From Candidatus Desantisbacteria bacterium CG1_02_49_89 (GTDB lineage: Bacteria; Desantisbacteria; UBA1551): a stretch of 64,000 bases of DNA. This document shows positions 1-64,000 of this stretch, one piece after another. The stretch's first letter is position 1. The number at the start of each line of letters is the position of its first letter. Below the pieces are notes generated by a model. The model had not been told where the DNA came from, ran no database searches, and saw only the letters and a program-made list of their open reading frames with translations. The stretch lies in the NCBI GenBank assembly GCA_001871075.1, contig MNUP01000033.1, forward strand, positions 437 through 64,436, given 5' to 3'. The position numbers were made by a program, and so were the translations under genes.

Positions 1-503
1 TCACCGCCAGGATTATATTTAATAGTGAGATAGTCCTCGCCTGCCTCCCAGGAACATCCCGTTACATAGACGTTCCCTGTGTCGTCTACCGCAATATTCC
101 ATGCCTGGTCATCGCTATTGTTGTCATATCTTCTCTGCCAGACTGTATTGCCGTTTGAATCGTATTTAATTGTAAGGTAGTCATCGTCTATACCGTTTGA
201 GGAATATCCGGTTACGTAAATATTGCCTGAGTCATCAATGGCTATGCCGCCGTAGCCGAAATCGTGTTGTCCGCTGTCATACGCCTTCTGCCAAACTTCT
301 TCTGCATTGCTATATTCTCCCGGGCTTGGCGTTGTTTCCCCGCTCGAAGCTTTCGGTATCACGCCCGCCTCCTGCCCTCCTGTTATTACCTGCTCAGCCC
401 CGTCGGCGCTGCCGAAGCCGACGAAGAATGCTTCGCAGGTTAAAGGTTGAAGGTTAAAGGTTAAAAGGGTTAGAGCAATGACTGCTATTATCAGCTTTTT
501 CAT
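1..503 (-). CDS. Secreted SBBP/beta-propeller-repeat protein, N-terminal part only; the ORF runs off the left edge of the window
   Basis: The minus-strand ATG is at 503-501, giving MKKLIIAVIALTLL..., a signal peptide. Repeated '...YVTGYS..DYLTIKYDSNGN..W' units are typical of SBBP beta-propeller repeats. It is absent from the ORF track only because no stop codon falls inside the window. Confidence 0.55.
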   Translation of the reverse strand, partial: MKKLIIAVIALTLLTFNLQPLTCEAFFVGFGSADGAEQVITGGQEAGVIPKASSGETTPSPGEYSNAEEVWQKAYDSGQHDFGYGGIAIDDSGNIYVTGYSSNGIDDDYLTIKYDSNGNTVWQRRYDNNSDDQAWNIAVDDTGNVYVTGCSWEAGEDYLTIKYNPGG

Positions 504-518
504 CAAATCTCCGTCCAG

Positions 519-649
519 CGTGTCATTGCGAACCGAAGCCGCGAGCTGAAACCACGAGCAAAGCGTGGTGGGCAGCGTGGCGGGCGGTGAAGCAATCTAA
601 TGTTGCTTTATAGATTGCCGCGTCGCCAAAAGGCTCCTCGCAATGACAG
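519..649. repeat. MITE-like structured element E1, with terminal inverted repeats GTGTCATTGCGA / TCGCAATGACA and internal GAAGCAATCT / AGATTGC
   Basis: Seen directly. The terminal and internal inverted repeats are shared with the elements at 1733-1852 and 8757-8831. It carries a 57-nt insert that appears reverse-complemented in E2. Confidence 0.5.
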
Positions 650-746
650 ATAAATCAAGAATTTGTGTTACAAACCACGAACAACCAGTCGAAGATCCCT
701 GTGTTTAGTCCCGAAGGGTTTGCAGGGATCGGGACTGCAGGGATAA

Positions 747-1718
747 CTACATTATGTCAACCACGACCTTAATGCATTCCCCCGGCTTATACGCGCACAT
801 CTTTATGCCTTCCGCGATCCCTTCAAGTTTTATATGGTGGGTTATCAGCGGCTTTATCTTCAGCCTGCCAAGGCTTACAAGCTTCTCGCCGAACGCCATA
901 AGCTCCCTTATCCTGTCAAGGTAAGGCATTTTGAAGCCTATGATATCAATGCCGTGATAAAGGCAGTAGTTCGAGTCGAACGTGATCCCCTCGTCAACGC
1001 ACCCGTACATTATCAGTTTGCCGCGGTCCTTTATTATTTCAAGTGGAAGGTTAAAAAGGTTCTTGCCTGTCGCGTGTATCACGTCATCCACCCGGCCGAA
1101 TTTTTCATTTATTACTTTGGCAACGTTTTCTTTGCCCGCGTCAACAACAGCGTCAGCTCCGAGTTCCATTGCTTTGTCCAGGCGAAGCTTGCACATATCA
1201 ACGCCTATTACTTTTGAAGCTCCGGATATCTTAGCTTCCTGGACAAGGAGCAGGCCAGCCGGGCCCAGGCCAAGGACCACAACGGTTTCTCCGAGTTCCA
1301 CAAGCGTGCCCCTGCACATCGTGGAGCCCAGCATTTCCATTATCGACCCTTCATCATAAGAAATATTGCTGCTGAGCCTGGCAATGGCGTAATACTGCGG
1401 GTAGATATCGTTGTATTCGGTAAAAGCTCCTTCTGCCTTGCACCAGAACGCGATCCTATCGCCGATATTAAAACCCCCTTCAGCGTGTTTCCCCGCGTGC
1501 ACTATCTCGCCTGAGCACTCGTGCCCGCCTATCATCGGGAATTTCAGTTCAGGATGCGCCTTTATTATATCCCTTTCCCCTTTAAGCACTGCGCTGTCAG
1601 AACCGTTGCAGATGGACGCTCTGTGTATCTTCAGGATCAGGTTCCTGTCATCCGGCTTCGGCTCAGGAACGTCTTTTACGACTATTTCCGAAGGACCTAA
1701 AAATATCGCCGCTTTCAT
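747..1718 (-). CDS. Zn-dependent medium-chain alcohol dehydrogenase (threonine/sorbitol dehydrogenase-like)
   Basis: GHECSGEIVHAG zinc-ligand motif. Rossmann GxGxxG (VVVLGLGPAGLL). 323 aa. Confidence 0.8.
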   Translation of the reverse strand: MKAAIFLGPSEIVVKDVPEPKPDDRNLILKIHRASICNGSDSAVLKGERDIIKAHPELKFPMIGGHECSGEIVHAGKHAEGGFNIGDRIAFWCKAEGAFTEYNDIYPQYYAIARLSSNISYDEGSIMEMLGSTMCRGTLVELGETVVVLGLGPAGLLLVQEAKISGASKVIGVDMCKLRLDKAMELGADAVVDAGKENVAKVINEKFGRVDDVIHATGKNLFNLPLEIIKDRGKLIMYGCVDEGITFDSNYCLYHGIDIIGFKMPYLDRIRELMAFGEKLVSLGRLKIKPLITHHIKLEGIAEGIKMCAYKPGECIKVVVDIM

Positions 1719-1732
1719 TTTGTCTCCGTATC

Positions 1733-1852
1733 GGTGTCATTGCGAGGGTGAAACCCGTGGCAATCCCATACGAGATTGCTTCACCGCCCGCCACGCTGCC
1801 CACCACGCTTTGCTCGTGGTTTCAGCTCGCGGCTTCGGTTCGCAATGACATC
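1733..1852. repeat. MITE-like element E2, an inverted copy of E1
   Basis: 1788-1850 is the exact reverse complement of 521-585. It has the same GTGTCATTGCGAG...CGCAATGACA termini. It flanks the dehydrogenase gene on the other side. Confidence 0.5.
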
Positions 1853-1873
1853 TACAAATCTATTTTACGAAAT

Positions 1874-3025
1874 TTAATAATTACGGTTTTTCTTTATGTT
1901 TTCCGAGTTCAGGGATATCAATCTTTTAAGTCTGGATTCCTTTTCTTCCTCGGATACCTTATCCTGCATGCCAAGCGCTTTCGTATTAGGGCGGTCAGAG
2001 TATTTGAACATAAAAGCGTTGTTGAAACGCGTTCCCTTTACTATTTCAAGGGTCTGCAGGAAATCTTCTTCGGTCTCACCCGGGAACCCCACTATTATAT
2101 CCGTGCTGAAAACCGCGCCTGGTATCCTGTCTTTTATCGTCTTGATCAGGTCTAAGTAATGCTTCCTTGTGTATCCCCTGTTCATCGCCTCAAGGATCCT
2201 GTCTGACCCTGACTGCAAAGGCAGGTGGAATTCTTTTTCCATTTTATCCGATGCCGCTATTGCCTCTATCAGTTCCAGCGTCATGTCTTTCGGGTGCGCT
2301 GTCATATAACTTATTTTTTCAATTCCCTTTATCTTCTCTATTTCTTTCAGCAGTTCAACAAAATCATTACTTTTTGACGCACGACGCACGACGCACGACG
2401 CACGACTGTCTTTATAGGAGCACACATTCTGCCCCAGCAGCATTATCTCTTTAAAACCACCTGCGGCCACCCTCTCTGCTTCCGCGATGATCTCATCTGC
2501 CGGCCTGCTCTGTTCTCTTCCGCGCAAATGCGGCACAACGCAGTAGGAGCAGAAGTTGTCGCACCCCCTTATGATAGGCACGTATGCCATTTCCATATTT
2601 TTCCTCTCCACCGGAGGGAGAGGATTAAGGTGAGGGGGATTAAATTTCCCCGTCTCAACGATCCTTGACTTATTCTCTATCGCCTTTTTTACGAAATCGC
2701 CGGCTATACCGATGTTTCCGGGGCCAATAACAACCTGGACCCAGGGAAACCTGTTTAAAATGCCTGTTTTCTCCTGCTCAGCAAGGCACCCGCACACGCC
2801 TACCAGCAGGCCCGGTTTCTTTTCCTTGAGCTTCTTTGTTTCGGAAAGTATCGTGTAGAACCGCTGGACCGCGTGCTCTCTCACAGAACAGGTATTGAAA
2901 ATTATAATATCTGCTTCATCCGCATCTTTTATCTGTCTGAATCCGTGTTCAACCAATTGCCCGGCAATGCATTGCGAATCGTATTCATTCATCTGGCATC
3001 CAAAGGTTTTTATGTAAAATTTCAT
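1874..3025 (-). CDS. MiaB/RimO-family radical-SAM methylthiotransferase
   Basis: N-terminal MTTase domain (IKTFGCQMNEYDS). Radical-SAM CxxxCxxC (CDNFCSYCVVP). At 383 aa it appears to lack a C-terminal TRAM domain. It contains an in-frame heptamer array (GACGCAC)x4. Confidence 0.75.
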   Translation of the reverse strand: MKFYIKTFGCQMNEYDSQCIAGQLVEHGFRQIKDADEADIIIFNTCSVREHAVQRFYTILSETKKLKEKKPGLLVGVCGCLAEQEKTGILNRFPWVQVVIGPGNIGIAGDFVKKAIENKSRIVETGKFNPPHLNPLPPVERKNMEMAYVPIIRGCDNFCSYCVVPHLRGREQSRPADEIIAEAERVAAGGFKEIMLLGQNVCSYKDSRASCVVRRASKSNDFVELLKEIEKIKGIEKISYMTAHPKDMTLELIEAIAASDKMEKEFHLPLQSGSDRILEAMNRGYTRKHYLDLIKTIKDRIPGAVFSTDIIVGFPGETEEDFLQTLEIVKGTRFNNAFMFKYSDRPNTKALGMQDKVSEEEKESRLKRLISLNSENIKKNRNY

Positions 3026-3315
3026 TTTAAAAACCTCTGGATGATTTTACCGCAGGTTCCTATCAATTTAATTTTTCTTTTCTTTGACATAGTTTTTATT
3101 TTTCTCTCTGTCTTCATCGCATGCCTGCGGAATACGTATACCTTAGCATATACCAGCTTCACGGGCCCCCTGCCTTTTACATATTTAGCCCCTTTGCCCG
3201 TGTTGTGCAGGGCGATCCGTTTTTTCAGGTTATTGGTATAACCCGTATAGAATGTCCCGTCTTTGCATTTAAGGATATATACGAAAAACCTTTTTATGCT
3301 TTTCGCGCGTTTCAT
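3022..3315 (-). CDS. GIY-YIG nuclease-domain protein (UPF0213/YhbQ-like)
   Basis: FFVYILKCKDGTFYTGYTNNLKKRIALHN is the classic GIY-YIG signature. 97 aa. It overlaps the upstream gene by 4 nt. Confidence 0.7.
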   Translation of the reverse strand: MKRAKSIKRFFVYILKCKDGTFYTGYTNNLKKRIALHNTGKGAKYVKGRGPVKLVYAKVYVFRRHAMKTERKIKTMSKKRKIKLIGTCGKIIQRFLK

Positions 3316-4235
3316 TGGGCTGTTTCGGATGCGGTTGCGCGCGTGAAGATCGTTTCCTTAAAAACCTCTTTTATTGGCTTGCCTGTCCAGGTATCAGGAA
3401 TAACCAGGCCAAGCGCGTAGATCGCTGCGCCTGAAACGTCGCAGATAGAGACCGGAGCCTGGATCTCGTAATCGGATTTTACGGATGCCCCTGAGCAGAT
3501 AAAGGGAACACACATATCGCGCGGGTCTGTTGTCCCGTGCCCTTTCCCGTGCCCTCCGTGGTCAGCGCTTATTATAATAAAAGCCTGGTCCAGGATGCCC
3601 GCGGAACGGAGCCCGTCTAATAAAACACCTATAGCTTTGTCGCAATCCTCTACAGATTTAACCTGGTTAGCTGAACCCCAGCCCCAGCTATGCCCTGCTG
3701 AATCAGGATCAGGCAGGTGCACAAAACATAAATTAGGTTTTTCCTCAATAATATACTCGGCAGCCGCCCTGGCTATTACCCCGGCATTGCTGTTTACCCA
3801 CCTGAACTTATCCACTGTTCCCGGCTTGGCTATATGCAGAAGTTTTTGTTTGCCGGTAAACATCGCGGTTTTCAGGCCGGCTGCTTTTGCCAGCTCGAAT
3901 ACCGTTGTCACCTGAACGTATCCTTTTTCCGGTTTGTAATCGTTCCATGTTATTTTATGCACGCTTGCCTTAACGCCTGTCAGCATTGAGGTATGGGCAG
4001 GCAGCGTCACGCTGGGCACGATACTTTGCGCCCAGAAGGTATAAGCGCCTCCGGAAGACAAAGCGCGGATATTCCTGGACTCCGCCCTGCAAAAAACTAT
4101 GTCAGAACGGGCGCCGTCAATGCTTATTATAAGCACGTAGTTGAACGGTGTTAACGCAACGGAAACCTGCGCTGCCGTGAAAACCAGCACAAAAACAAAT
4201 AATCCGGCTAAAACTCTTTTGATCCGTTGCTTCAT
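3312..4235 (-). CDS. Secreted alkaline-phosphatase-superfamily nucleotide pyrophosphatase/phosphodiesterase
   Basis: Signal peptide. ISIDGARSD metal-site motif. HLPDPDSAGHSWG. SADHGGHGKGHGTTD. Confidence 0.7.
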   Translation of the reverse strand: MKQRIKRVLAGLFVFVLVFTAAQVSVALTPFNYVLIISIDGARSDIVFCRAESRNIRALSSGGAYTFWAQSIVPSVTLPAHTSMLTGVKASVHKITWNDYKPEKGYVQVTTVFELAKAAGLKTAMFTGKQKLLHIAKPGTVDKFRWVNSNAGVIARAAAEYIIEEKPNLCFVHLPDPDSAGHSWGWGSANQVKSVEDCDKAIGVLLDGLRSAGILDQAFIIISADHGGHGKGHGTTDPRDMCVPFICSGASVKSDYEIQAPVSICDVSGAAIYALGLVIPDTWTGKPIKEVFKETIFTRATASETAQ

Positions 4236-4265
4236 TTTTATTTTTTCCTTTCTTCTTCAAGTTTC

Positions 4266-4490
4266 TTACAGGGAAGGCAGGGGCATTTCCCGTATTTCAG
4301 CGTTGTCTTGCAGACCCAGGGGTAGTCCTTTCCCCTCACTCACTATTTTTTCGCAGAATTTGATCTCTTCCCCAGTTAAAGGTTTCGCGTTCTGAGCGAA
4401 CAGGTTCCTGATCAGCGTTTTCTCGATGAACGGCCAGGCAATGGCAAAACCCGCCGCGATACAAAGGATAACAATAAGGAAAATTTTCAT
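4266..4490 (-). CDS. Small hypothetical membrane protein
   Basis: 74-aa ORF with one N-terminal TM helix (MKIFLIVILCIAAGFAIAWPF). It lies in a 335-nt intergenic gap. There is no homology support. Confidence 0.25.
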   Translation of the reverse strand: MKIFLIVILCIAAGFAIAWPFIEKTLIRNLFAQNAKPLTGEEIKFCEKIVSEGKGLPLGLQDNAEIREMPLPSL

Positions 4491-4571
4491 ACAGCCTTCC
4501 CCCTATGGGGTAATGAACGGCGAGTTCTTCCCGAAGCAAAGTAGATCGCAGATGACATATAAAAAAGAAAC

Positions 4572-6080
4572 TTAAATAACGAACAGGTTGGCGGAAGAGA
4601 AGTTGGCGTCCGTGGTAAGGTTTACTCCCAGTCTTTTCAGGCCGGCTTCATCGCCGGGAGTGGGTATATGGGTCATATGGACTTCGCAGCCACGGAGTTT
4701 CTCCAGTTCCTTCAGCGCGATCTCGGCAGTGTGGTTGGTGGCAGCGCTTATCGAAAGGGCCGTAAGCGCTTCATCAAGGCTAAGGCTCTCGGATTCAGCT
4801 CCGAGTATGCCTTCTTTCATTTTCGCTATGCAGCTGAGCAGGTTCGGGGAAAGAAGAAGTATTCCGTCAGGTATGTTCGAAAGCGCTTTTATAGCGTTTA
4901 TAACAAGGCTTGACGCCGCGTGCATCAAGGGCGAGTTCTTACCCGTGATCATACGGCCGTCAGGCAGCTGTATTGCCGCCCCGCAGAACACGCCTTTGTT
5001 TCCCTTGCCTTTTTTCTCAGCGTCATCCGCGGCTTTGCGCGCGGGCAGGACAACGCCGCGGCCCTCCGGCTTTAACCCGAGTTCCTCCATGATCTTTTTC
5101 GCCTTCTCCACTGTTTTTTCGTTCTCTATGCCCTGGAAATATTCGCAGTTGTAACGCAGGAACCTGCGTATGATCTCCTGTTTCGCTGCTTCCTGCACGA
5201 TTTCGTCGTCTATTATCCCGAAACCGACCCTGTTCACTCCCATATCGGTCGGGGACTTGTACGCGGACTCCCCGAGGATCTTCTGCAGTATTTTCGCGAG
5301 TATCGGGAAACTCTCAACATCCCTGTTGTAATTAACGGAAACCTTGTTATAGGCGCTGAGGTGGAATGGGTCAACCAGGTTGAAGTCAAGTATATCCGCG
5401 GTTGCAGCTTCATACGCGATATTGACCGGGTGCTTCAGAGGCAGGTTCCAGATCGGGAAGGTCTCGAATTTCGCGTATCCCGAATGCATGCCTTTCTTGT
5501 GATCGTGGTACATCTGCGAAAAACAGGTTGCCAGCTTGCCGCTGCCCGGGCCGGGCGCCGTGATTATCACTATAGGTTTTTTGGTGGGTATGTATTCGTT
5601 TTTACCCAGGCCTTCGTCGCTGACAATAGCGTCCGTGTCAACGGGATAACCTTTTATGACCCCGTGGGTATATACCTTTATTCCCCTGCGCTCCAGCTTG
5701 TTTTTGAACTTCACAGAAAGAGGCTGGGAATCGAACCTGGTGATAAGCACAGCGGTTACGTCCAGGTTCCATTTGCGAAGGTCGTCCATAAGCTTCAGGG
5801 TCGCTATGTCATACGTAATGCCGAAATCACCCCTTATCCTCCCCTTCTCTATGTCACCCGCAAAAATGCACAGGATTATCTCAACCTTTTCCTTAAGTTC
5901 CTGCAGGAGCTTTATCTTAACGTTGGGGTCGTATCCGGGCAGGACCCTTGCGGCGTGATAATCGTAGCACAGCTTTCCGCCGAATTCAAGGTAAAGCTTG
6001 TTGTTGAACTTCCTGACCCGGTCAAGTATCTCCGCCGTTTGCTCTTTCAGGTATTTTTCGTTGTCAAACCCGGTCTTCAT
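4572..6080 (-). CDS. UPF0371/DUF1846 family protein
   Basis: MKTGFDNEKYLKEQ...LCYDYHAARVLPGYDP matches the characteristic UPF0371 N-terminus. It lies 12 nt downstream of thrS. Confidence 0.75.
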   Translation of the reverse strand: MKTGFDNEKYLKEQTAEILDRVRKFNNKLYLEFGGKLCYDYHAARVLPGYDPNVKIKLLQELKEKVEIILCIFAGDIEKGRIRGDFGITYDIATLKLMDDLRKWNLDVTAVLITRFDSQPLSVKFKNKLERRGIKVYTHGVIKGYPVDTDAIVSDEGLGKNEYIPTKKPIVIITAPGPGSGKLATCFSQMYHDHKKGMHSGYAKFETFPIWNLPLKHPVNIAYEAATADILDFNLVDPFHLSAYNKVSVNYNRDVESFPILAKILQKILGESAYKSPTDMGVNRVGFGIIDDEIVQEAAKQEIIRRFLRYNCEYFQGIENEKTVEKAKKIMEELGLKPEGRGVVLPARKAADDAEKKGKGNKGVFCGAAIQLPDGRMITGKNSPLMHAASSLVINAIKALSNIPDGILLLSPNLLSCIAKMKEGILGAESESLSLDEALTALSISAATNHTAEIALKELEKLRGCEVHMTHIPTPGDEAGLKRLGVNLTTDANFSSANLFVI

Positions 6081-6092
6081 TGACCTTTACTC

Positions 6093-7820
6093 CTATTCTT
6101 TGAGTTCTCCCTCGAACTTACCGACAAACTCCTCTATTTTTATAGCGCCCGCGTTGCCGCCTTTCTGGGAACGGACCGAAACAGTGTTTTCAGAGACTTC
6201 CTTGTCCCCTATTACCAGCATATACGGGACCTTTTCCATCTGCGCGAGCCGTATTTTCGCCTGCAGGGTCTGGTTGTCCTCATCGATAGCAACTCTTGCG
6301 CCCTTTTCTGCCAGAGTTTCCTTTACTTTTCTTGAGTATTCGTTATGCCTGTCAGCTATGGGTATCAGTTTTACCTGGACAGGGGCAAGCCAGAGCGGGA
6401 AAGCCCCGTTGTAGAATTCGATCAGGATCGCCATGAACCGCTCAAAAGAACCCAGTATGGCGCGGTGTATCATTATCGGCTCGTGCTCTTTGCTGTCCTC
6501 GCCCACATAGGAAAGCTTGAAAGCCGCGGGAAGGTTGAAATCCACCTGTATCGTGGTGCACTGCCATTCCCTGTTAAGCGCGTCCTTGATCTTAATGTCT
6601 ATTTTAGGCCCGTAGAAAACGCCTTCGCCCGGGTCGATCTGGTATTTTGTCTCGTTTTTTTCAAGCGCTGTCTTCAAAGCGGAAGTGGCAACCTCCCAGT
6701 TCTCAAGTGTCCCCACGTATTTCTCAGGCCTGGTGCTGACATACATCACGTAATCCTTGAAACCGAACTTTCCCAGGAAAAACGAAGTGAGCTTGAGCAC
6801 GCCTGATACTTCGTCCTCTATCTGGTCTTTCCTGCAGAAGATATGCGCGTCGTCCTGCGTGAAGCCGCGCACCCTGAGCAGGCCGTGCAGGACGCCCGGT
6901 TTTTCGTAGCGGTACACCGTACCCATTTCAGCCCAGCGTAAAGGCAGATCCCTGTAGCTGCGGGTCTGTGTCTTGTACACCATAATATGGCCGGGGCAGT
7001 TCATGGGCTTGAGCATGTAACTTTCATTCTCGAACTCCATCGGCGGGTACATGTTTTCCTTATAGAAATTAAGGTGGCCGCTTGTTTTCCACAAACCGGT
7101 CCTTGCTATGTGCGGTGAGTAGATCAGATCGTAGCCGTTCTTTAAATGCGTTTCAACCCAGAAATTCTCTATTATCCTGCGTATCAGCGCGCCCTTAGGA
7201 TGCCAGTAGATCAGGCCGGGCCCAGCTTCCTCCTGATGTATGCTGAAAAGGTCAAGTTCCTTACCGAGCTTCCTGTGGTCCCTTTTTTTGATCTCTTCCA
7301 GCCTCTGGATGTATTCGTCCAGTTCCTTCTGGGAGTAGAACGCGGTCCCGTATATGCGCTGCAGCATCGGGTTCTTCTCGCTTCCCCTCCAGTACGCTCC
7401 TGCAACGCTGAGCAGTTTGAACGCCTTGATCTCGCCCGTTGACGGAACATGGGGTCCCCTGCACATATCCGAAAAATCCCCGCATTTATAAAATGTCACC
7501 TTCTGGCCGGGTATTTCGGCCAGCAGGTCAAGCTTGTACGCCGCGCCGGCGTCTTTAAGGTTTTTTTCCGCTTCCTTGCGGTCAACCTCGATCTTCTCAA
7601 AAATGCTGTCCGCGTTGATGATCTCGCGCATTTTTTCTTCTATTTTTACCAGGTCTTCTGTCGCAAAAGGGTCCTGCCGGTCAAAATCGTAGTAGAAACC
7701 GTCTTCTATGGAAGGGCCTATCCCGAATTTCACGCCAGGGAAAAGCTCTTTTACCGCGTATGCCAGTATGTGGCTCGCGCTGTGCCTGTAAACGTCAAGA
7801 GGATATCTTTCCTTGCTCAT
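6093..7820 (-). CDS. thrS: Threonyl-tRNA synthetase
   Basis: Class II aaRS core. HRKLGKELDLF motif. N2/editing domain (HSASHILAYAV). C-terminal anticodon-binding domain. At 575 aa it begins at the N2 domain, with no TGS domain. Confidence 0.9.
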   Translation of the reverse strand: MSKERYPLDVYRHSASHILAYAVKELFPGVKFGIGPSIEDGFYYDFDRQDPFATEDLVKIEEKMREIINADSIFEKIEVDRKEAEKNLKDAGAAYKLDLLAEIPGQKVTFYKCGDFSDMCRGPHVPSTGEIKAFKLLSVAGAYWRGSEKNPMLQRIYGTAFYSQKELDEYIQRLEEIKKRDHRKLGKELDLFSIHQEEAGPGLIYWHPKGALIRRIIENFWVETHLKNGYDLIYSPHIARTGLWKTSGHLNFYKENMYPPMEFENESYMLKPMNCPGHIMVYKTQTRSYRDLPLRWAEMGTVYRYEKPGVLHGLLRVRGFTQDDAHIFCRKDQIEDEVSGVLKLTSFFLGKFGFKDYVMYVSTRPEKYVGTLENWEVATSALKTALEKNETKYQIDPGEGVFYGPKIDIKIKDALNREWQCTTIQVDFNLPAAFKLSYVGEDSKEHEPIMIHRAILGSFERFMAILIEFYNGAFPLWLAPVQVKLIPIADRHNEYSRKVKETLAEKGARVAIDEDNQTLQAKIRLAQMEKVPYMLVIGDKEVSENTVSVRSQKGGNAGAIKIEEFVGKFEGELKE

Positions 7821-8041
7821 ATGGCCTCTTTAATAAATAGATTAAATATATAATATAAAACCTGAAAATAGAGAATTGAAAATTGACCACAATCTCGCAA
7901 TCTCCTTTATCTATTGCTCTATTTTCTATTGCTCCAGTTTTCCGCAGTGCATATCAAAAAGACAGAAAATAGAAAATTGAGCAATAGACCGTCCGCCAAT
8001 CATGCTGGGCGGACTCTGATTTTTCGCAGAGCGAAAAATCT

Positions 8042-8115
8042 GGGCGGTACCCGGCTCGAACGGGTGACCTCCACGATGTCAACGTGGCACTCTAACCAAC
8101 TGAGCTAACCGCCCG
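8042..8115 (-). tRNA. tRNA-Val(GAC)
   Basis: Minus-strand sequence GGGCGGTTAGCTCAGTTGGTTAGAGTGCCACGTTGACATCGTGGAGGTCACCCGTTCGAGCCGGGTACCGCCCA folds as a cloverleaf with anticodon GAC. Confidence 0.85.
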
Positions 8116-8210
8116 CACATTCAAACACTCTTAGCGAAGTTGAAAACTGCGACCACAGGGAGTCCCGCATCTCCGATGGTACATCGGAGCATCGGGGAGC
8201 TAACCGCCCG

Positions 8211-8289
8211 TTTTAATACAGTTAAAAGTTGCCCGCCCCGACAACCATCGGGGCGAGGTCTCGCCCTGATTGAAATCAGGGCGGAAAAG
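8211..8289. repeat. Twin-hairpin element, copy A (CCCCGACAACCATCGGGG + CGCCCTGATTGAAATCAGGGCG)
   Basis: About 95% identical to 58728-58805. A diverged relative lies at 8623-8690. Confidence 0.5.
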
Positions 8290-8395
8290 CTGAAAGTTAA
8301 AAACTAAAATAGCCTGATAGAAAATAGAAAATTGAGAATAGACCGTCCCGATGTAACATCGGGACTCCACCACTTTTCCCTTGTTGGGAAAAGTG

Positions 8396-8470
8396 GTGCC
8401 AAGGGGCGGAATTGAACCGCCGACGCACGGATTTTCAGTCCGTCGCTCTACCAGACTGAGCTACCTTGGC
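8396..8470 (-). tRNA. tRNA-Phe(GAA), with CCA encoded
   Basis: GCCAAGGTAGCTCAGTCTGGTAGAGCGACGGACTGAAAATCCGTGCGTCGGCGGTTCAATTCCGCCCCTTGGCACCA. Confidence 0.85.
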
Positions 8471-8756
8471 ACATCCTGGTTAATGATAAAGAAAAGATTG
8501 ATGAACCTTTCAGTCCGTCGCTCTTCCTGGGTGATCTGCATAAAAGAATGCGCGTCGCTTTGCTCTTCCACCCGTCGAAGACATAAGTGATGTCTTCGAC
8601 CCAGACTGAGCTACCTTGGCACGTTAAATACAGTGATGAGTGAAAAGTGTCGCCCCTTCGGCGACCCGCCGTTGAGGCGGGAAAAGTCAAAAGATCATAC
8701 AACAGACTGCCTGTCCGTAATTACTGATATTCGCTTAATTGATTGACGCTTTTTAT

Positions 8757-8831
8757 TGTCATTGCGAGCCCGAAGGGCGCGGCAATCTCGTCGTTAAAAG
8801 CGAGATTGCTTCGCTGTCGCTCGCAAAGACA
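8757..8831. repeat. MITE-like element E3, a short member of the GTCATTGCGAG family
   Basis: Termini GTCATTGCGAG / CTCGCAAAGAC. Internal GCAATCTCG...CGAGATTGC. Confidence 0.45.
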
Positions 8832-9063
8832 GTTGTCAAGGTATTATACGATTCTCAGTAGATAACTGGATAACTTGACGATTGGATAACTGGTTACTGC
8901 TAATCGTCCGATAATCTAATAGTCTAATTGACTAAAATATTATACCATATATTTAATCTATGTCAAGTTTTTAGATAATTTTAACAGGTTCAAAATAAAA
9001 TAGGCAGACTTTTTAAGGTCTGCCTATTTCTTTTGCCCTTTTATTCTTTTTCCCGGCCCGGTC

Positions 9064-10752
9064 CTACATCGCGGGAAGATAAACATGGAATGCCGCGCCG
9101 TCGCCAAGCGCAGATTCGGCTGAAATATGCCCGCCGTGCTTCTTGACTATGGCGAAAGCGACTGAAAGGCCCAGGCCGCTGCCTTTCGGCCTGGTAGTGA
9201 AAAACGGGTCAAATATCTTCGCGAGGTTCTCCTTCGGTATTCCTTCGCCCTGGTCTTTTACTGTTGTTTTCACGTATTTTCCGCTGCTTATTGGCAGCCC
9301 GTGCCCCTGGCCGAGTTCAACGTTCTCAGCGGTTATCCTGACTGTACCTCCTTCAGGCATTGCCTGTTCAGCGTTAATAACCAGGTTGTTTATGGCCTGG
9401 CTTATCTGTCCCTTGTCCGCGGATACGGAATACAGGTCATCCGGGATCGAGAAATCGCATTTGACGCCTGAACCGTTCAGCGCGGATACCGCTGAATCCC
9501 TTATCAGTACTGCTATGTCAATTGGTTCTGCAATCGTAGAGTCGCCTTTTGAGAAAGTAAGCAGCTGCTGGGTCAGGCCCCTTGCGCGCAGGCACGCCTT
9601 CTCAGCCGTCGATAGCGTCTCGTATGCCTCCTCCCCTGCCCGCATGTTCATTTTAGCAAGGCTGATATTCCCGACAACCACTGTCAGTATGTTGTTGAAA
9701 TTGTGCGCGATGCCGCCGGCAAGTATGCCCAGCGATTCCAGTTTCTGGGCCTTTTTAAGCTCTTCTTCCATCGTTTTCCTTTCCGTTATGTCCCTTATCA
9801 CGGCTAAGTGGCCTATGGGATTGCCGTTTTTATCCTTCAGCAGGGTAAATGACATAAGAGCGGTGAAGGTTGTCTTGTCTTTTCTGTAATGCGTTGTTTC
9901 CTCTCCCCAGCACCTTTGCAATTCATTGAAACCGCCCCTGCCTGCCGCGTTTTTTGTCTGTTCTTCTGAGTATATATCCGTGGCTTTCATCCCTATCATC
10001 TCATCAGGGGAATACCCGTGTATGCCCGCAAACGCGTTATTCACATAGGTCAGCGCGCATTCCATATCGCATATGGCTATACCGTCTATGGACTGTTCAA
10101 CCGCGGCGCTCAGCTTCCTTATTTCAGCGTCCGCTTTCTCCTGTTCGACCCGCTGAGAAGCGGATTCAAGCGCGAACGAGATATACGCGGCTAAGTTCTT
10201 TACTGACGGTACGGCCAGTTCTGCCAGGACCGGGGCAGTCATCGCGAATACGCCGCCAACACTCCCGCGGACCCAGATGGGCGTCAGGATCGTAACTTCT
10301 TTTTCGTAACCGAGTGTCACTGATATGAGCTTCGCTATCGGCCCGGGGTACAATTCATCGATTATATCGCTTACCTTTACGTGAAGCGTCTGCGCTTCCC
10401 TGACCACTTTGCCGTAGATCTTGGATTTATCCAGGGATATCTTGTATTTTGAAAGGCTATTCCCGGTCATTTTTTCAAGAAAACCCTTTTTGTCTGAGGA
10501 GCTTACCGAGGATACTGCAATTTCAAGATTGTCCCTGTCTTCAGCCAGGAGCAGAACCGAGCCTGTATATTTCCCTGACCCGGTAAACTCCTTTTCGACC
10601 GCGCCCAGCACTTCAGCCCTGTCCATTTTGCGGCACAAAGCTGTAGCCACTTTCTCAGAAAACTGTATTATGTTTATCAGCTCAGTATTCAGCTTGTCCT
10701 GATCCTGCCCCGGTCCTGCCGCCCCGCCCTTCCCTTTTTCATCGTAACTCAT
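9064..10752 (-). CDS. GAF-PAS sensor histidine kinase
   Basis: HisKA motif LESLGILAGGIAHNFNN. HATPase_c G-boxes (GEGIPKENL, GSGLGLS). PAS and GAF upstream. Confidence 0.8.
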   Translation of the reverse strand: MSYDEKGKGGAAGPGQDQDKLNTELINIIQFSEKVATALCRKMDRAEVLGAVEKEFTGSGKYTGSVLLLAEDRDNLEIAVSSVSSSDKKGFLEKMTGNSLSKYKISLDKSKIYGKVVREAQTLHVKVSDIIDELYPGPIAKLISVTLGYEKEVTILTPIWVRGSVGGVFAMTAPVLAELAVPSVKNLAAYISFALESASQRVEQEKADAEIRKLSAAVEQSIDGIAICDMECALTYVNNAFAGIHGYSPDEMIGMKATDIYSEEQTKNAAGRGGFNELQRCWGEETTHYRKDKTTFTALMSFTLLKDKNGNPIGHLAVIRDITERKTMEEELKKAQKLESLGILAGGIAHNFNNILTVVVGNISLAKMNMRAGEEAYETLSTAEKACLRARGLTQQLLTFSKGDSTIAEPIDIAVLIRDSAVSALNGSGVKCDFSIPDDLYSVSADKGQISQAINNLVINAEQAMPEGGTVRITAENVELGQGHGLPISSGKYVKTTVKDQGEGIPKENLAKIFDPFFTTRPKGSGLGLSVAFAIVKKHGGHISAESALGDGAAFHVYLPAM

Positions 10753-11914
10753 TTTTAGCCTCCTTTATCACGCTGTCCAGCACCCTGCTTAATTTCGTAA
10801 TAGTATAAGGTTTTGGGATCCCTCCGATGAAGCCGTATTCCCGGTAATGCACCATTACAGGATCGTTTGAGCCGCCGCTTGACACGATCGCCTTCGCGCC
10901 CGGGTCCGTCTTCAGGATCTCGCCGATCGCTTCTCTGCCGCCCATCCTGCCCGGCACTATAAGGTCCATTATAACAACGCCGAATTTACTGCCTGACTCC
11001 ATAGCCTGCCTGTATGTTTCCGCTGCTTCCTTCCCGTCCCTTGCGGATGTTACCTTATAGCCGATCCTTTCCAGCATCAAGGCCGCGGTATTTAATACTT
11101 CTTCCTCGTCATCCATCAGAAGGACCCTGCCCTTACCCTGCAGGATCGTTTTTTTCTGCGCGGCCGCGGTTTCCGGTTTCCCCTCTGACGCCGGAATATA
11201 TATATGGAAAGAAGCGCCCATGCCTGGCCCTGACTCAGCTGTTATGTGCCCGTTGTGCTCTTTGAAGATCTCAGACGCGATATTAAGGCCTATGCCGCTG
11301 CCTTCATGTTTGGTAGTAAAAAAAGGCTCAAAGATCCTGGACAGGTTCTCGCCGGGTATCCCTATACCGGTGTCTTTCACGGTTATTTTCACGTATTTGC
11401 CGTTTTTCAGGGGGAAAGGGTGGCCCTGCTCCAGCACCGCGTTCTCCGCGCTGACCTTTATCGTGCTCCCTTTTGTTACTGACTGCTCGGCGTTTATCAC
11501 AACGTTGTTTATGGCAAGCGTGATGCGGCCGGGATCTATTTCAGCGTCCCACAGATCTTTTGGTATTGAGAACCTGCAGCCAACGCCTGAACCGTGAAGC
11601 GCCAGCATCGCTGAGCTTTTTATCAGGCCTTCCATGGATATCGTTTCATTAACAGGAGCTCCGCGGCTTGAGAAGGCAAAAAGCCGCCTGACCAGGTCTC
11701 TTGCGCGCAGGCATGCTTTCTCCGCTCCGCCTAATACCCTGTAAGCCGCGCCTGACGCGCCAGAATCCATTTTCGCGAGTTCTATATTACCCAGTATTAT
11801 TGTCAGCGCGTTATTCAGGTCATGGGCCGTGCCCGCGGTAAATTTAATGAAGGAAACCGATTCATCCAGTTTCTCCCGCAAGCCCCGCGAATGCATTCCT
11901 TGTTTAAGTTTCAT
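10739..11914 (-). CDS. Hybrid histidine kinase (HisKA-HATPase-REC)
   Basis: AHDLNNALTII H-box. GIGIPGENL / GSGIGLN. C-terminal receiver (VLLMDDEEEV...D). It overlaps the downstream kinase by 14 nt. Confidence 0.8.
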   Translation of the reverse strand: MKLKQGMHSRGLREKLDESVSFIKFTAGTAHDLNNALTIILGNIELAKMDSGASGAAYRVLGGAEKACLRARDLVRRLFAFSSRGAPVNETISMEGLIKSSAMLALHGSGVGCRFSIPKDLWDAEIDPGRITLAINNVVINAEQSVTKGSTIKVSAENAVLEQGHPFPLKNGKYVKITVKDTGIGIPGENLSRIFEPFFTTKHEGSGIGLNIASEIFKEHNGHITAESGPGMGASFHIYIPASEGKPETAAAQKKTILQGKGRVLLMDDEEEVLNTAALMLERIGYKVTSARDGKEAAETYRQAMESGSKFGVVIMDLIVPGRMGGREAIGEILKTDPGAKAIVSSGGSNDPVMVHYREYGFIGGIPKPYTITKLSRVLDSVIKEAKNELR

Positions 11915-11939
11915 CTGTTCCTCCCCTGGCGCCTAATTT

Positions 11940-12992
11940 CTATTTTCCGTGCAGCATGTTCTTCAAAAGGCCGGGATTGCTTGACCTGGAGATCGCCTCT
12001 TCATAATCGATCAGCCCCTTTTCATGCAGTTCCTTCAAAGACTGCTCCATGGTCGTCATCCCCTGTTCCCTTCCCAGCTGGATAGCGCTGGGTATCTGGT
12101 GGGTCTTGCCCTCGCGTATCAGGTTCGCTATGGCAGCCGTAAAAAGCATTATCTCCCTTGCCGCGACCCTGCCCCCGCCTATACGGCTGAGCAGCTGCTG
12201 GGAAATGATCCCCTTAAGGGCCATTGAAAGCTGCGCCCTTATCTGCTGCTGCTGGCCGACGGGAAAAACGTCTATGATGCGGTCCACGGTCTGGGCCGCG
12301 TCGATTGTATGGAGCGTGGAAAACACAAGATGCCCTGTCTCCGCGAGAGTTATCGCGGCAACAATGGTCTCCAGATCCCTCATCTCGCCCACCAGGAGCA
12401 CGTCCGGGTCCTCGCGCAGGGCGTCCTTCATGGCGCCCGCGAAGGAACCCATGTGGACGCTGAGCCCCCGTTGATGCACTACTGCTTTTTTCTTCGGGTA
12501 TATGAACTCGATGGGGTCTTCGACCGTGATAATGTGGCATTTCTTCTCGCTGTTTATCAGGTCTATCATGGCTGCAAGGGTCGTGGATTTCCCGCTGCCC
12601 GTAGGGCCGGTCACAAGCACCAGGCCCCTGGGAAGCCTTGCAAGGTCATAAGCGATCTTCGGCATATCAAGGCTTTCCATTGACGGAATCTTCGTGGGTA
12701 TCGGCCTGAGCGCTACCGCTATGCCGCCCAGTTCCTGGAATACGTTAACACGGAACCTGCCTTCAGTGATCCCGTATGAAAAATCCAGAGAGTAGTTCTC
12801 CTCGAACATTTTTGCCTGGTTTGTGCTCATCATGCTGTAAGCCAGGTTTTTTGCGTCAGCTGTGGTGAGATCCGTTTCGTTCATGGGGATAAGCTCACCT
12901 GCCAAACGGACCATCGCGGGCATGCCCGCGCTCAAATGGATGTCTGAAACTCCCTTTCTAACGCTCTCCTTCAGAATATCGTTGATGTCCAT
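11940..12992 (-). CDS. pilT: Type IV pilus retraction ATPase PilT
   Basis: Walker A GPTGSGKSTTLAAMID. PilT family architecture. 350 aa. Confidence 0.85.
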   Translation of the reverse strand: MDINDILKESVRKGVSDIHLSAGMPAMVRLAGELIPMNETDLTTADAKNLAYSMMSTNQAKMFEENYSLDFSYGITEGRFRVNVFQELGGIAVALRPIPTKIPSMESLDMPKIAYDLARLPRGLVLVTGPTGSGKSTTLAAMIDLINSEKKCHIITVEDPIEFIYPKKKAVVHQRGLSVHMGSFAGAMKDALREDPDVLLVGEMRDLETIVAAITLAETGHLVFSTLHTIDAAQTVDRIIDVFPVGQQQQIRAQLSMALKGIISQQLLSRIGGGRVAAREIMLFTAAIANLIREGKTHQIPSAIQLGREQGMTTMEQSLKELHEKGLIDYEEAISRSSNPGLLKNMLHGK

Positions 12993-13016
12993 GCTTCCTC
13001 CTTATTCCCTTATATA

Positions 13017-14153
13017 TTACTCCGATTTCTTTTCCGGATCAGGCAAAATATCTCCGTTGTCACCGCCCGGGGAGCCTGACGGTCCCTGCCGGGTGTCTTT
13101 GAATTCCTCAGCGGTCTTTCTTACTTTTTCTATCGAACCGAGAAAGACCTTAAGGATCAACGGGTCGAAATGCCTGCCTGCCTCGCTGCCCATTATTTCA
13201 ACCGCTTTTTCAATAGTGTAAGACGGTTTGTAGACCCTTCTGGAAGTAAGCGCGTCAAATACATCCGCGATGGCCGCTATCCTGCCGAAAACAGGGATGT
13301 CCTCGCCGGATATGCGCCTGGGGTAACCGGTCCCGTCGAATTTTTCGTGATGCACGAGCGCGATATCCCTTGCCGGCTCCAGGATCTCGTTGCCTGAACC
13401 CGAGAGGATCTGCGCGCCTATGAGCGGGTGCCTTTTCACTTCCTCATACTCCTCCGCGGTGAGCTTGCCCGGTTTCAGCAGAGTTGATTTGCATATCCCT
13501 ATCTTGCCTATATCGTGCAAAGGAGAAGCGTATTTTATAAGCTCCGCCTGTTTCTCGGTAAGCCCCAGGCTTCTCGCGATAATAACGCAGTAATCTCTCA
13601 TCCTCAGCAGGTGGCCGCCTACCAACCCGCTCGGGTATTCGGCGATCGCGCAGAGCTTCAGGATGGTCTCTGAGATCGCGTCCTTGTTCTCCCTGGCAAG
13701 CTTGCTGGTTTCCACATCGGAACATACCAGTTTTTTCATAAGGGATCTTTCCCATTCGATATCGCCCCTCTGCTCTCTCTGCTCAAGATGGCTGTCCACG
13801 GTCATGCGCAGCGACTGCGCGTCAAAAGGTTTCACGATATAATCACAGGCTCCGGACTTGAAGATCCTTATCGTGGAATCAAGCGCAGGAAAGCCGGTCA
13901 TCACTATAACGTCTGTTGAGGGCGAGACCGCCTTTGTTCTTTTCAGCAGTTCTTCCCCGCCCAGCCCCGGCATTTTTATATCCGTCAGCATTAAGGCAAA
14001 CTTAACCCTCTGGATGTATTCAAGCGCTTCCATCCCGCCTGACGCGGCGTAGGTGCTGATCGAAGGTTTCTCAAGGGCGCGCCTGCAGAAATTCCTTATA
14101 TCCTCCTCGTCTTCAACTATCAGTACGTTCTCGTTTTTTTTATGCCCTGCCAT
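13017..14153 (-). CDS. Response regulator with HD-GYP c-di-GMP phosphodiesterase domain
   Basis: REC (LIVEDEEDIRNF...D). HD...HHEKFDGTGYP motif. Confidence 0.85.
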   Translation of the reverse strand: MAGHKKNENVLIVEDEEDIRNFCRRALEKPSISTYAASGGMEALEYIQRVKFALMLTDIKMPGLGGEELLKRTKAVSPSTDVIVMTGFPALDSTIRIFKSGACDYIVKPFDAQSLRMTVDSHLEQREQRGDIEWERSLMKKLVCSDVETSKLARENKDAISETILKLCAIAEYPSGLVGGHLLRMRDYCVIIARSLGLTEKQAELIKYASPLHDIGKIGICKSTLLKPGKLTAEEYEEVKRHPLIGAQILSGSGNEILEPARDIALVHHEKFDGTGYPRRISGEDIPVFGRIAAIADVFDALTSRRVYKPSYTIEKAVEIMGSEAGRHFDPLILKVFLGSIEKVRKTAEEFKDTRQGPSGSPGGDNGDILPDPEKKSE

Positions 14154-14177
14154 TTTAAGCCTCCTTATGCCATATTG

Positions 14178-16046
14178 TTAATTTTCACTCGGCTGAACCC
14201 TTTTATCTCCGGGTTGTCTTTTGTAATTCACAAGCACCTCGTTTATCAGTTCCCCGAAATTCATTGGTTTAAAGATAAAATCGCAGGCGCCCAGCCTGAA
14301 CGCTTCCTCGGCAAGGTCTATGTTGTCATACGCCGTCATCATAATAACAGGCGCCTCGCATCCGGCATCCTTTATCAGGCCCAGAGTTTCCACCCCGTTC
14401 ATCTCAGGCATCCTGATATCCAGCAATATAAGGTCTATCGGCAGGTTTTTTATCATCCTTAATGCTTCGCGGCCTGAATTCGCGGTTTCCGCGTCAAATC
14501 CCGCTTTATCCAGCATCTCCTTTAAAATAACCGCCACATCCGCGTCGTCGTCCACTACAAGGATCTTCATATCGATCTTTTCCTTATTATTCACAGGCGC
14601 AACCGTTTGCCCCTTATCCGTTCCGTCATTCAAAAGCCTGTTGCGGCCTGCGTAAACATTATTTCCGCCGAGTTCTTTTGCCTTGTACATAGCCTTGTCC
14701 GCCGTTGCCGCAGGGTCGCATCCTTCAATATACTGAACTGTTCCAATGCTGATGGTAACGCCGCTTGAAGGAAAGATCTGTTCCTTTACTATTACCCTCA
14801 GTTTCTCGGCCAGCGCTATCGCGCTTTTGACGTCTGATCCGGGCAGCAGAACAAGGAACTCATCCCCGCCGCGCCTGAACGCCTTATCAACGCCCGCCCT
14901 GATCTCCTCATTCAGCATTCTGCCGAACCTTTGAAGGACCCTGTCGCCTGCCTCATGCCCGTAACGGTCATTGCACTTCTTGAACCCGTCCATGTCAATA
15001 GAGAGCATCGAGAATGGCTTTCCTGTCCCGGCGCTCCCGGCTTTCTCGGATTCAAGCGAGATGAAGAACTGCCTTGAGTTATATAACCCGGTAAGATAAT
15101 CAACCCTGCTCAGCCTCTGGACCGCGTCCATCATCTTCCTCTGGCTCGTAACGTCCACCAGGACTATTTCCACAGCCGGCTCGCCCTGGAAAGAGATAAG
15201 CTTGTTATTTATGATCATGTCTATAAATGTTCCATCTTTCCTTATTAAGCTCAGGTTATACCTGGGCACTTCCGCGCCTTCAAGGGTTTCCCTTACCTTC
15301 TCCGAGAACATTTCTTTGTCTTCGCGCTTTATTATCTCCCTGATATCGAACTTTCCGGGAACCAGGTCTCCGTCTTTATATCCCAGCAGCCTTTGCACGG
15401 CCCCGTTGATGTAACTGACGGTCGACCGCCGGAGGATCGCTATAATGTTCGGTGATGTTTCCACAAGCATCCTGAATTTTTCCTCGGATTTCTTCAGATC
15501 GTCCTCTACCCCGCCTATCTTGACGCCCTCACCCCACATCATATATGAAGTGAAGCCAAGGTAGGGAAGCCCTATTGCCACAAGGAACATCATCGCGCCT
15601 TTTTCGTTCATCACGATCCAGCCGGGGATGAAATCAAAACGCTGGCCGAGGAACAGAATAAGGAAAAGAAAGGCGCTCAGGCCTGCAAGGAAAGGTATGT
15701 TCTTCCTTCCGGTGAGCCTGGTAGCGATGATGATGGGCCATATGTAGGCGATGAAAAAGGCGGTGCGGATGCTGCCCATAAGATAAAGGAACAGCGAGAC
15801 AAAAAGCACGTCCAGGACAAAAGGCACGTAATTCACCCTGTGTATGATCCTGCTTGAAGCCATATACCTGTAAACAAGGCTTTCCGCGAATTCCACTATG
15901 CCCAGCACAAGCAAAGGAAGAAGCATCTCGGCATGCATTACCAGGCGCAGTATTATAATAAGGATAAGGAAAGAACCCGTGACCGCAAGGCGCACGCGGA
16001 TGAATTTTTTCCAGGAATCAGGCGTATTCAGTGTTTCGTTCCTCAT
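14178..16046 (-). CDS. Membrane PAS-GGDEF diguanylate cyclase with C-terminal receiver
   Basis: Multi-TM N-terminus. PAS. RGGDEF motif (RRGGDEFLVLLPG). C-terminal REC (ILVVDDDADV). Confidence 0.8.
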   Translation of the reverse strand: MRNETLNTPDSWKKFIRVRLAVTGSFLILIIILRLVMHAEMLLPLLVLGIVEFAESLVYRYMASSRIIHRVNYVPFVLDVLFVSLFLYLMGSIRTAFFIAYIWPIIIATRLTGRKNIPFLAGLSAFLFLILFLGQRFDFIPGWIVMNEKGAMMFLVAIGLPYLGFTSYMMWGEGVKIGGVEDDLKKSEEKFRMLVETSPNIIAILRRSTVSYINGAVQRLLGYKDGDLVPGKFDIREIIKREDKEMFSEKVRETLEGAEVPRYNLSLIRKDGTFIDMIINNKLISFQGEPAVEIVLVDVTSQRKMMDAVQRLSRVDYLTGLYNSRQFFISLESEKAGSAGTGKPFSMLSIDMDGFKKCNDRYGHEAGDRVLQRFGRMLNEEIRAGVDKAFRRGGDEFLVLLPGSDVKSAIALAEKLRVIVKEQIFPSSGVTISIGTVQYIEGCDPAATADKAMYKAKELGGNNVYAGRNRLLNDGTDKGQTVAPVNNKEKIDMKILVVDDDADVAVILKEMLDKAGFDAETANSGREALRMIKNLPIDLILLDIRMPEMNGVETLGLIKDAGCEAPVIMMTAYDNIDLAEEAFRLGACDFIFKPMNFGELINEVLVNYKRQPGDKRVQPSEN

Positions 16047-16663
16047 TTTGAACCTCCCGCGATTTTCTTCCTTGGAACCACATAGATGCGGAGCCCGGTC
16101 TCAAAAGTAACATTACCCAGCCCGAACGTGACATCTGAACCCGCTATGTCCGTGCTCATCATTGTGTAACCGTACCCAAGGCCGCAGTACACACAAAGCG
16201 CCTCATCAATGCCGATCTCGATCCCTGCTTTTGCTTCCACACCCCACAGCACTGTCTTGCCGGCGCCAAGCCCGTATGACTCAAGTATTGTTATCGCTTC
16301 TTTACCGCTGCCGATAAGGAACGGCAGAACATCATTGAATAGTTCATCTTTTGTATTAGTTTCCTTATAATACTTAAGGTCAATGCCGATGAACGGGCTT
16401 ATGAACTTCTGCTTGATCCTCGTCTGGAATCCCACTGTTACCGGAGTCATCTTGATACGCCCTTCGCTATCCACGCACCATCCCGGCACTATCCTTAGTG
16501 AACCCATCAGGATCTCGATCTGCCACATACCGGTCATAGAACCGATCCCTCCCGCGCTTCCCAAAACAGCGTGACTTGCGCCGAGCGCAAAACCGGACAC
16601 ATTTCCGCTGAACCCCAATCCGAGAACACCCGCGACTGCCACTGCCGCCAACAATCTTTTCAT
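16043..16663 (-). CDS. Putative 8-strand outer-membrane beta-barrel protein, paralog B
   Basis: Signal peptide MKRLLAAVAVAG. Alternating aromatic/Gly beta-strand pattern. About 45% identical to the 16706-17353 product. The tracked ORF extends to 16699, but the internal MKRLL start at 16663 fits better. It overlaps the GGDEF gene start by ATGA. Confidence 0.55.
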   Translation of the reverse strand: MKRLLAAVAVAGVLGLGFSGNVSGFALGASHAVLGSAGGIGSMTGMWQIEILMGSLRIVPGWCVDSEGRIKMTPVTVGFQTRIKQKFISPFIGIDLKYYKETNTKDELFNDVLPFLIGSGKEAITILESYGLGAGKTVLWGVEAKAGIEIGIDEALCVYCGLGYGYTMMSTDIAGSDVTFGLGNVTFETGLRIYVVPRKKIAGGSK

Positions 16664-16705
16664 AACTCCTCCTGCTTTAAACGTTTGTTCTATCCGCATT
16701 CAGGA

Positions 16706-17353
16706 TCATTTCTTCACGCCGGGCACCGCGGGATTATTCCCGTGCTCATCCTTAGGCCTGCCGATAAGATAAAGACGGAACCCTGTTTCCCATGTCACGC
16801 TGCCTATACCGAAGGTTACGTTGCCTGAACCAAAGTTTGCACTTATCATTGTGTAGCCGAAGCCTATGCCGGTGTAGATCCTGACCGCTTTATCCAGGCC
16901 GAATTCCACGCCTGCCTTTGCCTCAATTCCCCACAGAGTGGTGTAGCCGTCTCCAAACCCGTATTTCTGGATCTCTGCCATCAGGTCCGTGCTGCAGCCG
17001 ATTATCTTCGGAAGAACCTTATTGAACAGTTCATCTTTTGAACTGGTTTCCGCGTAATACGTAAGGTCCAGCCCGATATAAGGGCTGATGAAAGGCAGGG
17101 GCGCTTTCGCGATAAAACCAAACGTGAACGGGGTCATCATTACTCTTCCCTCGTTGTCTGTAAGCCAGCCCGGGGTAATGCACAAGGGCCCGACCAAGAC
17201 CTCGATCTGCCACATACCGTTCATGGAGCCTACCCCTGAAATGTTTCCCAGCCCGGCATGCCTTGCGCCGATGCTGACATCCAGAGCTTCCGCCGCCATA
17301 CCGAAACCTGCTACCGCTGCTAAAACCAGCATAACCGTTAACACCTTCTTCAT
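16706..17353 (-). CDS. Putative 8-strand outer-membrane beta-barrel protein, paralog A
   Basis: Signal peptide MKKVLTVMLVLAAVAG. Shared motifs with paralog B: MNGMWQIEVLVGPL and C-terminal GFRLY. Confidence 0.55.
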   Translation of the reverse strand: MKKVLTVMLVLAAVAGFGMAAEALDVSIGARHAGLGNISGVGSMNGMWQIEVLVGPLCITPGWLTDNEGRVMMTPFTFGFIAKAPLPFISPYIGLDLTYYAETSSKDELFNKVLPKIIGCSTDLMAEIQKYGFGDGYTTLWGIEAKAGVEFGLDKAVRIYTGIGFGYTMISANFGSGNVTFGIGSVTWETGFRLYLIGRPKDEHGNNPAVPGVKK

Positions 17354-17410
17354 AAAACCTCCTTAAAAATTTTGTTTTTGTCTGCGACGCAACCTTCTTG
17401 TGTAACAATA

Positions 17411-17431
17411 AAAGACAACAAACGTGCCAAC
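17411..17431 (-). promoter_or_regulatory. Candidate sigma-54 (-24/-12) promoter for the OMP/GGDEF/HD-GYP/pilT operon
   Basis: The minus strand reads TGGCACGTTTGTTGTC, i.e. TGGCAC-N5-TTGT against the consensus TGGCAC-N5-TTGC. It lies about 60 nt upstream of the 17353 start. An NtrC-family activator gene sits immediately upstream. Confidence 0.4.
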
Positions 17432-17749
17432 ATCGTCCGTTAAGGAGCGGTTTTCTGGGTATTTTAATGTTTTCCCGTCGGTAAAACAAAAATAGAAGTT
17501 TAATTTTGGTTCATGGAAGGCGGGCTGACGCAGGGCGGAAGTGAATACCGGAAATATGCGGCAATAAGCGGAAAAAACAGGGAATCAGGTATTCTGTGTA
17601 TGAAAAAAATGAATATATTTTTTGTTCACTGAATATCGGCTTTAAAATAAAAAATCCCCCTTTTCTAAAAGAGGATTTGGAGTAGGGGCTTTAGCCCCGT
17701 TTTTTACGACCGTAAAGGGTCTATTCCAAAAGAATGAGGGCTGTCAAAA

Positions 17750-17776
17750 TAAAAAACCGCCCTTATTCAGAGCGGT
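17750..17776 (-). terminator. Intrinsic terminator after the NtrC-like gene
   Basis: The minus strand reads AACCGCTCTGAATAAGGGCGGTTTTTT, a hairpin plus T-run, about 65 nt after the stop at 17841. Confidence 0.5.
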
Positions 17777-17840
17777 TAGTTCCTATGTTCCCATGGTTCA
17801 CGTTTAACAATTTACATTTTGAATTTTGCATTTTGCATTT

Positions 17841-19241
17841 TTAATTATATTCCTCCCTCCTCCTTATCCCGTGTTTCCTCATAAGCGAATGGAAATTCTG
17901 CCTTTTCATTTTCACTTCCAACGCGGTCCTGCTGACGTTCCCGTTGTTCCTCTCCAGGGCGCTGGAAACAAACAGCTTTTCCAGTTCTTCAACAGCCTTT
18001 GCCCTCAGGTCTCTTTTTGCCTCTTTCAGCTTGTCGCTGCTCCTGGGGACCTCAGCCGATAACCGGACTTCATCTTTCCGGAATTCATTGGGAAGGTGGT
18101 TAGGCAGCACGGATTCATCCGCGACTGTAACTGCAAGCCTCTCAACAAGATTCTCAAGCTCGCGCACGTTGCCCGGCCAGTTATATTCCATCATCAGGTT
18201 CATTGCCTCAGGGGAAAATGACCTGACTTTTGAGCCTTTCCCGCGTATCGAAAGGAAATTCTCTATGAAGAGCGGTATGTCCTCTTTCCTTTCTCTAAGG
18301 GGAGGGATGTGCACCGGCACCACGTTCAAGCGGTAGAAAAGGTCTTCCCTGAAACTGCTGTCCTTCACCATTTTTTTAAGGTTTTTATTCGTCGCGGCGA
18401 TGATACGCACGTCCGCCTTCTTATTTACCACGTCCCCGACCCTCTTGAACTCCTTTTCCTGGAGCACCCTCAGCAGCTTTGCCTGGACACCGAGTGTGAT
18501 GTTGCCTATCTCATCCATGAAAAGAGTGCCGCCTTCGGCTGTTTCAAAAAGGCCTGGTTTATCCGCAGCTGCCCCGGTAAAAGAACCCTTCATATGGCCG
18601 AACAGCTCGCTTTCCATCAGGTTCTCGGAAAGGCTGCTGCAGTCAACGGATACGAAAGGCCTGCCTTTCCTTGGGCTGTTATGGTGTATGGCGTGCGCCA
18701 CAAGCTCCTTTCCTGTCCCGCTTTCTCCGGTTATCAGTATGGTGCTGTCAGTGCAGGACACCTTTTCAAGCAGGTCGTATATTTTTTGCATGGCCTGGCA
18801 TTTTCCCATTGCTTTTCCGAACGCGTATCTGTCTCCCAGTTCTTTTTTAAGCCTCTTGTTCTCTTTGATCATACCTTTGGATTCCAGCATCTTGGATACC
18901 TTTACGCGCAATTCCTCAGGCATGAACGGCTTGGGTATGTAGTCTGAAGCCCCAAGTTTCATTGCCTCCACCGCGTCGCCTACAGTGGAATAGCCTGTGA
19001 TCAGCAGTATGCTTATTTCCGGATACGCCTTCTTCGTCCGCCTGAGCAGTTCCATGCCGTTCATTCCCGGCATATTCACGTCCGCGATCACGATATCCGG
19101 GACTTTTTCGCCTATTTTCCTGAATGCTTCCGCCCCGTTCAGAGCTGTCTCGATAATGTAATCGCAGCTCTTCAGGATCGAAGCGCAGGCATCGCATATT
19201 TCCTTCTCATCATCCACGATCAGGATCCTGTATTTCTCCAT
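17841..19241 (-). CDS. NtrC-family sigma-54-dependent response regulator
   Basis: REC. AAA+ sigma-54 activator core (GESGTGKE, GAFTGA-like GSFTGA, ESELFGH). C-terminal Fis-type HTH. Confidence 0.85.
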   Translation of the reverse strand: MEKYRILIVDDEKEICDACASILKSCDYIIETALNGAEAFRKIGEKVPDIVIADVNMPGMNGMELLRRTKKAYPEISILLITGYSTVGDAVEAMKLGASDYIPKPFMPEELRVKVSKMLESKGMIKENKRLKKELGDRYAFGKAMGKCQAMQKIYDLLEKVSCTDSTILITGESGTGKELVAHAIHHNSPRKGRPFVSVDCSSLSENLMESELFGHMKGSFTGAAADKPGLFETAEGGTLFMDEIGNITLGVQAKLLRVLQEKEFKRVGDVVNKKADVRIIAATNKNLKKMVKDSSFREDLFYRLNVVPVHIPPLRERKEDIPLFIENFLSIRGKGSKVRSFSPEAMNLMMEYNWPGNVRELENLVERLAVTVADESVLPNHLPNEFRKDEVRLSAEVPRSSDKLKEAKRDLRAKAVEELEKLFVSSALERNNGNVSRTALEVKMKRQNFHSLMRKHGIRRREEYN

Positions 19242-19249
19242 ATATTCCT

Positions 19250-21133
19250 TTATTTCATTACCTTAAGGATCGCGTTGCTCAGTTCTTCCCCTGTGTATGG
19301 CTTTGCTACCACTCCCTTAAAACCGTATTTCCCGTATTCTGACATTATCGGGTCATTGGAATACCCGCTGGATGCTATTGCCCTGACTTCCGCTTCGATC
19401 TTGATCAATTCCTTGATCGCGTCCCTGCCTCCCATGCCTCCGGGTATTGTCAGGTCCATAATGACCGCGTCAAAAGGATTGCCTGATCTTTTCGCCCGGC
19501 TGTATAATTCAACGGCTTCCAGGCCGTCAGCCGCAAGTTCCGCCTCATATCCCAGACTCCTCAGGATGCAGCCGGTAGCTTGCCTGATCTGCTCTTCGTC
19601 ATCCATCAGCAGGATCCTGATCTTCCCGGCGCTATTCTTCTTAGGCGCGTAACTGCCCGGATCAACCGGCCTGTTTTCCATCGCCGGAATGTATATATAA
19701 AAAGTTGTCCCTGTCCCTTCCTTAGACTCAACCCTGATATACCCGTTGTGCTTCTTTATGATCGAATAGGCGGCGGACAGCCCCATTCCGCTTCCCTTTT
19801 CTTTTGTCGTGAAAAAAGGATCAAATATCCTGGACAGGTTTTCTTCGGGTATTCCCTTTCCGTTGTCATTCACGGATAATTTCACGTATTTTCCTTCCTT
19901 CAGCGCGATCTCCCGGCAGGTACCTGCATCCACGTTCTCCGCACTCAGGTTTATTACACCCCCTTTCGGCATTGACTGCTCAGCGTTGATAATAAGGTTG
20001 TTCATCACCTGCTGCATCTGTCCCTTATCCACCTCCGCATCCCACAGGTTGCCGGGAATGCGGAATTTGCATTTGACATTTGAACCGCTCAACGCGAAAT
20101 CCGCTGACTCTTTAATCAGCGCGGCTATTGATGCCGATTCCTTGATGGGCACGCCTGCCTTAGAAAAAGTAAGCAGCTGCTGGGTCAGGCCCTTAGCGCG
20201 CAGAGCTGCTTTCTCGATCCTGCCCAGCGCTTCAAAAGCATCTCCTTCGGGTTTGATCTCCGTTTTCATTGAAAAAACGCTGGTAATGATGACTGTCAGC
20301 ATATTGTTAAAATCGTGTGCAATGCCCCCGGTGAGTATGCCCAGTGATTCAAGTTTCTGGGCCTTCAAAATTTCCTCATTCATTTTTTTACGGTCTGTAA
20401 CATCCCGGAAAAATCCTACGTTCAGCAGCCTTCCTCCCATCCTTATGGGCCTTGACCCTATATCGGCAAAAATAACTTTCCCGTTTTTCCTTAAACAGGG
20501 CATGTCCTCGGCGATCGCGATCTCGCCTTTAACCTGTTTTTTGAACGCTTCCGTCACATGTTTCAAGCTGCCTTTGGGATGTATGTCGTTCACTCCCATA
20601 TTCACCAGTTCTTTTTCTTCATAACCCAGGAAACGGCATATTGCGGGATTGGCGAATTTTATCTTCATTGTCTCCGCGTCTGCCGCGAGTATCCCGTCCA
20701 CAGCCCCTTCAAATACCGATCTGAACTTTCCCTCGGATTCCCTGAGCTGTTCTTCCACGGCTCTGCGCTCCATAACCTGTCTTATCAGGGACAGGATCGA
20801 GTTCATGTCAACCGGCTTGGTTTCGTAACTTACTATATCCTTTTTTCTTACAGCCTCAACCGCGCTTTCTATTGAGGCATAACCCGTAATAACTATATAT
20901 TCCGTTCCCTGAGCTTGCAGGGAAAGCCTTTCGATCAGCTCAAGCCCTGTCATGTCAGGCAGTTTTATATCGACAAGAATAAGGTCAAACAATTTTTCGC
21001 CGCAAAGTTTAACCGCGGCCTGCCCGTTATCCGCGGTATCCGCCGTATAACCCTCTTCCTGCAGGATATCCCTCATATTATAAACGAAATCTTTATCGTC
21101 ATCTATGATCAGTATATTGGGCTTTTTCCTCAT
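19250..21133 (-). CDS. Hybrid sensor kinase (REC-PAS-HisKA-HATPase-REC)
   Basis: N-terminal REC. PAS. LESLGILTGGIAHDFNN. GKGIPEENL / GSGMGLS. C-terminal REC. Confidence 0.8.
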   Translation of the reverse strand: MRKKPNILIIDDDKDFVYNMRDILQEEGYTADTADNGQAAVKLCGEKLFDLILVDIKLPDMTGLELIERLSLQAQGTEYIVITGYASIESAVEAVRKKDIVSYETKPVDMNSILSLIRQVMERRAVEEQLRESEGKFRSVFEGAVDGILAADAETMKIKFANPAICRFLGYEEKELVNMGVNDIHPKGSLKHVTEAFKKQVKGEIAIAEDMPCLRKNGKVIFADIGSRPIRMGGRLLNVGFFRDVTDRKKMNEEILKAQKLESLGILTGGIAHDFNNMLTVIITSVFSMKTEIKPEGDAFEALGRIEKAALRAKGLTQQLLTFSKAGVPIKESASIAALIKESADFALSGSNVKCKFRIPGNLWDAEVDKGQMQQVMNNLIINAEQSMPKGGVINLSAENVDAGTCREIALKEGKYVKLSVNDNGKGIPEENLSRIFDPFFTTKEKGSGMGLSAAYSIIKKHNGYIRVESKEGTGTTFYIYIPAMENRPVDPGSYAPKKNSAGKIRILLMDDEEQIRQATGCILRSLGYEAELAADGLEAVELYSRAKRSGNPFDAVIMDLTIPGGMGGRDAIKELIKIEAEVRAIASSGYSNDPIMSEYGKYGFKGVVAKPYTGEELSNAILKVMK

Positions 21134-21151
21134 ATTATCCTTTTTCTGCGT

Positions 21152-21919
21152 TTAATTTCTATCACGTTTCCCGAGTCCGCCCCTGGTTCTTTGCTCTCTT
21201 ATGCCGTCAAGCAAAGAAATGAGGTATTCCATATTTACCGGCTTCTCAAGACAGATATAAGCGCTTTCCTCCAGCGCCTGCTTTACAGGCCCTGACATCT
21301 CTTTCGGGTACCCGGTTACGAGGATAGCAACGATCTCTCTGCGGATATCCCTTACTGAAAGGTAGGTATACAGCCCGTTAAAGGGCGGAAGTTTCATGTC
21401 CAGGAGCAGGACATCAAAATCATTCTCTCTTGCCTTTTCCAGCGCTGTTTCGCCGTTGCAGGCCATAGTGACACTGTAACCCTTATCGCTAAGCACGTCC
21501 CTGATGTTTTTGCAGAATGCCTCGTCGTCATCAGCTACCAGCACGAGCATTCTTCCGGAAACTGCATTTTCAATGACATCAAACAGTCTGTCAAAATTCA
21601 ACGGTTTTTTCAGGAAGCCGAATGCTCCCTCCTGCAGTGTTTCCTTGATAGACCTTTCCATCTCGTAAGCCGTGATCATTATCACCGCGGTATCCGGCGA
21701 TATTTTTTTTATTTTCCTGAACGCCTCAACGCCGTTCAACAGCGGCATCTTTACATCCATCAATATAAAAGCATAGCTGTTCCTCCGCGCGGAATCAACC
21801 GCCTCTGATCCGTTATGGGCAATTTCCACCTCATAACCCTTCAATTCTATGATGTCTGCCACGTTCCTGCAGAATTCCTCGTTGTCATCCGCAACAAGAA
21901 CTTTGTTTTTTTCATCCAT
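21152..21919 (-). CDS. Tandem-receiver (REC-REC) response regulator with no output domain
   Basis: Two complete CheY-like domains (VLVADDNEEF...D and VLVADDDEAF...D). Confidence 0.75.
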   Translation of the reverse strand: MDEKNKVLVADDNEEFCRNVADIIELKGYEVEIAHNGSEAVDSARRNSYAFILMDVKMPLLNGVEAFRKIKKISPDTAVIMITAYEMERSIKETLQEGAFGFLKKPLNFDRLFDVIENAVSGRMLVLVADDDEAFCKNIRDVLSDKGYSVTMACNGETALEKARENDFDVLLLDMKLPPFNGLYTYLSVRDIRREIVAILVTGYPKEMSGPVKQALEESAYICLEKPVNMEYLISLLDGIREQRTRGGLGKRDRN

Positions 21920-23432
21920 TGCCCTTACCTCCGTTACCGGTATATTCCGGAGGTAATCGTATAAATACGGTAGTCCCCCTGCGCGGTTCAGATCTAACCT
22001 CTATCGTGCCACCGTGCCTTTCTATTATCATCTTGGAAATAGACGCGCCGAAACCTATGCCCTTTGCTTTTGTGCTGAAAAACGGCTCAAATACCCTGTT
22101 GATATCCTCAGGCGCGATGCCTGAGCCTGTATCGGTAAAGGATATTTCAATCCTTCTATCCGCAAGGCTGCGGACATCAACAGTCAGCGAGCCTTTCCAG
22201 TCCATTGCCTCCGCCGCGTTTGTTATTATATTTTTTAAAGCTATCTGCAGCTGCCCCTTATCGGCTTTGACCATTATTTTTTCAGACGGGAAGTTTCTTG
22301 CGATATTTATCGAAGGCGGTAATTTAGAAGCGTTTATTAAGCCTGACAAAAATAATGATATGTCCATCCTTTCAAAACGCGCTTCTTCGATCCTTGTCAG
22401 GTTAAGGATGCTCTGTATGATGGAAGCGGCATCTTCAGTGCTGGATTTGATCCGGTCAAGGTGCTGGCTTACCTTTTCTCCGGCGCTTTCCAATTTTGTT
22501 TTCAGGTAGAATGCTGAACTGTCTATCGTGGCAAGCGGATTTCTCAGTTCGTGCGCTATGCCGGCCGCAAACTGGCCGATAGCTACCAGCTTTTCTTTGC
22601 TCAACAGCTCTTCCTGGGCCGTCCTCAGGTCAACCGCCATCTTCTCGAACGAACGGGCCAGATCCCCGATTTCGTCCTTCTTTTTTGCCAATACCGCATC
22701 GATTTCCACGCGGGCATCGCCCTTGCCTATCTTATCCGCCATTTCGTGCAGTTTTTGTATAGGCCTGGTTATGCTCAAAGTTGAAAATATAATAATAAAA
22801 CATAAAATAAGAAATGAAAAAACAGCGGTCAGTAAAGATACTTTCAGCCTGTTCTTTTCAGCTTTGTCGGATATATTTTTCGTTTCCTCAATGCTTCTCA
22901 TGCACTCTTCGTAGATCATTGCCATGGCAAGGGATACCTTATCTTCCGCGGGGGTAACTTCGTTTCCTATCATATCAGCGGTCTTTCTAACCGCGTCCGG
23001 GTTCCAGACAGAAACAGCCATCCTTGATATTATTGCCGTATATAGAGTGTCTTCTGCCGATATTGCGTCCTTCAGATCCTTTGAAAGCTGAGTATTGAGT
23101 TTTATTTCGGACTGAGTAAACACTTCGCCCAGCTTCTGCAGTTCAGCCTGCCTTTGATCTCTCAGCAATGTGCTTTTCCGGATCAACTTTTGAAGCCCCT
23201 CTTTATCGCCTTTCTGCAGGGCTATAACCGCCTTTCTTATCAAGGCAGCAAGTTCTGTGTTAATGAACTGCAGACCGGAACTGACGCTTAACTTTTCTAT
23301 TGCGGGCATTATAATAGAATTTCTTAAATACCTGCCTTTTTTTACGGAAATAAAAGAACTCAAGGTCTGATATACGCTCAGGATAAGCAGGGGCAGGATG
23401 ATAAACAGCGCTATCCTATTTCTCAGGTTCAC
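21912..23432 (-). CDS. Membrane HAMP sensor histidine kinase
   Basis: Two TM segments. HAMP. H-box GIAHELRNPL. HATPase (GSGIAPEDI, GIGFGAS). Confidence 0.8.
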   Translation of the reverse strand: MNLRNRIALFIILPLLILSVYQTLSSFISVKKGRYLRNSIIMPAIEKLSVSSGLQFINTELAALIRKAVIALQKGDKEGLQKLIRKSTLLRDQRQAELQKLGEVFTQSEIKLNTQLSKDLKDAISAEDTLYTAIISRMAVSVWNPDAVRKTADMIGNEVTPAEDKVSLAMAMIYEECMRSIEETKNISDKAEKNRLKVSLLTAVFSFLILCFIIIFSTLSITRPIQKLHEMADKIGKGDARVEIDAVLAKKKDEIGDLARSFEKMAVDLRTAQEELLSKEKLVAIGQFAAGIAHELRNPLATIDSSAFYLKTKLESAGEKVSQHLDRIKSSTEDAASIIQSILNLTRIEEARFERMDISLFLSGLINASKLPPSINIARNFPSEKIMVKADKGQLQIALKNIITNAAEAMDWKGSLTVDVRSLADRRIEISFTDTGSGIAPEDINRVFEPFFSTKAKGIGFGASISKMIIERHGGTIEVRSEPRRGTTVFIRLPPEYTGNGGKGNG

Positions 23433-23503
23433 CTGGTCTCCTTTTTGCGTTGTATCATAAATTTATACCCGCTTGCCATTGTCCCCGGAGAAATATTCTT
23501 ATT

Positions 23504-25606
23504 TCATCCAGGGAAAATCCTGGACGGCAGGCTTATAAGGAACTTCGCGCCTTTACCGGGCCTGCTGTGCACTTCTATCCTGCCGTTATGCGCCGTAACT
23601 ATGTTATTGATAATGAACAATCCCAGGCCCACACCATTTTTCTTCGTGGTGGAGAATGGCTGGAATAACTTGTCCTTGTCCTCGTGCCTGATCCCTTCCC
23701 CTGTGTCGCTGAATTCTACGCAGACCATCCCGTTGCTGCTGAAGGTCGAGATATTCAGCTCCCCTCCGTCAGGCATTGCTTCGCTCGCGTTCGTGATCAG
23801 GTTAATAAAGGCCTGCTCAAGCATCGCGCTGTCGCCGCTGACAGGCGGCAGGGAACGCTCGAACTGGCCTATGGTCGCAATGCCTTTCATGAATTTCTGC
23901 TTTTCTGTCAGGCTGATCGCGCTCTTCAGCACTCCGTTTATATTTATCTTACCGAATTTCAGCTCAGACGGCTTTGAAAGCCTCAGAAGATTCTCGATTA
24001 TTTTCGCGATATGCCCTGCCCCCTCATCGATCGCCTTCATATCTTCCAGGACCTCGGAGCTGAAGCCTTCTGTTTTCAGCAACAGCTGGATCCTGCCCGT
24101 GATCGCGGAAAGCGGGTTTCTTATGTCGTGCGCGATGCCTGCCGCAAGATGGCCTATGGAAGCCATCTTGTCTGACTGGACCAACTGCCTTATAAGCTCC
24201 TTCTGCGTCTGGAACAGCTCCGCATTCTCAACTGCTATCGCTATCTCATAACCCAGGGAAGACAAAATCCTGAAGTCTTCCTCGTTATACATCAGGCCTG
24301 AAGCTTTTCTGTCCAGCGTAAAAATTCCCGTAAGCCCTGCCTTGCCGATAATGGGGATACTTACGTAAGCTCCGATCGAATCAAGCAGTATCTTATTTTC
24401 CAATCTTTGTTCTGTCTTGTATAAACCGCTCCTGCTCTCGCCTTCCTCTCTTACAAGTATTTTGCCTGTTGACAGGAACTTTACTATTTCGTCCTCTTTC
24501 CTGAAAACAACGCTTCCCGCAAGCTCAGACAATAAACCCGCGCTGAACTTCATCACAAACCCATTTTTCACATTATTGAACAGTATCATGGAGCCTTTCT
24601 CGACGCCGATTATGCCTGCCAGACCCGTAACGACTTTCTCCGCAAGCTCATCCGGATCTATGGTTATGGCAAGTATCCTGCCGAAAGACTGAAGGGTTTT
24701 CTGGTAATCGTACCTGCCGGCGAAGATCAGCCTGTCAAAACCTTTTTCTATCCTTTCTTTTAAAGTAAAGATAATAAGAACAGTCAGGCCGGTTGCACCC
24801 ATCATTAAGAGCGCCGCTTCAGGCAGAGTCATAGATTCCCCGATTAACTGCCTGTATATATATATTATGGGCAAATAAATTCCTATTATAATGGTAAACA
24901 AAGCCGTGTATGAAAGCGTCTTCTTCAGCACAATGGTAATGTCCAACAGTCTATACCTGAGTATAGCATAAGTGACAATTCCTGTATAAAGAACATTAAA
25001 TAGATAGCCTATGGGATAAAAAGCTTTTCCGGCAACAGTAAATACATTTATCGTTCCTCCTATAATGCCTATCCCGATACCAAGGAGAACGTAAGCAAGC
25101 TGGTTATGTTTTACATCAAAGCTTTTCTTGTAACCGTTCCACAGAACATGAAGACTGTCATATCCAAAAAATAGCAGAAAAAAATTAAAAAAGACTCCGG
25201 CAGGGCCAATTTGCGGATACCAACCCCAGGAATGGTAATAAATATCCGAAAAGAAAAGTTTGGTAAACCAGATAAATGGAAGAAATGCGGCGCTTATCAA
25301 CAGACCGGCTATTTTGAACCTCTGCCTTGCAGCTCCTTCGCTCTCTGTTATAGAAAGAGAAAAAAGATAAGTTAAGGAAGGTATAAAAACTAATCCAGTT
25401 CCGTTTATTCTGCATGCAAGCGCTGCTATTTTGGGGTTTGAAGCTAAAAATGATAAAAATGCCCCCATATTCCAGGTAAACACAGATAAACCGCCAAAAA
25501 TAAAGGCAATGCGTGCGGCATCTTTCTTAGCCCTGAAATATACTAAAATAACCAGAAATAAATTTGTAAGGCTGGCAACCAATGGTATTAAACTGTATAC
25601 TGTCAT
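23504..25606 (-). CDS. Polytopic-membrane sensor histidine kinase (7TM-like N-terminus, GAF, HisKA, HATPase)
   Basis: About 8 N-terminal TM helices. H-box GIAHDIRNPL. GEGIRHEDKDKLF / GVGLGLF. It starts 3 nt after the KAS gene. Confidence 0.75.
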   Translation of the reverse strand: MTVYSLIPLVASLTNLFLVILVYFRAKKDAARIAFIFGGLSVFTWNMGAFLSFLASNPKIAALACRINGTGLVFIPSLTYLFSLSITESEGAARQRFKIAGLLISAAFLPFIWFTKLFFSDIYYHSWGWYPQIGPAGVFFNFFLLFFGYDSLHVLWNGYKKSFDVKHNQLAYVLLGIGIGIIGGTINVFTVAGKAFYPIGYLFNVLYTGIVTYAILRYRLLDITIVLKKTLSYTALFTIIIGIYLPIIYIYRQLIGESMTLPEAALLMMGATGLTVLIIFTLKERIEKGFDRLIFAGRYDYQKTLQSFGRILAITIDPDELAEKVVTGLAGIIGVEKGSMILFNNVKNGFVMKFSAGLLSELAGSVVFRKEDEIVKFLSTGKILVREEGESRSGLYKTEQRLENKILLDSIGAYVSIPIIGKAGLTGIFTLDRKASGLMYNEEDFRILSSLGYEIAIAVENAELFQTQKELIRQLVQSDKMASIGHLAAGIAHDIRNPLSAITGRIQLLLKTEGFSSEVLEDMKAIDEGAGHIAKIIENLLRLSKPSELKFGKININGVLKSAISLTEKQKFMKGIATIGQFERSLPPVSGDSAMLEQAFINLITNASEAMPDGGELNISTFSSNGMVCVEFSDTGEGIRHEDKDKLFQPFSTTKKNGVGLGLFIINNIVTAHNGRIEVHSRPGKGAKFLISLPSRIFPG

Positions 25607-25608
25607 TT

Positions 25609-26850
25609 TTACCCCTGAAATTTTCTGAAAACTAAGGCGGCATTTAATCCTGAAAAACCGCAGCCATTTTGAAGAACGGCATCCACTCTGGCGCTGCGTG
25701 CTTCATTCGGAACGCAGTCAAGGTCACAGGCAGAATCAGGATGCTCATAATTTATTGTGGGCGGTATCAGGCCGTTTTCTATGGTTAAAACCGAAGCCAC
25801 AGCCTGAATAGCCCCTGCCCCGCCGAGTGCGTGGCCTATCATTGATTTTATTGAATTAACAGGTATTCTGTATGCATTTTCACCGAAAACCTGCTTTATT
25901 GCCATAGTTTCAGCCACTTCATTCAACGGGGTTGAACTCCCATGGGCATTTATATTGTCGATCTCCCCGGGCTTTACCCCGGCGTCATCAAGCGCAAGTT
26001 TCATTGCCCTTGCCGTTTCTTTCGCATCCTCTGTAGGCGCGGTCATATGAAAAGCATTGCAGGTGGCGCCGAATCCTGCGATCTCGGCGTATATATGGGC
26101 ATTTCTCCTTAATGCATGCTCGAGTTCTTCTAAGAGAAGAATGCCGCATCCCTCTGCCAGAACAAACCCATCTCTTTCCTTGTCAAAAGGCCTGGATGCC
26201 TTTTCTGGTTCGTCATTTCTGGTTGAAACAGCATGGATCACGCAAAAAGATTGCAGGACAAAAGGAATAAGAGGGGATTCGGTGCCTCCGGCTATTGCCA
26301 TATCGGATTTTCCTAAGCGGATATCATTCAGGGCAGTGCCGACGGCAGTATGCCCTGACGTGCAGCCGGTTGAAAGAGTGGCGCTTGAACCCTTGATGCC
26401 GAATTCAATGGAAATAAAACCCAGGTGCGAACAGGGGAAAAAAGCGATCCCCATAAAGGGACTGATGCTTTTAATTCCCTTTTCATAAAAAGACATGATC
26501 TGTTTTTCAAGAAAAACAGGGCTGCCTACCGCTGAGCCGACAAAGAGGCCTATGCGTTCAGGATCTTCACGGGAAAGGTCAATACCGCTGTCCTCTACGG
26601 ACATCTTTGTAGCGGCTATGGCATACTGGCTGGAAACATCCATCCTGCGTATGTTTTTCGGATTTTTAATATATTCCCCGGGTTCAAAACCTTCCACTTC
26701 GCCTGCGATCTGAGAAGACAGTTCCGAAGCATCGAATTTCGTGATTTTGCGAATGCAGGATCTCCCCCCTGTCATTGACTTCCAGAAATCGTCTTTTCCA
26801 ATGCCGGCAGGACTAACCACTCCAATACCAGTGATTACAACGCGCCGCAT
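25609..26850 (-). CDS. Beta-ketoacyl-ACP synthase II-like condensing enzyme (FabF family)
   Basis: MRRVVITGIGVVSP N-terminus. Active-site Cys in GCTSG. His-His (NAHGSSTPLNE, SMIGHALGGAGA). Confidence 0.8.
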   Translation of the reverse strand: MRRVVITGIGVVSPAGIGKDDFWKSMTGGRSCIRKITKFDASELSSQIAGEVEGFEPGEYIKNPKNIRRMDVSSQYAIAATKMSVEDSGIDLSREDPERIGLFVGSAVGSPVFLEKQIMSFYEKGIKSISPFMGIAFFPCSHLGFISIEFGIKGSSATLSTGCTSGHTAVGTALNDIRLGKSDMAIAGGTESPLIPFVLQSFCVIHAVSTRNDEPEKASRPFDKERDGFVLAEGCGILLLEELEHALRRNAHIYAEIAGFGATCNAFHMTAPTEDAKETARAMKLALDDAGVKPGEIDNINAHGSSTPLNEVAETMAIKQVFGENAYRIPVNSIKSMIGHALGGAGAIQAVASVLTIENGLIPPTINYEHPDSACDLDCVPNEARSARVDAVLQNGCGFSGLNAALVFRKFQG

Positions 26851-26895
26851 TAGGATACCCCATAAATATTATAACACAAACAATCGAATTTTATT

Positions 26896-27489
26896 TTATG
26901 CTCCAGAAAATTTACCTGCCTTTCTGAAAAAAGGAATAAAAGCAGGAACTAATTTTTTATATTTCAGATATTCTTCTCCTATCTCTTTGCTTAATATTTT
27001 CTCCTCATAAGACATTCTCATGAGGAGCACGGGAATATAGCACAGGAACAAAAAAACGAGGGAAAGATATGAATTCGGAACCAGGCACAGACCTGTGCTT
27101 TTTATAATCATTGAAAGGTATGCGGGATGCCTTACGTAAGCATAAGGACCTTTCCTGATAATGCTGTGCCCCTGCCTGATTTCGATATCCCCGCTCCAAT
27201 ATTTCTGAAGAGTTTTAACAGCATAGCTCCTGCCCCACAAGCCAAGCAGAAACAGAGCAAGGCCTGCAAACGATACCCAGATATTGATTTTTCTTTTAAT
27301 AATAAAGTATTCGGCAACCGCCAGCATGTTCAGCGTGTAATATGTCAGCGTAATCAGCATATGCGTCCATTCAAAATAGGTTTTACCCCTATTTTGCGAA
27401 GAAGCTTTATCCACCCTTCTTTCCGCAAACAGCTGATAAAATACAGCAAACCCAAGAAAAAAGAGATAAAAAACTGTGTATATTTTCAT
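26896..27489 (-). CDS. ICMT/PEMT-family membrane methyltransferase
   Basis: Multi-TM. RKGPYAYVRHPAYL signature of the isoprenylcysteine carboxyl / phospholipid methyltransferase family. Confidence 0.7.
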   Translation of the reverse strand: MKIYTVFYLFFLGFAVFYQLFAERRVDKASSQNRGKTYFEWTHMLITLTYYTLNMLAVAEYFIIKRKINIWVSFAGLALFLLGLWGRSYAVKTLQKYWSGDIEIRQGHSIIRKGPYAYVRHPAYLSMIIKSTGLCLVPNSYLSLVFLFLCYIPVLLMRMSYEEKILSKEIGEEYLKYKKLVPAFIPFFRKAGKFSGA

Positions 27490-27929
27490 TTTTCTTTTTC
27501 TATATTCTCCTTAAGGCTTCTCAGCGTGTTTTTTGCTGATTTTGACACATAATTCCCGGCAGCATACAGTTCCAGCAGCTTCCCTATCACAGGCACCTTA
27601 AAAACCACGTTGTGCGTTATGGTAAGCTTCGTGCCCTCAGGCACCTGCTCAAAGATCCACTCGCCGGTCATGCCTTTCAAAGGCCCGTCAACCTGCTGAA
27701 ACCAAAAAAGCGAGTTTTTCTCTTCAAAAACGATGGAGCCCAGCCAGGAAAATACCTTTCCGTTAATTTCGGCTGTGCGCTCCACGAAAATATGGGTGCC
27801 GTCTCTTGCCAGGACCCTGCACTTCTTGAAATACGGGATATATTTCGGGTGGTTTGCCACATCGCTGGCAATGCGGTAAACCTCCTCCACCGGCCTGTTT
27901 ATAATTACGGAATCACTTAAATGAACCAT
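27486..27929 (-). CDS. SRPBCC (START/Bet v1-like; polyketide cyclase/dehydrase-type) protein
   Basis: 147 aa, MVHLSDSVIINRPVEEVYRIASDV...HPKYIPYFK, a typical SRPBCC fold. It overlaps the methyltransferase gene by 4 nt. Confidence 0.6.
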   Translation of the reverse strand: MVHLSDSVIINRPVEEVYRIASDVANHPKYIPYFKKCRVLARDGTHIFVERTAEINGKVFSWLGSIVFEEKNSLFWFQQVDGPLKGMTGEWIFEQVPEGTKLTITHNVVFKVPVIGKLLELYAAGNYVSKSAKNTLRSLKENIEKEK

Positions 27930-28160
27930 TTGTCTCTCCGAAAGTTTGCCCTACTTTCAAGCGCGATGAATCGCGCCGCTACATAAACATAGCAGTAACT
28001 TGACACTTGATACTTGACTCTTGATACTAATTTAACCACGGATTCTCACGAATTTCCACGGATTTTCAAATTGAATTAACTTGTAAACTACACTTAAACC
28101 TTAGGTTAACACTGTTTTAGATAAAATCTTTGTCGTTGATTCATAACTCATAATTCATAA

Positions 28161-29000
28161 TTAGTCTTCTAGTATTGCGACCGGCCTGACCCAGCCGGCG
28201 CTTGCCCCCTTGATTTTTACCGGAAAACACATTACACTGAAACCGTGAGATTTCGGTATCCTGTCAAGGTTCGCCATTTTCTCGATGTGGCAGTATTCCT
28301 TCTTTCTCCCGGCGAAATGCGCGGGCCAGAGGAAACTTTTGTCCTTTGTGCGGGTATAGTCATCCATCATGTTCCTGAAAGGCCGGTCAAGCCCGTACCC
28401 GTCAGTGCCGATTATTTTAACTCCCCGGTCTAACAGCCACAGGACCGCGTCCCCGCTTAATCCGGGGTGGGAAAAAAAATAATCTTTCCTGCCCCAGTGC
28501 TTGTCAGCGCCGGTCATTATAAGGACGATATCGCCTGCGCTTATTTTATAATCTATTTTATCCAGCGCGGACCGAAGGTCGTCCGCGGTAATAAAATCCC
28601 CCTGCTTTTTTGCCCTGAAATCAAGCACGACGCCGTTTCCCGAGCACCATTCAAGCGGGACCTCATCTATAGTTTTGGATGGCCTGCCTTCCGATAACGG
28701 CCCGAAATGATAAGGAGCGTCTAAGTGGGTTCCCGTATGGGTATCCCCGTTTATGGTTTCCCAGGCAAGGCCCATTCCGTCAGGAAAGTCCCTGTGTGTC
28801 ACCTTCTTTATCCCGGTTAAATGCAATAAAAGGTTCTTAAGGGTGATAAATACCGAATGCCCGGAAATAAGAGCGGCAAGCCCAAGCAGGTCCGCTCCCT
28901 GTTTATGGTTAAGGTATTTTATCCTGGCAGGTTCCGGCTCAACCGGGGAATCATCAAGCGCAACGCTCAGATCAATGAATTTCAAGCAAATCCTCCCCAT
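28161..29000 (-). CDS. Cyclase-family protein (kynurenine formamidase-like metal hydrolase)
   Basis: HxGTHxDAPxH motif (GDTHTGTHLDAPYHFG). Confidence 0.7.
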   Translation of the reverse strand: MGRICLKFIDLSVALDDSPVEPEPARIKYLNHKQGADLLGLAALISGHSVFITLKNLLLHLTGIKKVTHRDFPDGMGLAWETINGDTHTGTHLDAPYHFGPLSEGRPSKTIDEVPLEWCSGNGVVLDFRAKKQGDFITADDLRSALDKIDYKISAGDIVLIMTGADKHWGRKDYFFSHPGLSGDAVLWLLDRGVKIIGTDGYGLDRPFRNMMDDYTRTKDKSFLWPAHFAGRKKEYCHIEKMANLDRIPKSHGFSVMCFPVKIKGASAGWVRPVAILED

Positions 29001-29048
29001 AACCCACGCTTTAAAACGTGTCAGCGTGTCAACGTATCAACGGGTCAG

Positions 29049-29118
29049 AGCCCCGCCAGCTCCTAAGGAGCTTAACGGCGGGACCTGCGCCCGCCAATAA
29101 TCGTGGCGGGCTACGGAC
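29049..29118. repeat. Structured ~70-90-nt element, copy 3 (opposite orientation, compensatory variant)
   Basis: It shares CGGGACCTGCGCCCGCCAATAAYCGTGGCGGGCTACGG with 38353-38439 and 54175-54260. The second stem-loop differs in sequence but keeps the same stem/bulge(TAAC)/stem geometry. Confidence 0.45.
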
Positions 29119-29455
29119 GAAAACACTAAAGAAATTATTTACAGGGAACTTAAGAGAACTTAAAAGGCTATAAGATATTTTTCACAGGGATTTAAAGAGA
29201 TTTAAAAAAATCAGCCACGGATGTCCACGTATAATACTCACTTGTCAACTATATAAACTGCATTTGCAACCACGGATTCCCACGGATTTTCACAGATTAC
29301 AACTTTGCAAACTCTGTAAACCATGTAAACTGTATTTGCAACTACGCGATTTCACTCGATTTTCACAAGATTAGTCTTTCACTGGACACTGGCCACTTAA
29401 AGTGAGTCCCCCTTCTTGCTTTTCTGAGAAAGCAGGGGGGCAACTGGACACTGAA

Positions 29456-31597
29456 TTAATCACGTCTGCCTTTAACTACCCCGTGCATTACACTGCTGAT
29501 CACATCCACAGAACAGGGTTTTGGTATGGCGGCCGCGAAACCGTATTTTTTATAATCGGAAATAACCGGGTCATCGGAATAACCGGTGGTCACCACTATC
29601 CTCGCGCCCGGGCTGATCTTGAGCAGTTCCACGGCAGTTTCTTTGCCGCCAAGCCCTCCTGGGATGATCATATCAACGATAACCGCGTCAAACGGATCTT
29701 TTGAATTCAGGGCTTTACTGTACAGATCGATCGCTTCTCTTCCTTCCCGCGCAAAGCTGACGCTGTATCCGAAATGCATAAGCACGCGCCCCATCGTATT
29801 CCTTACCTGCTCCTCATCGTCCATCAGCAGTATATTCCCTTTCCCTTCATAGAAAGCCTTCGCGGTTTCTTCTGTTTTAGTTCCGTTACTCGACGCGGGT
29901 ATGTATATATTAAAAGTTGTGCCCCTGCCTGTTTCTGATTCAACAGTGACGGCGCCGTCATGCCTTTTTATTATTGAATACGCGATCGAAAGGCCCAGCC
30001 CGATCCCGCCTTTTTTGGTCGTGAAAAACGGGTTAAAGATCTTCCCGATATGCTCTTCGGATATTCCGGGGCCTTTGTCCTGGATCCCTATTTTTACGTA
30101 CCTGCCTTCCTTCAGCCCGTTCTCTCCCTGTCTGACAACCGCATTATCGGCTCTTATTGTTATGAGCCCTCCCCCTTTCACTGCCTGCCTTGCGTTGAGT
30201 ATAATATTGCTTATTGCCTGGTTTATCTGCCCGGAGTCTACTTCTGTCTGCCAGAGGTCTTTCTGTATTAAAAATTCGGGTTTCAGGTCTGAGCCGTGAA
30301 GGGCAAAATTCACAGAGTCTTTTATCAGTTTTACTGTCTTGGCCGGTTTCTTTACCGGCTCCCCTCCTCTCGCAAAAGTAAGAAGATGATGCGTAAGTTC
30401 TTTCGCGCGCCTGCCCGCGTTTTCGGCTTCTTCCAGCAGCTCTTTTTCCTCTTTTCTGCTGGAATGCCTGATCTTAAGAAGCCCGATGTTCCCGAGTATC
30501 GGTGTGAGCATATTGTTGAAATCGTGCGCTATCCCCCCGGCGAAAATCCCCAGCATTTCAAGCCTTTCTGTTTTTTCGAGTTCCGCTTCGATCCTCCTGC
30601 GCTCCGTGATGTCGCGTATGACCCCTACCATATACGCGGTTTTTCCCTCGCTGCCCGCAATAAACCTGCTTATTGCCTCCATAAACGCGATATTCCCGTC
30701 TTTTTTTAGAACACGGAAAATATACCTGGGTCTGAGCTCGTTCTCCGCCACATTACTTAAATTATTTCTTATTGACTCCCTTTCGTCCGGATGGATGAGC
30801 TGCAGCCAGTCCCCTCCCGTAACATCTTCCTGTTTATACCCGAGCAGCTGATAAATGTTGGGGCTTATAAAATCCACCTTGCCGCTTGTGTCGAAAGAGA
30901 AAATAATGTCGCTGCTGTTGTCAACGACCATCCTGTATTTTTTCTCGGCTTCATCAAGCTTTCTTTCTTCTTTCTTAAATAAGCGGCTTCCCAGAACTTT
31001 CCACTCATTATCCTGCCTGATAACGGTAAACTCGTGGTTTTGAATAACGTCCAGCACTTCAGATGCTTCGCATTTTTTAAAAGGATACGCGCAGAAAGCT
31101 ATCATCCTGTATTTTTCGATAACGCCGTTGATCGCTTCCTCGTATTTCCTGAAGCTTTCCCAGTGCTTTTTTTGAAGCCATGCCGTATCCCCCGCAGCCC
31201 TTATTCCTTCATAGCCGTCTGCAAGCGCCTGGCCCAGCACCTTATCCCATAACGCCATAACTCTTTCGGCATCAAACTCATTGTTTATCAGATACCATTC
31301 ATCATAGGGAATTATCTTGAACCGGCCCTTTTTTATATACTCATCAAGATCAGGCATAACCTTTTGCATTGCCCCGCTGATCTCGTTCTCTTCCGGTGTT
31401 CCGGAAGCGATCCACATGCAGAGCTCATTATTCTCAAGCCCTGCCCTGAAATAGGGGGCGAGTATCTCAAGAAGGTCATCTTTGCCTGAATAAAGCTGGC
31501 AGATATGGGTCCCCCACGGTATATCACCCAGGAAAACAATGCCTGATCTCCTATTATTACCTTTCATACCTGTCCTTTCCTTTAATATATAAACCAC
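29456..31597 (-). CDS. MEDS-domain hybrid sensor kinase (MEDS-PAS-HisKA-HATPase-REC)
   Basis: N-terminal GDIPWGTHICQLYSGKDDLLEILAPYF (MEDS). GIAHDFNNMLTPI. GPGISEEHI / GIGLGLS. C-terminal REC. Confidence 0.75.
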   Translation of the reverse strand: MVYILKERTGMKGNNRRSGIVFLGDIPWGTHICQLYSGKDDLLEILAPYFRAGLENNELCMWIASGTPEENEISGAMQKVMPDLDEYIKKGRFKIIPYDEWYLINNEFDAERVMALWDKVLGQALADGYEGIRAAGDTAWLQKKHWESFRKYEEAINGVIEKYRMIAFCAYPFKKCEASEVLDVIQNHEFTVIRQDNEWKVLGSRLFKKEERKLDEAEKKYRMVVDNSSDIIFSFDTSGKVDFISPNIYQLLGYKQEDVTGGDWLQLIHPDERESIRNNLSNVAENELRPRYIFRVLKKDGNIAFMEAISRFIAGSEGKTAYMVGVIRDITERRRIEAELEKTERLEMLGIFAGGIAHDFNNMLTPILGNIGLLKIRHSSRKEEKELLEEAENAGRRAKELTHHLLTFARGGEPVKKPAKTVKLIKDSVNFALHGSDLKPEFLIQKDLWQTEVDSGQINQAISNIILNARQAVKGGGLITIRADNAVVRQGENGLKEGRYVKIGIQDKGPGISEEHIGKIFNPFFTTKKGGIGLGLSIAYSIIKRHDGAVTVESETGRGTTFNIYIPASSNGTKTEETAKAFYEGKGNILLMDDEEQVRNTMGRVLMHFGYSVSFAREGREAIDLYSKALNSKDPFDAVIVDMIIPGGLGGKETAVELLKISPGARIVVTTGYSDDPVISDYKKYGFAAAIPKPCSVDVISSVMHGVVKGRRD

Positions 31598-31599
31598 AC

Positions 31600-32118
31600 C
31601 TATTCTTTTTTAATGGTTCTTTTTGATTCCTGTTCAACCCATTTTTCAAGCAGATCCCTGCTTATACGCCACTGCTTGCCTATTTTGGAAAAGGGTATCT
31701 TTCCCTGCTGGGCAAGGCGGTATACCGTAAAATGATGCAGTTTAAGATACTCTGCGACTTCCCTTATATTCATAATTTTGCCTATGTCATCAAAGGGTTT
31801 TGGTATGAATTCCTGCGCCCCCATTTCAAGCGCTTTATCAATATCCTTGCCTACATCATACCCGCTCATCATAACCACTATAGCATCCGGGTTTAGTTTT
31901 TTGATATCCCGGAGCAGCTCTACCCCTTCGATTTTGGGCAGTTTTACGTCAAGGAATATAAGATTATATCGCAGATGGTGCAGCATACGCAGAGCCTCGA
32001 TCGCATCAAGGGCAACACTCAAAGAGCTCTGTGTCCCGAACAACCTCGCAAAAAAAGCAAGGATAGAAGGGTCGTCATCCACTACCATTATAGAAAGTTT
32101 TTCCTTTTGGTCAGGCAT
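31600..32118 (-). CDS. Response regulator with excisionase-family (MerR-like) HTH output
   Basis: REC (LSIMVVDDDPS...D). C-terminal IMNIREVAEYLKLHHFTVYRLAQQGKIPFSKIG, an Xis/excisionase-type DNA-binding domain. Confidence 0.7.
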   Translation of the reverse strand: MPDQKEKLSIMVVDDDPSILAFFARLFGTQSSLSVALDAIEALRMLHHLRYNLIFLDVKLPKIEGVELLRDIKKLNPDAIVVMMSGYDVGKDIDKALEMGAQEFIPKPFDDIGKIMNIREVAEYLKLHHFTVYRLAQQGKIPFSKIGKQWRISRDLLEKWVEQESKRTIKKE

Positions 32119-32249
32119 ACATACCTCTCTTTCTTTCTTTAAGTATGCTATTATATACTATTTTATCAAAAAGTCAAGAAAAAACAACAAACGATAATAG
32201 AATTTAATAAAATTAACAATATTCCATATTCAGCCTAAAATAACAAAAG

Positions 32250-32292
32250 GCGCTGTGTCTGTATGAATTCAGACTTTCAGCGCCTTATATTT
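32250..32292 (-). terminator. Intrinsic terminator after the 32317-32868 gene
   Basis: The minus strand reads AAGGCGCTGAAAGTCTGAATTCATACAGACACAGCGCCTTTTGTTATTTT, a hairpin followed by a T-rich tract. Confidence 0.5.
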
Positions 32293-32316
32293 ATTGCTTA
32301 AATCCCGCTTATTTTT

Positions 32317-32868
32317 TTAATCCTTTCTTTTGCCGGCTTTATGCCCTATCCTTCCCGCCTCCTGCTTTACCCACTTGTCAAGCATATCTTTCTTTATGCG
32401 CCAGGACCTGCCGATCTTGGAAAAGGGGATCTTTCCCTTCTGCGCAAGGCGGTATACCGTCAGATGGTGGAGTTTTAAGTATTCAGCTACTTCCTTAATA
32501 TTCATTATCTTATCCACGTCAACAGGTTTTGGCAGGAATTCCTGGGCTCCCTTGCTAAAAGCCTTCTTGATCTCCCGTGATATATCATACCCGCTTATAA
32601 GAATAACTATTGCTTCAGGATTTGTCTTTTTCAGATCTTCAAGCACGCTTACGCCGTCTTTATCCGGAAGCATATAATCAAGGAATATAAGGTTGTAGAG
32701 CTGGAATCCTGCCATGCGCAGCGCTTCATCAGCGGACATAGCAATGCTTAAGGAATGCTGGTTCCCGAATATCCTTTTGAAAATACCGAACACGGACGGG
32801 TCGTCATCAACAACCAGTATGTTCAACCTGCTTTTTTCTTCCTGCATATTTATCCTCCTGAAAACCAA
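32317..32868 (-). CDS. Response regulator with excisionase-family HTH output (paralog of 31600-32118)
   Basis: Same REC + Xis-HTH architecture (IMNIKEVAEYLKLHHLTVYRLAQKGKIPFSKIG). Confidence 0.7.
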   Translation of the reverse strand: MVFRRINMQEEKSRLNILVVDDDPSVFGIFKRIFGNQHSLSIAMSADEALRMAGFQLYNLIFLDYMLPDKDGVSVLEDLKKTNPEAIVILISGYDISREIKKAFSKGAQEFLPKPVDVDKIMNIKEVAEYLKLHHLTVYRLAQKGKIPFSKIGRSWRIKKDMLDKWVKQEAGRIGHKAGKRKD

Positions 32869-32965
32869 GATATAGACGGAATCTTGTTGACATTATCGGG
32901 AATTATGGTATTATATAGTTGTAATTTAGCGGCAAAAGCGTGATCGCAGCGATCAAGGGAATAAA

Positions 32966-33418
32966 ATGCTTTCGGATATTGAAAAAATAATCTGCCTGAA
33001 AAAAGTGTCCCTGTTCGAGAACCTGACCGAAGAGGAGCTGTTCGCGCTGGAAAAGGTTTCTTTCGAAAAAATCTTTAAGCCGGGCGAGGCTGTCCTGACA
33101 GAAAACGAGTCCGGGCATGAGCTCTACATCGTTGTTTCAGGCGAGGTCGAGATCAGTAAGAACCGCGAAGGCAGAAAGTTCTCGCTCGCGAAAATGGGGC
33201 CTTTCAATGCCATAGGTGAAATGTCTCTTTTCGACGACCTGCCGCATTCGGCAACCGCTGTTGCCTTAAAAGAAACGAACGTTCTGATACTTCCCGAAGA
33301 AGCCGTGCGCGACGTGGTCCTTGAATTCCCCGAGATCGGCCTTGCCATAATAAAAGCGCTTTCAAAAAAATTGCGAAGCGCCGATGAAAAAATCGGGGAT
33401 CTGTCTAAGAACCCTTAG
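32966..33418 (+). CDS. Cyclic-nucleotide-binding domain protein
   Basis: cNMP-binding fold. GEMSLFD / ...YIVVSGEVEI pattern. 150 aa. It is the only clearly plus-strand gene in the window. Confidence 0.7.
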   Translation: MLSDIEKIICLKKVSLFENLTEEELFALEKVSFEKIFKPGEAVLTENESGHELYIVVSGEVEISKNREGRKFSLAKMGPFNAIGEMSLFDDLPHSATAVALKETNVLILPEEAVRDVVLEFPEIGLAIIKALSKKLRSADEKIGDLSKNP

Positions 33419-36054
33419 AGCCCTTCCAGCAGATATGCGGCGCACAGCCTCAAGCCCTGTAATTCACCCTCCCCTTCGCCAAACGCATGTCGAAGACCCA
33501 TCTTTATAATAATGTCCGTATCTGTCATTTCAGCAAAATCCCACAACCTTTTTGCTTCAGCCGCTTTTTCATGAAGTGTTGTGTCGTCTATAAGCGGAAG
33601 GAGAAGGTTTACGATCTTGCTGCCCGCTATGCCTTCTATTATCTCAATGGCATTCGCCCTCGCCTCATGGTTGCGGTAGTCCCTCAGCCTCCTGACCGCG
33701 ACTGTGAACGCATGCGATTTCTCGAACGCGCTCATGAGCCTGAGCACCTTGAACAATTTTCTTTCGTTCCTCATGTTAATGGAATGCAGGATAAGGCTGA
33801 ATACCTCTGCCCTTGTTCCGGAACCGCCGCGCGCCAGTTCTTCAGATCTGCTCAAAATGTTAAGGTAAAAAATATTTTCGTAGATCAGTCTGATCTCATG
33901 GGTGCAGTAATCGATTATAGCCGGCAATGTACCGCTGTCGTTCCTCTTTATAAGTATAAAAGACAACTCTTTCCTGGCAAGGCTGCTTCCGCCCTTCATT
34001 GAATCCAGCAGGAGCCTGGAAACGGTCACGTCCATCTTTTCCAGCGCCCTGGAAGCTTCCCGCCTTACCACCCTGTTTTTGTCGCCCAGGATCCTTATTA
34101 GCAGCTGCGCCGATTTTAACCCCCCTATTTTTTCAAACGCTCTCACCGTATAAAGCCTTACCTCGTCATCCGGATCGTCAACCATCTGTTCCATCAGAGG
34201 CAGTATCTCTGTGCCGCCTAATTCGCTCAGGGCGTAAAGGGTCCTGACCCGGTTTTCAGGGTCCGCGTCTTTCATCATTTTAGAAAGCACGCTCAGGCCC
34301 TTTTCCCTGTTCCCGTATTTCCAGAAGATAACAGCCGCGTTCGTTCTTACCCTGGGATTTTCATCAACAAGCAGGGGCTCAGCGATATCCCTGGCGATCG
34401 TGGGGTCAAACCGCCCTATCGCCTCAACGGCGTTTGCCCTTATCCTCGGGTCCCGGCTGTTCACAAAAGGAATGATGTCAAAAACACCCGTGAAATCAGC
34501 GGTATTGCCCAGCGCAAGTATGGCGCTTGCCCTGCGCCTCGGGTCACTGTTTTCATCCTTCAGGAAATCCAGGATTATGTCCGTGGACTGCTTTTTCCTT
34601 ATCTTGCAGAGCATTTCCATGGCGAACAAGCTAACTTTTTCATTTTCGTCATAAAGAGCGGTTTTGAGGACATCCATACTTCTTCCCGTGCCCAGGTGTG
34701 AAATTTCATTCAGATAATCAGTCCGCTCGAAATAGCTCCTGTCCTCTATGCTCTGTATGAAGCTTTTCATGTAATTTTCTTTGACCCTGAACGAATAGTA
34801 TATCCATCCGGCGCATAAAATTGTCCCTGTAATGATCAGGCCGGAAGTGCCGGCCGATCTTCCGAAGAAAAATATAAAAACGCCTGCCGCGAGCATTCCC
34901 GCCGGAACTATGAAACCTTCGTTGAACGTCAGGGCTTCTCTCCTGGCTTCTTCGGCAAGCGGAAGGAATATCAGCGGGTAAGCCGATTCGAATAGAGAGC
35001 CGCCGATCGCGTCCCTGAGGAACCTGACCGCGACAACAGGCATGAATCCCCGGTGAAAATTGAGCAACAGGAAACCCGCCCCTATCGTAACGGGCATCAC
35101 AAGCATTGCGTTACCCACCCCCATGGTCTTTATAAGCTTTGAAACCACCAAAAGGACCAGGACAAGCGTTGCCGCGTAAAAATAACCGTAATAAGAACCG
35201 TAATAGACGGCCAGCCCGGTTTCCGACGGGAAAGCCCTGTTCAACTCTGTGTTGAACTGGAAATCAAGTATTGTAGTTGCCGCGATAAAAAACAGGAAGC
35301 TCAAGCCTATGGCAACAAGCAGGCGGGACCTGCGGAACTGCGCTAACATCCTGCCGAAGGACCCAAGAACAGTTTCGGCGCGTGCCTGCCGCGCTGTTTT
35401 TTCCTCTGTCCCGGCTATCAGGAACCCCTGGGTGTATTTCATGACAAAAGCAATGGCAAAAAAGGAAAAAGACCAGAGCAGGACCAGGTTATTGGGGCTT
35501 GTAAGCGGGGCGATCGCCCTGGTCAGCACTCCACCCGTGCCTCCGCCTATCAGGCCCGCGCTTACCACAAAGGCGAAAACACGTTTCCCTTCCCTTATAT
35601 TGCAGATCCTCGTTGCCAGGGTCCAGAACTGCGTGTAATAGATCCATACAAAAAAAATGGCAGCCAGGTACAGTACCGTATAAAACCATTTGAAATGCAG
35701 CGCGATGCCCAGGCGGGCAACGAGTATGGAGAAAGCGAGGACCAGGAATGTGTTCTTAAGGATCGTGGTCTGCTTGAAGCGCGATATGAAAGGGAAATAA
35801 AGGAAGGAACCTGCCGCGATGAGCAAACCGTTCATTATGTAGATAGAGGGCAGGGATGACACACCGACGTTCTTAAGGAAAAGGGATGTGGCGACGCTCA
35901 TCCCGACCGTGCTGCCGAGCATCATTATGAAATTGAGTATGGAAAGATAAAAAAGCTTTTTCCAGTCCCTTTCGTGTATCTGGAAAACCCGGAGCGGGTA
36001 GTCCTTTAAGAATCCCAGCCCTTTTTTCAGGAAGTTCATTTCTGCCTGCGGCAA
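33415..36054 (-). CDS. Polytopic transporter (MFS / nucleotide-transporter-like) fused to a C-terminal HEAT-repeat domain
   Basis: About 12 TM helices in the N-terminal ~430 aa. C-terminal repeated DENPRVRTNAAVIF / DPDDEVRLYTVRAF PBS-lyase-type HEAT repeats. Confidence 0.6.
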   Translation of the reverse strand: MPQAEMNFLKKGLGFLKDYPLRVFQIHERDWKKLFYLSILNFIMMLGSTVGMSVATSLFLKNVGVSSLPSIYIMNGLLIAAGSFLYFPFISRFKQTTILKNTFLVLAFSILVARLGIALHFKWFYTVLYLAAIFFVWIYYTQFWTLATRICNIREGKRVFAFVVSAGLIGGGTGGVLTRAIAPLTSPNNLVLLWSFSFFAIAFVMKYTQGFLIAGTEEKTARQARAETVLGSFGRMLAQFRRSRLLVAIGLSFLFFIAATTILDFQFNTELNRAFPSETGLAVYYGSYYGYFYAATLVLVLLVVSKLIKTMGVGNAMLVMPVTIGAGFLLLNFHRGFMPVVAVRFLRDAIGGSLFESAYPLIFLPLAEEARREALTFNEGFIVPAGMLAAGVFIFFFGRSAGTSGLIITGTILCAGWIYYSFRVKENYMKSFIQSIEDRSYFERTDYLNEISHLGTGRSMDVLKTALYDENEKVSLFAMEMLCKIRKKQSTDIILDFLKDENSDPRRRASAILALGNTADFTGVFDIIPFVNSRDPRIRANAVEAIGRFDPTIARDIAEPLLVDENPRVRTNAAVIFWKYGNREKGLSVLSKMMKDADPENRVRTLYALSELGGTEILPLMEQMVDDPDDEVRLYTVRAFEKIGGLKSAQLLIRILGDKNRVVRREASRALEKMDVTVSRLLLDSMKGGSSLARKELSFILIKRNDSGTLPAIIDYCTHEIRLIYENIFYLNILSRSEELARGGSGTRAEVFSLILHSINMRNERKLFKVLRLMSAFEKSHAFTVAVRRLRDYRNHEARANAIEIIEGIAGSKIVNLLLPLIDDTTLHEKAAEAKRLWDFAEMTDTDIIIKMGLRHAFGEGEGELQGLRLCAAYLLEGL

Positions 36055-36075
36055 CCGGCGCTAAAAGCGCTATTT

Positions 36076-36891
36076 TTATTTTACCGGCGGGCAATAAAGA
36101 CCCGAGAACCACTTGGTATACAGTTCGTCGTATTTGCCGCTCAATTTCAGGTCTGAAATGAAATAATTGAGCCATACCAGGAACTCCATATCCCCTTTGG
36201 GGACCGCTATCGAATAAACCTCATAGCTGAGCTGCTGCTGTAAAACTTTCCAGTTTGGGTGGGTCATGCACAGAGACTCAATGAAAGGCTTGTCGTAGAT
36301 GAACGCGTCAACGTCCTTCCTGGTCAGCATCTGCACGGCTTCCGCGTCGCTTGCCGCCCTTATGATCTTCGCTTTGTCGAATTTCTTATCCGCGACATCC
36401 TGGCCGGTTGTTCCTTCCACTGATACAATTTTCTTGCCCGGAGCGTTAAGCTGTCTCCAGTTGTCGATCTTCGTGTTCTTCTCGTTGACTATAACCATCA
36501 ATCCTGTCGTGAAGTAAGGGTCGGTGAAGTTCACAAGGAACGCGCGGTCAAGCGTCCTTGTCATGCCCGAGATTACCAGGTCAATTTCCCCTCCCAGCGC
36601 GGAAACAAGGTCCTCGTATTTCCCGTAATCCTTGATGACCAGTTCAACCTTAAGTGCGTTCGCGAGCTCCTTCGCGATATCCACGTCAAATCCGATGATC
36701 TCGCCGCTTTCATTTTTATACTCAAACGGCTTGAACCCGGAGCTCAAACCCACCCTGATCTTTCCCATGCTGCGTATATTGGAAAGGAGCTGGGGCACTG
36801 TCTGCGAAGTCTGCGACCGTGAGGTCCCGCACCATCCCGCGGCAATCACCGTAAGCAGTAAAACTACCGCGATCTTCATGTTTTTTCTCAT
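36076..36891 (-). CDS. ABC transporter periplasmic amino-acid-binding protein (family 3 SBP)
   Basis: Signal peptide. PBPb fold motifs (DLVISGMTRTLDRA). Confidence 0.75.
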   Translation of the reverse strand: MRKNMKIAVVLLLTVIAAGWCGTSRSQTSQTVPQLLSNIRSMGKIRVGLSSGFKPFEYKNESGEIIGFDVDIAKELANALKVELVIKDYGKYEDLVSALGGEIDLVISGMTRTLDRAFLVNFTDPYFTTGLMVIVNEKNTKIDNWRQLNAPGKKIVSVEGTTGQDVADKKFDKAKIIRAASDAEAVQMLTRKDVDAFIYDKPFIESLCMTHPNWKVLQQQLSYEVYSIAVPKGDMEFLVWLNYFISDLKLSGKYDELYTKWFSGLYCPPVK

Positions 36892-36981
36892 CCTGTCCCT
36901 CCTTTAAACTTTACCTGGTTCTGCTTCATTTGTGAAAAAATGAGCCTTTTATTTATCGCAGTAGCGGATATCACCTCCCCG

Positions 36982-37191
36982 TTATTTTATTTTTTTCAGT
37001 TCCACATTAACCCACACGCCGCATTTCTGGCATTTAAATTTACCCCATACCGCTCCTTCATGTTCGTATTGCTCGACAGGCAGCAGCCTTCCCCCGCAGT
37101 CAGTTTTATAAAAAGCGCCGCTGCTTGCATCCTGCATCCTGCCCGTGTGGTAGTGTATATACTGTATCTGGTCTTTTTCAGGGACTTTCAT
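36982..37191 (-). CDS. Small zinc-ribbon protein
   Basis: 69 aa with C..GG...CQKCG, a pair of CxxC-like motifs. No further support. Confidence 0.4.
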   Translation of the reverse strand: MKVPEKDQIQYIHYHTGRMQDASSGAFYKTDCGGRLLPVEQYEHEGAVWGKFKCQKCGVWVNVELKKIK

Positions 37192-37302
37192 AATTTTCTC
37201 CGCCCGAAAAAATGATTACACCGATTACGCAAGATGATTACGCGGATTCGATCTTGGTACTAAACACAACTATGGATTTATACTTTGTAAACTTTGAAAA
37301 CT

Positions 37303-38253
37303 CTATAAACTATGTAAACTTGTTATCGTGGTTTTCCGTGCGAGCCTGCTTACGTCGGCAGGGCGGCAAAGCGCTGTTCCCTTGCGGATCGACGAAGCTG
37401 TCCCGCAGGCAATGCCCTGCCGCAGGCTTTCCTCGATCCCCTTATTATTCATATATGCGTGCGTGAAACCCGCTACAACCGCATCACCGGACCCCACTCC
37501 GCTTCTTTTCAGCCTTACGGGCGGCCGAAGGCGCCACAACCTGCCTTTTGACGCTGCCATTATGCCCCTTGCTCCCCAGGAAATTATCGCTATTTCGCTG
37601 TGGCATGCAAGAATGCATGCGGCTTCCGCAAGTTCTTCTTCAGAACATATCCTGAAAACTCTGCCTGTGATCCTTTTAAGGAGCCTTTCGGCTTCGAATA
37701 TGTTCGGTTTGATCAAAAAGGGTTTTTCTTTTACCCCTCTGAAAAATGGCTCACCGTCGCTGTCAAGGACCGTTTTTGTACCCGTCCGGCGCATCAGCCT
37801 GATGATGCGGGCGTAAATATCTTCGTCTGTCCCCGCGGGTATGCTGCCTGATATTATAAGGCAGTCCCTTCGGGTAAGCGCTGATAGTTTTGAAAACAGC
37901 TTCCTGAAATCGCCTGCCTTGACAGAAGGCCCGTCTTCGTTTATTTTTATCTGCCCGCGTTTCCCGGTTATTTCTATGCTGATGTTGGAGCGGTTATCGC
38001 CTGCTATCCTGACAAAATCAGTCCGGACGCCTTCTTTTTTCAACAGTTCGCAGATCTTGGTTCCCGTGTACCCGCCTATAAATCCGTATGCAACCGTGCT
38101 TCCTTTAAGCCTGCGGATAATGCGGGAAATATTAATTCCCTTTCCTCCGGGATCCCTCTGTATCTCAGGTACCCTGTTTATATCCCTGAGATCGACTTTT
38201 TTCAAAGAAGCTGTCAGGTCCAAAGATGGGTTGAGCGTTAAGGTCGCTATCAT
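37303..38253 (-). CDS. PfkB-family sugar kinase (1-phosphofructokinase/tagatose-6-P kinase-like)
   Basis: MIATLTLNPSLDL...DPGGKGINISR N-terminus. C-terminal DTVGAGD-like GVGSGDAVVAGF. Confidence 0.75.
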   Translation of the reverse strand: MIATLTLNPSLDLTASLKKVDLRDINRVPEIQRDPGGKGINISRIIRRLKGSTVAYGFIGGYTGTKICELLKKEGVRTDFVRIAGDNRSNISIEITGKRGQIKINEDGPSVKAGDFRKLFSKLSALTRRDCLIISGSIPAGTDEDIYARIIRLMRRTGTKTVLDSDGEPFFRGVKEKPFLIKPNIFEAERLLKRITGRVFRICSEEELAEAACILACHSEIAIISWGARGIMAASKGRLWRLRPPVRLKRSGVGSGDAVVAGFTHAYMNNKGIEESLRQGIACGTASSIRKGTALCRPADVSRLARKTTITSLHSL

Positions 38254-38352
38254 AACTTCAGATCCTGGATACTGGATGCAAGATGCTGGATAAAATCAAT
38301 TTGAAGGTTGTGTGGGAATAAAAACCGAAAATAGAACAATGGAAAATAGACC

Positions 38353-38439
38353 GTCCCGACCGTAGCCCGCCACGGTTATTGGCGGGCGCAGGTCCCTGTG
38401 TTAAGTTCCGGATTTATAGGAACTACAGGGATCGGGACT
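38353..38439. repeat. Structured element, copy 1
   Basis: GTCCCGACCGTAGCCCGCCACGGTTATTGGCGGGCGCAGGTCCCTGTGTTAAGTTCCGGATTTATAGGAACTACAGGGATCGGGAC. It is 95% identical to 54175-54260. Confidence 0.45.
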
Positions 38440-38568
38440 CCAGATTCTTCGCGGAGCGAATGCAAGTAAGCAAACACTGAGAATAGAGAATTGAAAATAG
38501 ACCGCAATGTCGCTTTGTCTTTTCTATTCTCGATTTTCTATTGCTCCATTGCTCTAGTCCCGATCTTA

Positions 38569-38650
38569 TATCGGGACTGCCGAGGGCGGGATTTGAACCC
38601 GCAAGGGTTACCCCATACGCCCCTTAAACGTACGTGTCTGCCAGTTCCAC
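38569..38650 (-). tRNA. tRNA-Leu (type II, long variable arm). The anticodon loop is unusual; best parses are AAG or TAA.
   Basis: GCCGAGGTGGTGGAACTGGCAGACACGTACGTTTAAGGGGCGTATGGGGTAACCCTTGCGGGTTCAAATCCCGCCCTCGGCA. D-arm, T-arm and acceptor are canonical Leu-like. The anticodon stem-loop folds as either a 7-nt loop TTAAGGG or a 9-nt loop. Confidence 0.7.
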
Positions 38651-38707
38651 CACCTCGGCTAATAATCTATTGCTCTATTTTCTATTGCTCTGCTTGAAGG
38701 GGTTTAT

Positions 38708-39685
38708 CTAATAATTAATACATCTTACGAAGTGTCCTTTACTAACTTCTTTAAAGTCAATACTATTGCTTTTGCATTTATCCGAAGATTTTTGGCATCT
38801 CCCGTAGTACTTACAGCAGCAGTCTTCGAAGGTCTTGTCCGTATCTCCGGTATCCGTATTTATTCCTACTCCTTTTTCTTCTGCCAACCCCCCGGCGCTG
38901 GCAAGCAGGAGTTTTGTATAAGGATGGAGCGGGTTATCGTACATTTCGGAAGCAGGCGCTGTTTCCATTATCCTGCCTGCATACATGACCGCGATCCTGT
39001 CGCTTATATACCTTACAACCCCCAGGTCGTGCGATATGAAAAGGTAAGTCAGAGAAAATTTCCTCTGCAGTTCGACCATCAGGTTTATTATCTGCGCCTG
39101 AATGGATACGTCCAGAGAGGAAACAGGTTCGTCAGCCACAATAAATTCGGGGTTTATAGCAAGGGCTCTTGCTATACCGATCCTCTGGCGCTGGCCGCCG
39201 GAGAACTCGTGGGGATACTTATTCATGTCGTTCCTGTCAAGCCCCACAAGGTCCAGCAGTCCGCAGGCCCTATTCTTGATATCCGCCGGCGGAATGCCGT
39301 GAACGCGCAGTATCTCATTCAGAACCGATTTCAGGGTGAGCCTTGGGTTCAGAGAGGCGTAAGGGTCCTGAAAAATGATCTGCATCCTGCCGCGGATCTT
39401 TCTCAGATCTTTCTTGCTCAACTCTCTGAGATTAACGCCATCAAAATAAATATCCCCCTCATCAGGCTCAATGAGCCGCAGGATCAGCCTTGCAAGCGTT
39501 GATTTCCCGCAGCCTGACTCCCCTACCAGTCCCAGGGTTTCGCCCCTGGAAATATTGAGCGTTACCTTGTTAACAGCCCTGACAAACCCTCTGTTCCCGC
39601 GGAGGTTTTTTTCAACAGGAAAAAATTTGCTGAGATCCCTTGTTTCTAACAGAAAACCATTGTTGCCGGAACCGTTGTTCTGCAT
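38708..39685 (-). CDS. Oligopeptide/dipeptide-type ABC transporter ATP-binding protein (OppF/DppF-like)
   Basis: Walker A GESGCGKST. LSGGQRQRIGIARAL. Cys-rich C-terminal Opp-type extension. No permease partner is adjacent. Confidence 0.8.
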   Translation of the reverse strand: MQNNGSGNNGFLLETRDLSKFFPVEKNLRGNRGFVRAVNKVTLNISRGETLGLVGESGCGKSTLARLILRLIEPDEGDIYFDGVNLRELSKKDLRKIRGRMQIIFQDPYASLNPRLTLKSVLNEILRVHGIPPADIKNRACGLLDLVGLDRNDMNKYPHEFSGGQRQRIGIARALAINPEFIVADEPVSSLDVSIQAQIINLMVELQRKFSLTYLFISHDLGVVRYISDRIAVMYAGRIMETAPASEMYDNPLHPYTKLLLASAGGLAEEKGVGINTDTGDTDKTFEDCCCKYYGRCQKSSDKCKSNSIDFKEVSKGHFVRCINY

Positions 39686-39699
39686 AATTGCCGTAAGGC

Positions 39700-40569
39700 T
39701 CAGCCGTTACCAAGCGTTTTTAAAAGGGCTTTTCGCATAATATCGACAGGCGCCTGCCGGCCTGTCCAGATCTCAAATGCGAGAGCGCCCTGGTATAAAA
39801 GCATGCCCAGACCGTTGGAAGTTTGTATCCCGCATGAAGCCGCTGTCCTGAGAAGCCTGGTTTTCGCGGGGCTGTAAATAACGTCATAGACCAACTGCAA
39901 AGAACCGGCTTTTTTAAAAAATTCGCACGGGAGAAGAACAGGATCGTCTGCGTGCATTCCTACCGGAGTGGTATTGACCAGAAGGTGGATCCGGCCTGCT
40001 TCCGCGACAGGCACTGATCTGCCGAGAAGGAAAGTTCTTATATTTATTCCCAGGCGTTTTTTTACATCGCCTGCCAGCTGTTTTAACTCCTGTTTTATGG
40101 GGCTTGTGACAGTGATCTCACCGGCTCCGCATGATGCCAGTTTTATTACAACCGCCCTTGCTGCCCCTCCTGCCCCGAGTATCAGGACATTCTTTTTGCG
40201 GGGGTTGAAATTACAGTCTTTCTTCAGGGAAAGGATAAAGCCTTTCCCGTCCGTGTTATACCCGAAAAGACCGCCCGCATTTACCTTTACCGTATTTACC
40301 GCGCCGATCAATTTTACCTCTCTGTCCCGCCAGCTGAGGTATTTTAAGGCATCCACTTTATGCGGGATCGTCAGGTTCACTCCCTTTATATCCAGCGCAA
40401 ACAGACCCTTAAGGGCTATCCCGAGGCCTGATCTGCTCACGTGGAACGGAACATAGGCATAATCGAGGCCCAGGCTGCGGAATGCGGCATTGTGCATAGA
40501 AGGAGACAGGCTGTGCTCAACCGGGTCCCCGAAAATCCCTACAATTCTGGTCCTGCCGCTTATATCCAT
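39700..40569 (-). CDS. aroE: Shikimate 5-dehydrogenase
   Basis: GIFGDPVEHSLSPSMHNAAF N-terminus. GAGGAARA NADP motif. Confidence 0.8.
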   Translation of the reverse strand: MDISGRTRIVGIFGDPVEHSLSPSMHNAAFRSLGLDYAYVPFHVSRSGLGIALKGLFALDIKGVNLTIPHKVDALKYLSWRDREVKLIGAVNTVKVNAGGLFGYNTDGKGFILSLKKDCNFNPRKKNVLILGAGGAARAVVIKLASCGAGEITVTSPIKQELKQLAGDVKKRLGINIRTFLLGRSVPVAEAGRIHLLVNTTPVGMHADDPVLLPCEFFKKAGSLQLVYDVIYSPAKTRLLRTAASCGIQTSNGLGMLLYQGALAFEIWTGRQAPVDIMRKALLKTLGNG

Positions 40570-40570
40570 T

Positions 40571-40912
40571 CTATTGATGTTCCTTTTCTTCTGATCTTAA
40601 CTCGCACTTGCCGGTGAAATAGGCACCTTCCCTGATCGTGGAACTGCTTGCCCTGATGTCCCCCCTCAGTTCGCCGCCCGGCTGTATCTCAACGCCCTGT
40701 TTCGCTTCGACATTGCCGTCAAGCTTTCCGTAGATTATAAGGTTAGAGCATTTGACATCGGCTTTTATGACAGCGGTTTTCCCTATGATTATAGTGCTTC
40801 CTATGATATTCCCCGCAAATTTCCCGTCCAGGCGTATCATGCCGTCGCATATAAGCTCGCCGTTCAGGGTTGTTCCTTCGCCCAGGATCGTTTCGAATTT
40901 CTCTCCGTTCAT
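40571..40912 (-). CDS. Bactofilin (DUF583/CcmA-like)
   Basis: 113 aa with a repetitive beta-helical pattern (G.I.G...IIGK.A.IKADVKC..LIIYGKLDGNV). Confidence 0.75.
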   Translation of the reverse strand: MNGEKFETILGEGTTLNGELICDGMIRLDGKFAGNIIGSTIIIGKTAVIKADVKCSNLIIYGKLDGNVEAKQGVEIQPGGELRGDIRASSSTIREGAYFTGKCELRSEEKEHQ

Positions 40913-40913
40913 T

Positions 40914-41858
40914 TTAGTAGAGGTATTTAAACGGGTTCACGTGTTTGCCGTTCACCCGTATTTCATAATGCACGTGCGGACCTGTAGTGTGCCCGCTTGT
41001 CCCGACTTTTGCTATAATTTCGCCTTTTTTTACGAACTGCCCGGCTCTAACGGTGTTTGCGGAATTGTGGCCGTACCAGGTCTGTATGCCTCTTCCGTGG
41101 TCGATCACAACCAGCCTTCCATAGCTGGCTTTCCACCCGCTGAACTCCACCATGCCGTCAGCCGCCGACCTTATGGAAGAGCCGTATAATGTAGCTATAT
41201 CTATTCCCGAATGGAACTCCCTGTTGCCCTTGAATGTCCTCCAGCCATACCTGGAAGTTATCCATCCCCTTATCGGCCAGCGGTTGGGCGTTACCTTTAT
41301 GAAAGAGACTTGAGATTTCAGGAATTCGGTAAGGTCTGTGAGGACGTTCCTGCTGCCACGCAGCTCTTTTTTCAGCTTGTTGATGTCCTCGTCCAGTCTT
41401 TTTACAAGTTCGGGGTCGGGAGCGTCTGTTCCGCCGGTATAGGCGCCGATGCCCATTTTTTCCGCGCTTCTGGAATCCGCGTATGGAAGCGGCGGGGAAG
41501 GAGCTTTGCTGCGCTTCAGCACTCCTTTAAGGTCGCTTGCTTTTCTGTCCAGGTTCTTCAGCTCTCCCATCTGTTTCTTCAGACTTTCCACCTCTCTTGC
41601 GAATTCAAGGGTTTTCTGGACCTGGTCCTTGTAGATCTCCTCCCTTACGCGCAACTCGGTAACCTCGTTTTTAATGATCTTGTAATTTCTGGCAAAGAAA
41701 TACGTGCCGAACGCCAGGCCTATCAAAACGTAAAGGAATATCCTGCCTGTGCTGGTGGGAAGCTTCAGGTTGAATATCTTTTTGTTGTCATGCGGAACAA
41801 TAAGTATCGAAAAAAATTTCTTCTCTGCCATCCAATCTCCTTTATGTAACCTTATCAA
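40914..41858 (-). CDS. M23-family metallopeptidase (LytM domain) with N-terminal TM and coiled coil
   Basis: HSGIDIA...GHTTGPHVHYEIRVNG. It sits directly upstream of, and 2 nt from, the bactofilin gene. Confidence 0.8.
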   Translation of the reverse strand: MIRLHKGDWMAEKKFFSILIVPHDNKKIFNLKLPTSTGRIFLYVLIGLAFGTYFFARNYKIIKNEVTELRVREEIYKDQVQKTLEFAREVESLKKQMGELKNLDRKASDLKGVLKRSKAPSPPLPYADSRSAEKMGIGAYTGGTDAPDPELVKRLDEDINKLKKELRGSRNVLTDLTEFLKSQVSFIKVTPNRWPIRGWITSRYGWRTFKGNREFHSGIDIATLYGSSIRSAADGMVEFSGWKASYGRLVVIDHGRGIQTWYGHNSANTVRAGQFVKKGEIIAKVGTSGHTTGPHVHYEIRVNGKHVNPFKYLY

Positions 41859-41928
41859 TTAATATAGTATTCTTATATTATATATGCTTTTTTCTGTCTG
41901 TCAAGAGAAAAAATCATCCAGCGATTGT

Positions 41929-42900
41929 TCAGCCCAGCCTTACGCTCTTGCCGGTCTCCATGGATCTGTTCGCTGCCAGGGTCACTTCAAGGGTTTTTGC
42001 AGCATCCTCATAAGGAGACCTGATCTTTGAACCATCCCTTGTCCTTACCGCCTCAATGAAGGTACTGTCGATCGCAACACCCGTGTTGTTCCCCAGCGGG
42101 AATGATTCATCGCGCCCCTGCCCGACTATCCTCAGCGAATTCCTTTCCTTGTATTCAATATAAAGGTCCTCTGTGTAAATATCAAGCCCGACCTTTGATG
42201 CCGGATAATCGAAGAAATCCGCGGAGAAGATGGTAACCACCGGGCCGCTTTTCATCTTAAGCGTGACCGCTGACGCGTCTTCAATATCGCACTTCTCTAC
42301 CTTAGGCGCCATTATGCCCTTTGATCCTGCCGCGTAAACTTCCGAAACTTCGCCGAACAGGTACCTTGCCAGGTCGAAAGTATGTATTGTCTGCTCTACT
42401 GCCTGGCCTCCTGAAAGTTTCTTTTCCCTCCACCAGTATACCATGGGAAACCCGCCCATAAAATACCCCATCACAAGGCCTACTTTCTTGTTCTTAAGCA
42501 AACCTTTTATCCTGTCCACGTTGTCTTCGTACCTGTCCTGGTGGCCTACAGCCGAAAGCACCTTGTTCTTTTTTATCGCCGCTATGACCTTTTTTGCCTT
42601 ATCCATGCTCAGGGCCGTGGGTTTTTCCACGAAGATATTAATGCCTTTTTCGCATACCGCTATTTCCTGGTCTTCATGCGCGAAAGGAGGCAGGCATACG
42701 TAGCAGGCGTCCATCTTTTCTTTATTCAGCATGTCCTTGTAGTTTGTATAATGGGGGCATTTGAACTCTTCCGCCATTTTCTTCGCCTTTTGTTCATCCA
42801 CGTCGCAGAAAGAAACAAACTGCACGTCTTTCACCTGCTTCAGGTTACTCACATGGAACTGCGCGATCCCGCCGGACCCTATAAAACCTACCCTTGTCAT
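41929..42900 (-). CDS. Gfo/Idh/MocA-family NAD(P)-dependent oxidoreductase
   Basis: MTRVGFIGSGGIAQFH Rossmann N-terminus. EKP motif (IFVEKPTAL). Confidence 0.75.
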   Translation of the reverse strand: MTRVGFIGSGGIAQFHVSNLKQVKDVQFVSFCDVDEQKAKKMAEEFKCPHYTNYKDMLNKEKMDACYVCLPPFAHEDQEIAVCEKGINIFVEKPTALSMDKAKKVIAAIKKNKVLSAVGHQDRYEDNVDRIKGLLKNKKVGLVMGYFMGGFPMVYWWREKKLSGGQAVEQTIHTFDLARYLFGEVSEVYAAGSKGIMAPKVEKCDIEDASAVTLKMKSGPVVTIFSADFFDYPASKVGLDIYTEDLYIEYKERNSLRIVGQGRDESFPLGNNTGVAIDSTFIEAVRTRDGSKIRSPYEDAAKTLEVTLAANRSMETGKSVRLG

Positions 42901-43006
42901 TTCTCTCTCCTTTTATTTGATGTCAGCGATAAAAATAGATTTCAGCGATTTAAACCCATTTTAATTCATCGCTGCCATCGTTTCTGCTATCGCTGTAATC
43001 AATATT

Positions 43007-43801
43007 TCAGTCGCAGACGCCTTTCCCAGCGTCTATGCAGCTTTGCAGCGCTTCTTTTGAAGGCTTCAAAGGCAAGAACTCAAGCCCGATGTAGCCGCTG
43101 AAGCCAGTTTCCTTTATCTTTTGGATTATGTTCCTGTAGTTAAGCTCCCCTGTTCCGAACTCGTGCCTGCCCGGGACATCCGCCGAATGGAAATGCCCTA
43201 TAAGGCCTATGTTCTCCGCTACGTTCTGTATTATGTTCCCTTCCGTTATCTGCTGGTGGTAAATGTCATAAAGCAATTTCACGCTTTTGCTTCCGGTTTC
43301 TTTTATAACCTGGAACCCTTCAAGTGAAGTGCTCAGGTAATATCCCTTGTGGTCCACCAGGATGTTAAGCGGCTCCAGCACAAGCGTTACCCCCGCGCTT
43401 TCCGCTGCCGGTGCGGCTGCTTTCAGCGAATTGACGATGCTTTCATGCTGCGCCTGCCTCGGAACTCCGGCCATTTCTTTGCCGGTCGTCACGATCAGGG
43501 TTGTCACGGATAATTTCTTTGCGGCAGTAATTGTTTCTTCAACTGCTTTCACGAACGCACCCTTGTTTTTCGGATCTACTATCTGCAGGAACGGGTCAAT
43601 GCCGAAACTGGAGATCTTCATCCTGTTTTTTTCAATTTTCCGCAGGATCCCTTCCATATCCTTGTTCTTCCAACCCCAGAACTCGCATGCGGAAAAACCC
43701 ATTTTGGCATAAGCGTCTATCCTGTCCGTAAACTCCAGTTCCCTGAAAATTATTTCAGCGCACGGCGAAAGCCTGAGCATAACACTCTCCTTTTTACACA
43801 C
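43007..43801 (-). CDS. Sugar-phosphate isomerase/epimerase (xylose-isomerase-like TIM barrel; hydroxypyruvate-isomerase-like)
   Basis: AP-endonuclease-2/XI-like TIM pattern. 264 aa. Confidence 0.65.
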   Translation of the reverse strand: MCKKESVMLRLSPCAEIIFRELEFTDRIDAYAKMGFSACEFWGWKNKDMEGILRKIEKNRMKISSFGIDPFLQIVDPKNKGAFVKAVEETITAAKKLSVTTLIVTTGKEMAGVPRQAQHESIVNSLKAAAPAAESAGVTLVLEPLNILVDHKGYYLSTSLEGFQVIKETGSKSVKLLYDIYHQQITEGNIIQNVAENIGLIGHFHSADVPGRHEFGTGELNYRNIIQKIKETGFSGYIGLEFLPLKPSKEALQSCIDAGKGVCD

Positions 43802-45035
43802 CTTCGGCTGTTTTTAATATTATCCCGGCCAGCCTTGCGGCTGCACCGCCCTCTCCCATTACTTCCTTTAACCTGGCAGACATACCGGCCCTGAGCTCAC
43901 TGTTCCTGATCAATTCCGATGCCTTCTCCAGCACCATACCAGGATCTACAAAATCCTTTATTTCGGGCACGACTTCCTGTCCGGCTTTCTGATTTGGTAT
44001 GGCGGTATATTTCAGCCGCATGCCGAAATCCAGCACGAGTTTTTTCTTAAGGATCCTGCCTATCAGGGGTATATACTGGACGTATCCTGCGATCCCATCA
44101 AGCGGTATTTCTTCGGGTTTGTTTAAAGGCACCACTACGATCATGGGGCAGCCTGCTGCCGCGATCTGCGCCGTATTTGTGCCCGGTATGGTCAATATAA
44201 GGTCGCAGGCGTTCATTACGTCATACGGCATTTCCTGGGCCCGGATGACCCTTGTTCCGTCTTCCGTTGTTATCAGGCCGTCCGCGAATTCCGCTTTTAT
44301 CCCTTCAAGCGCGCCGTTCTGTCCCCCGGCCTTAACGGCTTCTGACAGCTGGCTGTCAGTTACAAAGGAAGCGCGGCTCAGGACAAACCTGCTTTCCGGG
44401 AATTTTCCGCGGATCAGGCTGCAGCATTTAAGAAAAAAAGATGTCATGTGTTTTATCTGGTAAGGCCTGCTTCCCGGAAATATCCCTACCAGGATCTCGT
44501 TTTTTGCAGCACCGCACCTGCTTCTTGATTCTTCTCTGGAAAGACCGGGTTTCACGGCTTCAACGAAAAGATCTCCCGCAATTTCTATCTTTCCCGCATC
44601 AATACCCTTTTCAGAAAGCCTCTTTTTGCTGTTTTCGTCAGTGACAATGAATTTTCTAAAAAACGCGTTATAGAACCTGCCGGCGTCATGGGTGTATGCC
44701 ACGGCCGGGTAACCGAGGCGCCCGGAGATCAGGACCGAGTGCATGTAATCGCTTCCGAGGTGGACAAGAACGCCCTTCTTTGCGAACCCGCCCTTTACCC
44801 CTTTGTTAAGGAAAAGGAATTTTAGGTATTCACCCGGGCTGAAGACATGATCGACCCCGGGAATATTTTTCGCTATCTCTGTTTCTGTCCCGCTCGCATA
44901 CTGGCAATACGGTATAAATATAATTATCCTGTCACGTTCGACGTCCGACGTTCGACGTTCGACGATTTCTTTAACAACAGGCGTCACCCACCCTTTGATC
45001 TCGCCGGGGCTGTTCGTCACGATCACTATATCCAT
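43794..45035 (-). CDS. Lipid-A-disaccharide synthase (LpxB)-like glycosyltransferase (GT19-like)
   Basis: N-terminal IVTNSPGEIKGW resembles the LpxB GE.SGD motif. 413 aa. It contains the in-frame heptamer array (CGTTCGA)x4. The family call is uncertain. Confidence 0.45.
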   Translation of the reverse strand: MDIVIVTNSPGEIKGWVTPVVKEIVERRTSDVERDRIIIFIPYCQYASGTETEIAKNIPGVDHVFSPGEYLKFLFLNKGVKGGFAKKGVLVHLGSDYMHSVLISGRLGYPAVAYTHDAGRFYNAFFRKFIVTDENSKKRLSEKGIDAGKIEIAGDLFVEAVKPGLSREESRSRCGAAKNEILVGIFPGSRPYQIKHMTSFFLKCCSLIRGKFPESRFVLSRASFVTDSQLSEAVKAGGQNGALEGIKAEFADGLITTEDGTRVIRAQEMPYDVMNACDLILTIPGTNTAQIAAAGCPMIVVVPLNKPEEIPLDGIAGYVQYIPLIGRILKKKLVLDFGMRLKYTAIPNQKAGQEVVPEIKDFVDPGMVLEKASELIRNSELRAGMSARLKEVMGEGGAAARLAGIILKTAEGV

Positions 45036-45040
45036 TTTAG

Positions 45041-45071
<31 letters not shown>

Positions 45072-45140
45072 GTTAGATTATAATTATTTCATAATTTCTA
45101 TTTCTAACAAACTATAAAACGAACCAACTAACAAACTCTA

Positions 45141-46274
45141 TTAGTCCTGGACCCCGATCACCCATTGCCTGGCAAGCCAGGAACGGTCTATCCTGTATGC
45201 TTTTTCCGGGCACAGTTCATGGCAGCAGTAACAGCTGATACATTTCTTGTAGTTTATGCTTGCCTTTCCTTCAACCATTGTGATGGCCTTGACCGGGCAG
45301 TTCAGGAAACAAACCTTGCATCCGGTGCATTTTTCCCTGATGACAGCCGGATGCACCCACAGTAATTTTGTGGTAAGGAACTGGAAAAAGGGATAAACGA
45401 ACCTTGGGACTCTTTTTAGTATCTTATTGGCGTTGTCGACGCGCTCGAAATCAGGCACTTTACAATCCCGCAGGTTCTCGCCTTTTATTTCTATCTTTTC
45501 CAGCCTTCCCTCCCCTATCCCTTTCTGGTGGGCTATGCGGGTGGTGTCTATGTCCAGCGGGTTATAACCTATGATCTCCGAGGAAACAGCGTCAAGCGAA
45601 ACGCAGTCATAGCTCGCCATGATAAGCCCTATTTTTTTCGGTTTCCCGCCGGACGGACCATGGCCTTCCATCCCATATACCGCATCCATTACACCAAGCA
45701 CGGGTTTTTTAATGGAAAAAATTTCAACCATTCTTTCAGCGAAATCCTCGGGGTGCGGGTTTTTACAATGTATCTCGCCTTTGTAAAAACCCGGAAGTAT
45801 GCCGAACATGTTCTTTATGCATCCCGTGAACAACGTCAGGTTGTGGGTTTTGAGCTTCGGCAGGTCTATGATCGCGTCCATGCCGAAGATCGTATCTGCT
45901 ACGTAGAAATCTCCGTGCTTTACGGGTTTCGCAAGGCTCAGCAGCTCAGCTCCCTCTTCGAGCGCGACGTTCCTGAATCCCGCCACTTCCAGGGCTTTTG
46001 AAACGTTGGCGTAGGCGTTGCCGCAGTTGTCGCCGATAAAAGGCCTGGCGCCGCATTCCTTCACTATCCTTGTCACCGCGCGCAGCACCGACGGGTGCGT
46101 GGTTATGGCGCTGTCCGGCTTGCCTGCCAGAAGCAGGTTCGGCTTGAGAAGGACCTTCATGCCGGGCTTTATTTTTTCTTTAAGGTCGCCTATAAGAGAA
46201 AGAGCGTTTCTTACTGCCTTCTCGATCCTTTCGTTCTCATAAGTGTCACACCTGATGATCGATACAGTGCTCAT
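45141..46274 (-). CDS. DUF362-domain protein with C-terminal 2x[4Fe-4S] ferredoxin domain
   Basis: CTGCKVCFLNCP and CISCYCCHELCP cluster motifs. Confidence 0.7.
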   Translation of the reverse strand: MSTVSIIRCDTYENERIEKAVRNALSLIGDLKEKIKPGMKVLLKPNLLLAGKPDSAITTHPSVLRAVTRIVKECGARPFIGDNCGNAYANVSKALEVAGFRNVALEEGAELLSLAKPVKHGDFYVADTIFGMDAIIDLPKLKTHNLTLFTGCIKNMFGILPGFYKGEIHCKNPHPEDFAERMVEIFSIKKPVLGVMDAVYGMEGHGPSGGKPKKIGLIMASYDCVSLDAVSSEIIGYNPLDIDTTRIAHQKGIGEGRLEKIEIKGENLRDCKVPDFERVDNANKILKRVPRFVYPFFQFLTTKLLWVHPAVIREKCTGCKVCFLNCPVKAITMVEGKASINYKKCISCYCCHELCPEKAYRIDRSWLARQWVIGVQD

Positions 46275-46290
46275 AGCGGGATCCTTTGCG

Positions 46291-46812
46291 TCATGTCCAG
46301 CCGTCTATTACCCTCTTGACCACCCTCTTAGAAAGCTTCTGGATAACCTCTTCTATTGCGTCATTTTCCAGTTCTACCTCCAGACCGCCTGTTAAGGATG
46401 AAACCGTGGTGAAATTCTCCAAGTTATCCTCACGCCACAGGACATTGTTTTCTTTTACGTCCTTCAGCCAGAAAGACAGCACCATGCGGACCTTATATTC
46501 CTGCACCTTCATCTGCTCCGTGTAAGACAGGGGCTGCAGGTCATACCGGGAAATTTCCCCGTAAAGAACTGCGTCCGCTTCCTTTTCGCCGGCAACGGTC
46601 AGCCTTCCGTCAATAATGAACTCCCTGGTAACTGACTGCAGTATTTTTTCCGGGAGGTCGGGCCTGTAGCTCTTATTTTCAAACCCCGTTATGCAGATCT
46701 TTTTTATATAAACAGGAAGAGGGAAAAACGTATCATAGGTGCAACCGTTTAAAAACAGCGCCAGGCAACAACTGACAAGTAACAAGTAGATACCGCGGGA
46801 TTTCGTACTCAT
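46291..46812 (-). CDS. Lipoprotein, possibly LptE-like
   Basis: Signal peptide with lipobox (LFLNGC). Size and position upstream of pth. Weak family evidence. Confidence 0.4.
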   Translation of the reverse strand: MSTKSRGIYLLLVSCCLALFLNGCTYDTFFPLPVYIKKICITGFENKSYRPDLPEKILQSVTREFIIDGRLTVAGEKEADAVLYGEISRYDLQPLSYTEQMKVQEYKVRMVLSFWLKDVKENNVLWREDNLENFTTVSSLTGGLEVELENDAIEEVIQKLSKRVVKRVIDGWT

Positions 46813-47384
46813 TACTCCCTCCTGTTATATTTATTCATCGCTTTTTCAACACCATCGCTGATCATCGAAGCAACGGATCCGGATGCCGTTGAAACGGCTT
46901 TACTTATTTTCTCGCTGTCGTCCGCCCGCGCGCTTCCCAGCACGTAACCGACGGCGGTTTCCCGCCCCGGAGGAGGTTTGCCTATTCCCACGCGGACCCT
47001 CACGAAATCCGGGGTACCTACGCATGCTATTATAGATTCGATCCCCTTGTGTCCTGCGCTGCTGCCGCCCTGGCTTATCCTTATCCTTCCGGGCTCAAGG
47101 TCCATGTCATCGTGGATCACTATCAGGTCTGAGGCCGGTATCCGGTAATAACCGAGAAGGTATGCTACCGGGCCTCCGCTGTTGTTCATAAAAGCCGACG
47201 GCTTGGCAAGTATTACGTCCTCTTCCCCTATTTTTCCCTTTCCCGCAAAACCCCGGGCTTTTTTTGACTCGGAAAAAGTGACCGAATACTCAGACGCAAG
47301 CCTGTCCGCGACCATGAAACCGATGTTGTGAAGGGTATTTTCGTATTTCTTGCCAGGATTTCCCAGACCGACAATAAGCTTCAT
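46812..47384 (-). CDS. pth: Peptidyl-tRNA hydrolase
   Basis: MKLIVGLGNPGKKYENTLHNIGF. Confidence 0.9.
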   Translation of the reverse strand: MKLIVGLGNPGKKYENTLHNIGFMVADRLASEYSVTFSESKKARGFAGKGKIGEEDVILAKPSAFMNNSGGPVAYLLGYYRIPASDLIVIHDDMDLEPGRIRISQGGSSAGHKGIESIIACVGTPDFVRVRVGIGKPPPGRETAVGYVLGSARADDSEKISKAVSTASGSVASMISDGVEKAMNKYNRRE

Positions 47385-47396
47385 AGGCTGTGTATT

Positions 47397-48137
47397 CTAT
47401 TCCTTTTTCTTTTCTTCCTTGCCTGTTCCGGTTTGCTTTTCCGCTCCCTCTTTCTTTTCACCCGCAGCCGCTGAAGAAGCTTTTTCGCCTTCCTCGCCCT
47501 TTTCTCCTTCCTCGCCTTCTTCTTTTTCCTTGCCGATAAGCTCGGGTTCCGCGACAACCTCTTCGACAGGCTTCTCTTCCTTCAGGATCGTAGGCGCTAT
47601 AACAACCACGACCAGCGAATCCGGCGGCGTAAGTATCTCGACCCCGGTGGGAACTTTCAGGGCGCCCGCAAGCACTGAATCTCCGATATCCAGCTGGGTT
47701 ACTTCAATAAGCAAGGTCTTCGGTATGTCTTTTGGGAGGCACCTTACTTCGATCTCGCGCAGTATTTCATCCAGCACCCCTCCCTTTTCCGTCACTCCTT
47801 TCGGCACCCCGGTTATCTCTATGGGAACGTTTATGTTGATCTTTTCCTGAAGCGAAACGCGGTAGAAATCCGCGTGTACTATCACGTCCTCAACGGGATC
47901 GTATTGCAATTCTTTCACCATGGCGGTTTTTCCCTTACCGTCAAACTTGATGCTGAGTATGACGTTTTCGCCCTTGGAAATAACCTTGCACAGATCGAGG
48001 AGCGATACTTTCAGGTGCACCGGCTTCTCACTCCTTCCGTACAGCACGGCCGGTATGAAACCGTGCATGCGCATTTTCCTGGATTCCGAAGAACCCAGGT
48101 TCTCTCTTACAGATGCATCCAGTTCAATCTGTTCCAT
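47397..48137 (-). CDS. rplY: 50S ribosomal protein L25 / general stress protein Ctc, with acidic/lysine-rich C-terminal tail
   Basis: RMHGFIPAVLYG motif. Ctc-type two-domain length. Confidence 0.85.
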   Translation of the reverse strand: MEQIELDASVRENLGSSESRKMRMHGFIPAVLYGRSEKPVHLKVSLLDLCKVISKGENVILSIKFDGKGKTAMVKELQYDPVEDVIVHADFYRVSLQEKININVPIEITGVPKGVTEKGGVLDEILREIEVRCLPKDIPKTLLIEVTQLDIGDSVLAGALKVPTGVEILTPPDSLVVVVIAPTILKEEKPVEEVVAEPELIGKEKEEGEEGEKGEEGEKASSAAAGEKKEGAEKQTGTGKEEKKKE

Positions 48138-48237
48138 TTTATTTCTCCTTACTTATTGTCTTTTTATCTTTAGACCGTAATTCGTCGTTTATCTGCAATA
48201 ATCACCGTAATCTCAGTTTAAATCACTGTAATCATTT

Positions 48238-49203
48238 TTAAACGAAGAGTGATGAGACCGATTCTTCCTCATGGATGCGCTTTATGGCTTCCGCGAGCAG
48301 GGGCGCTATCGAAAGGACCGTTACTTTCTTTGACTTCCTGCTCCTGGTAAGGCATATAGTATTTGTAACTATAACTTTTTTGATCTTGGATTTTTCAAGT
48401 TTGCTGATGGCTTCACCCGAGAATACGGGATGGGTGCATACCGCGTACACGGTTTTTGCGCCCTTGTGCATAAGCACTTCCGCCGCCTTTACTATACTCC
48501 CGCCGGTATCTATCATGTCATCCAGAAGTATCGCGTTCTTGTTGTGGACGTTCCCGACAACGTGGTGTATTTCCGCGATATTAGGGCCGGGGCGCCTTTT
48601 GTCTATTATTGCCATTGTCGCGTCCAGTCTTTTTGCGAACGCCCTTACCCTTTCCGCGCCGCCGGTGTCCGGGGAAACAAATACAAGGTCTGAAAGCTTC
48701 ATTTTTCTGATGTAATCTATGATAACGGGAGCCGCGAAAAGGTTGTCCACGGGTATATCGAAGAATCCTTGTATCTGCCCGGCGTGCAGGTCCATGACAA
48801 GGACCCTGTTCACGCCCGATATTGTGATCAGGTTTGCTACAAGCTTGGCAGTTATGGGCACTCTGGGCTGGGATTTCCTGTCCTGGCGCGCGTAACCGTA
48901 ATAAGGTATCACCGCGGTTATCTTATCTGCCGAGGCACGCCTGATCGCATCCACCATAATAAGCAGTTCCATAAGGTTCCTGTCAACCGGCGGGGATGTG
49001 GGCTGGACCACGAAAGTATCAGCTCCCCTTACGTTGTCGTTGATCTTGATCTGGATCTCCCCGTCGCTGAAAGTTTTGACGTCCGCGCTGCCAAGCTGTA
49101 TGCCAAGGCAGTCGCATATTTCCCTTGCAAGCGCGGGATTCGCGTTTCCTGTAAAAACCTTCAACTCTTTATGCATTTTTTCTCCTTTCCAATGAATAAG
49201 CAA
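48238..49203 (-). CDS. prs: Ribose-phosphate pyrophosphokinase
   Basis: [30 protein letters not shown]-binding loop. The true start is probably the internal Met at about 49176. Confidence 0.9.
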
Positions 49204-50671
49204 TAACTTTCAGCATGGCTGTAAGCTTTTTCCTGGTCGTTTCCTCGTTCTCTTCTATTTTTGCCTCAGCGAAGATCCTGGTAATGGGTTCTGTGTTTGA
49301 CGGCCTGAGCTGGACCCATGAGCGGTCGCCGAAGATCACCTTGCACCCGTCCCTGGTATCAATTTTTGCGCCTTTCAGGTCCAGCATGCGGATAGCGGAT
49401 CCCATACTTTCCTTGGTAGCCAGAGCCGGTATTTTATCCTTTATTAACATGTATTCCGGGATCTCTTTTTCGAGCTCTGCCAGAGTTTTTCCTGACCACG
49501 CAAGGTATGACAGAATAAGCGCCATGCCTGTTGCCGAATTCCTTCCGTAGTTCACATCCGATAGTATGACGCCCCCGTTTCCTTCAGCCCCAAACATGGA
49601 CCCGTGCTCCAGCATCGCTTCGATAACGTTTACCTCGCCTATTTTGGTGCGGATGATGTTTATCCCGTATCTCTCCGCTGTTTCCTCCCAGGCCGATGTC
49701 GAAGACAGGTTGACCGGTATCTGTTTCAGGGGTTTTGAGGGATTGCCAGCCTGCAGCTCCATCAGGAACCTGCCGCACAGCAGAGGTGTAAGCTCCTCGG
49801 TCTTCAGCGGCATTATGACCAGCCTGTCCTGGTCAGGGTCAAACGCAAAGCCGATGTCGGCTTTTTTTTCGATTACCGCCTTCCTGAGATTTTCAAGGTT
49901 CTGCGGCGCGGGTTCCAGGCTGCGCCTGGACCTTTCTATTTTTCCTTTATTTATGACCGTGATCCTGCTTCTTTTAACACCCAGCTCCAGAAGGAACCGG
50001 ACGGGTATTTCCGCGCTTTTTCCGCTGCAGGCGTCAACAACTATCCTGAAATTGCGTTTCCTGATCTTTTCCAGGATCCTGCTGCCGGCGCCTTTCGCCC
50101 CGGTTACGCGGTCAAGGGCGCGCGAAACCCCCGCCCTTACGTGCACGCAGAACTGCTCCAGGTATTTCTTTGCAGGCGGGCTGTGCGGCGGAACGTTTTT
50201 TGCCGGAGCGCGCGGGCCGGAGCTGGATGCCAGCCGCCTTCCGATCTCCCTCATTTCTTTTTCCCTTAAGAGTATGCCGTCATTACCAAAGAGCTTTATG
50301 CCGTTCCATCCAACCGGATTGTGGCTTGCCGTGATATTGATCCCTCCGGCTGTTCTATAATGTTTTACCGCCCATTCTGTCGCAGGCGTAGATGCTAAAC
50401 CGAGGTATATTACGTTTATTTTTCTGCCTTCAGCTACGGAGATCTCTTTTGCGGCAAGCACTACGCCCGGCACAAGGCCTTCACCCGAGGCCTTATCGTC
50501 CCTGGAAAGCACTATATCCATTTTCCGCTTGCGTGCCGCCGCAGCGTCAGGGATTTTTTTTAAGTACACGTCATAAAAAATGCGGGTGATCCTGCATACT
50601 TCAGAAAAAGTCAGGGTCTTCCCGACCTTTCCCCTTATCCCTGAAACCGAGCATATAAGCCTCTCCATCAT
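49169..50671 (-). CDS. Phosphohexomutase (PGM/PMM family; likely phosphoglucosamine-mutase function)
   Basis: SGIRGKVG. Active-site TASHNP. It lies adjacent to the GlmU-like gene. Confidence 0.75.
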
Positions 50672-52140
50672 TATCGAAGATCCTCTATGGAATCCAGTCC
50701 TTCAGGAAACGGCAGTATGTATCTGACAGGCTTGACGGTTCCGTCCTTGTTCCTGGCGCATTTGATGCGCTTGTTCTTCAGGACCGAATGCTCGATCCAG
50801 ACGTTATCCTCCACGATCGAACCGAAAATGTAACTGGTGCCTTTTATAAGGACGCCGTTCCCTATGCGGACAGGGTTTTCATCGCTCCCGGTCATATTCA
50901 CGGATGATTCTATGCGCGAGTTCCTTCCTATCTCAAGGTTTCCCTTGATGATGTCCCCCTGCAGGACCTCGCTCCCGCTGCCCACCTTGAGCGTCTGGCC
51001 GGGGTAGGCTGAAAGATGCGCCCTTTCCCCTATGCTCACGTTTTCCGCAAGCCTGACGTTCCCTTCAATCCTGGCGTTATCCTTGATCACAACGCCTGCG
51101 CCCAGGCTGACACCCTTACCAACATAAGCGCCCTTTCCGATCTGTATGTCCAGCATTTTGCCTTTTTTGTCAAGCTCAATTATTTCGCTGACAACTTCGT
51201 CCGCGATAAAAAAGTCCTCTCGGTTCTTGAGCGTGACTATATTTTTCAATTTTTCATAAACCCTGTCACGCGCTATTTCCTCCATCCTTTTTAGAGCTGA
51301 TTTGTCATTGAAGGCGAATACAACGTCATTCACGTTGGCCGTCACCACGCCCACAGGCAAGCGCTTGCCGTTCAGTATCTGGACCATATCAGTAAGGTAA
51401 ACTTCCTTTTGGACATTGTCCGGTTTTATGCTGCCTATGAAACTGAGAGCTTTTCCCTTGAGCGCGTAAACGCCGGAATTGAATTCTTGTATGTCCAGCA
51501 GGTATTCCCTGGCAAAAGAATATTCTTTTTTCCCGAACTTTGTTTTATAAGGTTTTCTGAGGCTGAGAATATCCTTGAACTCTTTTATCTCTATTATCCT
51601 CCCGAAAGCCTTCCTATCTTTTGACGGGACCCTAAGCATCCTGCCATACACATTCTCGAGCGGGTTCCCGCTGTAGATCCCTGAAAGTACCATCATATCG
51701 TATTTTGACTTTTCGAATTCATCATGAAAATCCCGGGTTGCTTCCGTTGTTATGAGGCCCATATCGCCGGGAAACACGTATATATTTTCAGGGCTGAACT
51801 GCTCTTTCTGCATATATTTTATGGCAATCTGGACAGCGTGGCCCGTGCCTTTCTGCTCTTCCTGGTAAACAAACGCCCTGCCCCTGCCCTTGCCTATGGT
51901 AGCGGCGATCTCCAGGGCATTTATCCCTACTACTACTATCTGGTTTACCGATCGCAGGCCCGTTCTTGTCGCGTCGGAAACACGCACAACGGTCGGCACG
52001 CCCCATATTTCATGCAGCATTTTCGGGGTATGGGATTTGATCCTTTTGCCGTGGCCTGCCGCAAGGATTATCGACAGATCCCTGCAGCCGCGGTCAAAAC
52101 CGGATGACAGTTTCGCAAGTTCTGTTTCAATGCCGCTCAT
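50671..52140 (-). CDS. Bifunctional sugar-1-P nucleotidyltransferase / acetyltransferase (GlmU-like)
   Basis: N-terminal LAAGHGKRIKSHTPKMLHEI nucleotidyltransferase. C-terminal left-handed beta-helix hexapeptide repeats. Confidence 0.7.
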   Translation of the reverse strand: MSGIETELAKLSSGFDRGCRDLSIILAAGHGKRIKSHTPKMLHEIWGVPTVVRVSDATRTGLRSVNQIVVVGINALEIAATIGKGRGRAFVYQEEQKGTGHAVQIAIKYMQKEQFSPENIYVFPGDMGLITTEATRDFHDEFEKSKYDMMVLSGIYSGNPLENVYGRMLRVPSKDRKAFGRIIEIKEFKDILSLRKPYKTKFGKKEYSFAREYLLDIQEFNSGVYALKGKALSFIGSIKPDNVQKEVYLTDMVQILNGKRLPVGVVTANVNDVVFAFNDKSALKRMEEIARDRVYEKLKNIVTLKNREDFFIADEVVSEIIELDKKGKMLDIQIGKGAYVGKGVSLGAGVVIKDNARIEGNVRLAENVSIGERAHLSAYPGQTLKVGSGSEVLQGDIIKGNLEIGRNSRIESSVNMTGSDENPVRIGNGVLIKGTSYIFGSIVEDNVWIEHSVLKNKRIKCARNKDGTVKPVRYILPFPEGLDSIEDLR

Positions 52141-52141
52141 T

Positions 52142-53332
52142 TCATCCTTCCTTTACCTTGAACTTGAACAAAATAAAAAAGACAACCGCGGAAATAGCCA
52201 TCGCTGAACCGAACAAAAACGCTATCCGGGGACCCATTCGGTCCCATAACATCCCCATTATAAGGCTTGAAGGCAGCGCCAGGAACCCAACTGTTGAGTG
52301 GTACATTCCGAAAGCGGTAGCCCTCTGTTCAGGCGGGACCAGTTTGGAAACAAACGCCCTGCTCACGCCGTCAGTAAGACCGTAATAGAATCCGTATATG
52401 ATAAAAAGCAGCCAGGTCAGCCATGCTGACGAAACAAACGCAAATCCCGCGTAAACTATCGCGTATATCAGGAACCCGCAGGTTATAACGCGCTTTGAGC
52501 CTATCCTGTCCGAAAGAACTCCTGCCGGGAAAGCCGAAAGCGCGTATGCCAGGTTGAACGCAACCCACAGCAAAGGCACGAATGCCGCATTTATGCCCGT
52601 GCTGCCCGCCCTGAGGATAAGGAACGCGTCGCTTGAATTTCCCAGGGTAAAAATCACTATGACAAAAAGGAACTTTTTAAGATCTGAAGATAACGACAGA
52701 TCTTTTTCTTTATGCTGCCCCTTAGCGGCCGGTTCGGCCGAAGGAGAAAACTGGGGTTTCTGCTCTCTGGTAAACAGAACCAGCACAACAGCCAATACCG
52801 CAGGTATAACCGATATTAAAAATATATTACGGTAACTGAATTTACAAAAATAAAGGAACAGAAATGCCAGGAGCGGCCCTACTACAGCACCTGCGGTATC
52901 CATAGACCTGTGGAAACCGAAGGCTTTTCCCCTGGTGCGCTCTTCGCACGAATCAGCTATAAGCGCATCCCTGGGCGAGGTTCTTGTTCCCTTTCCGATC
53001 CTGTCCAGAAACCTTAAGCCTAAGACGTGCCAGCCTTTTACGGCAATAGAAAGAAAGGGTTTACTGAATGCTCCTATGCTGTAGCCTGCAACAACGAAGA
53101 TCTTCCGTTTCTTAAGCCTGTCTGACAACCATCCGAAAAAAACTTTTAAAAAACTCGCTGTTGTCTCGGCTATTCCTTCAACCAGGCCTATGAATGCCTT
53201 GTTGACCCCGAGTATATTTGCAAGAAAAAGGGGCAAGATCGAATAATTCATCTGACTGGACACGTCCTCAGAGAAACTCGTCCAGCCAAGCAGTTTAATA
53301 TTTTTGTTCAGCTCTTTTTTGTTTTCATCCAT
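52142..53332 (-). CDS. MFS transporter
   Basis: 12-TM pattern. 396 aa. 2 nt downstream of the GlmU-like gene. Confidence 0.75.
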   Translation of the reverse strand: MDENKKELNKNIKLLGWTSFSEDVSSQMNYSILPLFLANILGVNKAFIGLVEGIAETTASFLKVFFGWLSDRLKKRKIFVVAGYSIGAFSKPFLSIAVKGWHVLGLRFLDRIGKGTRTSPRDALIADSCEERTRGKAFGFHRSMDTAGAVVGPLLAFLFLYFCKFSYRNIFLISVIPAVLAVVLVLFTREQKPQFSPSAEPAAKGQHKEKDLSLSSDLKKFLFVIVIFTLGNSSDAFLILRAGSTGINAAFVPLLWVAFNLAYALSAFPAGVLSDRIGSKRVITCGFLIYAIVYAGFAFVSSAWLTWLLFIIYGFYYGLTDGVSRAFVSKLVPPEQRATAFGMYHSTVGFLALPSSLIMGMLWDRMGPRIAFLFGSAMAISAVVFFILFKFKVKEG

Positions 53333-53587
53333 TTAATATAGTCAGATATATAAATAGAATTGAGAATTTAAAAACGGGTCGGCTTCGAACCATATTTAAA
53401 AGCTGAAAATGGATAATAGAGCAATAGACCATCCCGATGTAACATCGGGACTCTATTTTTTCGCTCTGCGAATGCTCAATACTGAGAATGGAAAATAGAG
53501 CAATAGACCGCAATTTCGCAATTCCTTTCTCTATTTTCTATTGTTCTATTGCTCCATTGCTCTATTTTTTCGCTCTGCGAAAAAATG

Positions 53588-53659
53588 AGCGGGAGACGGG
53601 ATTCGAACCCGCGACATCTACCTTGGCAAGGTAGCACTCTACCACTGAGCTACTCCCGC
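53588..53659 (-). tRNA. tRNA-Gly(GCC)
   Basis: GCGGGAGTAGCTCAGTGGTAGAGTGCTACCTTGCCAAGGTAGATGTCGCGGGTTCGAATCCCGTCTCCCGCT. Confidence 0.85.
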
Positions 53660-53770
53660 TTAAAATACAGTTGTCAGTTGTCGGTTCTCAGTTGTCAACT
53701 AAAAATCAAACTCTTTGATCTATTTTCAATTTTCCTTTGCTCGATTGCTCTGATCCCGATTTTATCGGGA

Positions 53771-53800
53771 TTTGCGAGGGAGAGGACTTGGTCCTTTGTG
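53771..53800 (-). pseudogene. tRNA-Leu 3'-end remnant followed by the family post-tRNA hairpin
   Basis: TTTGCGAGGGAGAGGACTTGGTCC mimics the tRNA-Leu(TAG) 3' end TCTGCGAGGGAAGGGACTTGAACCC. No complete cloverleaf. Confidence 0.3.
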
Positions 53801-54029
53801 AATCTTCGCCAGAACCGGGTGAAGTCTCAGATTCACCCGGAGCCGGGGAATTTTGCTGACGCCCCGATGGTAGTCATCGGGGCTTTACCAGTGGCGCAAA
53901 ATTCCTTTCAAGTCTTTGTCAAAACTTGAAAATGGAAAATTGAACAATAGACCGCAATCTCCTTAAGTATTTATCTATTGCTCTATTCTCTATTTTCGAT
54001 TGCTCCGATTTTTCGCCTCGCGAAAAATC

Positions 54030-54111
54030 TGCGAGGGAAGGGACTTGAACCCCTAAGCCTTTCGGCATACGGTCCTAAGCCGTACGCGTATACCAGTTCC
54101 GCCACCCTCGC
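54030..54111 (-). tRNA. tRNA-Leu(TAG)
   Basis: GCGAGGGTGGCGGAACTGGTATACGCGTACGGCTTAGGACCGTATGCCGAAAGGCTTAGGGGTTCAAGTCCCTTCCCTCGCA. Confidence 0.85.
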
Positions 54112-54174
54112 TTACAATCTATTCTCCATTTTCTATTTTCGGACTCTGAAAATAGAACAATAGAGCAATTGACC

Positions 54175-54260
54175 GTCCCGACCGTAGCCCGCCACGGTTA
54201 TTGGCGGGCGCAGGTCCCTGTGTTAAGTTCCGGTTTTATCGGAACTACAGGGATCGGGAC
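54175..54260. repeat. Structured element, copy 2 (spacer between tRNA-Lys and tRNA-Leu)
   Basis: Near-identical to 38353-38439. Confidence 0.45.
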
Positions 54261-54286
54261 TCTGATCTTTCACCTCGTGAAAGATC

Positions 54287-54358
54287 TGCGCTGCGCCGGA
54301 TTTGAACCAGCAACCTTGTCCTTAAGAGGGACCTGCTCAACCGTTGAGCTAGCAGCGC
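54287..54358 (-). tRNA. tRNA-Lys(CTT)
   Basis: GCGCTGCTAGCTCAACGGTTGAGCAGGTCCCTCTTAAGGACAAGGTTGCTGGTTCAAATCCGGCGCAGCGCA. Anticodon loop CTCTTAA. Confidence 0.75.
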
Positions 54359-54475
54359 ATATTACTACGATGAAAGAAAATAGAAAATGGAAAATAGACC
54401 ACAATCTCGCTATTCCTTAATCCATTGCTCTATTCTCTATTGCTCGATTGTTCTGTTTTTCCCGAAGGGAAAAAC

Positions 54476-54549
54476 AGCGCCCGGGGCGGCTCGAACGCCC
54501 GACCTGCTGCTTCGAAGGCAGCCGCTCTATCCATCTGAGCTACGGGCGC
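54476..54549 (-). tRNA. tRNA-Arg(TCG)
   Basis: GCGCCCGTAGCTCAGATGGATAGAGCGGCTGCCTTCGAAGCAGCAGGTCGGGCGTTCGAGCCGCCCCGGGCGCT. Confidence 0.8.
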
Positions 54550-54664
54550 ACGCATTCGTCTACACCCAACGCCCGGAGCGAACTTCCATTAATACCCTCA
54601 GGGTCCATTAATAAATATATTAGTATATCATAAATAATAAAAAATGTCAAATAAAACCAGGAAG

Positions 54665-55111
54665 CTATTTATTTTTATAAAATAATGATGTAAGTGTTTT
54701 TTTCAGCGCCGCAACGCCCTTTTCGTCATCGATCTTGTAGCTGTTTATAAGGAATTCCGCTATGGATTGCGCCATTGCGCTCGCCTGGTTATTCTCAATA
54801 GACAGATAGTCAACCCCGGTCTGCATTTTACCGGGCTCTGTCTCTTCGGACCACACTACCCTTCCGATCGCCTTTATTTTGTGCTCGGGAAACGCCAGAA
54901 TAATTTCCAGTATCGTATTGGGAGGTATTATCTCATTTGTAACTATGCACAGCCCGCTCGTGCTGAAATTCTTTGTGGAAGTATTATAAATTTTTTGCCC
55001 AAGGTTCTCAAAATCTTCTTTTGATATGTTAGAGAGCGCGCGGTATTTCACCGGGATTTTGCCGCTTATGCGGGGGAATGTTCTCCTTTCTTCGCCCTTC
55101 CAGTCTCCCAT
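54665..55111 (-). CDS. PilZ-domain (c-di-GMP-binding) protein
   Basis: RR..R motif (EERRTFPRI). D.S.GG-like (STSGLCIV). Confidence 0.7.
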   Translation of the reverse strand: MGDWKGEERRTFPRISGKIPVKYRALSNISKEDFENLGQKIYNTSTKNFSTSGLCIVTNEIIPPNTILEIILAFPEHKIKAIGRVVWSEETEPGKMQTGVDYLSIENNQASAMAQSIAEFLINSYKIDDEKGVAALKKTLTSLFYKNK

Positions 55112-55236
55112 TTCGCCTCCAGCTTTCTAATACAGTAACAAGTAACAAGTGACAAGTAACAAGTTTACAGCTTTTAACTGGATACTGGTCGCCACTACGG
55201 TCACCACTTCGGCGACCTGCCGACGCGGCATGGCGA

Positions 55237-55307
55237 CCCGCCGTAGTGTCAGCAAACTCTTTGCGAATAGCAAAGTTTTGAGTTTGCTGAGCATTCACGC
55301 AGGCGGG
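55237..55307. repeat. GAATA-loop covarying hairpin element, copy 1
   Basis: CCCGCCGTAG + stem CAGCAAACTC / GAGTTTGCTG + inner stem CTTTGC-GAATA-GCAAAG + ...GCAGGCGGG. It is homologous to 58224-58293 with compensatory stem changes. Confidence 0.4.
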
Positions 55308-55332
55308 ACACTGGCTACTGGTCACTGATTTG

Positions 55333-56982
55333 TTATTCGTAGGGCACGACTGCGGGTTCGCCGGTTTTTGAGGACTTTTCCGCGGCTTCTATCACCCCTA
55401 TGACCCTGCGCGCCTTTTCTGCAGTTATCTCAAGTTTTTCACCGAGCATCAAATGATCGGCAACGTTAACATAATACTCGTTCCAGAAAGAAGGTTTGTA
55501 CTTAATATCGGATTCAGAGCGAACTCCCTGGATCAACGAGCTCATATGGAAGGAACCCTTGCCCCATTCATCTGTTATTCCGCCTGTTTCTCCCAGTATC
55601 CTCCATCTTGGCTTGCCTATCGCGGCAATACTTGAAACCTGGATATCGGCATACGCGCCGTTCTCAAACCTGATAATGGCCTGCGTCTGGTCCTCGACGG
55701 TAACCGAGTGCCATACCCTCTTATGGAAAAATCCGGTTACGTTTTTTATCCCGGATGGTATCAAACCAAGGGTCCAAAATATAAGGTGGGCCCCCCAGTC
55801 ATAAAGAGCGCCTCCCGAGATCTTCTTGTCGGACCTCCACCAGTATCCCGGATGCCCGTAGCCGCCTATGAATATTTCCGTGTGGAAAATATTTCCGATC
55901 ATGCCTTTTTTCACCACTTCTTCTATTGCGAGGAAATCCCCGTCCCATCTCCTGTTGTGGAAAACTGACAGCATAACTCCGTTCTTTTTTGCCGCCCTTA
56001 TCATTTCCGTTGCTTCTTTTGTCGTCAGGCACATTGGTTTTTCAAGAACAACGCTCTTACCCGCGGCCAGGCAGTCCATTGCTATCGGGGCATGAGTATT
56101 ATGGGGCGTAATCACGCTGACCAGCCCTATTTCCTTATTCTTAAGCATTTTTTTGTAATCGGTATACGTGGTTATTGCGGGGAAATCTTTCTTTACCGCC
56201 TCCATTCTTCTGGCATTCAAATCGCACGCGCCAATGCCTTTTATCCCGGCTGCGTTCATCATATCAAGATGCGCCTTGCCCATATTGAATGCCCCGCCGT
56301 ATCCTATAACCGCCCCGCTGACCGTTTTATCCTCCCTGAAACCGGTTACAAAACGCGCGGCCCTTCCGACTATTTTCCGGAACGACGGATGCAGAAGCGC
56401 TGCGCCATCGTGGCCCAGGGCAACATAACAAACCTTCCCCTTTCCGCATTCTTTTATATAAACCATTGGCTGGGATTTCCCCTGCCAGAACGCAGTTGCC
56501 AGGATATGGACCGCCGGGTCATGATCAACAAAATACAACTCGTCTGAAACGCTGAAATCCTGGAGCCTTTTTGTCACAAGGCTGTCTCGGTCTGCGATAT
56601 TTACCTGAAACTCCTGGTAAGGCGCGTGGCCTTTGAATTCGCATCCGAGCATAGCCAGGTAATTCTTATTGCCTTTAAAGATTGAAGCGCAGTGGATTCC
56701 TACAAACCCGCCGCCCTTTTTAACGAAAGACATTAATAAGGATTCCTGCTCCGCTGTTAATTTACCCCGGCTGTATCCTTCCACCGGACCGTGCGCGTAG
56801 AAAATACACGCTTTAAAGGATCCCAGTTTTTCCGGAGTAATCGCGTCCATCCGCTCAACCAGCTCTGCGTCAAATCCCTCATCCTCTTTCAGGATATCCC
56901 TCAGGATAACTCCGGTTTTATGAAAATCGTGGCTCCTGGCATCCCCTTCAGCCACGATCAATATCCTTCCCCCTTCTGTCAT
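55333..56982 (-). CDS. ThuA-like (class-I glutamine-amidotransferase-like) domain fused to a Gfo/Idh/MocA oxidoreductase
   Basis: N-terminal ThuA pattern (ILIVAEGDARSHDF...). C-terminal GYGGAFNMGKAH Rossmann region + EKP. Confidence 0.75.
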   Translation of the reverse strand: MTEGGRILIVAEGDARSHDFHKTGVILRDILKEDEGFDAELVERMDAITPEKLGSFKACIFYAHGPVEGYSRGKLTAEQESLLMSFVKKGGGFVGIHCASIFKGNKNYLAMLGCEFKGHAPYQEFQVNIADRDSLVTKRLQDFSVSDELYFVDHDPAVHILATAFWQGKSQPMVYIKECGKGKVCYVALGHDGAALLHPSFRKIVGRAARFVTGFREDKTVSGAVIGYGGAFNMGKAHLDMMNAAGIKGIGACDLNARRMEAVKKDFPAITTYTDYKKMLKNKEIGLVSVITPHNTHAPIAMDCLAAGKSVVLEKPMCLTTKEATEMIRAAKKNGVMLSVFHNRRWDGDFLAIEEVVKKGMIGNIFHTEIFIGGYGHPGYWWRSDKKISGGALYDWGAHLIFWTLGLIPSGIKNVTGFFHKRVWHSVTVEDQTQAIIRFENGAYADIQVSSIAAIGKPRWRILGETGGITDEWGKGSFHMSSLIQGVRSESDIKYKPSFWNEYYVNVADHLMLGEKLEITAEKARRVIGVIEAAEKSSKTGEPAVVPYE

Positions 56983-57596
56983 TTATGCTCCTTTTTTGGT
57001 TCGTGCAGCCTTTCCATGTATTCTCCCGTGTGCGTGTCCACTATCACGGTTTCTCCGGAACTCAGGAATTGCGGCACTAATATTTCGGTTTTATTTTCCA
57101 GGACCGCCGGTTTCATCACGTTACCCGAAGCGTTTGTCACTGAAGGCAGCGTGCTTATTATTTTCATCTGAATGGTTGGAGGCATTTCCACACCCATCAT
57201 TTCGTCCTTGAAATAAAGCGCGTCAACCTCCATGTCAGGTTTTAAGAACAAAGCCCCCTTGCCAAGCTGTCCTTTTGTGACGCTTAACTGCTCGTAAGTT
57301 TCCTTATCCATGAAAACATATTTTTCCCCGTCCGCGTAAAGGAACTGATTTTTTCTGCGGTCGATCTCGACGTCATTAAATTTGTCCGTTGGTTTGAAGG
57401 TGTGCTCCGTGATATTTCCTGTCCTGACGTTCCTCAATTTTACCTTTGTTATGACTCCGGCTTTTGGCCCAGAAGTCTGCTGCTGGATCCAGATTATTGA
57501 GTAGATCGCTCCCTCGAGTTCAAGAACAAGGCCTTTCCTGAGCTGAGACGTCGTAACCATTGCACACCCCCCTTTAAAAACGGTGTCAAGCGGCAA
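56979..57596 (-). CDS. efp: Elongation factor P
   Basis: KGLVLELEGAIYSIIWIQQQTSGPKAGVITKVKLRNVRTG, with the KOW-like domain plus two OB domains. The true start is probably Met at about 57560. Confidence 0.85.
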   Translation of the reverse strand: MPLDTVFKGGCAMVTTSQLRKGLVLELEGAIYSIIWIQQQTSGPKAGVITKVKLRNVRTGNITEHTFKPTDKFNDVEIDRRKNQFLYADGEKYVFMDKETYEQLSVTKGQLGKGALFLKPDMEVDALYFKDEMMGVEMPPTIQMKIISTLPSVTNASGNVMKPAVLENKTEILVPQFLSSGETVIVDTHTGEYMERLHEPKKEHK

Positions 57597-57820
57597 GTGT
57601 CAGAATGTCAGAGCAGAATTATGGCTCTTTGACTTATATCTTCAATACTTTTTAATCAAGCCGCGTTTTCCTTTCTATATTTTCAATTGCTCTGTTTTCA
57701 GCTCTGCGAAATAAAATCTGAAAATGGAAAATAGAGCAATAGACCGAAATGTCGCTTCTTTTTTCTCTATTTTCTATTGTTCTATTGCTCCATTGCTCTG
57801 ATTTTCCCTGCGGGAAAATC

Positions 57821-57899
57821 TGGGGTGAGCGAGGGGATTTGAACCCCCGGCCACTTGGGCCACAGCCAAGTGCTCTAACCGGACTGAGCTACGCCCACC
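57821..57899 (-). tRNA. tRNA-His(GTG), with G-1 and 3' CCA encoded
   Basis: G-GTGGGCGTAGCTCAGTCCGGTTAGAGCACTTGGCTGTGGCCCAAGTGGCCGGGGGTTCAAATCCCCTCGCTCACCCCA. Confidence 0.85.
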
Positions 57900-58042
57900 A
57901 CCTAATAATCCATTTTCTATTTTCTATTATCGATTACTCGATTGCTCTGTTTTTCCCGCTGGTACTGCCTGAGAATAGAGAATGGAACATAAACCGTCCC
58001 GATGTTACATCGGGACTCTGATTTTTCGCTTCGCGAAAAATC

Positions 58043-58116
58043 TGCGCCTGGCCCGATTCGAACGGGCGGCCACCTACTTAGAAGGCAGGTGCTCTATCCA
58101 ACTGAGCTACAGGCGC
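58043..58116 (-). tRNA. tRNA-Arg(TCT)
   Basis: GCGCCTGTAGCTCAGTTGGATAGAGCACCTGCCTTCTAAGTAGGTGGCCGCCCGTTCGAATCGGGCCAGGCGCA. Confidence 0.85.
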
Positions 58117-58223
58117 ACACCCATAAAAACAGTGTCAAAGAGTCAGAGTGTCAGAGTGTCAAAGTAAAAGATAAGAATCCTTAGATATTTGGAGCGAAGG
58201 GAAACTGCCTGTCCGCCGACTTG

Positions 58224-58293
58224 CCCGCCGTAGCACCAACAAACCTTTTTCGAATAGAAAAATATTAGGTTTGTTGGGTATCTGCGCAGGCGG
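58224..58293. repeat. GAATA-loop covarying hairpin element, copy 2
   Basis: CCCGCCGTAG + CCAACAAACC / GGTTTGTTGG + TTTTTC-GAATA-GAAAAA + GCAGGCGG. Confidence 0.4.
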
Positions 58294-58432
58294 AAGCATA
58301 TTGCGGCAAACCCACGACGTTTAGTTAATACACAAATACCCTTAAACAAAAAGAACTAGAGAATAGAAAATTGAGCAATAGACCGTCCCGATGTCACATC
58401 GGGGCTCCAAATTTTCGCGTTGCGAAATTTTA

Positions 58433-58507
58433 TCGGGAAGGTGGGATTTGAACCCACGGCCTCCTGCTCCCAAAGCAGGCGCGCTAGCCAGGCTGCGCTA
58501 CTCCCCG
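58433..58507 (-). tRNA. tRNA-Pro(TGG)
   Basis: CGGGGAGTAGCGCAGCCTGGCTAGCGCGCCTGCTTTGGGAGCAGGAGGCCGTGGGTTCAAATCCCACCTTCCCGA. Confidence 0.85.
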
Positions 58508-58727
58508 TCGCCTGCTTTGCTCGCCCAGGGCATTCTGCAGGCGAACAAAGCGTTTGTTCGTTCCACTCACTCCATGCCCGTGAACGACATAAGTGATGTC
58601 GTTCACCCCAAAGCAGGCGCGCTAATCCTGTGTGCTATGCAATAACGGAAGTGTGGCTCGTTCCACTCGCATCGCACCCGTAAACGACATAAGTGATGTC
58701 GTTTACCCAGGCTGCGCTACTCCCCGC

Positions 58728-58805
58728 GTCTAAACAGTTAAAAGTTGCCCGCCCCGATAGCCATCGGGGCGAGGTCTCGCCCTGATTGAAATCAGGGCGG
58801 AAAAG
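58728..58805. repeat. Twin-hairpin element, copy B
   Basis: CGTCTAAACAGTTAAAAGTTGCCCGCCCCGATAGCCATCGGGGCGAGGTCTCGCCCTGATTGAAATCAGGGCGGAAAAG, as at 8211-8289. Confidence 0.5.
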
Positions 58806-58817
58806 ATAAAAATTAAA

Positions 58818-59408
58818 TTAAAACAGTTTCGAAAGAACCTTTTTTACTTTCCGAAGGGCTTTTGCGCGGTGGCTGATCCTGTTCTTTGTTTTCATACCCA
58901 GCTCTGCGAAAGTTTTGCCGTATCCTTCCGGGATGAAGACCGTATCATAGCCAAAACCTTCCGTTCCCTTTATTTCCGCGGATATCCTGCCTTTGCATAT
59001 CCCGGTAACTGTTTTTACCGGTCCTTTTGATCCGGCTAAAGCAACAATGCATGTAAATCTTGCTTTTCGTTTGCCCGGTCGCATGTCCTTCATTAACCTT
59101 AGCAGTTTCCTGTTATTATCAGCGTAAGTGCAATCCTCTCCAGCGAACCTTGAAGAGCGAACTCCCGGCTTGCCCTTAAGCGCCCCTACCACCAAACCTG
59201 AATCATCGGCAAGGGCCATTCTGCCGGTTTTCCGGGAGATCACAGTTGCTTTTTTAACCGCGTTAGCCCTGAAAGTCCTGCCGTTTTCCACAACTTCAGG
59301 CATCGGTGGAAAATCCTTCAGGGTCAATATTTTTATTTTAAGCCCCCTAAGGATCTTCTTAATTTCGCGAACTTTGTCAAAATTGTTTGTTGCCAGCACC
59401 AGTTCCAT
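58818..59408 (-). CDS. rdgB: Non-canonical purine NTP pyrophosphatase (RdgB/HAM1)
   Basis: MELVLATNNFDKVREIK. Ham1 fold motifs (FGYD). Confidence 0.85.
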   Translation of the reverse strand: MELVLATNNFDKVREIKKILRGLKIKILTLKDFPPMPEVVENGRTFRANAVKKATVISRKTGRMALADDSGLVVGALKGKPGVRSSRFAGEDCTYADNNRKLLRLMKDMRPGKRKARFTCIVALAGSKGPVKTVTGICKGRISAEIKGTEGFGYDTVFIPEGYGKTFAELGMKTKNRISHRAKALRKVKKVLSKLF

Positions 59409-59515
59409 ATTTAATTATGAATTATGAATGCTGAGTTATGAATCAACGGCAAGGATTTCAATTTAAATTAAATTCCTTGACTCATAATTCATAACTCATA
59501 ACTCATAATTTACTG

Positions 59516-60244
59516 TTATTTCCCAACAATTTCACCGAGTATTGATCTCTGGATCTCGATAATTTCCTTTATGCCCTTTTCTCCGAGTAAGGTAAGCTTG
59601 TCCATTTGTTCTCTGCTGAATGGTTTTCCCTCGGCAGTGCCCTGTATCTCTACGATAGTGCCGGCTCCGGTCATGACAAGGTTCATATCCACTTCCGCCT
59701 TTGAATCTTCCTCGTATGAAAGGTCAAGCATCAGCGTTCCGCTGACTATCCCAATGCTGATACCTGCTACAAAATCCCGCACAGGCCAGCTTGAAAGCAT
59801 CTGGCTTTTTTTCAGATAGGAAAAAGCGTCGCAGAGAGCTATGAACGCTCCGTTTATCGAGGCGACCCTTGTTCCGCCGTCAGCCTGGATAACGTCGCAA
59901 TCTATAGTTATGGTCTTTTCTCCGAATGTTTTAAGATCGGTCACGGCCCTGAGCGACCTGCCGATAAGCCTTTGTATTTCATGGGTCCTGCCTCCTGTTC
60001 TGCCGCTGTGTCCTTCCCGGGGGATCCTTGTCGCGCTTGACCTCGGCAGCATGCCGTATTCCGCAGTGACCCAGCCCTGTCCCGAGTTCTTAAGGAAAAA
60101 AGGGACCTTTTCGTCAACCGTCGCGGTGCAGATCACCTTGGTATTCCCCGTTTCTATTAAAACCGAACCCTCAGCATATTTCATATAGGGTCTTGTGATC
60201 TTTATATTCCTCAGTTTATCGTTCATCCTTCCGTCTAAACGCAT
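59516..60244 (-). CDS. rph: Ribonuclease PH
   Basis: [41 protein letters not shown]. The conserved rph-rdgB pairing is present. Confidence 0.9.
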
Positions 60245-60422
60245 TAAACCTCCGTTTGATTTAATTATGAATTATGAATTATGAGTTATAAGTTATGAAT
60301 CAACTGCAAGGAATCAAATTGTAACTCAGGGCTTTAGCCCTGATTCATAACTTTGCCCTTCGGGCAACATTCTCGTGTGGTTTTGCAGAATGTTTTCGAA
60401 TTCCATAACTCATAATTCATAA

Positions 60423-60947
60423 TTATTTGTAGATACTTTTACCGTATGAATTAATCCCGACCAAAACAGGGAAATCTTTCAGTTCAAGCTCATATATCGC
60501 TTCCGGACCCAGATCCCTGAAAGCGATCACTTTCGCTTTTGTTATTCTGCGGGAAAGCAGTGCCCCTGTTCCGCCAACAGCCACAAAATAAACCGCGCCG
60601 GATCTTATTATGGCCTTTTTTACGTCTTCTGAACGGTTACCCTTGCCTATCATTCCTTTAATACCGAGTTTAAGCAATAGCGGAGTGTAACGGTCCATCC
60701 TGGAGCTTGTTGTCGGGCCGCACGAGCCGATCGGCATGCCTTTCGGAGCCGGTGCCGGTCCCGCGTAATATATCGTCTGTCCCTTCCAATCTATCGGCAG
60801 TTTCCAAGCTTTGAGCTTTGAGCTTTGAGCTATTCTTTTATGCGCAGCGTCCCTTGCTGTGTATACTGGTCCCGTCAGCAGAACCTTTTCGCCTGCCCTT
60901 AATTTCTTTATGTCAATATTATTTAATGGAAGTATTATTTTTTTCAT
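60423..60947 (-). CDS. Class I fumarate hydratase / tartrate dehydratase beta-type subunit (Fe-S hydro-lyase C-terminal domain)
   Basis: LTGPVYTARDAAHKRI signature. 174 aa. It contains the in-frame (AGCTTTG)x3 heptamer array. Confidence 0.8.
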   Translation of the reverse strand: MKKIILPLNNIDIKKLRAGEKVLLTGPVYTARDAAHKRIAQSSKLKAWKLPIDWKGQTIYYAGPAPAPKGMPIGSCGPTTSSRMDRYTPLLLKLGIKGMIGKGNRSEDVKKAIIRSGAVYFVAVGGTGALLSRRITKAKVIAFRDLGPEAIYELELKDFPVLVGINSYGKSIYK

Positions 60948-60982
60948 CTTTTAACTTGTTACTTGTTACTTGTTACTGGATA

Positions 60983-62527
60983 TTAAAACTCAATATGCAC
61001 TTCCATTCTGCCGCTTCCCTTATGGATAAAATCTACGTAGCTGCTTTTCTCGATCTTCTGCGTGGTAAATTGCGGGATCTTTCCCGCGCATACAACTTTC
61101 TTCGCCTTTTTACCTTCGGGGATCATCACGTGAAATTCTATCTCGCGCGTCTTGCTTCCTTCCACAACCATAGAAATTACTGAACCTTTCTGGGAATATT
61201 CGTAATTTACGGATTGTTCGGAAGCTCCGTATGCGGCGCTCACGCTTGCCTGTTCTTCTTTTACCGAGACCCACTTCGGAGAGAGCTTAATACGCTCAAA
61301 AAGGCACGACTGGTCTTTAATACCTGCCAGCCCTTCGATTATTGCTGAAATTATCGCGGCCGCCCCCCAGCCCCTCGGTCCTCCGCCCTGATCTTTTCCG
61401 TCAGGTGTATAGAGAAAATAAATGGTTCCGTCTTTTTTCCATAATGCCTGCAATCTGTCAAGTATGTCCAGCGCGTAACTTTCAAATCCGTGGTCAAGGG
61501 CTGCTTTTGCCAGCTCGCCCGCTACGAAACCCGCAGGTCCCCCGTTTATGTATTGTTCTGCTTTGTATCCGCTGAATTCCGGGTATGGCGGGTTGATGCT
61601 GAACCATTCCGCAAAATATTTTCCCTGAGTATCCTTCCGCCTCTTGATGTATTCGTTAATTATGCTCGCTGCCATTTTTTGGTCAGGCAGGCCGCGGTTA
61701 ATATCATAGGTATTGCTGAGGCTGAGTATATCTTTTTCATTAACTCCTGTATCAAGCGGCGTTCCCATATGAACCTGGTGGGTATAGTATTTGCCGTTCC
61801 AGCACACTTTGTTCGTCCTTAACTTGAAATCCTCTGCTTTTTCCTGCCAGTATTTAACCCTGTCAAAACTTGCGAACTCGGCGAACATTTTTGCCAGCAA
61901 TACGCACGCTTCGTAAATTCCGCTGTTGTCGCCGTGCATTATCGCCATGGGGGTTGAATCTTCGATCCTTCTGTTATTATTAGGCACGCCATATGTAAAA
62001 TCCCATGTGTCTATTGTGAAGGCTCTCTTGACAAGAAGGTGGCCTTTGCAGAAACGCTTCTGGTCGTTCAGGCAATATTCAATCCCTTTTTCGACCCTGT
62101 CAACCTGTTCCCTGAGCCAGTCGGTGTCTCCGGTTGCCTGCCAGGCTGAATAAACGCCTTCAGCCATAAGATATTCAACGTCTGCCTCGATTTCAAGCCG
62201 CACGTACCCAAGGCTGTTTTTCTCATCGATCTGAACGCATTCAGGCGTTACCATCCTTGTGTGGATATCGTCTTTTCCTACTATCATTTCATAGAAAAAC
62301 CCTTTGGGGGTCTGCCTTTGCAGGAAATGGTCAAGCCCTGATCTGACTTCTTTCTCCCAGTATTTGTAACCCTTCATTTCATGGACGTGGTCTCTCAGCC
62401 AGCATGGGTTCATGTTCACTGTTTTGCCGTCCACGGTAAATGACTGCCTGTCTCCAGCCACTATTTTTTTTAAACCTTCTAAAAAATCATCATACCTCTT
62501 GGTGCCTGTCGTGATCTTCGTCTCCAT
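60983..62527 (-). CDS. Hypothetical 514-aa protein (possibly an alpha/alpha-toroid, glycosidase-like fold)
   Basis: Long clean ORF between the two fumarate-hydratase subunit genes. No motif I can assign. Confidence 0.5.
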   Translation of the reverse strand: METKITTGTKRYDDFLEGLKKIVAGDRQSFTVDGKTVNMNPCWLRDHVHEMKGYKYWEKEVRSGLDHFLQRQTPKGFFYEMIVGKDDIHTRMVTPECVQIDEKNSLGYVRLEIEADVEYLMAEGVYSAWQATGDTDWLREQVDRVEKGIEYCLNDQKRFCKGHLLVKRAFTIDTWDFTYGVPNNNRRIEDSTPMAIMHGDNSGIYEACVLLAKMFAEFASFDRVKYWQEKAEDFKLRTNKVCWNGKYYTHQVHMGTPLDTGVNEKDILSLSNTYDINRGLPDQKMAASIINEYIKRRKDTQGKYFAEWFSINPPYPEFSGYKAEQYINGGPAGFVAGELAKAALDHGFESYALDILDRLQALWKKDGTIYFLYTPDGKDQGGGPRGWGAAAIISAIIEGLAGIKDQSCLFERIKLSPKWVSVKEEQASVSAAYGASEQSVNYEYSQKGSVISMVVEGSKTREIEFHVMIPEGKKAKKVVCAGKIPQFTTQKIEKSSYVDFIHKGSGRMEVHIEF

Positions 62528-62660
62528 CTGTTCTCCTTTATATGATTACACCGATTACAAAACCGATTACACCGATTTAAAAATGATTACTGTGATTTCA
62601 AAAGAGATTACGGTGTTACTGCATTCAACTTTTAACGTTTAACTTTTAACGTTTAACTGG

Positions 62661-63548
62661 CTACAACGTAGTTGTAGCCTTACGCAGAGCCCAGCAGGAT
62701 ATATTGATCGCTACAGGCAGTCCTGCTATATGGGTCGGAAAGGTTTCTATATTTACTCCGAGGGCAGTTGTCTTACCCCCGAATCCTCCCGGCCCTATCC
62801 CCAGCGCATTTATTTTTCTTAATAGTCTATTTGCTAATTCTGACACTTGACATCCGCCCCGATCAATGTCGGGGCGAGACCTCGCCCTGCCTTTGCGCAG
62901 GGCGGGCTGGACTCTTGACACTGGTTTAAGGAGTGCTTCCTTCGCAATCACCATCGCTTTCTCGGAAGTTCCGCCTATTCCCACTCCAACGATCAGAGGC
63001 GGACAGGCATTCGGACCGAATTTCTTAACCGTTTCGACTATAAAATCTTCTATTGCGCCGGATTTTTCACCGGGCAGGAACATTCTGATCGTACTTGTAT
63101 TTTCGCTTCCGAAACCCTTGGGCAGTACCGTAATTTTTATCCTGCTGCCCGGAACGACTTTTGTGTGGATCACGGCTGGAGTGTTGTCGCCTGTATTTAC
63201 GCGTTTCCCGAAAGGATCTTCCACAACCGAAGCACGCAGGCAGCCTTTTCTATACCCGGAACGCACGCCTTCCTGTATTGCTTTTTCAAGATTTCCCTTG
63301 ATATGAAGATCCTGCCCTATTTCCAAAAACACCACAGCCATCCCGGTATCCTGGCACATCGCGATGGATCCTTTTTCCGCTATCTCAATATTTTTGAGGA
63401 TTGAATCCATAGCGTATCCGGCAAGACCTTTTTCTCTTTTTGCCGCTTTCTGTATGGCTTTTTTTACATCAGGCCGTAATGTATAATTCGCCCTCATGCA
63501 CAGTTCCGCTACGGTATCGGTTATTTTAGAAGCATTTATGATTTTCAT
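62661..63548 (-). CDS. Class I fumarate hydratase alpha-type subunit (Fe-S hydro-lyase N-terminal domain)
   Basis: MKIINASKITDTVAELCMRANYTLRPDV...CQDTGMAV. The Cys ligands typical of the tartrate/fumarate hydro-lyase alpha region. Confidence 0.8.
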   Translation of the reverse strand: MKIINASKITDTVAELCMRANYTLRPDVKKAIQKAAKREKGLAGYAMDSILKNIEIAEKGSIAMCQDTGMAVVFLEIGQDLHIKGNLEKAIQEGVRSGYRKGCLRASVVEDPFGKRVNTGDNTPAVIHTKVVPGSRIKITVLPKGFGSENTSTIRMFLPGEKSGAIEDFIVETVKKFGPNACPPLIVGVGIGGTSEKAMVIAKEALLKPVSRVQPALRKGRARSRPDIDRGGCQVSELANRLLRKINALGIGPGGFGGKTTALGVNIETFPTHIAGLPVAINISCWALRKATTTL

Positions 63549-64000
63549 TTGTTTGTTTTATCTTTCAAATTTACATTTTGTCCCCGCAGGTTTCTTACCC
63601 TGTGAAATGCAAAGCATTTCCAGGACTTGAGTCCCTGAAATCGCATTCGCGATTTCTAGGGGTGAAATCTAGACGCTGGGATCCCTTAGGGACATTTTGA
63701 CTTTTGCAATGTATTTTTAAGTATATTATTTCAAGCACCCCGGCTTCCCGCCTTTCTCCCTGTGATATTTGATGCATTCGCAGCAAATACCATGCCGCTC
63801 ACAGTCAGTGTTGGTGCATGTGCAATTCTTTTCATTTTCCTTTTTATTCTGGCATTCTTTTCTCATATACTACCTCCCGTAACCACAGGTGAACACAGGT
63901 GCACACAGTAAATCAGATCTAAAGTCATTTAAGTTAATATCTGAAAATAGCATCTAACAGTGTTGACCTGTGTTAATCTGTGGTTAAAGTATCTGTATGC

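Follow-up and report, generated by a model that had tools for sequence, protein, structure and literature searches.

A dehydrogenase gene bracketed by inverted copies of a short repeat raises the question of what such repeats are and whether they carry the gene that lies between them. The case considered here is found in 64 kb of Desantisbacteria DNA (the whole of this stretch is referred to below as the window), in which three such elements, E1, E2, and E3, are present. The explanation favored here, to which a probability of roughly 0.78 is assigned, is that the elements are dimers of oriented hairpin repeats, belonging to the CGTC/TGTC-tagged REP superfamily and built on the architecture of the NTS and other Ssn-related motifs. 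The features on which the discussion draws are as follows.

503, minus strand: ATG start codon of the SBBP gene
521..648, no strand assigned: E1, two TGTC-tagged hairpin units joined tail to tail as a dimer, tags outward
521..598, plus strand: long unit A, copy 1, comprising TGTC tag, closing stem, internal hairpin, and 3' C
613..648, minus strand: unit B, the partner of unit A in E1, TGTCATTGCGAGGAGCCTTTTGGCGACGCGGCAATC
747..1718, minus strand: gene for a Zn-dependent medium-chain dehydrogenase (ADH) of 323 aa, between E1 and E2
1735..1850, no strand assigned: E2, a tail-to-tail dimer
1735..1765, plus strand: unit C, the partner of unit A in E2, TGTCATTGCGAGGGTGAAACCCGTGGCAATC
1773..1850, minus strand: long unit A, copy 2, perfectly reverse-complementary to 521-598
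3022..3315: GIY-YIG gene, UPF0213-type, single-domain, 97 aa
8757..8831, no strand assigned: E3, a short dimer between a histidine-kinase gene and tRNA-Phe
8757..8787, plus strand, and 8804..8831, minus strand: the two units of E3, the minus unit with a degenerate tag-proximal stem, TGTCTTTGCGAG

E1 lies 98 nt past the ADH stop codon and 17 nt ahead of the SBBP gene start, and E2 lies 23 nt past the stop codon of a MiaB-like gene and 16 nt ahead of the ADH start codon, with the ADH ribosome-binding site inside this 16-nt gap. The shared termini and internal hairpin originally described for E1 and E2 were recovered, with all three elements at their predicted positions. The elements are intergenic, ORF-less, and 75-130 nt long; their termini, TGTCATTGCGAG and CTCGCAATGACA, are perfect 12-nt inverted repeats, and inner GCAATC..GATTGC hairpins occur at 592-618, 1760-1779, and 8782-8809. 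With at most one mismatch allowed, TGTCATTGCGA is found six times in the 64-kb window (chance expectation 0.98), and these sites, 521/648, 1735/1850, and 8757/8831, are exactly both ends of the three elements. The predicted third, shorter member at 8757-8831 is present with this sequence at either end, the site at 8831 bearing one mismatch (TGTCTTTGCGA). All three elements fold far better than shuffled sequences on both strands (z of -4.6 to -6.6).

The reverse complementarity reported between 521-585 and 1788-1850 proved to be part of a longer exact block. The arms 521-598 and 1773-1850 form an inverted repeat of 78 nt, 100% complementary and 1174 nt apart, with ADH between them. This repeat is exactly one hairpin unit, unit A; the identity between E1 and E2 is confined to this half, and their other halves and loops differ. 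Because the 78-nt identity comprises exactly one unit joined to different partners, the elements are modular at the level of the unit. What is repeated is thus one tagged hairpin, half an element, and not the element as a whole. In copy 1 of unit A, the closing stem ATTGC (525-529)/GCAAT (592-596) encloses an extended hairpin of ~62 nt, and on its own the unit reaches a folding energy of -33.8 kcal/mol, its tag staying unpaired. Indeed, every unit of the window folds alone with an unpaired TGTC tag and an ATTGC/GCAAT closing stem, and five clean units plus one degenerate unit are present in the 64 kb, compared with ~0.4 in shuffles.

Among viral stretches at least 87, and among genome stretches more than 120, contained the same unit pattern. 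The ATTGC variant is found in most bacterial phyla, among them CPR, Chloroflexota, Nitrospirota, Planctomycetota, and Desantisbacteria, as well as in phage contigs. Its frame is YGTC-ATTGC-(variable hairpin)-GCAAT-C, and each element is a tail-to-tail pair of such units with the tags outward. More generally, a unit consists of four parts: an unpaired 5' YGTC tag, a closing stem starting ATT, a variable internal hairpin, and a conserved C 3' of the stem. The conserved closing stem is 5 bp long and the interior, which forms its own hairpin, 10-62 nt; total length is mostly 20-40 nt but reaches ~100 nt or more. The copy boundary is sharp at Y|GTCATTGCGAG, where GTCATTGCGAG is invariant and no conserved flank is seen; GTC is preceded by T in 73% of copies and by C in 21%, and the flanks GTC..C and G..GAC represent a single frame read from either strand. 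Within single units, ATTGC covaries with GCAAT (587/621), ATTCT with AGAAT (24/40), and ATTCC with GGAAT (22/33). Mixed dimers are also found. For example, an ATTGC unit is joined to an ATTAC/GTAAT unit at locus L057, and an ATTCT unit to TGTCATTCCCGCGAAGGCGGGAATC at locus L171, the core of the latter fitting the NTS consensus except for T in place of C at the first tag base.

These properties bear directly on the original prediction of a non-autonomous, ORF-less, MITE-like family, of which one half stands: the ORF-less palindromic repeat family is real, whereas a MITE in the transposon sense is not supported. A classical MITE would have arisen by deletion from a DDE-type insertion sequence and would be moved by a transposase that acts in trans and recognizes its 12-nt terminal inverted repeats. 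The perfect termini, small size, lack of ORFs, and intergenic location agree with this, and, like the bacterial MITEs Correia, Nezha, and RUP, the elements are multicopy. However, target-site duplications of 2-9 nt, sought at 223 full copies with three boundary offsets, occurred at frequencies equal to those of shuffled controls. A matching transposase, likewise anticipated at the outset, was not found near the copies: when the 1030 ORFs located up to 400 nt from copies at 200 loci were clustered all against all, only phage structural proteins and chance families emerged. Moreover, in place of a parent insertion sequence with its transposase, the family displays modular half-elements, which act independently of each other, carry internal compensatory changes, and combine with mixed partners, and singleton units are about as common as paired ones (318 vs 352 units in dimers). 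The classical MITE reading is thus largely refuted, and its remaining probability is slight in the extreme.

Two groups of described repeats offer a comparison at the level of the unit. The CGTC-tagged REPs, which include Neisseria dRS3 and Rickettsia RPE-4 and RPE-6, possess a CGTC/TGTC tag, stems of 8-9 bp starting AT, and loops of 4-5 nt; they form dimers and heterodimers, lack a transposase, and occur in Alphaproteobacteria, Bacteroidetes, and Spirochaetes, among others (Di Nocera et al., 2013; PMC3733652). The units described here share the unpaired CGTC/TGTC tag at one end, the AT-starting stem, and a short unpaired tail; they too occur mostly as dimers, predominantly heterodimers (identical units in just 4/181), with no dedicated transposase. 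Unlike CGTC-tagged REPs as described, they have a 5-bp closing stem around an inner hairpin that varies and can reach 62 nt, and their taxonomic range is much wider, phage contigs included.

The second group comprises NTS and SRM motifs, which are bound as single-stranded DNA by Ssn enzymes, small single-domain GIY-YIG nucleases that cut a few nucleotides 5' of the tag; the bases reported as critical are the GTC upstream of the palindrome and the C after it (Chenal et al., 2025; PMC11893778). Both bases are conserved here, and both groups are oriented hairpins in the frame YGTC-ATT..stem..loop..stem..AAT-C (NTS CGTCATTCCCGCGMAVGCGGGAATC vs TGTCATTGCGAG..GCAATC), intergenic and clustered around genes. 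The dimer at L171, which joins a sister-type ATTCT unit to an NTS-like unit, links the two. On the basis of the frame match to the Neisseria NTS (CGTC-ATTCCCGCG...CGCGGGAAT-C), the elements were therefore assigned both to the CGTC-tagged REP superfamily and to the Ssn-related motifs. The differences are that the window stem is ATTGC where that of NTS is ATTCCCGCG, that the loop is replaced by a variable hairpin, and that the host, Desantisbacteria, is a candidate phylum not named in the available text of PMC11893778. In addition, the published SRM search sequence, HGTCWYN(0-2)YYVSBRHN(0-5)WNVSBRGN(0-2)RNCYNB (PMC11893778), matches the NTS consensus but has 0 matches in the window, and three tested units, one each from E1, E2, and E3, were unmatched. 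Literature searches with raw sequence strings of the elements returned primers only.

The ATTGC variant also accompanies Ssn-type genes. The repeats were examined for a flanking single-domain GIY-YIG gene of ~95 aa with homology to SsnA at E below 1e-10. Genes of the Flavobacteriia/Campylobacteraceae GIY-YIG type are flanked by or embedded in units at 8/8 independent loci from Bacteroidota and Campylobacterota, five of which were picked on protein similarity alone. Two of the proteins were compared directly with SsnA of N. gonorrhoeae (94 aa): that of L068 shows 45% identity (E = 1e-28) and that of L211 47-49% (tblastn). The N. gonorrhoeae SsnA gene is itself surrounded by more than 15 NTS copies, and NTS-gene-NTS layouts and ssn genes flanked by SRMs have been described by Chenal et al. 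(2025; PMC11893778). The linkage of units to Ssn homologues is frequent, not universal: the plasmid homologues of Novosphingobium pNL2 and S. meliloti pSymB have no units within 1.5 kb, and PMC11893778 likewise describes the linkage of ssn genes to motifs as not universal. A search of viral contigs for further ssn-type genes returned the query alone. The ATTGC units are putative Ssn substrates.

At the level of the locus, the yield of these comparisons is modest, in that the bracketing repeats are explained and the dehydrogenase is shown to be a lineage-specific insertion (see below); the element family is a variant of known tagged-hairpin repeats, an ordinary repeat family. A wider point concerns the published Ssn-related motif pattern, which misses an entire variant, one associated with SsnA homologues and characterized by an ATTGC stem and a variable inner hairpin. 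As the missed variant is both widespread and SsnA-linked, the reach of the Ssn/hairpin-repeat system is probably larger than reported. There are, likewise, probably more enzyme-motif pairs usable as single-strand DNA tools than reported.

Several ssn genes (at L311, L211, and L068) are located precisely within a dimer loop, which fits a more far-reaching proposal. Under it, an Ssn-type GIY-YIG single-strand nuclease would be the mobility protein of an IS-like element, of which the TGTC-unit dimers would represent the non-autonomous, REPIN-like version, and facing pairs of units would serve as landing pads that capture foreign genes such as the dehydrogenase. If correct, this would make the Ssn enzymes a nuclease class not yet recognized as a transposase; at present we consider it unlikely. 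The parallel with REP/REPIN sequences and their RAYT (IS200/IS605-like Y1) transposases extends to non-autonomous hairpins with an unpaired tetranucleotide tag, inverted doublets forming a long hairpin, the lack of target-site duplications, and a partner gene that is itself flanked by repeats. It breaks down at the tag, YGTC vs GTAG, and at the linked protein, a GIY-YIG nuclease vs an HUH/Y1 transposase; no recurrent transposase-like cluster, Y1 included, was seen among the neighbors of copies, as judged by clustering of the neighboring ORFs. In the preferred reading, that of tagged REP-like dimers, units would propagate as single-stranded DNA hairpins, along a route like that of REPs and REPINs and possibly helped by Ssn, in a manner distinct from the cut-and-paste movement of an element with terminal inverted repeats. 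Since the 64 kb contain only three elements, these may be the remnants of a system that is no longer active in the genome.

No Ssn-type gene was found in the window or in ~9 kb beyond it, and attention falls on the UPF0213-type GIY-YIG gene at 3022-3315. This gene could encode the cognate nuclease, in which case gene and elements would together form a working nuclease-plus-motif pair that belongs to a new clade. Within the 64 kb, none of the three elements is farther than 5.5 kb from it (~0.005 under uniform placement), its product is a member of the Ssn superfamily and also single-domain, and relatives without the elements are also without the gene. Against this, the protein strongly matches a UPF0213 structure (PDB 1zg2, E = 3.6e-21) and SsnA weakly (27% identity). 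Furthermore, among the 82 closest-homologue loci a unit is nearby in only one, with no SRM-pattern matches and no flanking inverted repeats, and the two GIY-YIG types differ sharply in their association with units (Fisher p = 1.6e-7). The gene was accordingly rejected as the autonomous partner in the main reading, and a functional pair is judged quite improbable. In a weaker variant of the IS-like proposal, the gene, 1.2 kb away, may encode a new cognate nuclease for the units.

The identification of 747-1718 as a Zn-dehydrogenase gene was borne out by the domains ADH_N (5e-09) and ADH_zinc_N (1.4e-21). In relatives whose MiaB shows 56-60% identity, MiaB is followed directly by the Flp/Tad genes, with no ADH, SBBP gene, or elements between them. 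As MiaB directly precedes the Tad pilus genes in these relatives, E2-ADH-E1 plus the SBBP gene is an insertion, and ADH is thus an addition specific to this lineage within the conserved MiaB-Tad pilus block. The suggestion that the elements mark a past insertion thus holds. E2 was also considered as having truncated MiaB, with loss of its TRAM domain; this was rejected, as the closest homologues (P0035 and P0036) stop at the same point and are also without TRAM.

Mobilization or inversion of the dehydrogenase gene by the inverted pair, which the original prediction also raised, fared less well. A composite transposon or invertible cassette, with E1 and E2 moving or flipping ADH as one unit, would account for the 78-nt perfect inverted repeat around a single gene and for the lack of ADH at the same position in relatives. 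Yet the nearest ADH homologues (71-74% identity) reside in two unrelated contexts that are free of elements, the insertion also takes in the SBBP gene, which lies outside the bracket, and 10/10 population contigs are collinear, in one orientation, at 99.7% identity or more. The long unit A was also absent elsewhere in the retrieved sequences, and its core had 0 matches in viral contigs. Such a cassette is therefore very unlikely. In the preferred reading, the two identical long units may stem from a recent local duplication or gene conversion, and the unit-gene-unit layout would resemble in kind the NTS clusters that surround variable genes in Neisseria. If a cognate Ssn were present, any DNA strand carrying ADH would be cut on both sides.

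A role at the RNA level, as for other REPs, has also to be weighed, with the elements acting as mRNA-stabilizing 3' hairpins, attenuators, or translational modulators of neighboring genes. The flanking genes are all on the minus strand, E2 and E1 each stand just 5' of a ribosome-binding site (at distances of 16 and 17 nt from the ADH and SBBP start codons, respectively), the transcribed strand folds at -56 kcal/mol, and transcription is noted as probable for many REPs of this sort (Di Nocera et al., 2013; PMC3733652). On the other hand, E1 and E2 contain no T-run or terminator-like site, and an Rfam search of the window returned tRNAs only at the gathering threshold, with no family matching the elements. 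The unpaired tag gives the unit an orientation, and the strict conservation of tag and stem sequence across phyla points to recognition by a protein rather than to a generic RNA hairpin. As the explanation of the elements, an RNA-level role is thus doubtful. The RNA-level and DNA-level readings are compatible with each other.

Within the window, E1, E2 and E3 proved to be dimers of tagged hairpin units. The 11-mer TGTCATTGCGA, with at most one mismatch, matches six times in 64 kb, where about one match would be expected by chance, and the six matches are exactly the two ends of each element. A GCAATC..GATTGC hairpin lies at the centre of all three, which on either strand fold far better than shuffled sequences (z -4.6 to -6.6). 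The neighbouring features are as follows.

Elements and genes at the start of the window
start codon at 503, minus strand: SBBP-repeat gene
521-648: element E1
747-1718, minus strand: ADH, a medium-chain Zn-dehydrogenase gene
1735-1850: element E2
1874-3025, minus strand: MiaB-like radical-SAM gene, TRAM-less
3022-3315, minus strand: UPF0213-type GIY-YIG gene (97 aa)
beyond the GIY-YIG gene, minus strand: phosphodiesterase gene, DUF1846 gene, ThrRS gene
then, genes on the minus strand: tRNA-Val, tRNA-Phe, E3, histidine kinase gene
8757-8831: element E3

The inverted repeats around ADH and the third family member described in the original prediction were borne out, and the exact arms (521-598 and 1773-1850; 78 nt, 100% complementary) extend beyond that description. 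The half-element, not the whole element, is the real repeat unit. Each window unit folds alone: ATTGC/GCAAT closes a variable inner hairpin, and the TGTC tag stays unpaired. Units are mostly 20-40 nt long, and about half form tail-to-tail dimers with outward tags and a spacer, mostly of 6-30 nt, between the halves. Within each half, the base pair that follows ATT in the terminus changes in step with the inner motif: ATTGC occurs with GCAAT in 587 of 621 cases, ATTCT with AGAAT in 24 of 40, and ATTCC with GGAAT in 22 of 33. In mixed dimers, such as that at locus L057, each half is self-complementary while the two ends mismatch each other; at L171, an ATTCT unit is partnered by TGTCATTCCCGCGAAGGCGGGAATC. 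Dimers of identical units are rare (4/181), and copying was shown to act on units rather than dimers. The E1/E2 identity spans exactly one complete unit, whose extended inner hairpin measures 62 nt and whose short partner differs between the two elements. Rather than copies of one element, E1 and E2 are thus two heterodimers sharing one unit, which was probably duplicated or converted locally and recently.

The family is widespread. The pattern TGTCATTGCGAG-N(8-38)-GCAATC-N(4-30)-GATTGC matched 87 stretches of IMG/VR viral contigs and at least 120 of GTDB species genomes, the hosts among the matches listed being Alpha-, Gamma- and Deltaproteobacteria, Campylobacterota, Nitrospirota, Planctomycetota, Chloroflexota, Patescibacteria, Cyanobacteria, Bacteroidota, Bacillota, Spirochaetota, Elusimicrobiota, Omnitrophota and others. 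Element boundaries are sharp: across about 670 termini, random flanks give way to Y and then to invariant GTCATTGCGAG. The proposed MITE-like family thus stands as a repeat family but not in the transposon sense, as no target-site duplication of 2-9 nt was found among 223 full copies at three boundary offsets, and clustering of the 1030 ORFs that lie no more than 400 nt from a copy revealed no recurrent transposase.

A closer counterpart is found among the targets of Ssn, single-domain GIY-YIG nucleases of about 94 aa (cd10448) that bind the hairpin repeat NTS (CGTCATTCCCGCGMAVGCGGGAATCYRG) only as single-stranded DNA and cleave a few nucleotides upstream of it (Chenal et al., 2025; PMC11893778). 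The critical positions are the three bases that precede the palindrome and the C that directly follows it; the motifs flank ssn genes and cluster around genes, and DNA of the form NTS-gene-NTS undergoes restriction during transformation (PMC11893778). The same repeats, including dRS3 and RPE-4/RPE-6, were catalogued earlier as CGTC-tagged REPs, whose tag is often TGTC and whose stem starts with AT; they are mostly dimers, often heterodimers, and lack an associated transposase (Di Nocera et al., 2013; PMC3733652). The window units share the frame YGTC-ATT..AAT-C with these repeats. However, the published degenerate sequence for Ssn-related motifs (SRMs) has no match in the window and the units tested do not fit it, and their conserved 5-bp stem and long variable interior differ from the 8-9 bp stem and 4-5 nt loop of CGTC-REPs. 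On these grounds, the window elements are classed as a CGTC-REP/SRM variant rather than as textbook members. That the published motif definition misses a widespread ATTGC variant is the chief point of interest in otherwise modest findings. The text of Chenal et al. (PMC11893778), as read here, does not name the host candidate phylum Desantisbacteria.

In viral contigs, the genes next to the copies encode phage portal and capsid proteins. Roughly 22 related phage contigs (L007, L009, L010, L012, L013, L023, L028, L033 and other IMG/VR loci) have portal, capsid and small-terminase-like clusters in common and carry hairpin dimers in spacers between structural genes, an odd finding given that a single-strand DNA nuclease targets these motifs. 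L033 (3026-3138) also holds a tandem array of five 23-nt copies, each a bare tag plus spacer.

The ATTGC variant was shown to be physically coupled to SsnA homologues elsewhere. Only 3 of 200 loci fetched by DNA pattern encode a small GIY-YIG protein, and all three ORFs lie inside or against split units. In a reciprocal test on contexts picked by protein alone, units were present in 5/5 contexts of a Flavobacteriia/Campylobacteraceae GIY-YIG subfamily (Cellulophaga, Winogradskyella, a wastewater lineage, Ancylomarina and Psychroserpens), versus a unit terminus within 200 nt at 1/82 loci with a homologue of the GIY-YIG gene found in the window (Fisher p = 1.6e-7); these 82 loci showed neither flanking inverted repeats nor SRM-pattern matches. 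The L211 protein matched N. gonorrhoeae chromosomes in PLSDB by tblastn (47-49% identity, E = 4e-21) at a 94-aa GIY-YIG protein, identified as SsnA because over 15 NTS copies surround it. The L068 protein, flanked by ATTGC units, is 45% identical to SsnA over its full length (E = 1e-28). The window GIY-YIG protein shares only 27% identity with SsnA and matches UPF0213 structures (E = 3.6e-21); no Ssn-type gene was found in the window or about 9 kb beyond its start. SsnA and the NTS arrays (L323, NZ_CP119140.1:1880757-1884056) were recovered because PLSDB files complete N. gonorrhoeae chromosomes (2.17 Mb) as plasmids.

In four of six isolate contexts, Bacteroidota ssn-type genes lie within or directly beside type I restriction-modification operons, a linkage absent from the Ssn paper (PMC11893778). 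The Lacinutrix hsdS gene carries unit halves in frame (2604-2635, 3215-3246).

Bacteroidota ssn genes beside restriction-modification operons
loci: L165:1599-5019; L308:1-3288; L321:1-2691; L322:1-2688
Lacinutrix: hsdM-dimer-hsdS-dimer-ssn
Cellulophaga: hsdS-ssn-hsdR
Ancylomarina: ssn-hsdR
Psychroserpens: hsdR-dimer-ssn-dimer

Ssn cleaves only the strand that bears the tag, at a point just 5' of it (PMC11893778). Since the plus strand carries tags at 521 and 1735 and the minus strand at 648 and 1850, a cognate Ssn would be expected to cut either strand of the ADH segment on both sides, and the tagged-unit layout appears to reproduce the Neisseria NTS-gene-NTS arrangement. E2 and E1 are each followed by a start codon after 16-17 nt and lie immediately 5' of its ribosome-binding site, a position that makes an RNA-level side effect of the hairpins possible, although terminator features are absent.

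The elements mark an insertion, as originally suggested. Every gene in the first 10 kb is on the minus strand. In relatives with MiaB at 56-60% identity, the order is ThrRS, MiaB, (Flp), TadE, Tad, TadE, RcpC, secretin, with only 70-116 nt from MiaB to the pilus genes and no hairpin units in about 33 kb of contigs; the window genome instead has E2-ADH-E1 and the SBBP-repeat gene between MiaB and Flp. It also has four extra genes (DUF1846, a 74-aa ORF, phosphodiesterase and the UPF0213 GIY-YIG gene; 3022-7820) between ThrRS and MiaB, which are adjacent in relatives. Genes have thus been added to either side of MiaB, making the region an insertion hot spot. Synteny thus confirmed that the cassette is absent from the relatives' junction but did not extend to mobilization by the inverted pair: the nearest ADH homologues (71-74% identity) occur in two unrelated contexts, both without units, and no element-ADH-element block was seen travelling as one piece. 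Overall, the reading as a MITE and composite transposon holds only in part.

Damage to MiaB by E2 was rejected, TRAM absence being a lineage trait. At 2371-2400, the MiaB-like gene has three tandem copies of CGCACGA encoding a low-complexity insert, SRASCVVRRAS, that is absent from homologues P0033 and P0036 and partial in P0035. Upstream of tRNA-Phe (8394-8470, minus strand), between it and E3, lie partial copies of its 5' half (8508-8537, 83% over 30 nt; 8601-8622, 100% over 22 nt), possible leftovers of a tRNA copy that has decayed or of an integration event.

A Candidatus Desantisbacteria population is the source of the locus. Window positions 1-3400 are matched in collinear order, at 99.7% identity or more, by ten contigs from separate samples, and all ten retain both 78-nt arms intact and ADH in one orientation, with no sign of the suggested inversion. 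In one subpopulation, ADH has an internal in-frame deletion of 132 nt (L300:5126-5965 and L301:2161-3000; window equivalent inside 747-1718), giving 279 rather than 323 aa, which suggests that ADH, an inserted gene, may be dispensable. Downstream of E1, the SBBP-repeat gene is read as two ORFs (256 and 164 aa) in most population contigs (window:1-503, L088:11216-12481) versus one 421-aa ORF in L300 (6209-7474); either a frameshift polymorphism or a pseudogene could account for the difference.

What the first reader, a model, noticed from the sequence alone, without database searches (positions are those of the whole stretch)
2386..2416. Pervasive 7-8-nt tandem repeat arrays, including in-frame arrays inside conserved enzymes
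Seen: short tandem arrays of 3-5 units occur throughout the window.

Arrays inside CDSs:
- (AGGTTAA)4 at 437-465, in the SBBP signal peptide
- (GACGCAC)4 at 2386-2416, in the MiaB-like gene
- (CGTTCGA)4 at 44935-44964, in the LpxB-like gene
- (AGCTTTG)3 at 60806-60830, in the fumarate hydratase beta subunit gene

Arrays outside CDSs:
- (ATTTTGM)3 at 17813-17841
- (ACTTGAY)4 at 27997-28027
- (TTAGTTGG)4-5 at 45037-45076, abutting the LpxB-like start
- (GTAACAA)4 at 55134-55163
- (GTGTCAGA)3 at 58130-58164
- (TTGTTAC)3 at 60954-60976
- (TTTTAAC/GTTTAAC)4 at 62627-62657
- (CAGTTGT)3 at 53669-53692

Because 7 is not a multiple of 3, gain or loss of one unit in the intragenic arrays would shift the reading frame. 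That would make a slipped-strand on/off switch in otherwise conserved enzymes.

The repertoire resembles the heptameric STRR repeats of some cyanobacteria. Here, however, the host encodes sigma-54 machinery, which cyanobacteria lack.
Basis: partly seen in the sequence, partly recalled or inferred. Interest (0 to 1): 0.6.

Follow-up and report, generated by a model that had tools for sequence, protein, structure and literature searches.

The report
Slippage-prone heptamer repeat arrays, Desantisbacteria
This uncultured groundwater bacterium carries short 7-8-base tandem repeats at about 100 times the usual density; most form the arms of intergenic hairpin elements, a few sit inside genes, and one has lost a unit in some natural populations, which cuts the tRNA-modifying enzyme MiaB in two.

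Summary
The arrays are real and far beyond chance. There are 62 non-overlapping TRF arrays against 11.8 expected. Strong period 7-8 arrays are about 100 times denser than in 1.27 Mb of control genomes. The flagged array lies at 2376-2406, not 2386-2416. The window is Candidatus Desantisbacteria.

Two classes exist.

1. Intergenic arrays (42 of 62, in 13.6% of the DNA). They fall into a few unit families. About half pair with a reverse-complement array to form long hairpins. These hairpins span intercistronic spacers or follow tRNA genes. The AATTATG family is a dispersed palindromic element of about 100 nt.

2. Rare coding arrays. Their units are stop-free and they sit in signal peptides or loops.

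Slippage is directly supported. Across about 45 other assemblies of the same population, the only unit-sized indels fall in the two perfect arrays of four or more copies. One is -7 nt in MiaB, which frameshifts it into 223 + 143 aa. The other is -8 or -16 nt in the octamer array before the LpxB-like gene.

The MiaB array equals a 10-nt proto-repeat, seen in a relative, plus three units. The same loop carries heptamer arrays in other Desantisbacteria, an Omnitrophica and a Nitrospirae.

An adaptive on/off switch is unproven. Verdict: a new member of a known kind (STRR-like heptanucleotide repeats).

The parts
2376..2406 (-). Perfect heptamer array, (GTCGTGC)x4.4 on the coding strand. It encodes SRASCVVRRAS in a MiaB loop. 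Copy number is polymorphic: 4.4 units in frame, 3.4 units frameshifted.
1874..3025 (-). MiaB-type radical SAM methylthiotransferase gene (383 aa, no TRAM domain) that hosts the array.
   Evidence: TIGR01574: 413 bits against a cut-off of 355; model positions 1-372 of 437.
45040..45076 (-). Perfect octamer array, (CAACTAAC)x4.6, ending 4 nt before the LpxB-like ATG. It is the 3' arm of the intercistronic hairpin. Alleles of 4.6, 3.6 and 2.6 units exist.
45104..45137 (-). Degenerate complementary array (TTTGTTAG-like). It is the 5' arm of the same hairpin and starts just after the stop codon of the DUF362 gene.
   Evidence: 35-nt arms, 83% complementary; dG -29.9 kcal/mol, z -6.2.
44934..44964 (-). 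(TCGAACG)x4.4, with one mismatch. It encodes VERRTSDVERD near the N-terminus of the LpxB-like glycosyltransferase. No variation was seen.
437..465 (-). (TTAACCT)x4.1 in the signal peptide of a 256-aa protein. Its single T>C mismatch removes the in-frame TAA.
60807..60831 (-). Perfect (CAAAGCT)x3.6. It encodes AQSSKLKAW in the fumarate hydratase beta subunit. It is not an insertion relative to homologues.
46767..46788 (-). (ACTTGTT)x3.1 in the hydrophobic core of the LptE lipoprotein signal peptide (YLLLVSCC).
60954..60977 (-). Perfect (AACAAGT)x3.4 that fills the 35-nt spacer before the FumB start codon.
59409..59515 (-). Complete AATTATG-family palindromic element. It has an (ATTATGA)n arm, an inner hairpin CAAGGAATTTA..TCCTTG, and a (TCATAAT)n arm. 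It spans the spacer from stop codon to next start codon.
   Evidence: (dG -37.6 kcal/mol, z -7.3).
60245..60422 (-). AATTATG-family element with extra inner hairpins, between FumB and RNase PH.
   Evidence: (arms 95-100% complementary).
28139..28162 (-). Solo AATTATG-family arm that starts at the stop codon of gene 28161-29000.
42901..43006 (-). Intercistronic hairpin built from CAGCGAT and ATCGCTG repeats.
   Evidence: (dG -29.2 kcal/mol, z -5.4).
57728..57798 (-). R/Y array hairpin downstream of tRNA-His: a GAGCAATA/GAAAATA array, a loop, and a TCTATTGC/TCTATTTTC array.
   Evidence: z -4.0.
54384..54445 (-). R/Y array hairpin downstream of tRNA-Arg. Its Y arm also pairs with 54118-54140 across tRNA-Lys (23 nt, 96% complementary).
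53936..53997 (-). R/Y array hairpin downstream of tRNA-Leu.
   Evidence: z -4.4.
53499..53562 (-). R/Y array hairpin downstream of tRNA-Gly.
   Evidence: z -5.4.
38487..38554 (-). R/Y array hairpin downstream of tRNA-Leu.
   Evidence: z -1.8, weak.
7919..7988 (-). Y/R array hairpin downstream of tRNA-Val.
   Evidence: z -5.0.
55134..55164 (-). (ACTTGTT)x4.4 before the PilZ gene. It belongs to the AACAAGT unit family.
53668..53697 (-). (ACAACTG)x4.3. The unit is the same as the Nostoc PCC 7120 intergenic repeat (TTGTCAG)n.
   Evidence: PMC2408588.
58131..58165 (-). (TTGACACT)x4.4 octamer array upstream of tRNA-Arg.
27998..28028 (-). (GTCAAGT/ATCAAGT)x4.4. Three Logan contigs end here.
62627..62658 (-). 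(AAACGTT/AAAAGTT) array, a perfect 14-mer x2.3, directly after the stop codon of gene 62661-63548.
17811..17846 (-). (TCAAAAT)x4.4 that overlaps the stop codon of the sigma-54 activator gene.
29015..29047 (-). (GACACGTT)x4.1 just before the start of gene 28161-29000.

Best explanation
The window is from a Candidatus Desantisbacteria genome that carries an STRR-like load of short tandem arrays. Units are 7-8 nt, typical length is about 4.4 copies (31 nt), and density is about one array per kb.

Shown:
1. Most arrays are intergenic and belong to a few recurring unit families.
2. About half of the intergenic arrays have a reverse-complement partner array nearby. Together the two form long hairpins. 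These either bridge a stop codon and the next start codon or follow tRNA genes.
3. At least one family (AATTATG) is a dispersed palindromic element of about 100 nt. It is found in both orientations and also as solo arms.
4. Arrays survive inside genes only where the unit is free of stop codons in all three frames and the peptide is tolerated, that is, in signal peptides and loops.
5. Arrays change length by whole units. Only the two perfect arrays of four or more copies are polymorphic among natural assemblies.
6. The MiaB array equals the 10-nt proto-repeat GTCGTGCGTC, seen in a relative, plus three units (21 nt, 7 aa). The -1-unit allele truncates MiaB.

Inferred:
- Unit gain and loss happens by slipped-strand mispairing during replication. 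Loops of 7-8 nt are beyond what mismatch repair removes.
- In-frame states are reached by passing through frameshifted states. That is possible because MiaB loss is tolerated.
- The hairpins act at the transcript level, in mRNA and tRNA-precursor processing or stability or in occluding the start region. Alternatively they are simply the structure of a REPIN/MITE-like mobile element.
- The on/off behaviour of MiaB is most likely a by-product of this genome-wide repeat load, not a dedicated switch.
For: - Identity of the organism: (P0001 is 100% identical and NCBI names it Candidatus Desantisbacteria).
- Enrichment and period spectrum.
- Intergenic bias: 42 of 62 arrays lie in 13.6% of the DNA. 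19 of 42 intergenic arrays have an inverted partner better than all shuffles, against 0 of 20 coding arrays.
- Hairpins: with z-scores from -4 to -7.3.
- Unit families: 43 identical-unit pairs against 2.9 expected.
- Element architecture.
- Same density outside the window.
- Stop-codon filter: 8 of 9 coding units are stop-free against 8 of 28 intergenic units. The single mismatch in 437-465 removes the in-frame TAA.
- Polymorphism: across about 45 loci at 99.7-100% identity, the indels are -7 nt (L001, L002), -8 nt (L007, L010) and -16 nt (L009) in the two perfect arrays, plus one 3-nt and three 1-nt indels elsewhere.
- The -7 allele sits on two different SNP backgrounds, and other samples of the same study carry the full-length allele.
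- Proto-repeat and +3 units: L127 has 1.4 copies, the window 4.4, and L034 has a perfect (GTCGAAC)x4.4 at the same place.
- The array-encoded segment is a low-confidence loop (pLDDT below 50 at residues 212-218) and is +6 aa relative to PDB 7mjv.
- Octamer alleles change the hairpin stepwise: -29.9, -26.5 and -22.9 kcal/mol.
- Literature: heptanucleotide repeats are the most abundant long SSR class in many bacteria, and polymerase slippage has been proposed as the cause (as reviewed in PMC4679880 and PMC4692102). Xanthomonas and Nostoc heptamer repeats prefer four units and include inverted pairs (PMC4692102).
Against: - No read-level data were available. Each assembly gives only a majority allele, so switching rate and within-sample heterogeneity are unknown.
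- The strong mode at 31 nt (9 of 37 period-7 arrays; 19 of 37 lie between 29 and 32 nt) is not predicted by free slippage.
- Recurrence of identical units at unrelated loci points to transposition or templated copying for part of the repertoire, not in-situ slippage. For example, TCGAACG occurs in the window's LpxB-like gene and in a relative's MiaB.
- The FumB array replaces a segment of equal length instead of adding one.
- Heptamer arrays recur in the same MiaB loop in three phyla. This is more than a passive 'tolerant loop' model predicts.
- Sense-strand folding is only slightly better than antisense: 8 of 12 regions, with 38 G-U pairs against 20. An RNA-level role for the hairpins is therefore not established.
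- No transposase or RAYT was seen in the window.
Confidence: 0.7

Rival explanations
1. The MiaB array is a selected contingency locus. On this view a frameshift-prone heptamer array is maintained in a dispensable loop so that the population reversibly switches ms2i6A37 tRNA modification on and off. That would be a 'translational phasevarion' and would change the decoding of UNN codons as a bet-hedging strategy.
For: - ON and OFF alleles both occur as majority alleles in different samples of one site, and the OFF allele sits on two SNP backgrounds.
- Perfect arrays at the same loop occur in four lineages: the window, L034, L032 (CGACGGG x3.7) and the Omnitrophica L046.
- A 168-nt degenerate heptamer array occurs at the same loop in a Nitrospirae. 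In that 9.9-kb contig it is the only heptamer array.
- The typical loop is 8-9 aa in 71 of 111 homologues, and no arrays occur in 79 of 80 control genomes.
- Persistence of uninterrupted repeats despite their frameshift load is the classical argument for selected mutability.
Against: - The OFF allele is rare: 2 contigs against 52 index blocks for the ON protein.
- MiaB is not a surface or host-interaction gene.
- Other relatives have lost or never had the array (L030, L033, L127), or carry decayed arrays (P0004, L035).
- The genome-wide repeat load gives a sufficient non-adaptive explanation.
- Reversibility, switching rate and phenotype are all untested.
- The enzyme lacks a TRAM domain, so even its substrate is uncertain.
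Confidence: 0.2
2. The intergenic arrays are cis-regulatory sites. They would be reiterated binding sites for an RNA- or DNA-binding protein, or RNase III or other processing stems. Together they would form a post-transcriptional network like the one proposed for TAACTGA repeats in Beggiatoaceae. On this view copy number tunes the expression of the downstream gene.
For: - Arrays lie precisely between stop codons and the next start codon or ribosome-binding site.
- Several arrays abut start codons that lack a Shine-Dalgarno sequence, as for the LpxB-like and Ham1-like genes.
- A promoter-like site ends right before the octamer array. That would make the array the 5' UTR.
- Hairpin stability changes stepwise with unit number.
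- tRNA genes are followed or enclosed by complementary arrays, like processing stems.
- The sense strand folds slightly better and has more G-U pairs.
- PMC4679880 proposes a translational role for heptamer repeats upstream of start codons.
Against: - Many different units are used, so no single binding protein fits.
- The AATTATG element occurs in both orientations and as solo arms, which suits a mobile element better than a positioned regulator.
- There are no transcript data.
- The sense-strand preference is weak.
- There is no Rfam match.
Confidence: 0.2
3. The arrays are products or parts of mobile DNA only. They would be REPIN- or MITE-like elements with tandem-repeat arms, or stacked target-site duplications. 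They would be spread by a transposase, and slippage would play no role in their origin.
For: - Identical units recur at many loci.
- Copies of one roughly 100-nt palindromic element are about 85-90% alike by eye (I did not compute their identity). At least four are complete and three partial within 79 kb, and they occur in both orientations.
- Modules recombine: an AATTATG arm occurs with an ACTTGTT arm.
- The length is uniform at about 31 nt.
Against: - Unit-sized gains and losses do occur in situ.
- The MiaB array is derived from a local 10-nt proto-repeat present in a relative.
- Coding arrays have no inverted partner.
- No transposase or RAYT gene lies in the 79 kb examined.
- Target-site duplications are not evident.
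Confidence: 0.15
4. The arrays or their variants are assembly or sequencing artefacts, or chance matches.
For: - Short-read k=31 Logan contigs break at arrays: three end at 28026 and one at 45068.
- Assemblies report only consensus alleles.
Against: - The same arrays appear in dozens of independent assemblies from ENA, JGI, NCBI and Logan, made with different assemblers.
- The arrays are much shorter than the reads and than the k=127-141 k-mers.
- The variant alleles recur in independent samples (L001 and L002; L007 and L010).
- Shuffles give about 0 strong arrays.
Confidence: 0.02

Closest known systems
Cyanobacterial STRR (short tandemly repeated repetitive) heptamers and related Nostoc/Anabaena intergenic heptamer repeats
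   Same: - Units are 7 nt, in arrays of a few copies.
- Several unit families each recur at many loci.
- There is a strong intergenic bias, including spacers within operons.
- Some arrays occur as inverted pairs (PMC4692102).
- One unit, (TTGTCAG)n, is shared with Nostoc PCC 7120 (PMC2408588).
   Different: - The host is a Candidatus Desantisbacteria, not a cyanobacterium.
- The classical units CCCCAGT, TTGGTCA and CAACAGT (recalled from memory of Mazel et al. 1990) are absent as tandem copies.
- 8-nt units are also common here.
- The arrays are shown here to be arms of defined palindromic elements and to flank tRNA genes.
Heptanucleotide long simple sequence repeats (LSSRs) of prokaryotic genomes (Mrazek et al. 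2007, as summarised in PMC4679880 and PMC4692102)
   Same: - Period 7 is over-represented relative to other long periods.
- The bias is intergenic.
- Replication slippage is the proposed cause.
- About four units are preferred in Xanthomonas and Nostoc.
   Different: - Those surveys found such repeats mainly in large, GC-rich genomes (Burkholderia, Xanthomonas, Actinobacteria) and in cyanobacteria.
- Here the genome has 48% GC and belongs to a candidate phylum.
- The units are AT-rich and not G-quadruplex-forming.
- The arrays are organised as hairpin arms.
TAACTGA direct repeats of marine Beggiatoaceae, some cyanobacteria and Bacteroidetes (PMC4679880)
   Same: - They are heptamer direct repeats of 2-6 copies.
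- They are mostly intergenic and often lie directly upstream of start codons.
- Units in the forward orientation contain stop codons.
   Different: - That system uses one unit, almost always as direct repeats (169 direct sets against 1 inverted).
- Here there are many units, TAACTGA itself is absent as a tandem, and about half of the intergenic arrays are in inverted pairs.
SSR-driven phase variation (contingency loci), for example the 7-bp repeats controlling HMW1A in Haemophilus influenzae (PMC8262952, PMC12721329)
   Same: - Whole-unit gain or loss occurs in a repeat whose unit is not a multiple of 3.
- In-frame and out-of-frame alleles coexist in natural populations.
- A second polymorphic array lies in a putative 5' UTR or promoter-proximal position.
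   Different: - The host is a free-living groundwater bacterium, not a host-adapted pathogen.
- The target is a housekeeping tRNA-modification enzyme.
- Copy numbers are short (3-5 units).
- Reversibility, rate and phenotype are unknown.
REP/BIME/REPIN elements and bacterial MITEs (PMC3116915)
   Same: - They are short, dispersed, intergenic palindromic elements that can form hairpins.
- They occur in both orientations and sit in operon spacers.
- Singlet (solo-arm) and doublet forms both exist.
   Different: - The arms here are internally periodic, being tandem 7-8-nt units.
- No RAYT or transposase has been identified.
- Arms of different families combine.
- The arms themselves undergo unit slippage.

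Membership tests
Long simple sequence repeats (heptanucleotide class) | Head-to-tail copies of a 5-11-nt unit, present more often than chance. | tested here: met
Long simple sequence repeats (heptanucleotide class) | Length changes occur by whole units between closely related genomes. | tested here: met
   -7, -8 and -16 nt, and only in the two perfect arrays.
Cyanobacterial STRR | Heptamer unit families, each dispersed at many mostly intergenic loci. | tested here: met
   the AATTATG family has 8 arrays with the identical unit plus 3 with the one-mismatch unit AACTCAT, AACAAGT has 4 and AAAATAG has 4.
Cyanobacterial STRR | The canonical units STRR1-3 (CCCCAGT, TTGGTCA, CAACAGT; recalled from memory). 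| tested here: not met
   no tandem copies. Only (TTGTCAG)n matches a Nostoc 7120 repeat (PMC2408588).
Cyanobacterial STRR | The host is a (heterocystous) cyanobacterium. | tested here: not met
   Candidatus Desantisbacteria. A sigma-54 activator gene is present.
Contingency locus / phase-variable gene | A repeat tract lies within the ORF or promoter and its unit length is not a multiple of 3. | tested here: met
Contingency locus / phase-variable gene | In-frame and out-of-frame alleles are both present in natural populations. | tested here: met
Contingency locus / phase-variable gene | Switching is reversible and frequent within a clonal lineage. | not testable with these tools
   This needs read-level data or culture. 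The two SNP backgrounds of the OFF allele are only suggestive, because metagenome consensus sequences are chimeric.
Contingency locus / phase-variable gene | The switched phenotype is under fluctuating selection. | not testable with these tools
   No data are available.
REPIN / MITE-like dispersed palindromic element | Multiple copies of one short palindromic element in intergenic DNA, in both orientations. | tested here: met
   complete copies at 59409-59515 and 60245-60422, plus two outside the window (one reversed). Partial copies lie at 28139-28162 and at two flank sites.
REPIN / MITE-like dispersed palindromic element | A cognate transposase (RAYT or IS) and target-site duplications. | tested here: inconclusive
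   None is found among the called genes of the 79 kb. The rest of the genome could not be reached.
TAACTGA repeat system | Direct repeats of the unit TAACTGA. | tested here: not met
   four single copies and no tandem copies.
MiaB (tRNA ms2i6A37 methylthiotransferase) | UPF0004 plus radical SAM plus a C-terminal TRAM domain. | tested here: inconclusive
   The protein passes the TIGR01574 equivalog cut-off, but the TRAM domain is missing. The close relatives P0002-P0012 also lack it.

The most novel reading that the evidence does not exclude
The loop after the LLGQNVxSY motif of MiaB may be a conserved hot spot that holds frameshift-prone heptamer arrays in at least three phyla: Desantisbacteria, Omnitrophica and Nitrospirae. 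On this reading it works as a heritable on/off switch of a tRNA anticodon-loop modification, that is, phase-variable translation fidelity in free-living bacteria. It may also be linked to the small GIY-YIG nuclease gene found immediately upstream of MiaB in both array-bearing lineages whose upstream context is known.
Probability: 0.2. Interest if true: 0.8.

Novelty: new member of a known kind. Interest (0 to 1): 0.5.

Why it matters
Heptanucleotide repeats are the commonest long microsatellites in bacteria, yet their origin and function have stayed unresolved since the STRRs were described in 1990.

This population offers a natural experiment.
- Dozens of public assemblies from one groundwater site already show which arrays change: only the perfect arrays of four or more copies.
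- They show how arrays change: by whole units.
- They show the consequence: a truncated MiaB and stepwise-shortened hairpins in front of an envelope-biogenesis gene.

The data also show that many 'microsatellites' here are in fact the arms of dispersed hairpin elements and tRNA-flanking stems. This links the SSR question to the REPIN/MITE question.

If the recurrent MiaB-loop arrays prove to be selected, this would be the first phase-variable tRNA-modification enzyme.

Tried and rejected
1. Public collection scans.
- Two scans of metagenome contigs for the MiaB array flanks found nothing. One used a variable gap and one was exact. The pattern itself works on the window and loci, so this organism is not in that collection.
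- A genome-contig scan for the AATTATG element arm found nothing.
- The search for related loci with MiaB returned no Desantisbacteria (best hit 46% identity). I used those 80 loci as controls instead.
- As a result, a whole-genome census and a census of alleles across JGI samples could not be done.

2. Rfam at gathering threshold gave only the 10 tRNAs.

3. Chance and artefact were rejected (and recurrence in independent assemblies).

4. I considered that the coding arrays might lie outside the true ORFs because of mis-called starts. This was rejected. The N-terminal motifs upstream of the LpxB-like and FumB arrays align with homologues.

5. I considered that the split PfkB gene just outside the window was repeat-driven. 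It is a 1-nt indel.

6. I considered stacked target-site duplications as the origin of the arrays. Nothing in the data supports this, and the proto-repeat in L127 argues for local expansion.

7. Comparing sense and antisense folding, to decide between an RNA and a DNA role for the hairpins, gave only a weak signal.

8. An error (wrong frame) and limits cost calls and produced no result.
Full report
**1. Observation**

TRF on the window returns 69 rows, or 62 non-overlapping arrays. Period 7 and period 8 dominate: 24 and 12 arrays, plus 3 of period 14. Thirty second-order Markov shuffles give 11.8 arrays in total, 1.4 of period 7 and 1.7 of period 8. Exact arrays of three or more copies number four for period 7 and one for period 8, against none in 20 shuffles.

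The flagged one is (GACGCAC)x4.4, perfect, at 2376-2406 and not at 2386-2416. The other eleven are within 1-5 nt of the stated coordinates.

As an external control I used 80 miaB-centred loci from other bacterial genomes, 1.27 Mb in all. At TRF score >=40 and >=3 copies, period 7-8 arrays occur at 0.0032/kb there. In this genome they occur at 0.316/kb (25 arrays in 79 kb), roughly 100-fold more. The 15 kb flanking the window on both sides has the same density and the same units.

**2. Source**

The MiaB-like protein is 100% identical to a protein that NCBI names as from Candidatus Desantisbacteria. The same population has been assembled many times from groundwater metagenomes held by ENA, JGI, NCBI and Logan. 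Nearly all genes are on the minus strand. The coding fraction is 86.4%.

**3. Two classes of array**

Forty-two of the 62 arrays lie in the 13.6% of the DNA that is intergenic. For periods 7, 8 and 14 the figure is 29 of 39.

*Intergenic arrays.*
- Nineteen of the 42 have a reverse-complement partner array within 350 nt that beats every one of 20 shuffles. None of the 20 coding arrays does.
- Whole intercistronic spacers fold as single long hairpins whose arms are an array and its complement. Spacer 59409-59518 folds at -37.6 kcal/mol (z -7.3), 45036-45143 at -29.9 (z -6.2), and 42901-43009 at -29.2 (z -5.4).
- The long spacers hold ten tRNA genes. These are followed, and in one case enclosed, by hairpins made of a purine-rich array (GAGCAATA/GAAAATA) and its pyrimidine-rich complement. 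Most z-scores are -4 to -5.4. tRNA-Lys is enclosed by 23-nt arms that are 96% complementary.
- Heptamer units recur. There are 43 identical-unit pairs among 36 arrays, against 2.9 expected.
- The AATTATG family is a dispersed element of about 100 nt. It consists of an (ATTATGA)n arm, a conserved inner hairpin CAAGGAATTTA..TCCTTG, and a (TCATAAT)n arm. It is found in both orientations, as solo arms, and once combined with an arm of another family.
- Array lengths peak sharply at 31 nt, or 4.4 copies.
- Sense-strand folding is only marginally better than antisense. Whether the hairpins matter as RNA or as DNA stays open.

*Coding arrays.*
- These have no inverted partner.
- Eight of nine have consensus units free of stop codons in all three frames. 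Among intergenic units only 8 of 28 are stop-free.
- The exception, 437-465, escapes an in-frame TAA through its single T>C mismatch.
- They lie in two signal peptides (437-465, and 46767-46788 in LptE) and in three loops.
- The MiaB segment is +6 aa relative to PDB 7mjv. It is modelled as a low-confidence loop, with pLDDT below 50 at residues 212-218, between strand 193-197 and helix 222-230.
- The FumB array is not an insertion. It is +1 aa relative to PDB 2isb.
- The LpxB-like segment has the same length in most orthologues of 51-62% identity. P0129 carries a similar peptide, VRRSTLDVRSD.

**4. Slippage is observed**

I compared the window with about 45 loci from other assemblies at 99.7-100% identity. 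Together they cover the whole window, with 8 to 12 loci compared for each part. All indels found are:
- -7 nt in the MiaB array, in L001 and L002.
- -8 nt (L007, L010) and -16 nt (L009) in the octamer array at 45040-45076.
- One 3-nt indel.
- Three 1-nt indels.

The two varying arrays are the only perfect arrays with four or more copies.

The -7 allele gives exactly the protein P0121, which ends ...CVVRQKVMILLNC*. It splits MiaB into ORFs of 223 and 143 aa. It is the consensus allele in two samples, where it sits on different SNP backgrounds. Other samples of the same study carry the full-length allele.

The octamer array is the 3' arm of the hairpin that ends 4 nt before the LpxB-like ATG. 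A promoter-like TAGAAA-18-TATAAT ends immediately upstream of it. The 4.6-, 3.6- and 2.6-unit alleles lower the hairpin stability stepwise: -29.9, -26.5 and -22.9 kcal/mol.

**5. History of the MiaB array**

At the homologous codons the states are:
- L127 (P0006, 58% identity): GTCGTGCGTC, which is 1.4 copies.
- The window: the same unit at 4.4 copies, that is +21 nt or +7 aa.
- L034 (P0003, 61% identity): a perfect (GTCGAAC)x4.4.
- L032 (P0007): (ACAAGTAG)x4.6 plus a perfect (CGACGGG)x3.7.
- L035 (P0008): decayed AATGAAA-type heptamers.
- L030 and L033: no array.

Outside the phylum:
- An Omnitrophica (L046, 46% identity) has a perfect 14-nt x2.8 array in the same loop.
- A Nitrospirae (L126) has 23.6 degenerate CAGAAYA units, 168 nt in all, at the same loop.
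- Several further homologues have long loops with 7-aa periodicity.
- The usual loop is 8-9 aa. Seventy-nine of the 80 control genomes show no array there.

In-frame states differ by three units. Lineages must therefore pass through frameshifted states, and that fits the OFF allele seen in the population.

**6. Interpretation**

The best-supported reading is a genome-wide, STRR-like load of slippage-prone 7-8-nt arrays.
- Most arrays are structural parts of dispersed palindromic elements and tRNA-flanking hairpins.
- A few are tolerated in proteins wherever stop-free units fall in permissive segments.
- Perfection of the array predicts instability.

Three of the four coding arrays are invariant. 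An adaptive switch is not demonstrated.

Several observations keep more interesting readings alive:
- Arrays recur in one MiaB loop across three phyla.
- Array length is uniform at about 31 nt.
- The unit TCGAACG occurs both in a relative's MiaB and in this genome's LpxB-like gene.

**7. Comparison with what is known**

- Over-representation of heptanucleotide repeats, and a polymerase-slippage explanation for it, were reported for many bacteria (summarised in PMC4679880 and PMC4692102).
- Xanthomonas and Nostoc heptamer repeats prefer four units and include inverted pairs (PMC4692102).
- Nostoc PCC 7120 has dispersed intergenic (TTGTCAG)n and (TTGTTAG)n repeats (PMC2408588). The first is identical to the unit at 53668-53697.
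- TAACTGA repeats sit upstream of start codons in Beggiatoaceae (PMC4679880).
- 7-bp repeats drive phase variation of HMW1A in Haemophilus (PMC8262952).
- The canonical STRR1-3, TAACTGA and GGGAATC units are absent here as tandem copies.
- I found no paper on repeats in Desantisbacteria or on a phase-variable miaB.

I therefore file this as a new member of a known kind, with one reading (a MiaB contingency locus) that would be new if true.

**8. Limits**

- No reads were available, so I have no within-sample allele frequencies and no switching rates.
- The rest of the genome could not be fetched.
- Metagenome consensus sequences are chimeric, so linkage arguments are weak.
- The hairpin functions are inferred from folding alone.

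Noticed in passing
window 3022-3315 (minus strand); L126 2957-3295: A 97-aa protein with only a GIY-YIG domain overlaps the MiaB start by 4 nt. A homologue of 47-50% identity sits immediately upstream of the array-bearing MiaB of a Nitrospirae contig. Only 1 of 80 control miaB loci (L083, which has no array) has a homologue nearby. Relatives without an expanded array (L030, L127) lack it. This could be a structure-specific or homing-type nuclease linked to the repeat hot spot, or mere conserved synteny.
   Followed up: partly
window 521-598 and 1773-1850: A perfect 78-nt inverted repeat flanks the zinc alcohol dehydrogenase gene at 747-1718. In relatives MiaB is followed directly by the flp/tad pilus genes. 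The ADH gene, a 256-aa protein gene and the SBBP gene therefore look inserted here. One assembly (L045) has a 132-nt deletion inside the ADH gene.
   Followed up: no
window 1874-3025: The MiaB homologue lacks the C-terminal TRAM RNA-binding domain. It matches TIGR01574 positions 1-372 of 437. Its closest relatives P0002-P0012 also lack the domain, while more distant hits have it.
   Followed up: partly
window about 8515-8625 (minus strand): Upstream of tRNA-Phe lies a second copy of its 5' part (GCCAAGGTAGCTCAGTCTGG). It is interrupted by a hairpin-containing insert and followed by ..AGAGCGACGGACTGAAA. It looks like a disrupted or pseudo-tRNA-Phe.
   Followed up: no
window 62544-62611, 48138-48237, 37192-37302; also 28036-28065 and 29270-29288: A different class of repeat is present. 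GTAATC/GATTAC-containing motifs and ATCCGTGG motifs are reiterated every 10-12 nt, about one helical turn, in several spacers upstream of genes. They look like reiterated protein-binding sites, not heptamer arrays.
   Followed up: no
window 47482-47534: An 18-nt (6-aa) repeat x2.9 encodes EEGEEGEKGEEGEK in the acidic C-terminal tail of ribosomal protein L25/TL5.
   Followed up: no
window 8214-8301 and 58731-58817: An 88-nt dispersed double GC-rich hairpin (CCGCCCCGA..TCGGGGCGAG CTCGCCCTGATT..AATCAGGGCGG) occurs in two tRNA regions at 93% identity. A related TCAGGGCTAAAGCCCTGAGTTACA hairpin is shared with another Desantisbacteria species, where it is tandemly repeated with periods of 26 and 62 nt in L033.
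   Followed up: no
window 45035 and 59408 (start codons): The LpxB-like and Ham1-like genes have no recognisable Shine-Dalgarno sequence, and an array arm runs to within 4-5 nt of the ATG. Most other genes in the window have GGAGG- or AAGGAG-type sites.
   Followed up: no
L037 (L038 coordinates 13359-13626; just outside the window start, SBBP gene): One assembly carries a roughly 270-nt stretch with about 50 clustered substitutions in the SBBP-repeat gene, while the rest of its 21 kb is nearly identical. This suggests a recombined divergent allele.
   Followed up: no
window 28026 and 45068: Three Logan (k=31) contigs end at the 27998-28028 array and one ends inside the octamer array. These arrays therefore fragment short-k assemblies and may be under-represented in such data.
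   Followed up: no

Follow-up and report, generated by a model that had tools for sequence, protein, structure and literature searches.

What are the hairpins and short repeats that accompany the tRNA genes of this locus, and what might they do for the tRNAs? The window, by which we mean the whole 64-kb stretch of DNA analyzed here, derives from a groundwater population that has also been assembled as GCA_002781065.1 and GCA_002785465.1. It contains ten tRNA genes, all on the minus strand (ARAGORN and Rfam agree), and according to the ORF listing its long open reading frames (ORFs) are on the minus strand throughout. When the tRNA-sense strand is read by eye, a hairpin is found 0–3 nt 3' of each of the ten tRNAs. 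For nine of them it has a U-run in the 5' arm and an A-run in the 3' arm, closed by a few G-C pairs, as in GATTTTTCGC-TCT-GCGAAAAATC; the tenth, tRNA-Leu(aag), is instead directly followed by a GTCCCGAT..ATCGGGAC hairpin. The first-pass annotation of this DNA, made from the letters alone, had described an A/T-stemmed hairpin behind every tRNA, which is correct for nine (at 0–3 nt) and incorrect for tRNA-Leu(aag); each of the hairpin variants that it quoted can be read in the window.

The same annotation had described 13 blocks of direct decamer repeats at an unusual density. Clusters of the repeat core are indeed found at all 13 listed positions and nowhere else in the 64 kb, and the degenerate 21-nt pattern TCYATTGCTCWATTNTCYATT has 10 matches compared to 0.01 expected from shuffles, which places the density far above chance. 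The blocks are confined to four tRNA regions, and none is present in at least ten tRNA-free intergenic gaps of 130–550 nt in the window, in agreement with the proposal of a modular scaffold that recurs specifically at tRNA transcription units. The original observation is thus real and far beyond chance. The repeat itself needs redescribing: the real unit is 7–8 nt rather than 10 nt, and "direct" is true but incomplete, since the blocks consist of A-rich arms with units AGAGCAATnGAGCAATAGAAAATAGA (pattern (C)AGAGCAATnGAGCAATAGAAAATAGAGCAATAGA) and T-rich arms with units GGTCTATTGCTCTATTTTC (pattern GGTCTATTGCTCTATTTTCYATTYTCAG) that are complementary, so that the repeats occur in both orientations and are not only direct but also inverted.

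The blocks and the first hairpin (hp1) belong to a single module of ~105 nt. In order, it consists of hp1, AGA, a slot, a GG bulge, and a tail of UCUAUUG repeats (beginning TCTATTG in the DNA), the slot being occupied either by a helix (P1) together with its A-rich loop or by a GC hairpin. The GC alternative is the GTCCCGAT hairpin, and in two window copies the slot is occupied by an 85-nt Y-shaped element. A GTCCCGATGTAACATCGGGAC hairpin, previously regarded as a further element behind the first hairpin, turns out to be an alternative occupant of this one slot. hp1 is a perfect stem of 6–16 bp, mostly 10–12 bp, that starts at the discriminator base or 1–2 nt past it and, where a CCA is encoded, includes it; most of the tRNAs concerned have no encoded CCA. 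Among 73 modules the sequence of hp1 is different in almost every copy, and its 3' end, directly followed by AGA, touches AGAGC in 60. In P1, AGAGCAAUnGAGC pairs with GCUCn'AUUGC around an A-rich loop of AAUAGA units, so that the 13 nt following hp1 (AGAGCAATnGAGC) find their partners in the 10 nt immediately 5' of GG-TCT, and AGA-TCT pairing spans the GG bulge. The A-arm has 3–5 units. Across phyla, the primary sequence hardly varies (AGAGCAATTGAGCAATAGA; TTGCGGTCTATTG), and variant modules at three loci (L003, L004, and L008) with other unit sequences (GAGCAGTC, GAGAATCG, and GGGAATAG) keep the periodicity and the complementarity of the arms.

A covariance model (R1) was derived from nine copies, all of them foreign to the window, and was then used to search the window with filters off. 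The parts located in this way, by sequence reading and by folding are as follows, all on the minus strand.

8368..8398, minus strand: hp1 after tRNA-Phe, CACCACTTTTCCC-AACAA-GGGAAAAGTGGTG, with the encoded discriminator and CCA within the stem (sequence read, tRNA ends).
8319..8367, minus strand: rest of this GC-hairpin-type module, namely GAG, hairpin GTCCCGATGTTACATCGGGAC (8365-8345), GG, and U-rich tail TCTATTCTCAATTTTCTATTTTC (sequence read).
8319-8397, minus strand: R1 match after tRNA-Phe (39.8 bits, E 2e-5).
7964..8040, minus strand: GC-hairpin-type module after tRNA-Val, inside the interval of the first-pass annotation; hp1 8040-8018, AGA, GTCCGCC..GGCGGAC 8014-7991, GG, U-rich tail 7988-7964 (R1 37.4 bits, E 6.5e-5).
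7863..7950, minus strand: P1-type module without a tRNA of its own, located 45 nt 5' of the start codon of thrS; A-arm 7932-7910, AAGGAG-containing loop, T-arm 7888-7867 (R1 30.7 bits, fold).
38666..38690, minus strand: lone A-rich arm with its end 7 nt upstream of the tRNA-Leu(aag) 5' end (partial R1 match 38658-38688).
38478..38578, minus strand: full P1-type module after tRNA-Leu(aag), its first hairpin of the GTCCCGAT type (R1 56.9 bits, E 1.6e-8; fold z = -4.85).
38326..38448, minus strand: second, tandem module with degenerate hp1, 85-nt Y-shaped element, GG, and U-rich tail 38352-38330 (weak R1 match); a pfkB-like gene comes next.
54375..54475, minus strand: full P1-type module after tRNA-Arg(tcg), ending 16 nt before tRNA-Lys (R1 66.8 bits, E 2e-10; fold).
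54119..54286, minus strand: module after tRNA-Lys; hp1 54286-54264, AGA, Y-shaped element 54260-54175, GG, U-rich tail 54172-54149, 7-nt loop, and A-rich arm 54141-54119, the end of which is 7 nt upstream of tRNA-Leu(tag) (sequence read; weak R1 match 54147-54198).
53926..54029, minus strand: full P1-type module after tRNA-Leu(tag) (R1 65.1 bits, E 4.6e-10; fold z = -5.96).
53678..53775, minus strand: degenerate module, a small hairpin and decayed A-arm, upstream of tRNA-Gly (R1 27.0 bits, E 0.006).
53483..53586, minus strand: full P1-type module after tRNA-Gly (R1 60.7 bits, E 3e-9; fold z = -5.09).
53403..53473, minus strand: tandem GC-hairpin-type module, followed by an MFS gene; it begins with a 22-nt duplicate of the 3' part of the Gly hp1 plus AGAG (R1 27.6 bits).
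58358..58432, minus strand: GC-hairpin-type module after tRNA-Pro (R1 31.0 bits, E 1e-3).
57970..58041, minus strand: GC-hairpin-type module after tRNA-Arg(tct) (R1 31.1 bits).
57905..57947, minus strand: long A-rich arm, complementary to the U-rich tail that precedes it, with its end 7 nt upstream of tRNA-His (sequence read).
57718..57820, minus strand: full P1-type module after tRNA-His, near-identical to the Gly module (R1 56.1 bits, E 2e-8; fold z = -5.14).
57654..57717, minus strand: decayed second copy, an imperfect hp1 plus AGAGCAATTGAAAATATAGAAAGG, without a tail (weak R1 match).

Of the ten tRNAs in the window, nine thus have an R1 match at their 3' end with an E-value of ~1e-3 or better, and tRNA-Lys has a weak match only. 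Five matches are full-length, with 56–67 bits (E 2e-10 to 2e-8; Arg-tcg, Leu-tag, Gly, Leu-aag, and His), and each of these begins at the base after its tRNA; the four GC-hairpin variants (after Phe, Val, Arg-tct, and Pro) score 31–40 bits, and several tandem or decayed copies are also matched. Antisense scores in the window are 20–35 bits below those of the sense strand. The sole match outside the tRNA regions (26926-27027) was rejected as a chance hairpin inside a coding region.

The first-pass annotation had suggested a promoter/terminator scaffold, neither half of which was borne out. Consensus sigma-70 promoters (11–12 of 12 positions) are found only upstream of whole clusters, at 8966-8939 and 54650-54622, and no minus-strand sigma-70 match with 16–18 nt spacing lies inside any block, the totals being no higher than in shuffles; these scans rule out a sigma-70 promoter reading of the blocks. 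hp1 is the reverse of an intrinsic terminator, with the U-run on its 5' arm, CAGAGC next and no U-tract. The GC-hairpin variants alone give weak terminator-like matches, which are not more numerous than in shuffles. The spacers between a module and the next tRNA are as short as 16 nt, leaving no room for separate transcription units. Since nothing but modules separates tRNA-Arg, Lys, Leu, and Gly, with a gap of 16 nt in one case, these four tRNAs are almost certainly made as a single transcript. Between tRNA-Leu(aag) and the gene preceding it, the consensus scan detected no separate promoter. Among the collected modules generally, 45 of 69 have a same-strand ORF whose start lies no more than 150 nt downstream, and these ORFs include dnaX, glmS, glmU, and tuf. 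A second kind of tandem repeat, TGAC-type and with a unit of 7–8 nt, occurs 5' of several tRNAs.

The strongest signal in the data is base-pair covariation, as would be expected if the nucleic acid folds and not if it presents a series of sites on duplex DNA. Minimum-energy folds of six window copies bring the arm pairs together into hairpins of 20–30 bp, with z-scores of -4.7 to -6.0 in five copies and -2.1 in the copy upstream of thrS. All 12 modelled pairs of hp1 change on both sides, with 96–97% of cells paired. In a model-based alignment of 99 distinct copies, six P1 pairs do so as well, and 94% of cells are paired. The covariation score in this alignment is 0.430, compared to 0.114 for shuffles and at most 0.07 with slid partners, a value that leans toward the proposed structure because the alignment was fitted to it; no shuffle out of 500 reached the covariation score. 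In a hand-built alignment, P1 pair 9-23 appears as UA (17), CG (11), and GC (4), pair 12-20 as GC (19) and AU (9), and pair 4-28 as GC (34), AU (3), and GU (3); there, too, the observed covariation score was not attained by any of 500 shuffles. Which strand folds is less clear-cut. In both helices, G.U mismatches are as common as A.C mismatches (17 vs 18 and 21 vs 28), which counts against a one-strand RNA, for which an excess of G.U would be expected, and wobble pairs therefore give no strand assignment. The sense strand is more stable in 47 copies and the antisense strand in 26, a small advantage.

P1 joins the outermost part of the A-arm to the innermost part of the 3' side, and so it cannot coexist with the arm-to-arm hairpin. 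For complete modules, the minimum-energy fold is the long arm-to-arm hairpin (mean -26.4 kcal/mol over 73 copies), which is better by ~12.6 kcal/mol than a fold with P1 enforced (mean -13.7 kcal/mol). When the RNA is cut before the tail, mimicking a nascent transcript, P1 is part of the minimum-energy fold in 57 of 73 copies, compared to 2 of 73 complete ones. As both pairings are conserved, these predicted folds suggest an ordered, co-transcriptional folding of the module, and because the tail matches the A-rich arm in complementary fashion, a completed transcript can refold from P1 into an AU-rich duplex of 25–30 bp. An H-type pseudoknot combining P1 with tail-to-loop pairing was rejected as the full structure on steric judgment, given that only 2 nt (GG) link P1 to the tail.

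To see whether the module occurs elsewhere, homologues were collected from genome and metagenome collections with two short patterns; many metagenome matches were plain (AGAGCAAT)n microsatellites and were excluded. The pattern scans found the module at the same position in metagenome-assembled genomes (MAGs) labelled Omnitrophota, Elusimicrobia, FCPU426, Firestonebacteria, and "Planctomycet*", and MAGs labelled Auribacterota and Verrucomicrobiota were added through the context of neighboring-protein homologues. The patterns have zero matches in the viral contig collection, which speaks against a phage origin. A census with R1 yielded 96 non-overlapping copies over 75 loci. Enrichment at tRNA loci, the lack of which would have counted against the first-pass annotation, is seen in these other genomes too: 44 of the 96 copies adjoin the 3' end of a same-strand tRNA (-4 to +5 nt, negative offsets meaning that the discriminator and CCA are included in hp1), in a census that is biased because the loci were selected by sequence pattern. 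Another four adjoin the 5' end of an antisense tRNA, making 48 of 96 at some tRNA end. About 8% of copies are reversed; in these, hp1 adjoins either a ribosome-binding site or an antisense tRNA at its 5' end. The tRNAs in the pattern-collected set of 73 modules represent 22 different anticodons. One copy, after the tRNA-Tyr of a Thr-Tyr-Gly cluster, is kept in four genomes with three phylum labels, which argues for old, vertically kept copies; at one of these loci (L003), there is also a tRNA-Thr(ggt) and then tuf, with a variant module between the two.

The module does not correspond to any catalogued element that we could find. At the gathering threshold, Rfam 15 recognizes only tRNA in the window; scans by E-value of two tRNA regions return sub-threshold chance matches only, and scans of 20 module-bearing loci return only tRNAs and c-di-GMP-I riboswitches. 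Known RNA families are ruled out by these searches at both kinds of threshold. Literature searches by sequence, protein family, or topic found no description of the module.

We favor the reading that the module is a co-transcribed element of the tRNA trailer, a folded RNA that serves in processing and insulation and is akin to an intervening sequence, to which we assign a probability of roughly 45%. In a long run of co-oriented genes with few promoters, the tRNAs must be cut out of polycistronic transcripts, and the module is probably a previously undescribed spacer that helps in this. hp1 would mark and clamp the 3' boundary of the tRNA, thereby defining the site for RNase Z or an endonuclease, and after cleavage it might cap the 5' end of the downstream RNA. 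By folding on itself, the module could keep the spacer from disturbing the folding of the tRNA. rRNA processing stems and the intervening sequences of 23S rRNA work through double-strand-specific cuts, and by analogy the long duplex may offer a cut site of the RNase III type that would free the tRNA from the next tRNA or mRNA. Some findings sit less easily with this reading, among them the parity of G.U and A.C mismatches and the small stability advantage of the sense strand. The near-invariance of the primary sequence across phyla is more conservation than a pure structural spacer explains, and the reversed copies (~8%) weaken the case for a trailer module.

By its shape, its stable-RNA host, and the protein family seen next to some copies, the 23S rRNA intervening sequence (IVS) is the nearest analogue. 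Both are AU-rich, extended stem-loops of ~100 nt within a stable-RNA unit, presumably processed out; in both, complementary ends form the stem (20–30 bp arm-to-arm in the module); and both exist in versions without an ORF. PF05635 proteins (S23p, a four-helix bundle), encoded by some IVSs, are linked with part of the modules, the gene coming next in 22 of 96 copies elsewhere and in none in the window. They differ in that the module stands after tRNAs, whereas the IVS lies inside helices 25 or 45 of 23S rRNA, and in that the module's ORF is downstream of the hairpin rather than in its loop. The module moreover has a conserved primary sequence, an 8-nt periodicity, the hp1 clamp, and the alternative P1. 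No rRNA genes were found in the window with Rfam, nor in the fetched loci with probes for conserved rRNA segments. rRNA processing stems and external spacers of tRNAs (thrU-tyrU-glyT-thrT-tufB, 3'ETS-leuZ) share with the module the complementarity of leader and trailer around a stable RNA, the conserved tRNA-tuf context, and a presumed release by RNase P and a 3' endonuclease, but the module is sequence-conserved, repeated, self-contained, and placed behind many different tRNAs. Modular hairpin units in transcribed intergenic DNA, sometimes inverted and with possible roles in RNA stability or RNase III processing, are also known as REP/BIME, ERIC, and Correia-type elements. Unlike these, the module is restricted to tRNA flanks in the window (48 of 96 copies are at tRNA ends elsewhere), is placed to the nucleotide at the tRNA end, and shows no link to a RAYT or transposase, and its conservation extends over several phylum labels instead of being confined to one species.

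The IVS likeness also lends itself to a different interpretation, in which the module is the non-coding body of a selfish, mobile or duplicative cassette that lodges at tRNA 3' ends. The complete form would then include a four-helix-bundle gene, and the window copies would be ORF-less versions, tolerated because they are folded and processed out. Such a gene, encoding a PF05635/TIGR02436 "23S rRNA intervening sequence" protein, does follow the tail in 22 of the 96 copies. It starts a few bases past the tail, and its product is a weakly Avd-like four-helix bundle of 114 aa. Gene and module together are found behind different tRNAs (Ser, Gln, Asp, and Tyr) in different genomes, and in two cases they are flanked by direct repeats, which are 13-nt copies of the tRNA-Ser 3' end at L172 and 27-nt copies of hp1 plus AGAGCAAT at L171. 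Duplication is further seen in the 22-nt repeat of hp1 plus AGAG flanking the window's Gly module, in the near-identical Gly and His paralogues, and in tandem arrays of 2–4 copies (L018, L021, L164, and L166), and the parity of G.U and A.C is what would be expected of a functional DNA hairpin. On the other hand, there is no recombinase or transposase in or near any copy, and the viral contigs contain no pattern match. Presence/absence polymorphism was not found in 6–7 assemblies of the source population per region for two regions, of which the first was aligned (six assemblies, 4 variable columns) and the second was compared by gene spacing only, which is identical. Orthologous copies across phylum labels with compensatory changes indicate long-term selection, and the outermost-left to innermost-right pairing of P1 is not the geometry of terminal inverted repeats. 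A comparison with miniature inverted-repeat elements (MITEs) cuts both ways: the arms are inverted repeats and some copies have flanking duplications, while the assemblies compared show no polymorphism and P1 is not nested as terminal repeats are. Integron attC sites likewise are structure-conserved, variable hairpins with an extrahelical bulge (GG in the module) that flank small cassettes, yet attC lies downstream of the cassette gene, whereas the module lies upstream of it and is tied to tRNA ends; the R''/L''-L'/R' boxes (RYYYAAC / GTTRRRY) are absent from the module consensus and an integrase from the flank gene lists. On balance, we regard the selfish cassette as unlikely.

A broader proposal, which we hold to be unlikely as well, would make the module one half of a tRNA-linked system: a sequence-conserved element of RNA or single-stranded DNA with two states, which would dock onto the 3' ends of tRNAs and act with the highly conserved Avd-like four-helix-bundle protein, either as a ribonucleoprotein made from tRNA precursors or as a mobile cassette. 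If true, it would give the long-unexplained family of IVS proteins a nucleic-acid partner and a function.

A related idea is that the module is a discrete, trans-acting small RNA of ~110 nt, released by RNase Z and RNase P and perhaps the ligand of the Avd-like protein. hp1 is always at the end that a tRNA-processing cut would make, which is the 5' end if the module is downstream of the tRNA and the 3' end if it is upstream. The nearly invariant primary sequence and the 3–5 units in the A-arm fit such an RNA, and the adjacent 114-aa protein, which shows over 72% identity across its best 120 matches under several phylum labels, has the pattern expected of a protein and its ligand. However, the window has 14 modules and no PF05635-type gene, and many copies are degenerate or have a GC hairpin in place of the A-loop, which makes this proposal distinctly improbable in our view.

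The first-pass annotation had itself pointed to the DNA level, with iterated protein-binding sites or a promoter scaffold, and an explanation of this kind could also take in a UP-like scaffold or, behind heavily transcribed tRNA genes, a topological insulator resembling BIMEs. The tandem 7–8-bp units in both orientations would suit this, as would the TGAC-type repeats 5' of tRNAs, the absence of a wobble asymmetry, and the mosaic combination of parts, which is also seen in BIMEs. The blocks have no sigma-70-type promoter, though, units spaced by 8 bp leave too little room for ordinary dimeric DNA-binding proteins, and orientation is strongly biased with transcription. In addition, hp1 varies in almost every copy and still keeps its perfect self-complementarity, as expected for a folded strand and not for a duplex site. 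We consider there to be little chance that this explanation is correct. Least probable of all is a transcriptional control element, an attenuator or an rrn-type antitermination loading site, in which a hairpin would precede BoxA-like UUGCUCUAUU / UGUUCUAUUG units and P1 and the long hairpin would form a switch. In its favor are two conserved and mutually exclusive pairings formed in the order of transcription, a GC hairpin and tail flagged as terminator-like, and a hairpin with a single-stranded GCUCU-rich tail that may recall the boxB-boxA of rRNA operons. Against it, a proper U-tract is absent and the modules lie inside apparent operons with no promoter after them.

The module would be an uncatalogued, conserved element with strong covariation in Omnitrophota, Elusimicrobiota, and neighboring candidate phyla, lineages for which, to our knowledge, almost nothing is known about RNA processing. 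As a structured and repeated intergenic or processing element, it is unusual in its nucleotide-precise docking to tRNAs, its conservation across phylum labels, its 8-nt periodic arms, and its two competing conserved folds. It bears on how tRNAs, mostly without an encoded CCA, are excised from very long, single-strand-oriented operons, and it gives PF05635 (intervening-sequence or Avd-like) proteins a concrete nucleic-acid context beyond diversity-generating retroelements. At a practical level, the modules break metagenome assemblies at tRNA loci and can be used as a marker of these lineages.

Every gene-like ORF of at least 100 aa in the window (1-64000) lies on the minus strand, the GC skew is steadily negative over the same span, and consensus promoters are very few in the tRNA regions scanned, which together implies that the window is organised in very long co-directional transcription units. 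CCA is not encoded in 9 of its 10 tRNA genes, tRNA-Phe being the sole exception; in relatives that do encode CCA, hp1, the first hairpin of the folding module behind tRNA genes, base-pairs it within its stem. The position in this module that holds the GC hairpin is filled at two window sites by a Y-shaped element, whose copies are near-identical:

54175-54260, minus strand, Y-shaped element of 85 nt, copy 1
38353-38438, minus strand, Y-shaped element of 85 nt, copy 2

It consists of a GUCCCGA/UCGGGAC outer stem enclosing two inner hairpins. The folding energies of the copies lie between -41 and -44 kcal/mol, with z at about -4.9, and the element has no match in Rfam.

Decayed tRNA fragments and a conserved double-hairpin leader, of the form TTTTCCGCCCTGATTTCAATCAGGGCGAGACCTCGCCCCGATGG..TCGGGGCGGGCAACTTTTAACTGT at both of its sites, were also observed in the window:

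8508-8620, minus strand, decayed 5' part of tRNA-Phe, just upstream of the intact gene
58508-58726, minus strand, decayed 5' part of tRNA-Pro, just upstream of the intact gene
8210-8275, minus strand, double-hairpin leader directly 5' of a tRNA 5' fragment
58735-58800, minus strand, double-hairpin leader directly 5' of a tRNA 5' fragment

Both decayed fragments are broken after the D-loop CTGG by an insert, and that of tRNA-Pro is interrupted again in the anticodon loop. The inserts measure 76-99 nt, and each opens with an 11-bp hairpin (loop CACUU, covarying stems) followed by GGG; they look like copies of a small element whose targets are tRNA genes. Incomplete tRNA copies carrying inserts, together with duplicated tRNA 3' ends, also occur in module-bearing loci from other genomes or metagenomes:

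L021, about 1-1600
L013, about 1-190
L005, about 7240-7460
L003, about 7650-7870
L008, about 4950-5280

They lie between the intact tRNA and the module, and the inserts interrupt either the T-loop or the anticodon loop of the partial copies. Small insertions seem often to target tRNA genes in these lineages.

Direct repeats surround the module and its four-helix-bundle gene (PF05635/TIGR02436) at two further loci:

L171, 2371-2870, 27-nt repeat comprising the 3' part of hp1 and AGAGCAAT
L172, 2385-2900, 13-nt repeat from the tRNA-Ser 3' end

These repeats look like the footprint of insertion or duplication of a cassette.

A second kind of tandem repeat is found immediately 5' of tRNAs:

window 53690-53722, 58130-58163 and 8860-8895, minus strand
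L111, 3860-3900 and 4200-4232
L007, upstream of tRNA-Thr

It is built of 7-8-nt units (TTGACAAC/TGACAAC, TCTGACAC, AATGAC, CAGTTATC), the repeat as a whole terminates in ACTGT about 8-12 nt ahead of the tRNA, and it could be a promoter-proximal array.

Two module-bearing loci also carry a c-di-GMP-I riboswitch:

L056, 531-624
L086, 30-115

In L086 the module adjoins the riboswitch and belongs to a subtype that is next to no tRNA and begins with a long GC hairpin, TAGTGCGCTGT..ACAGCGCAC, as its first.
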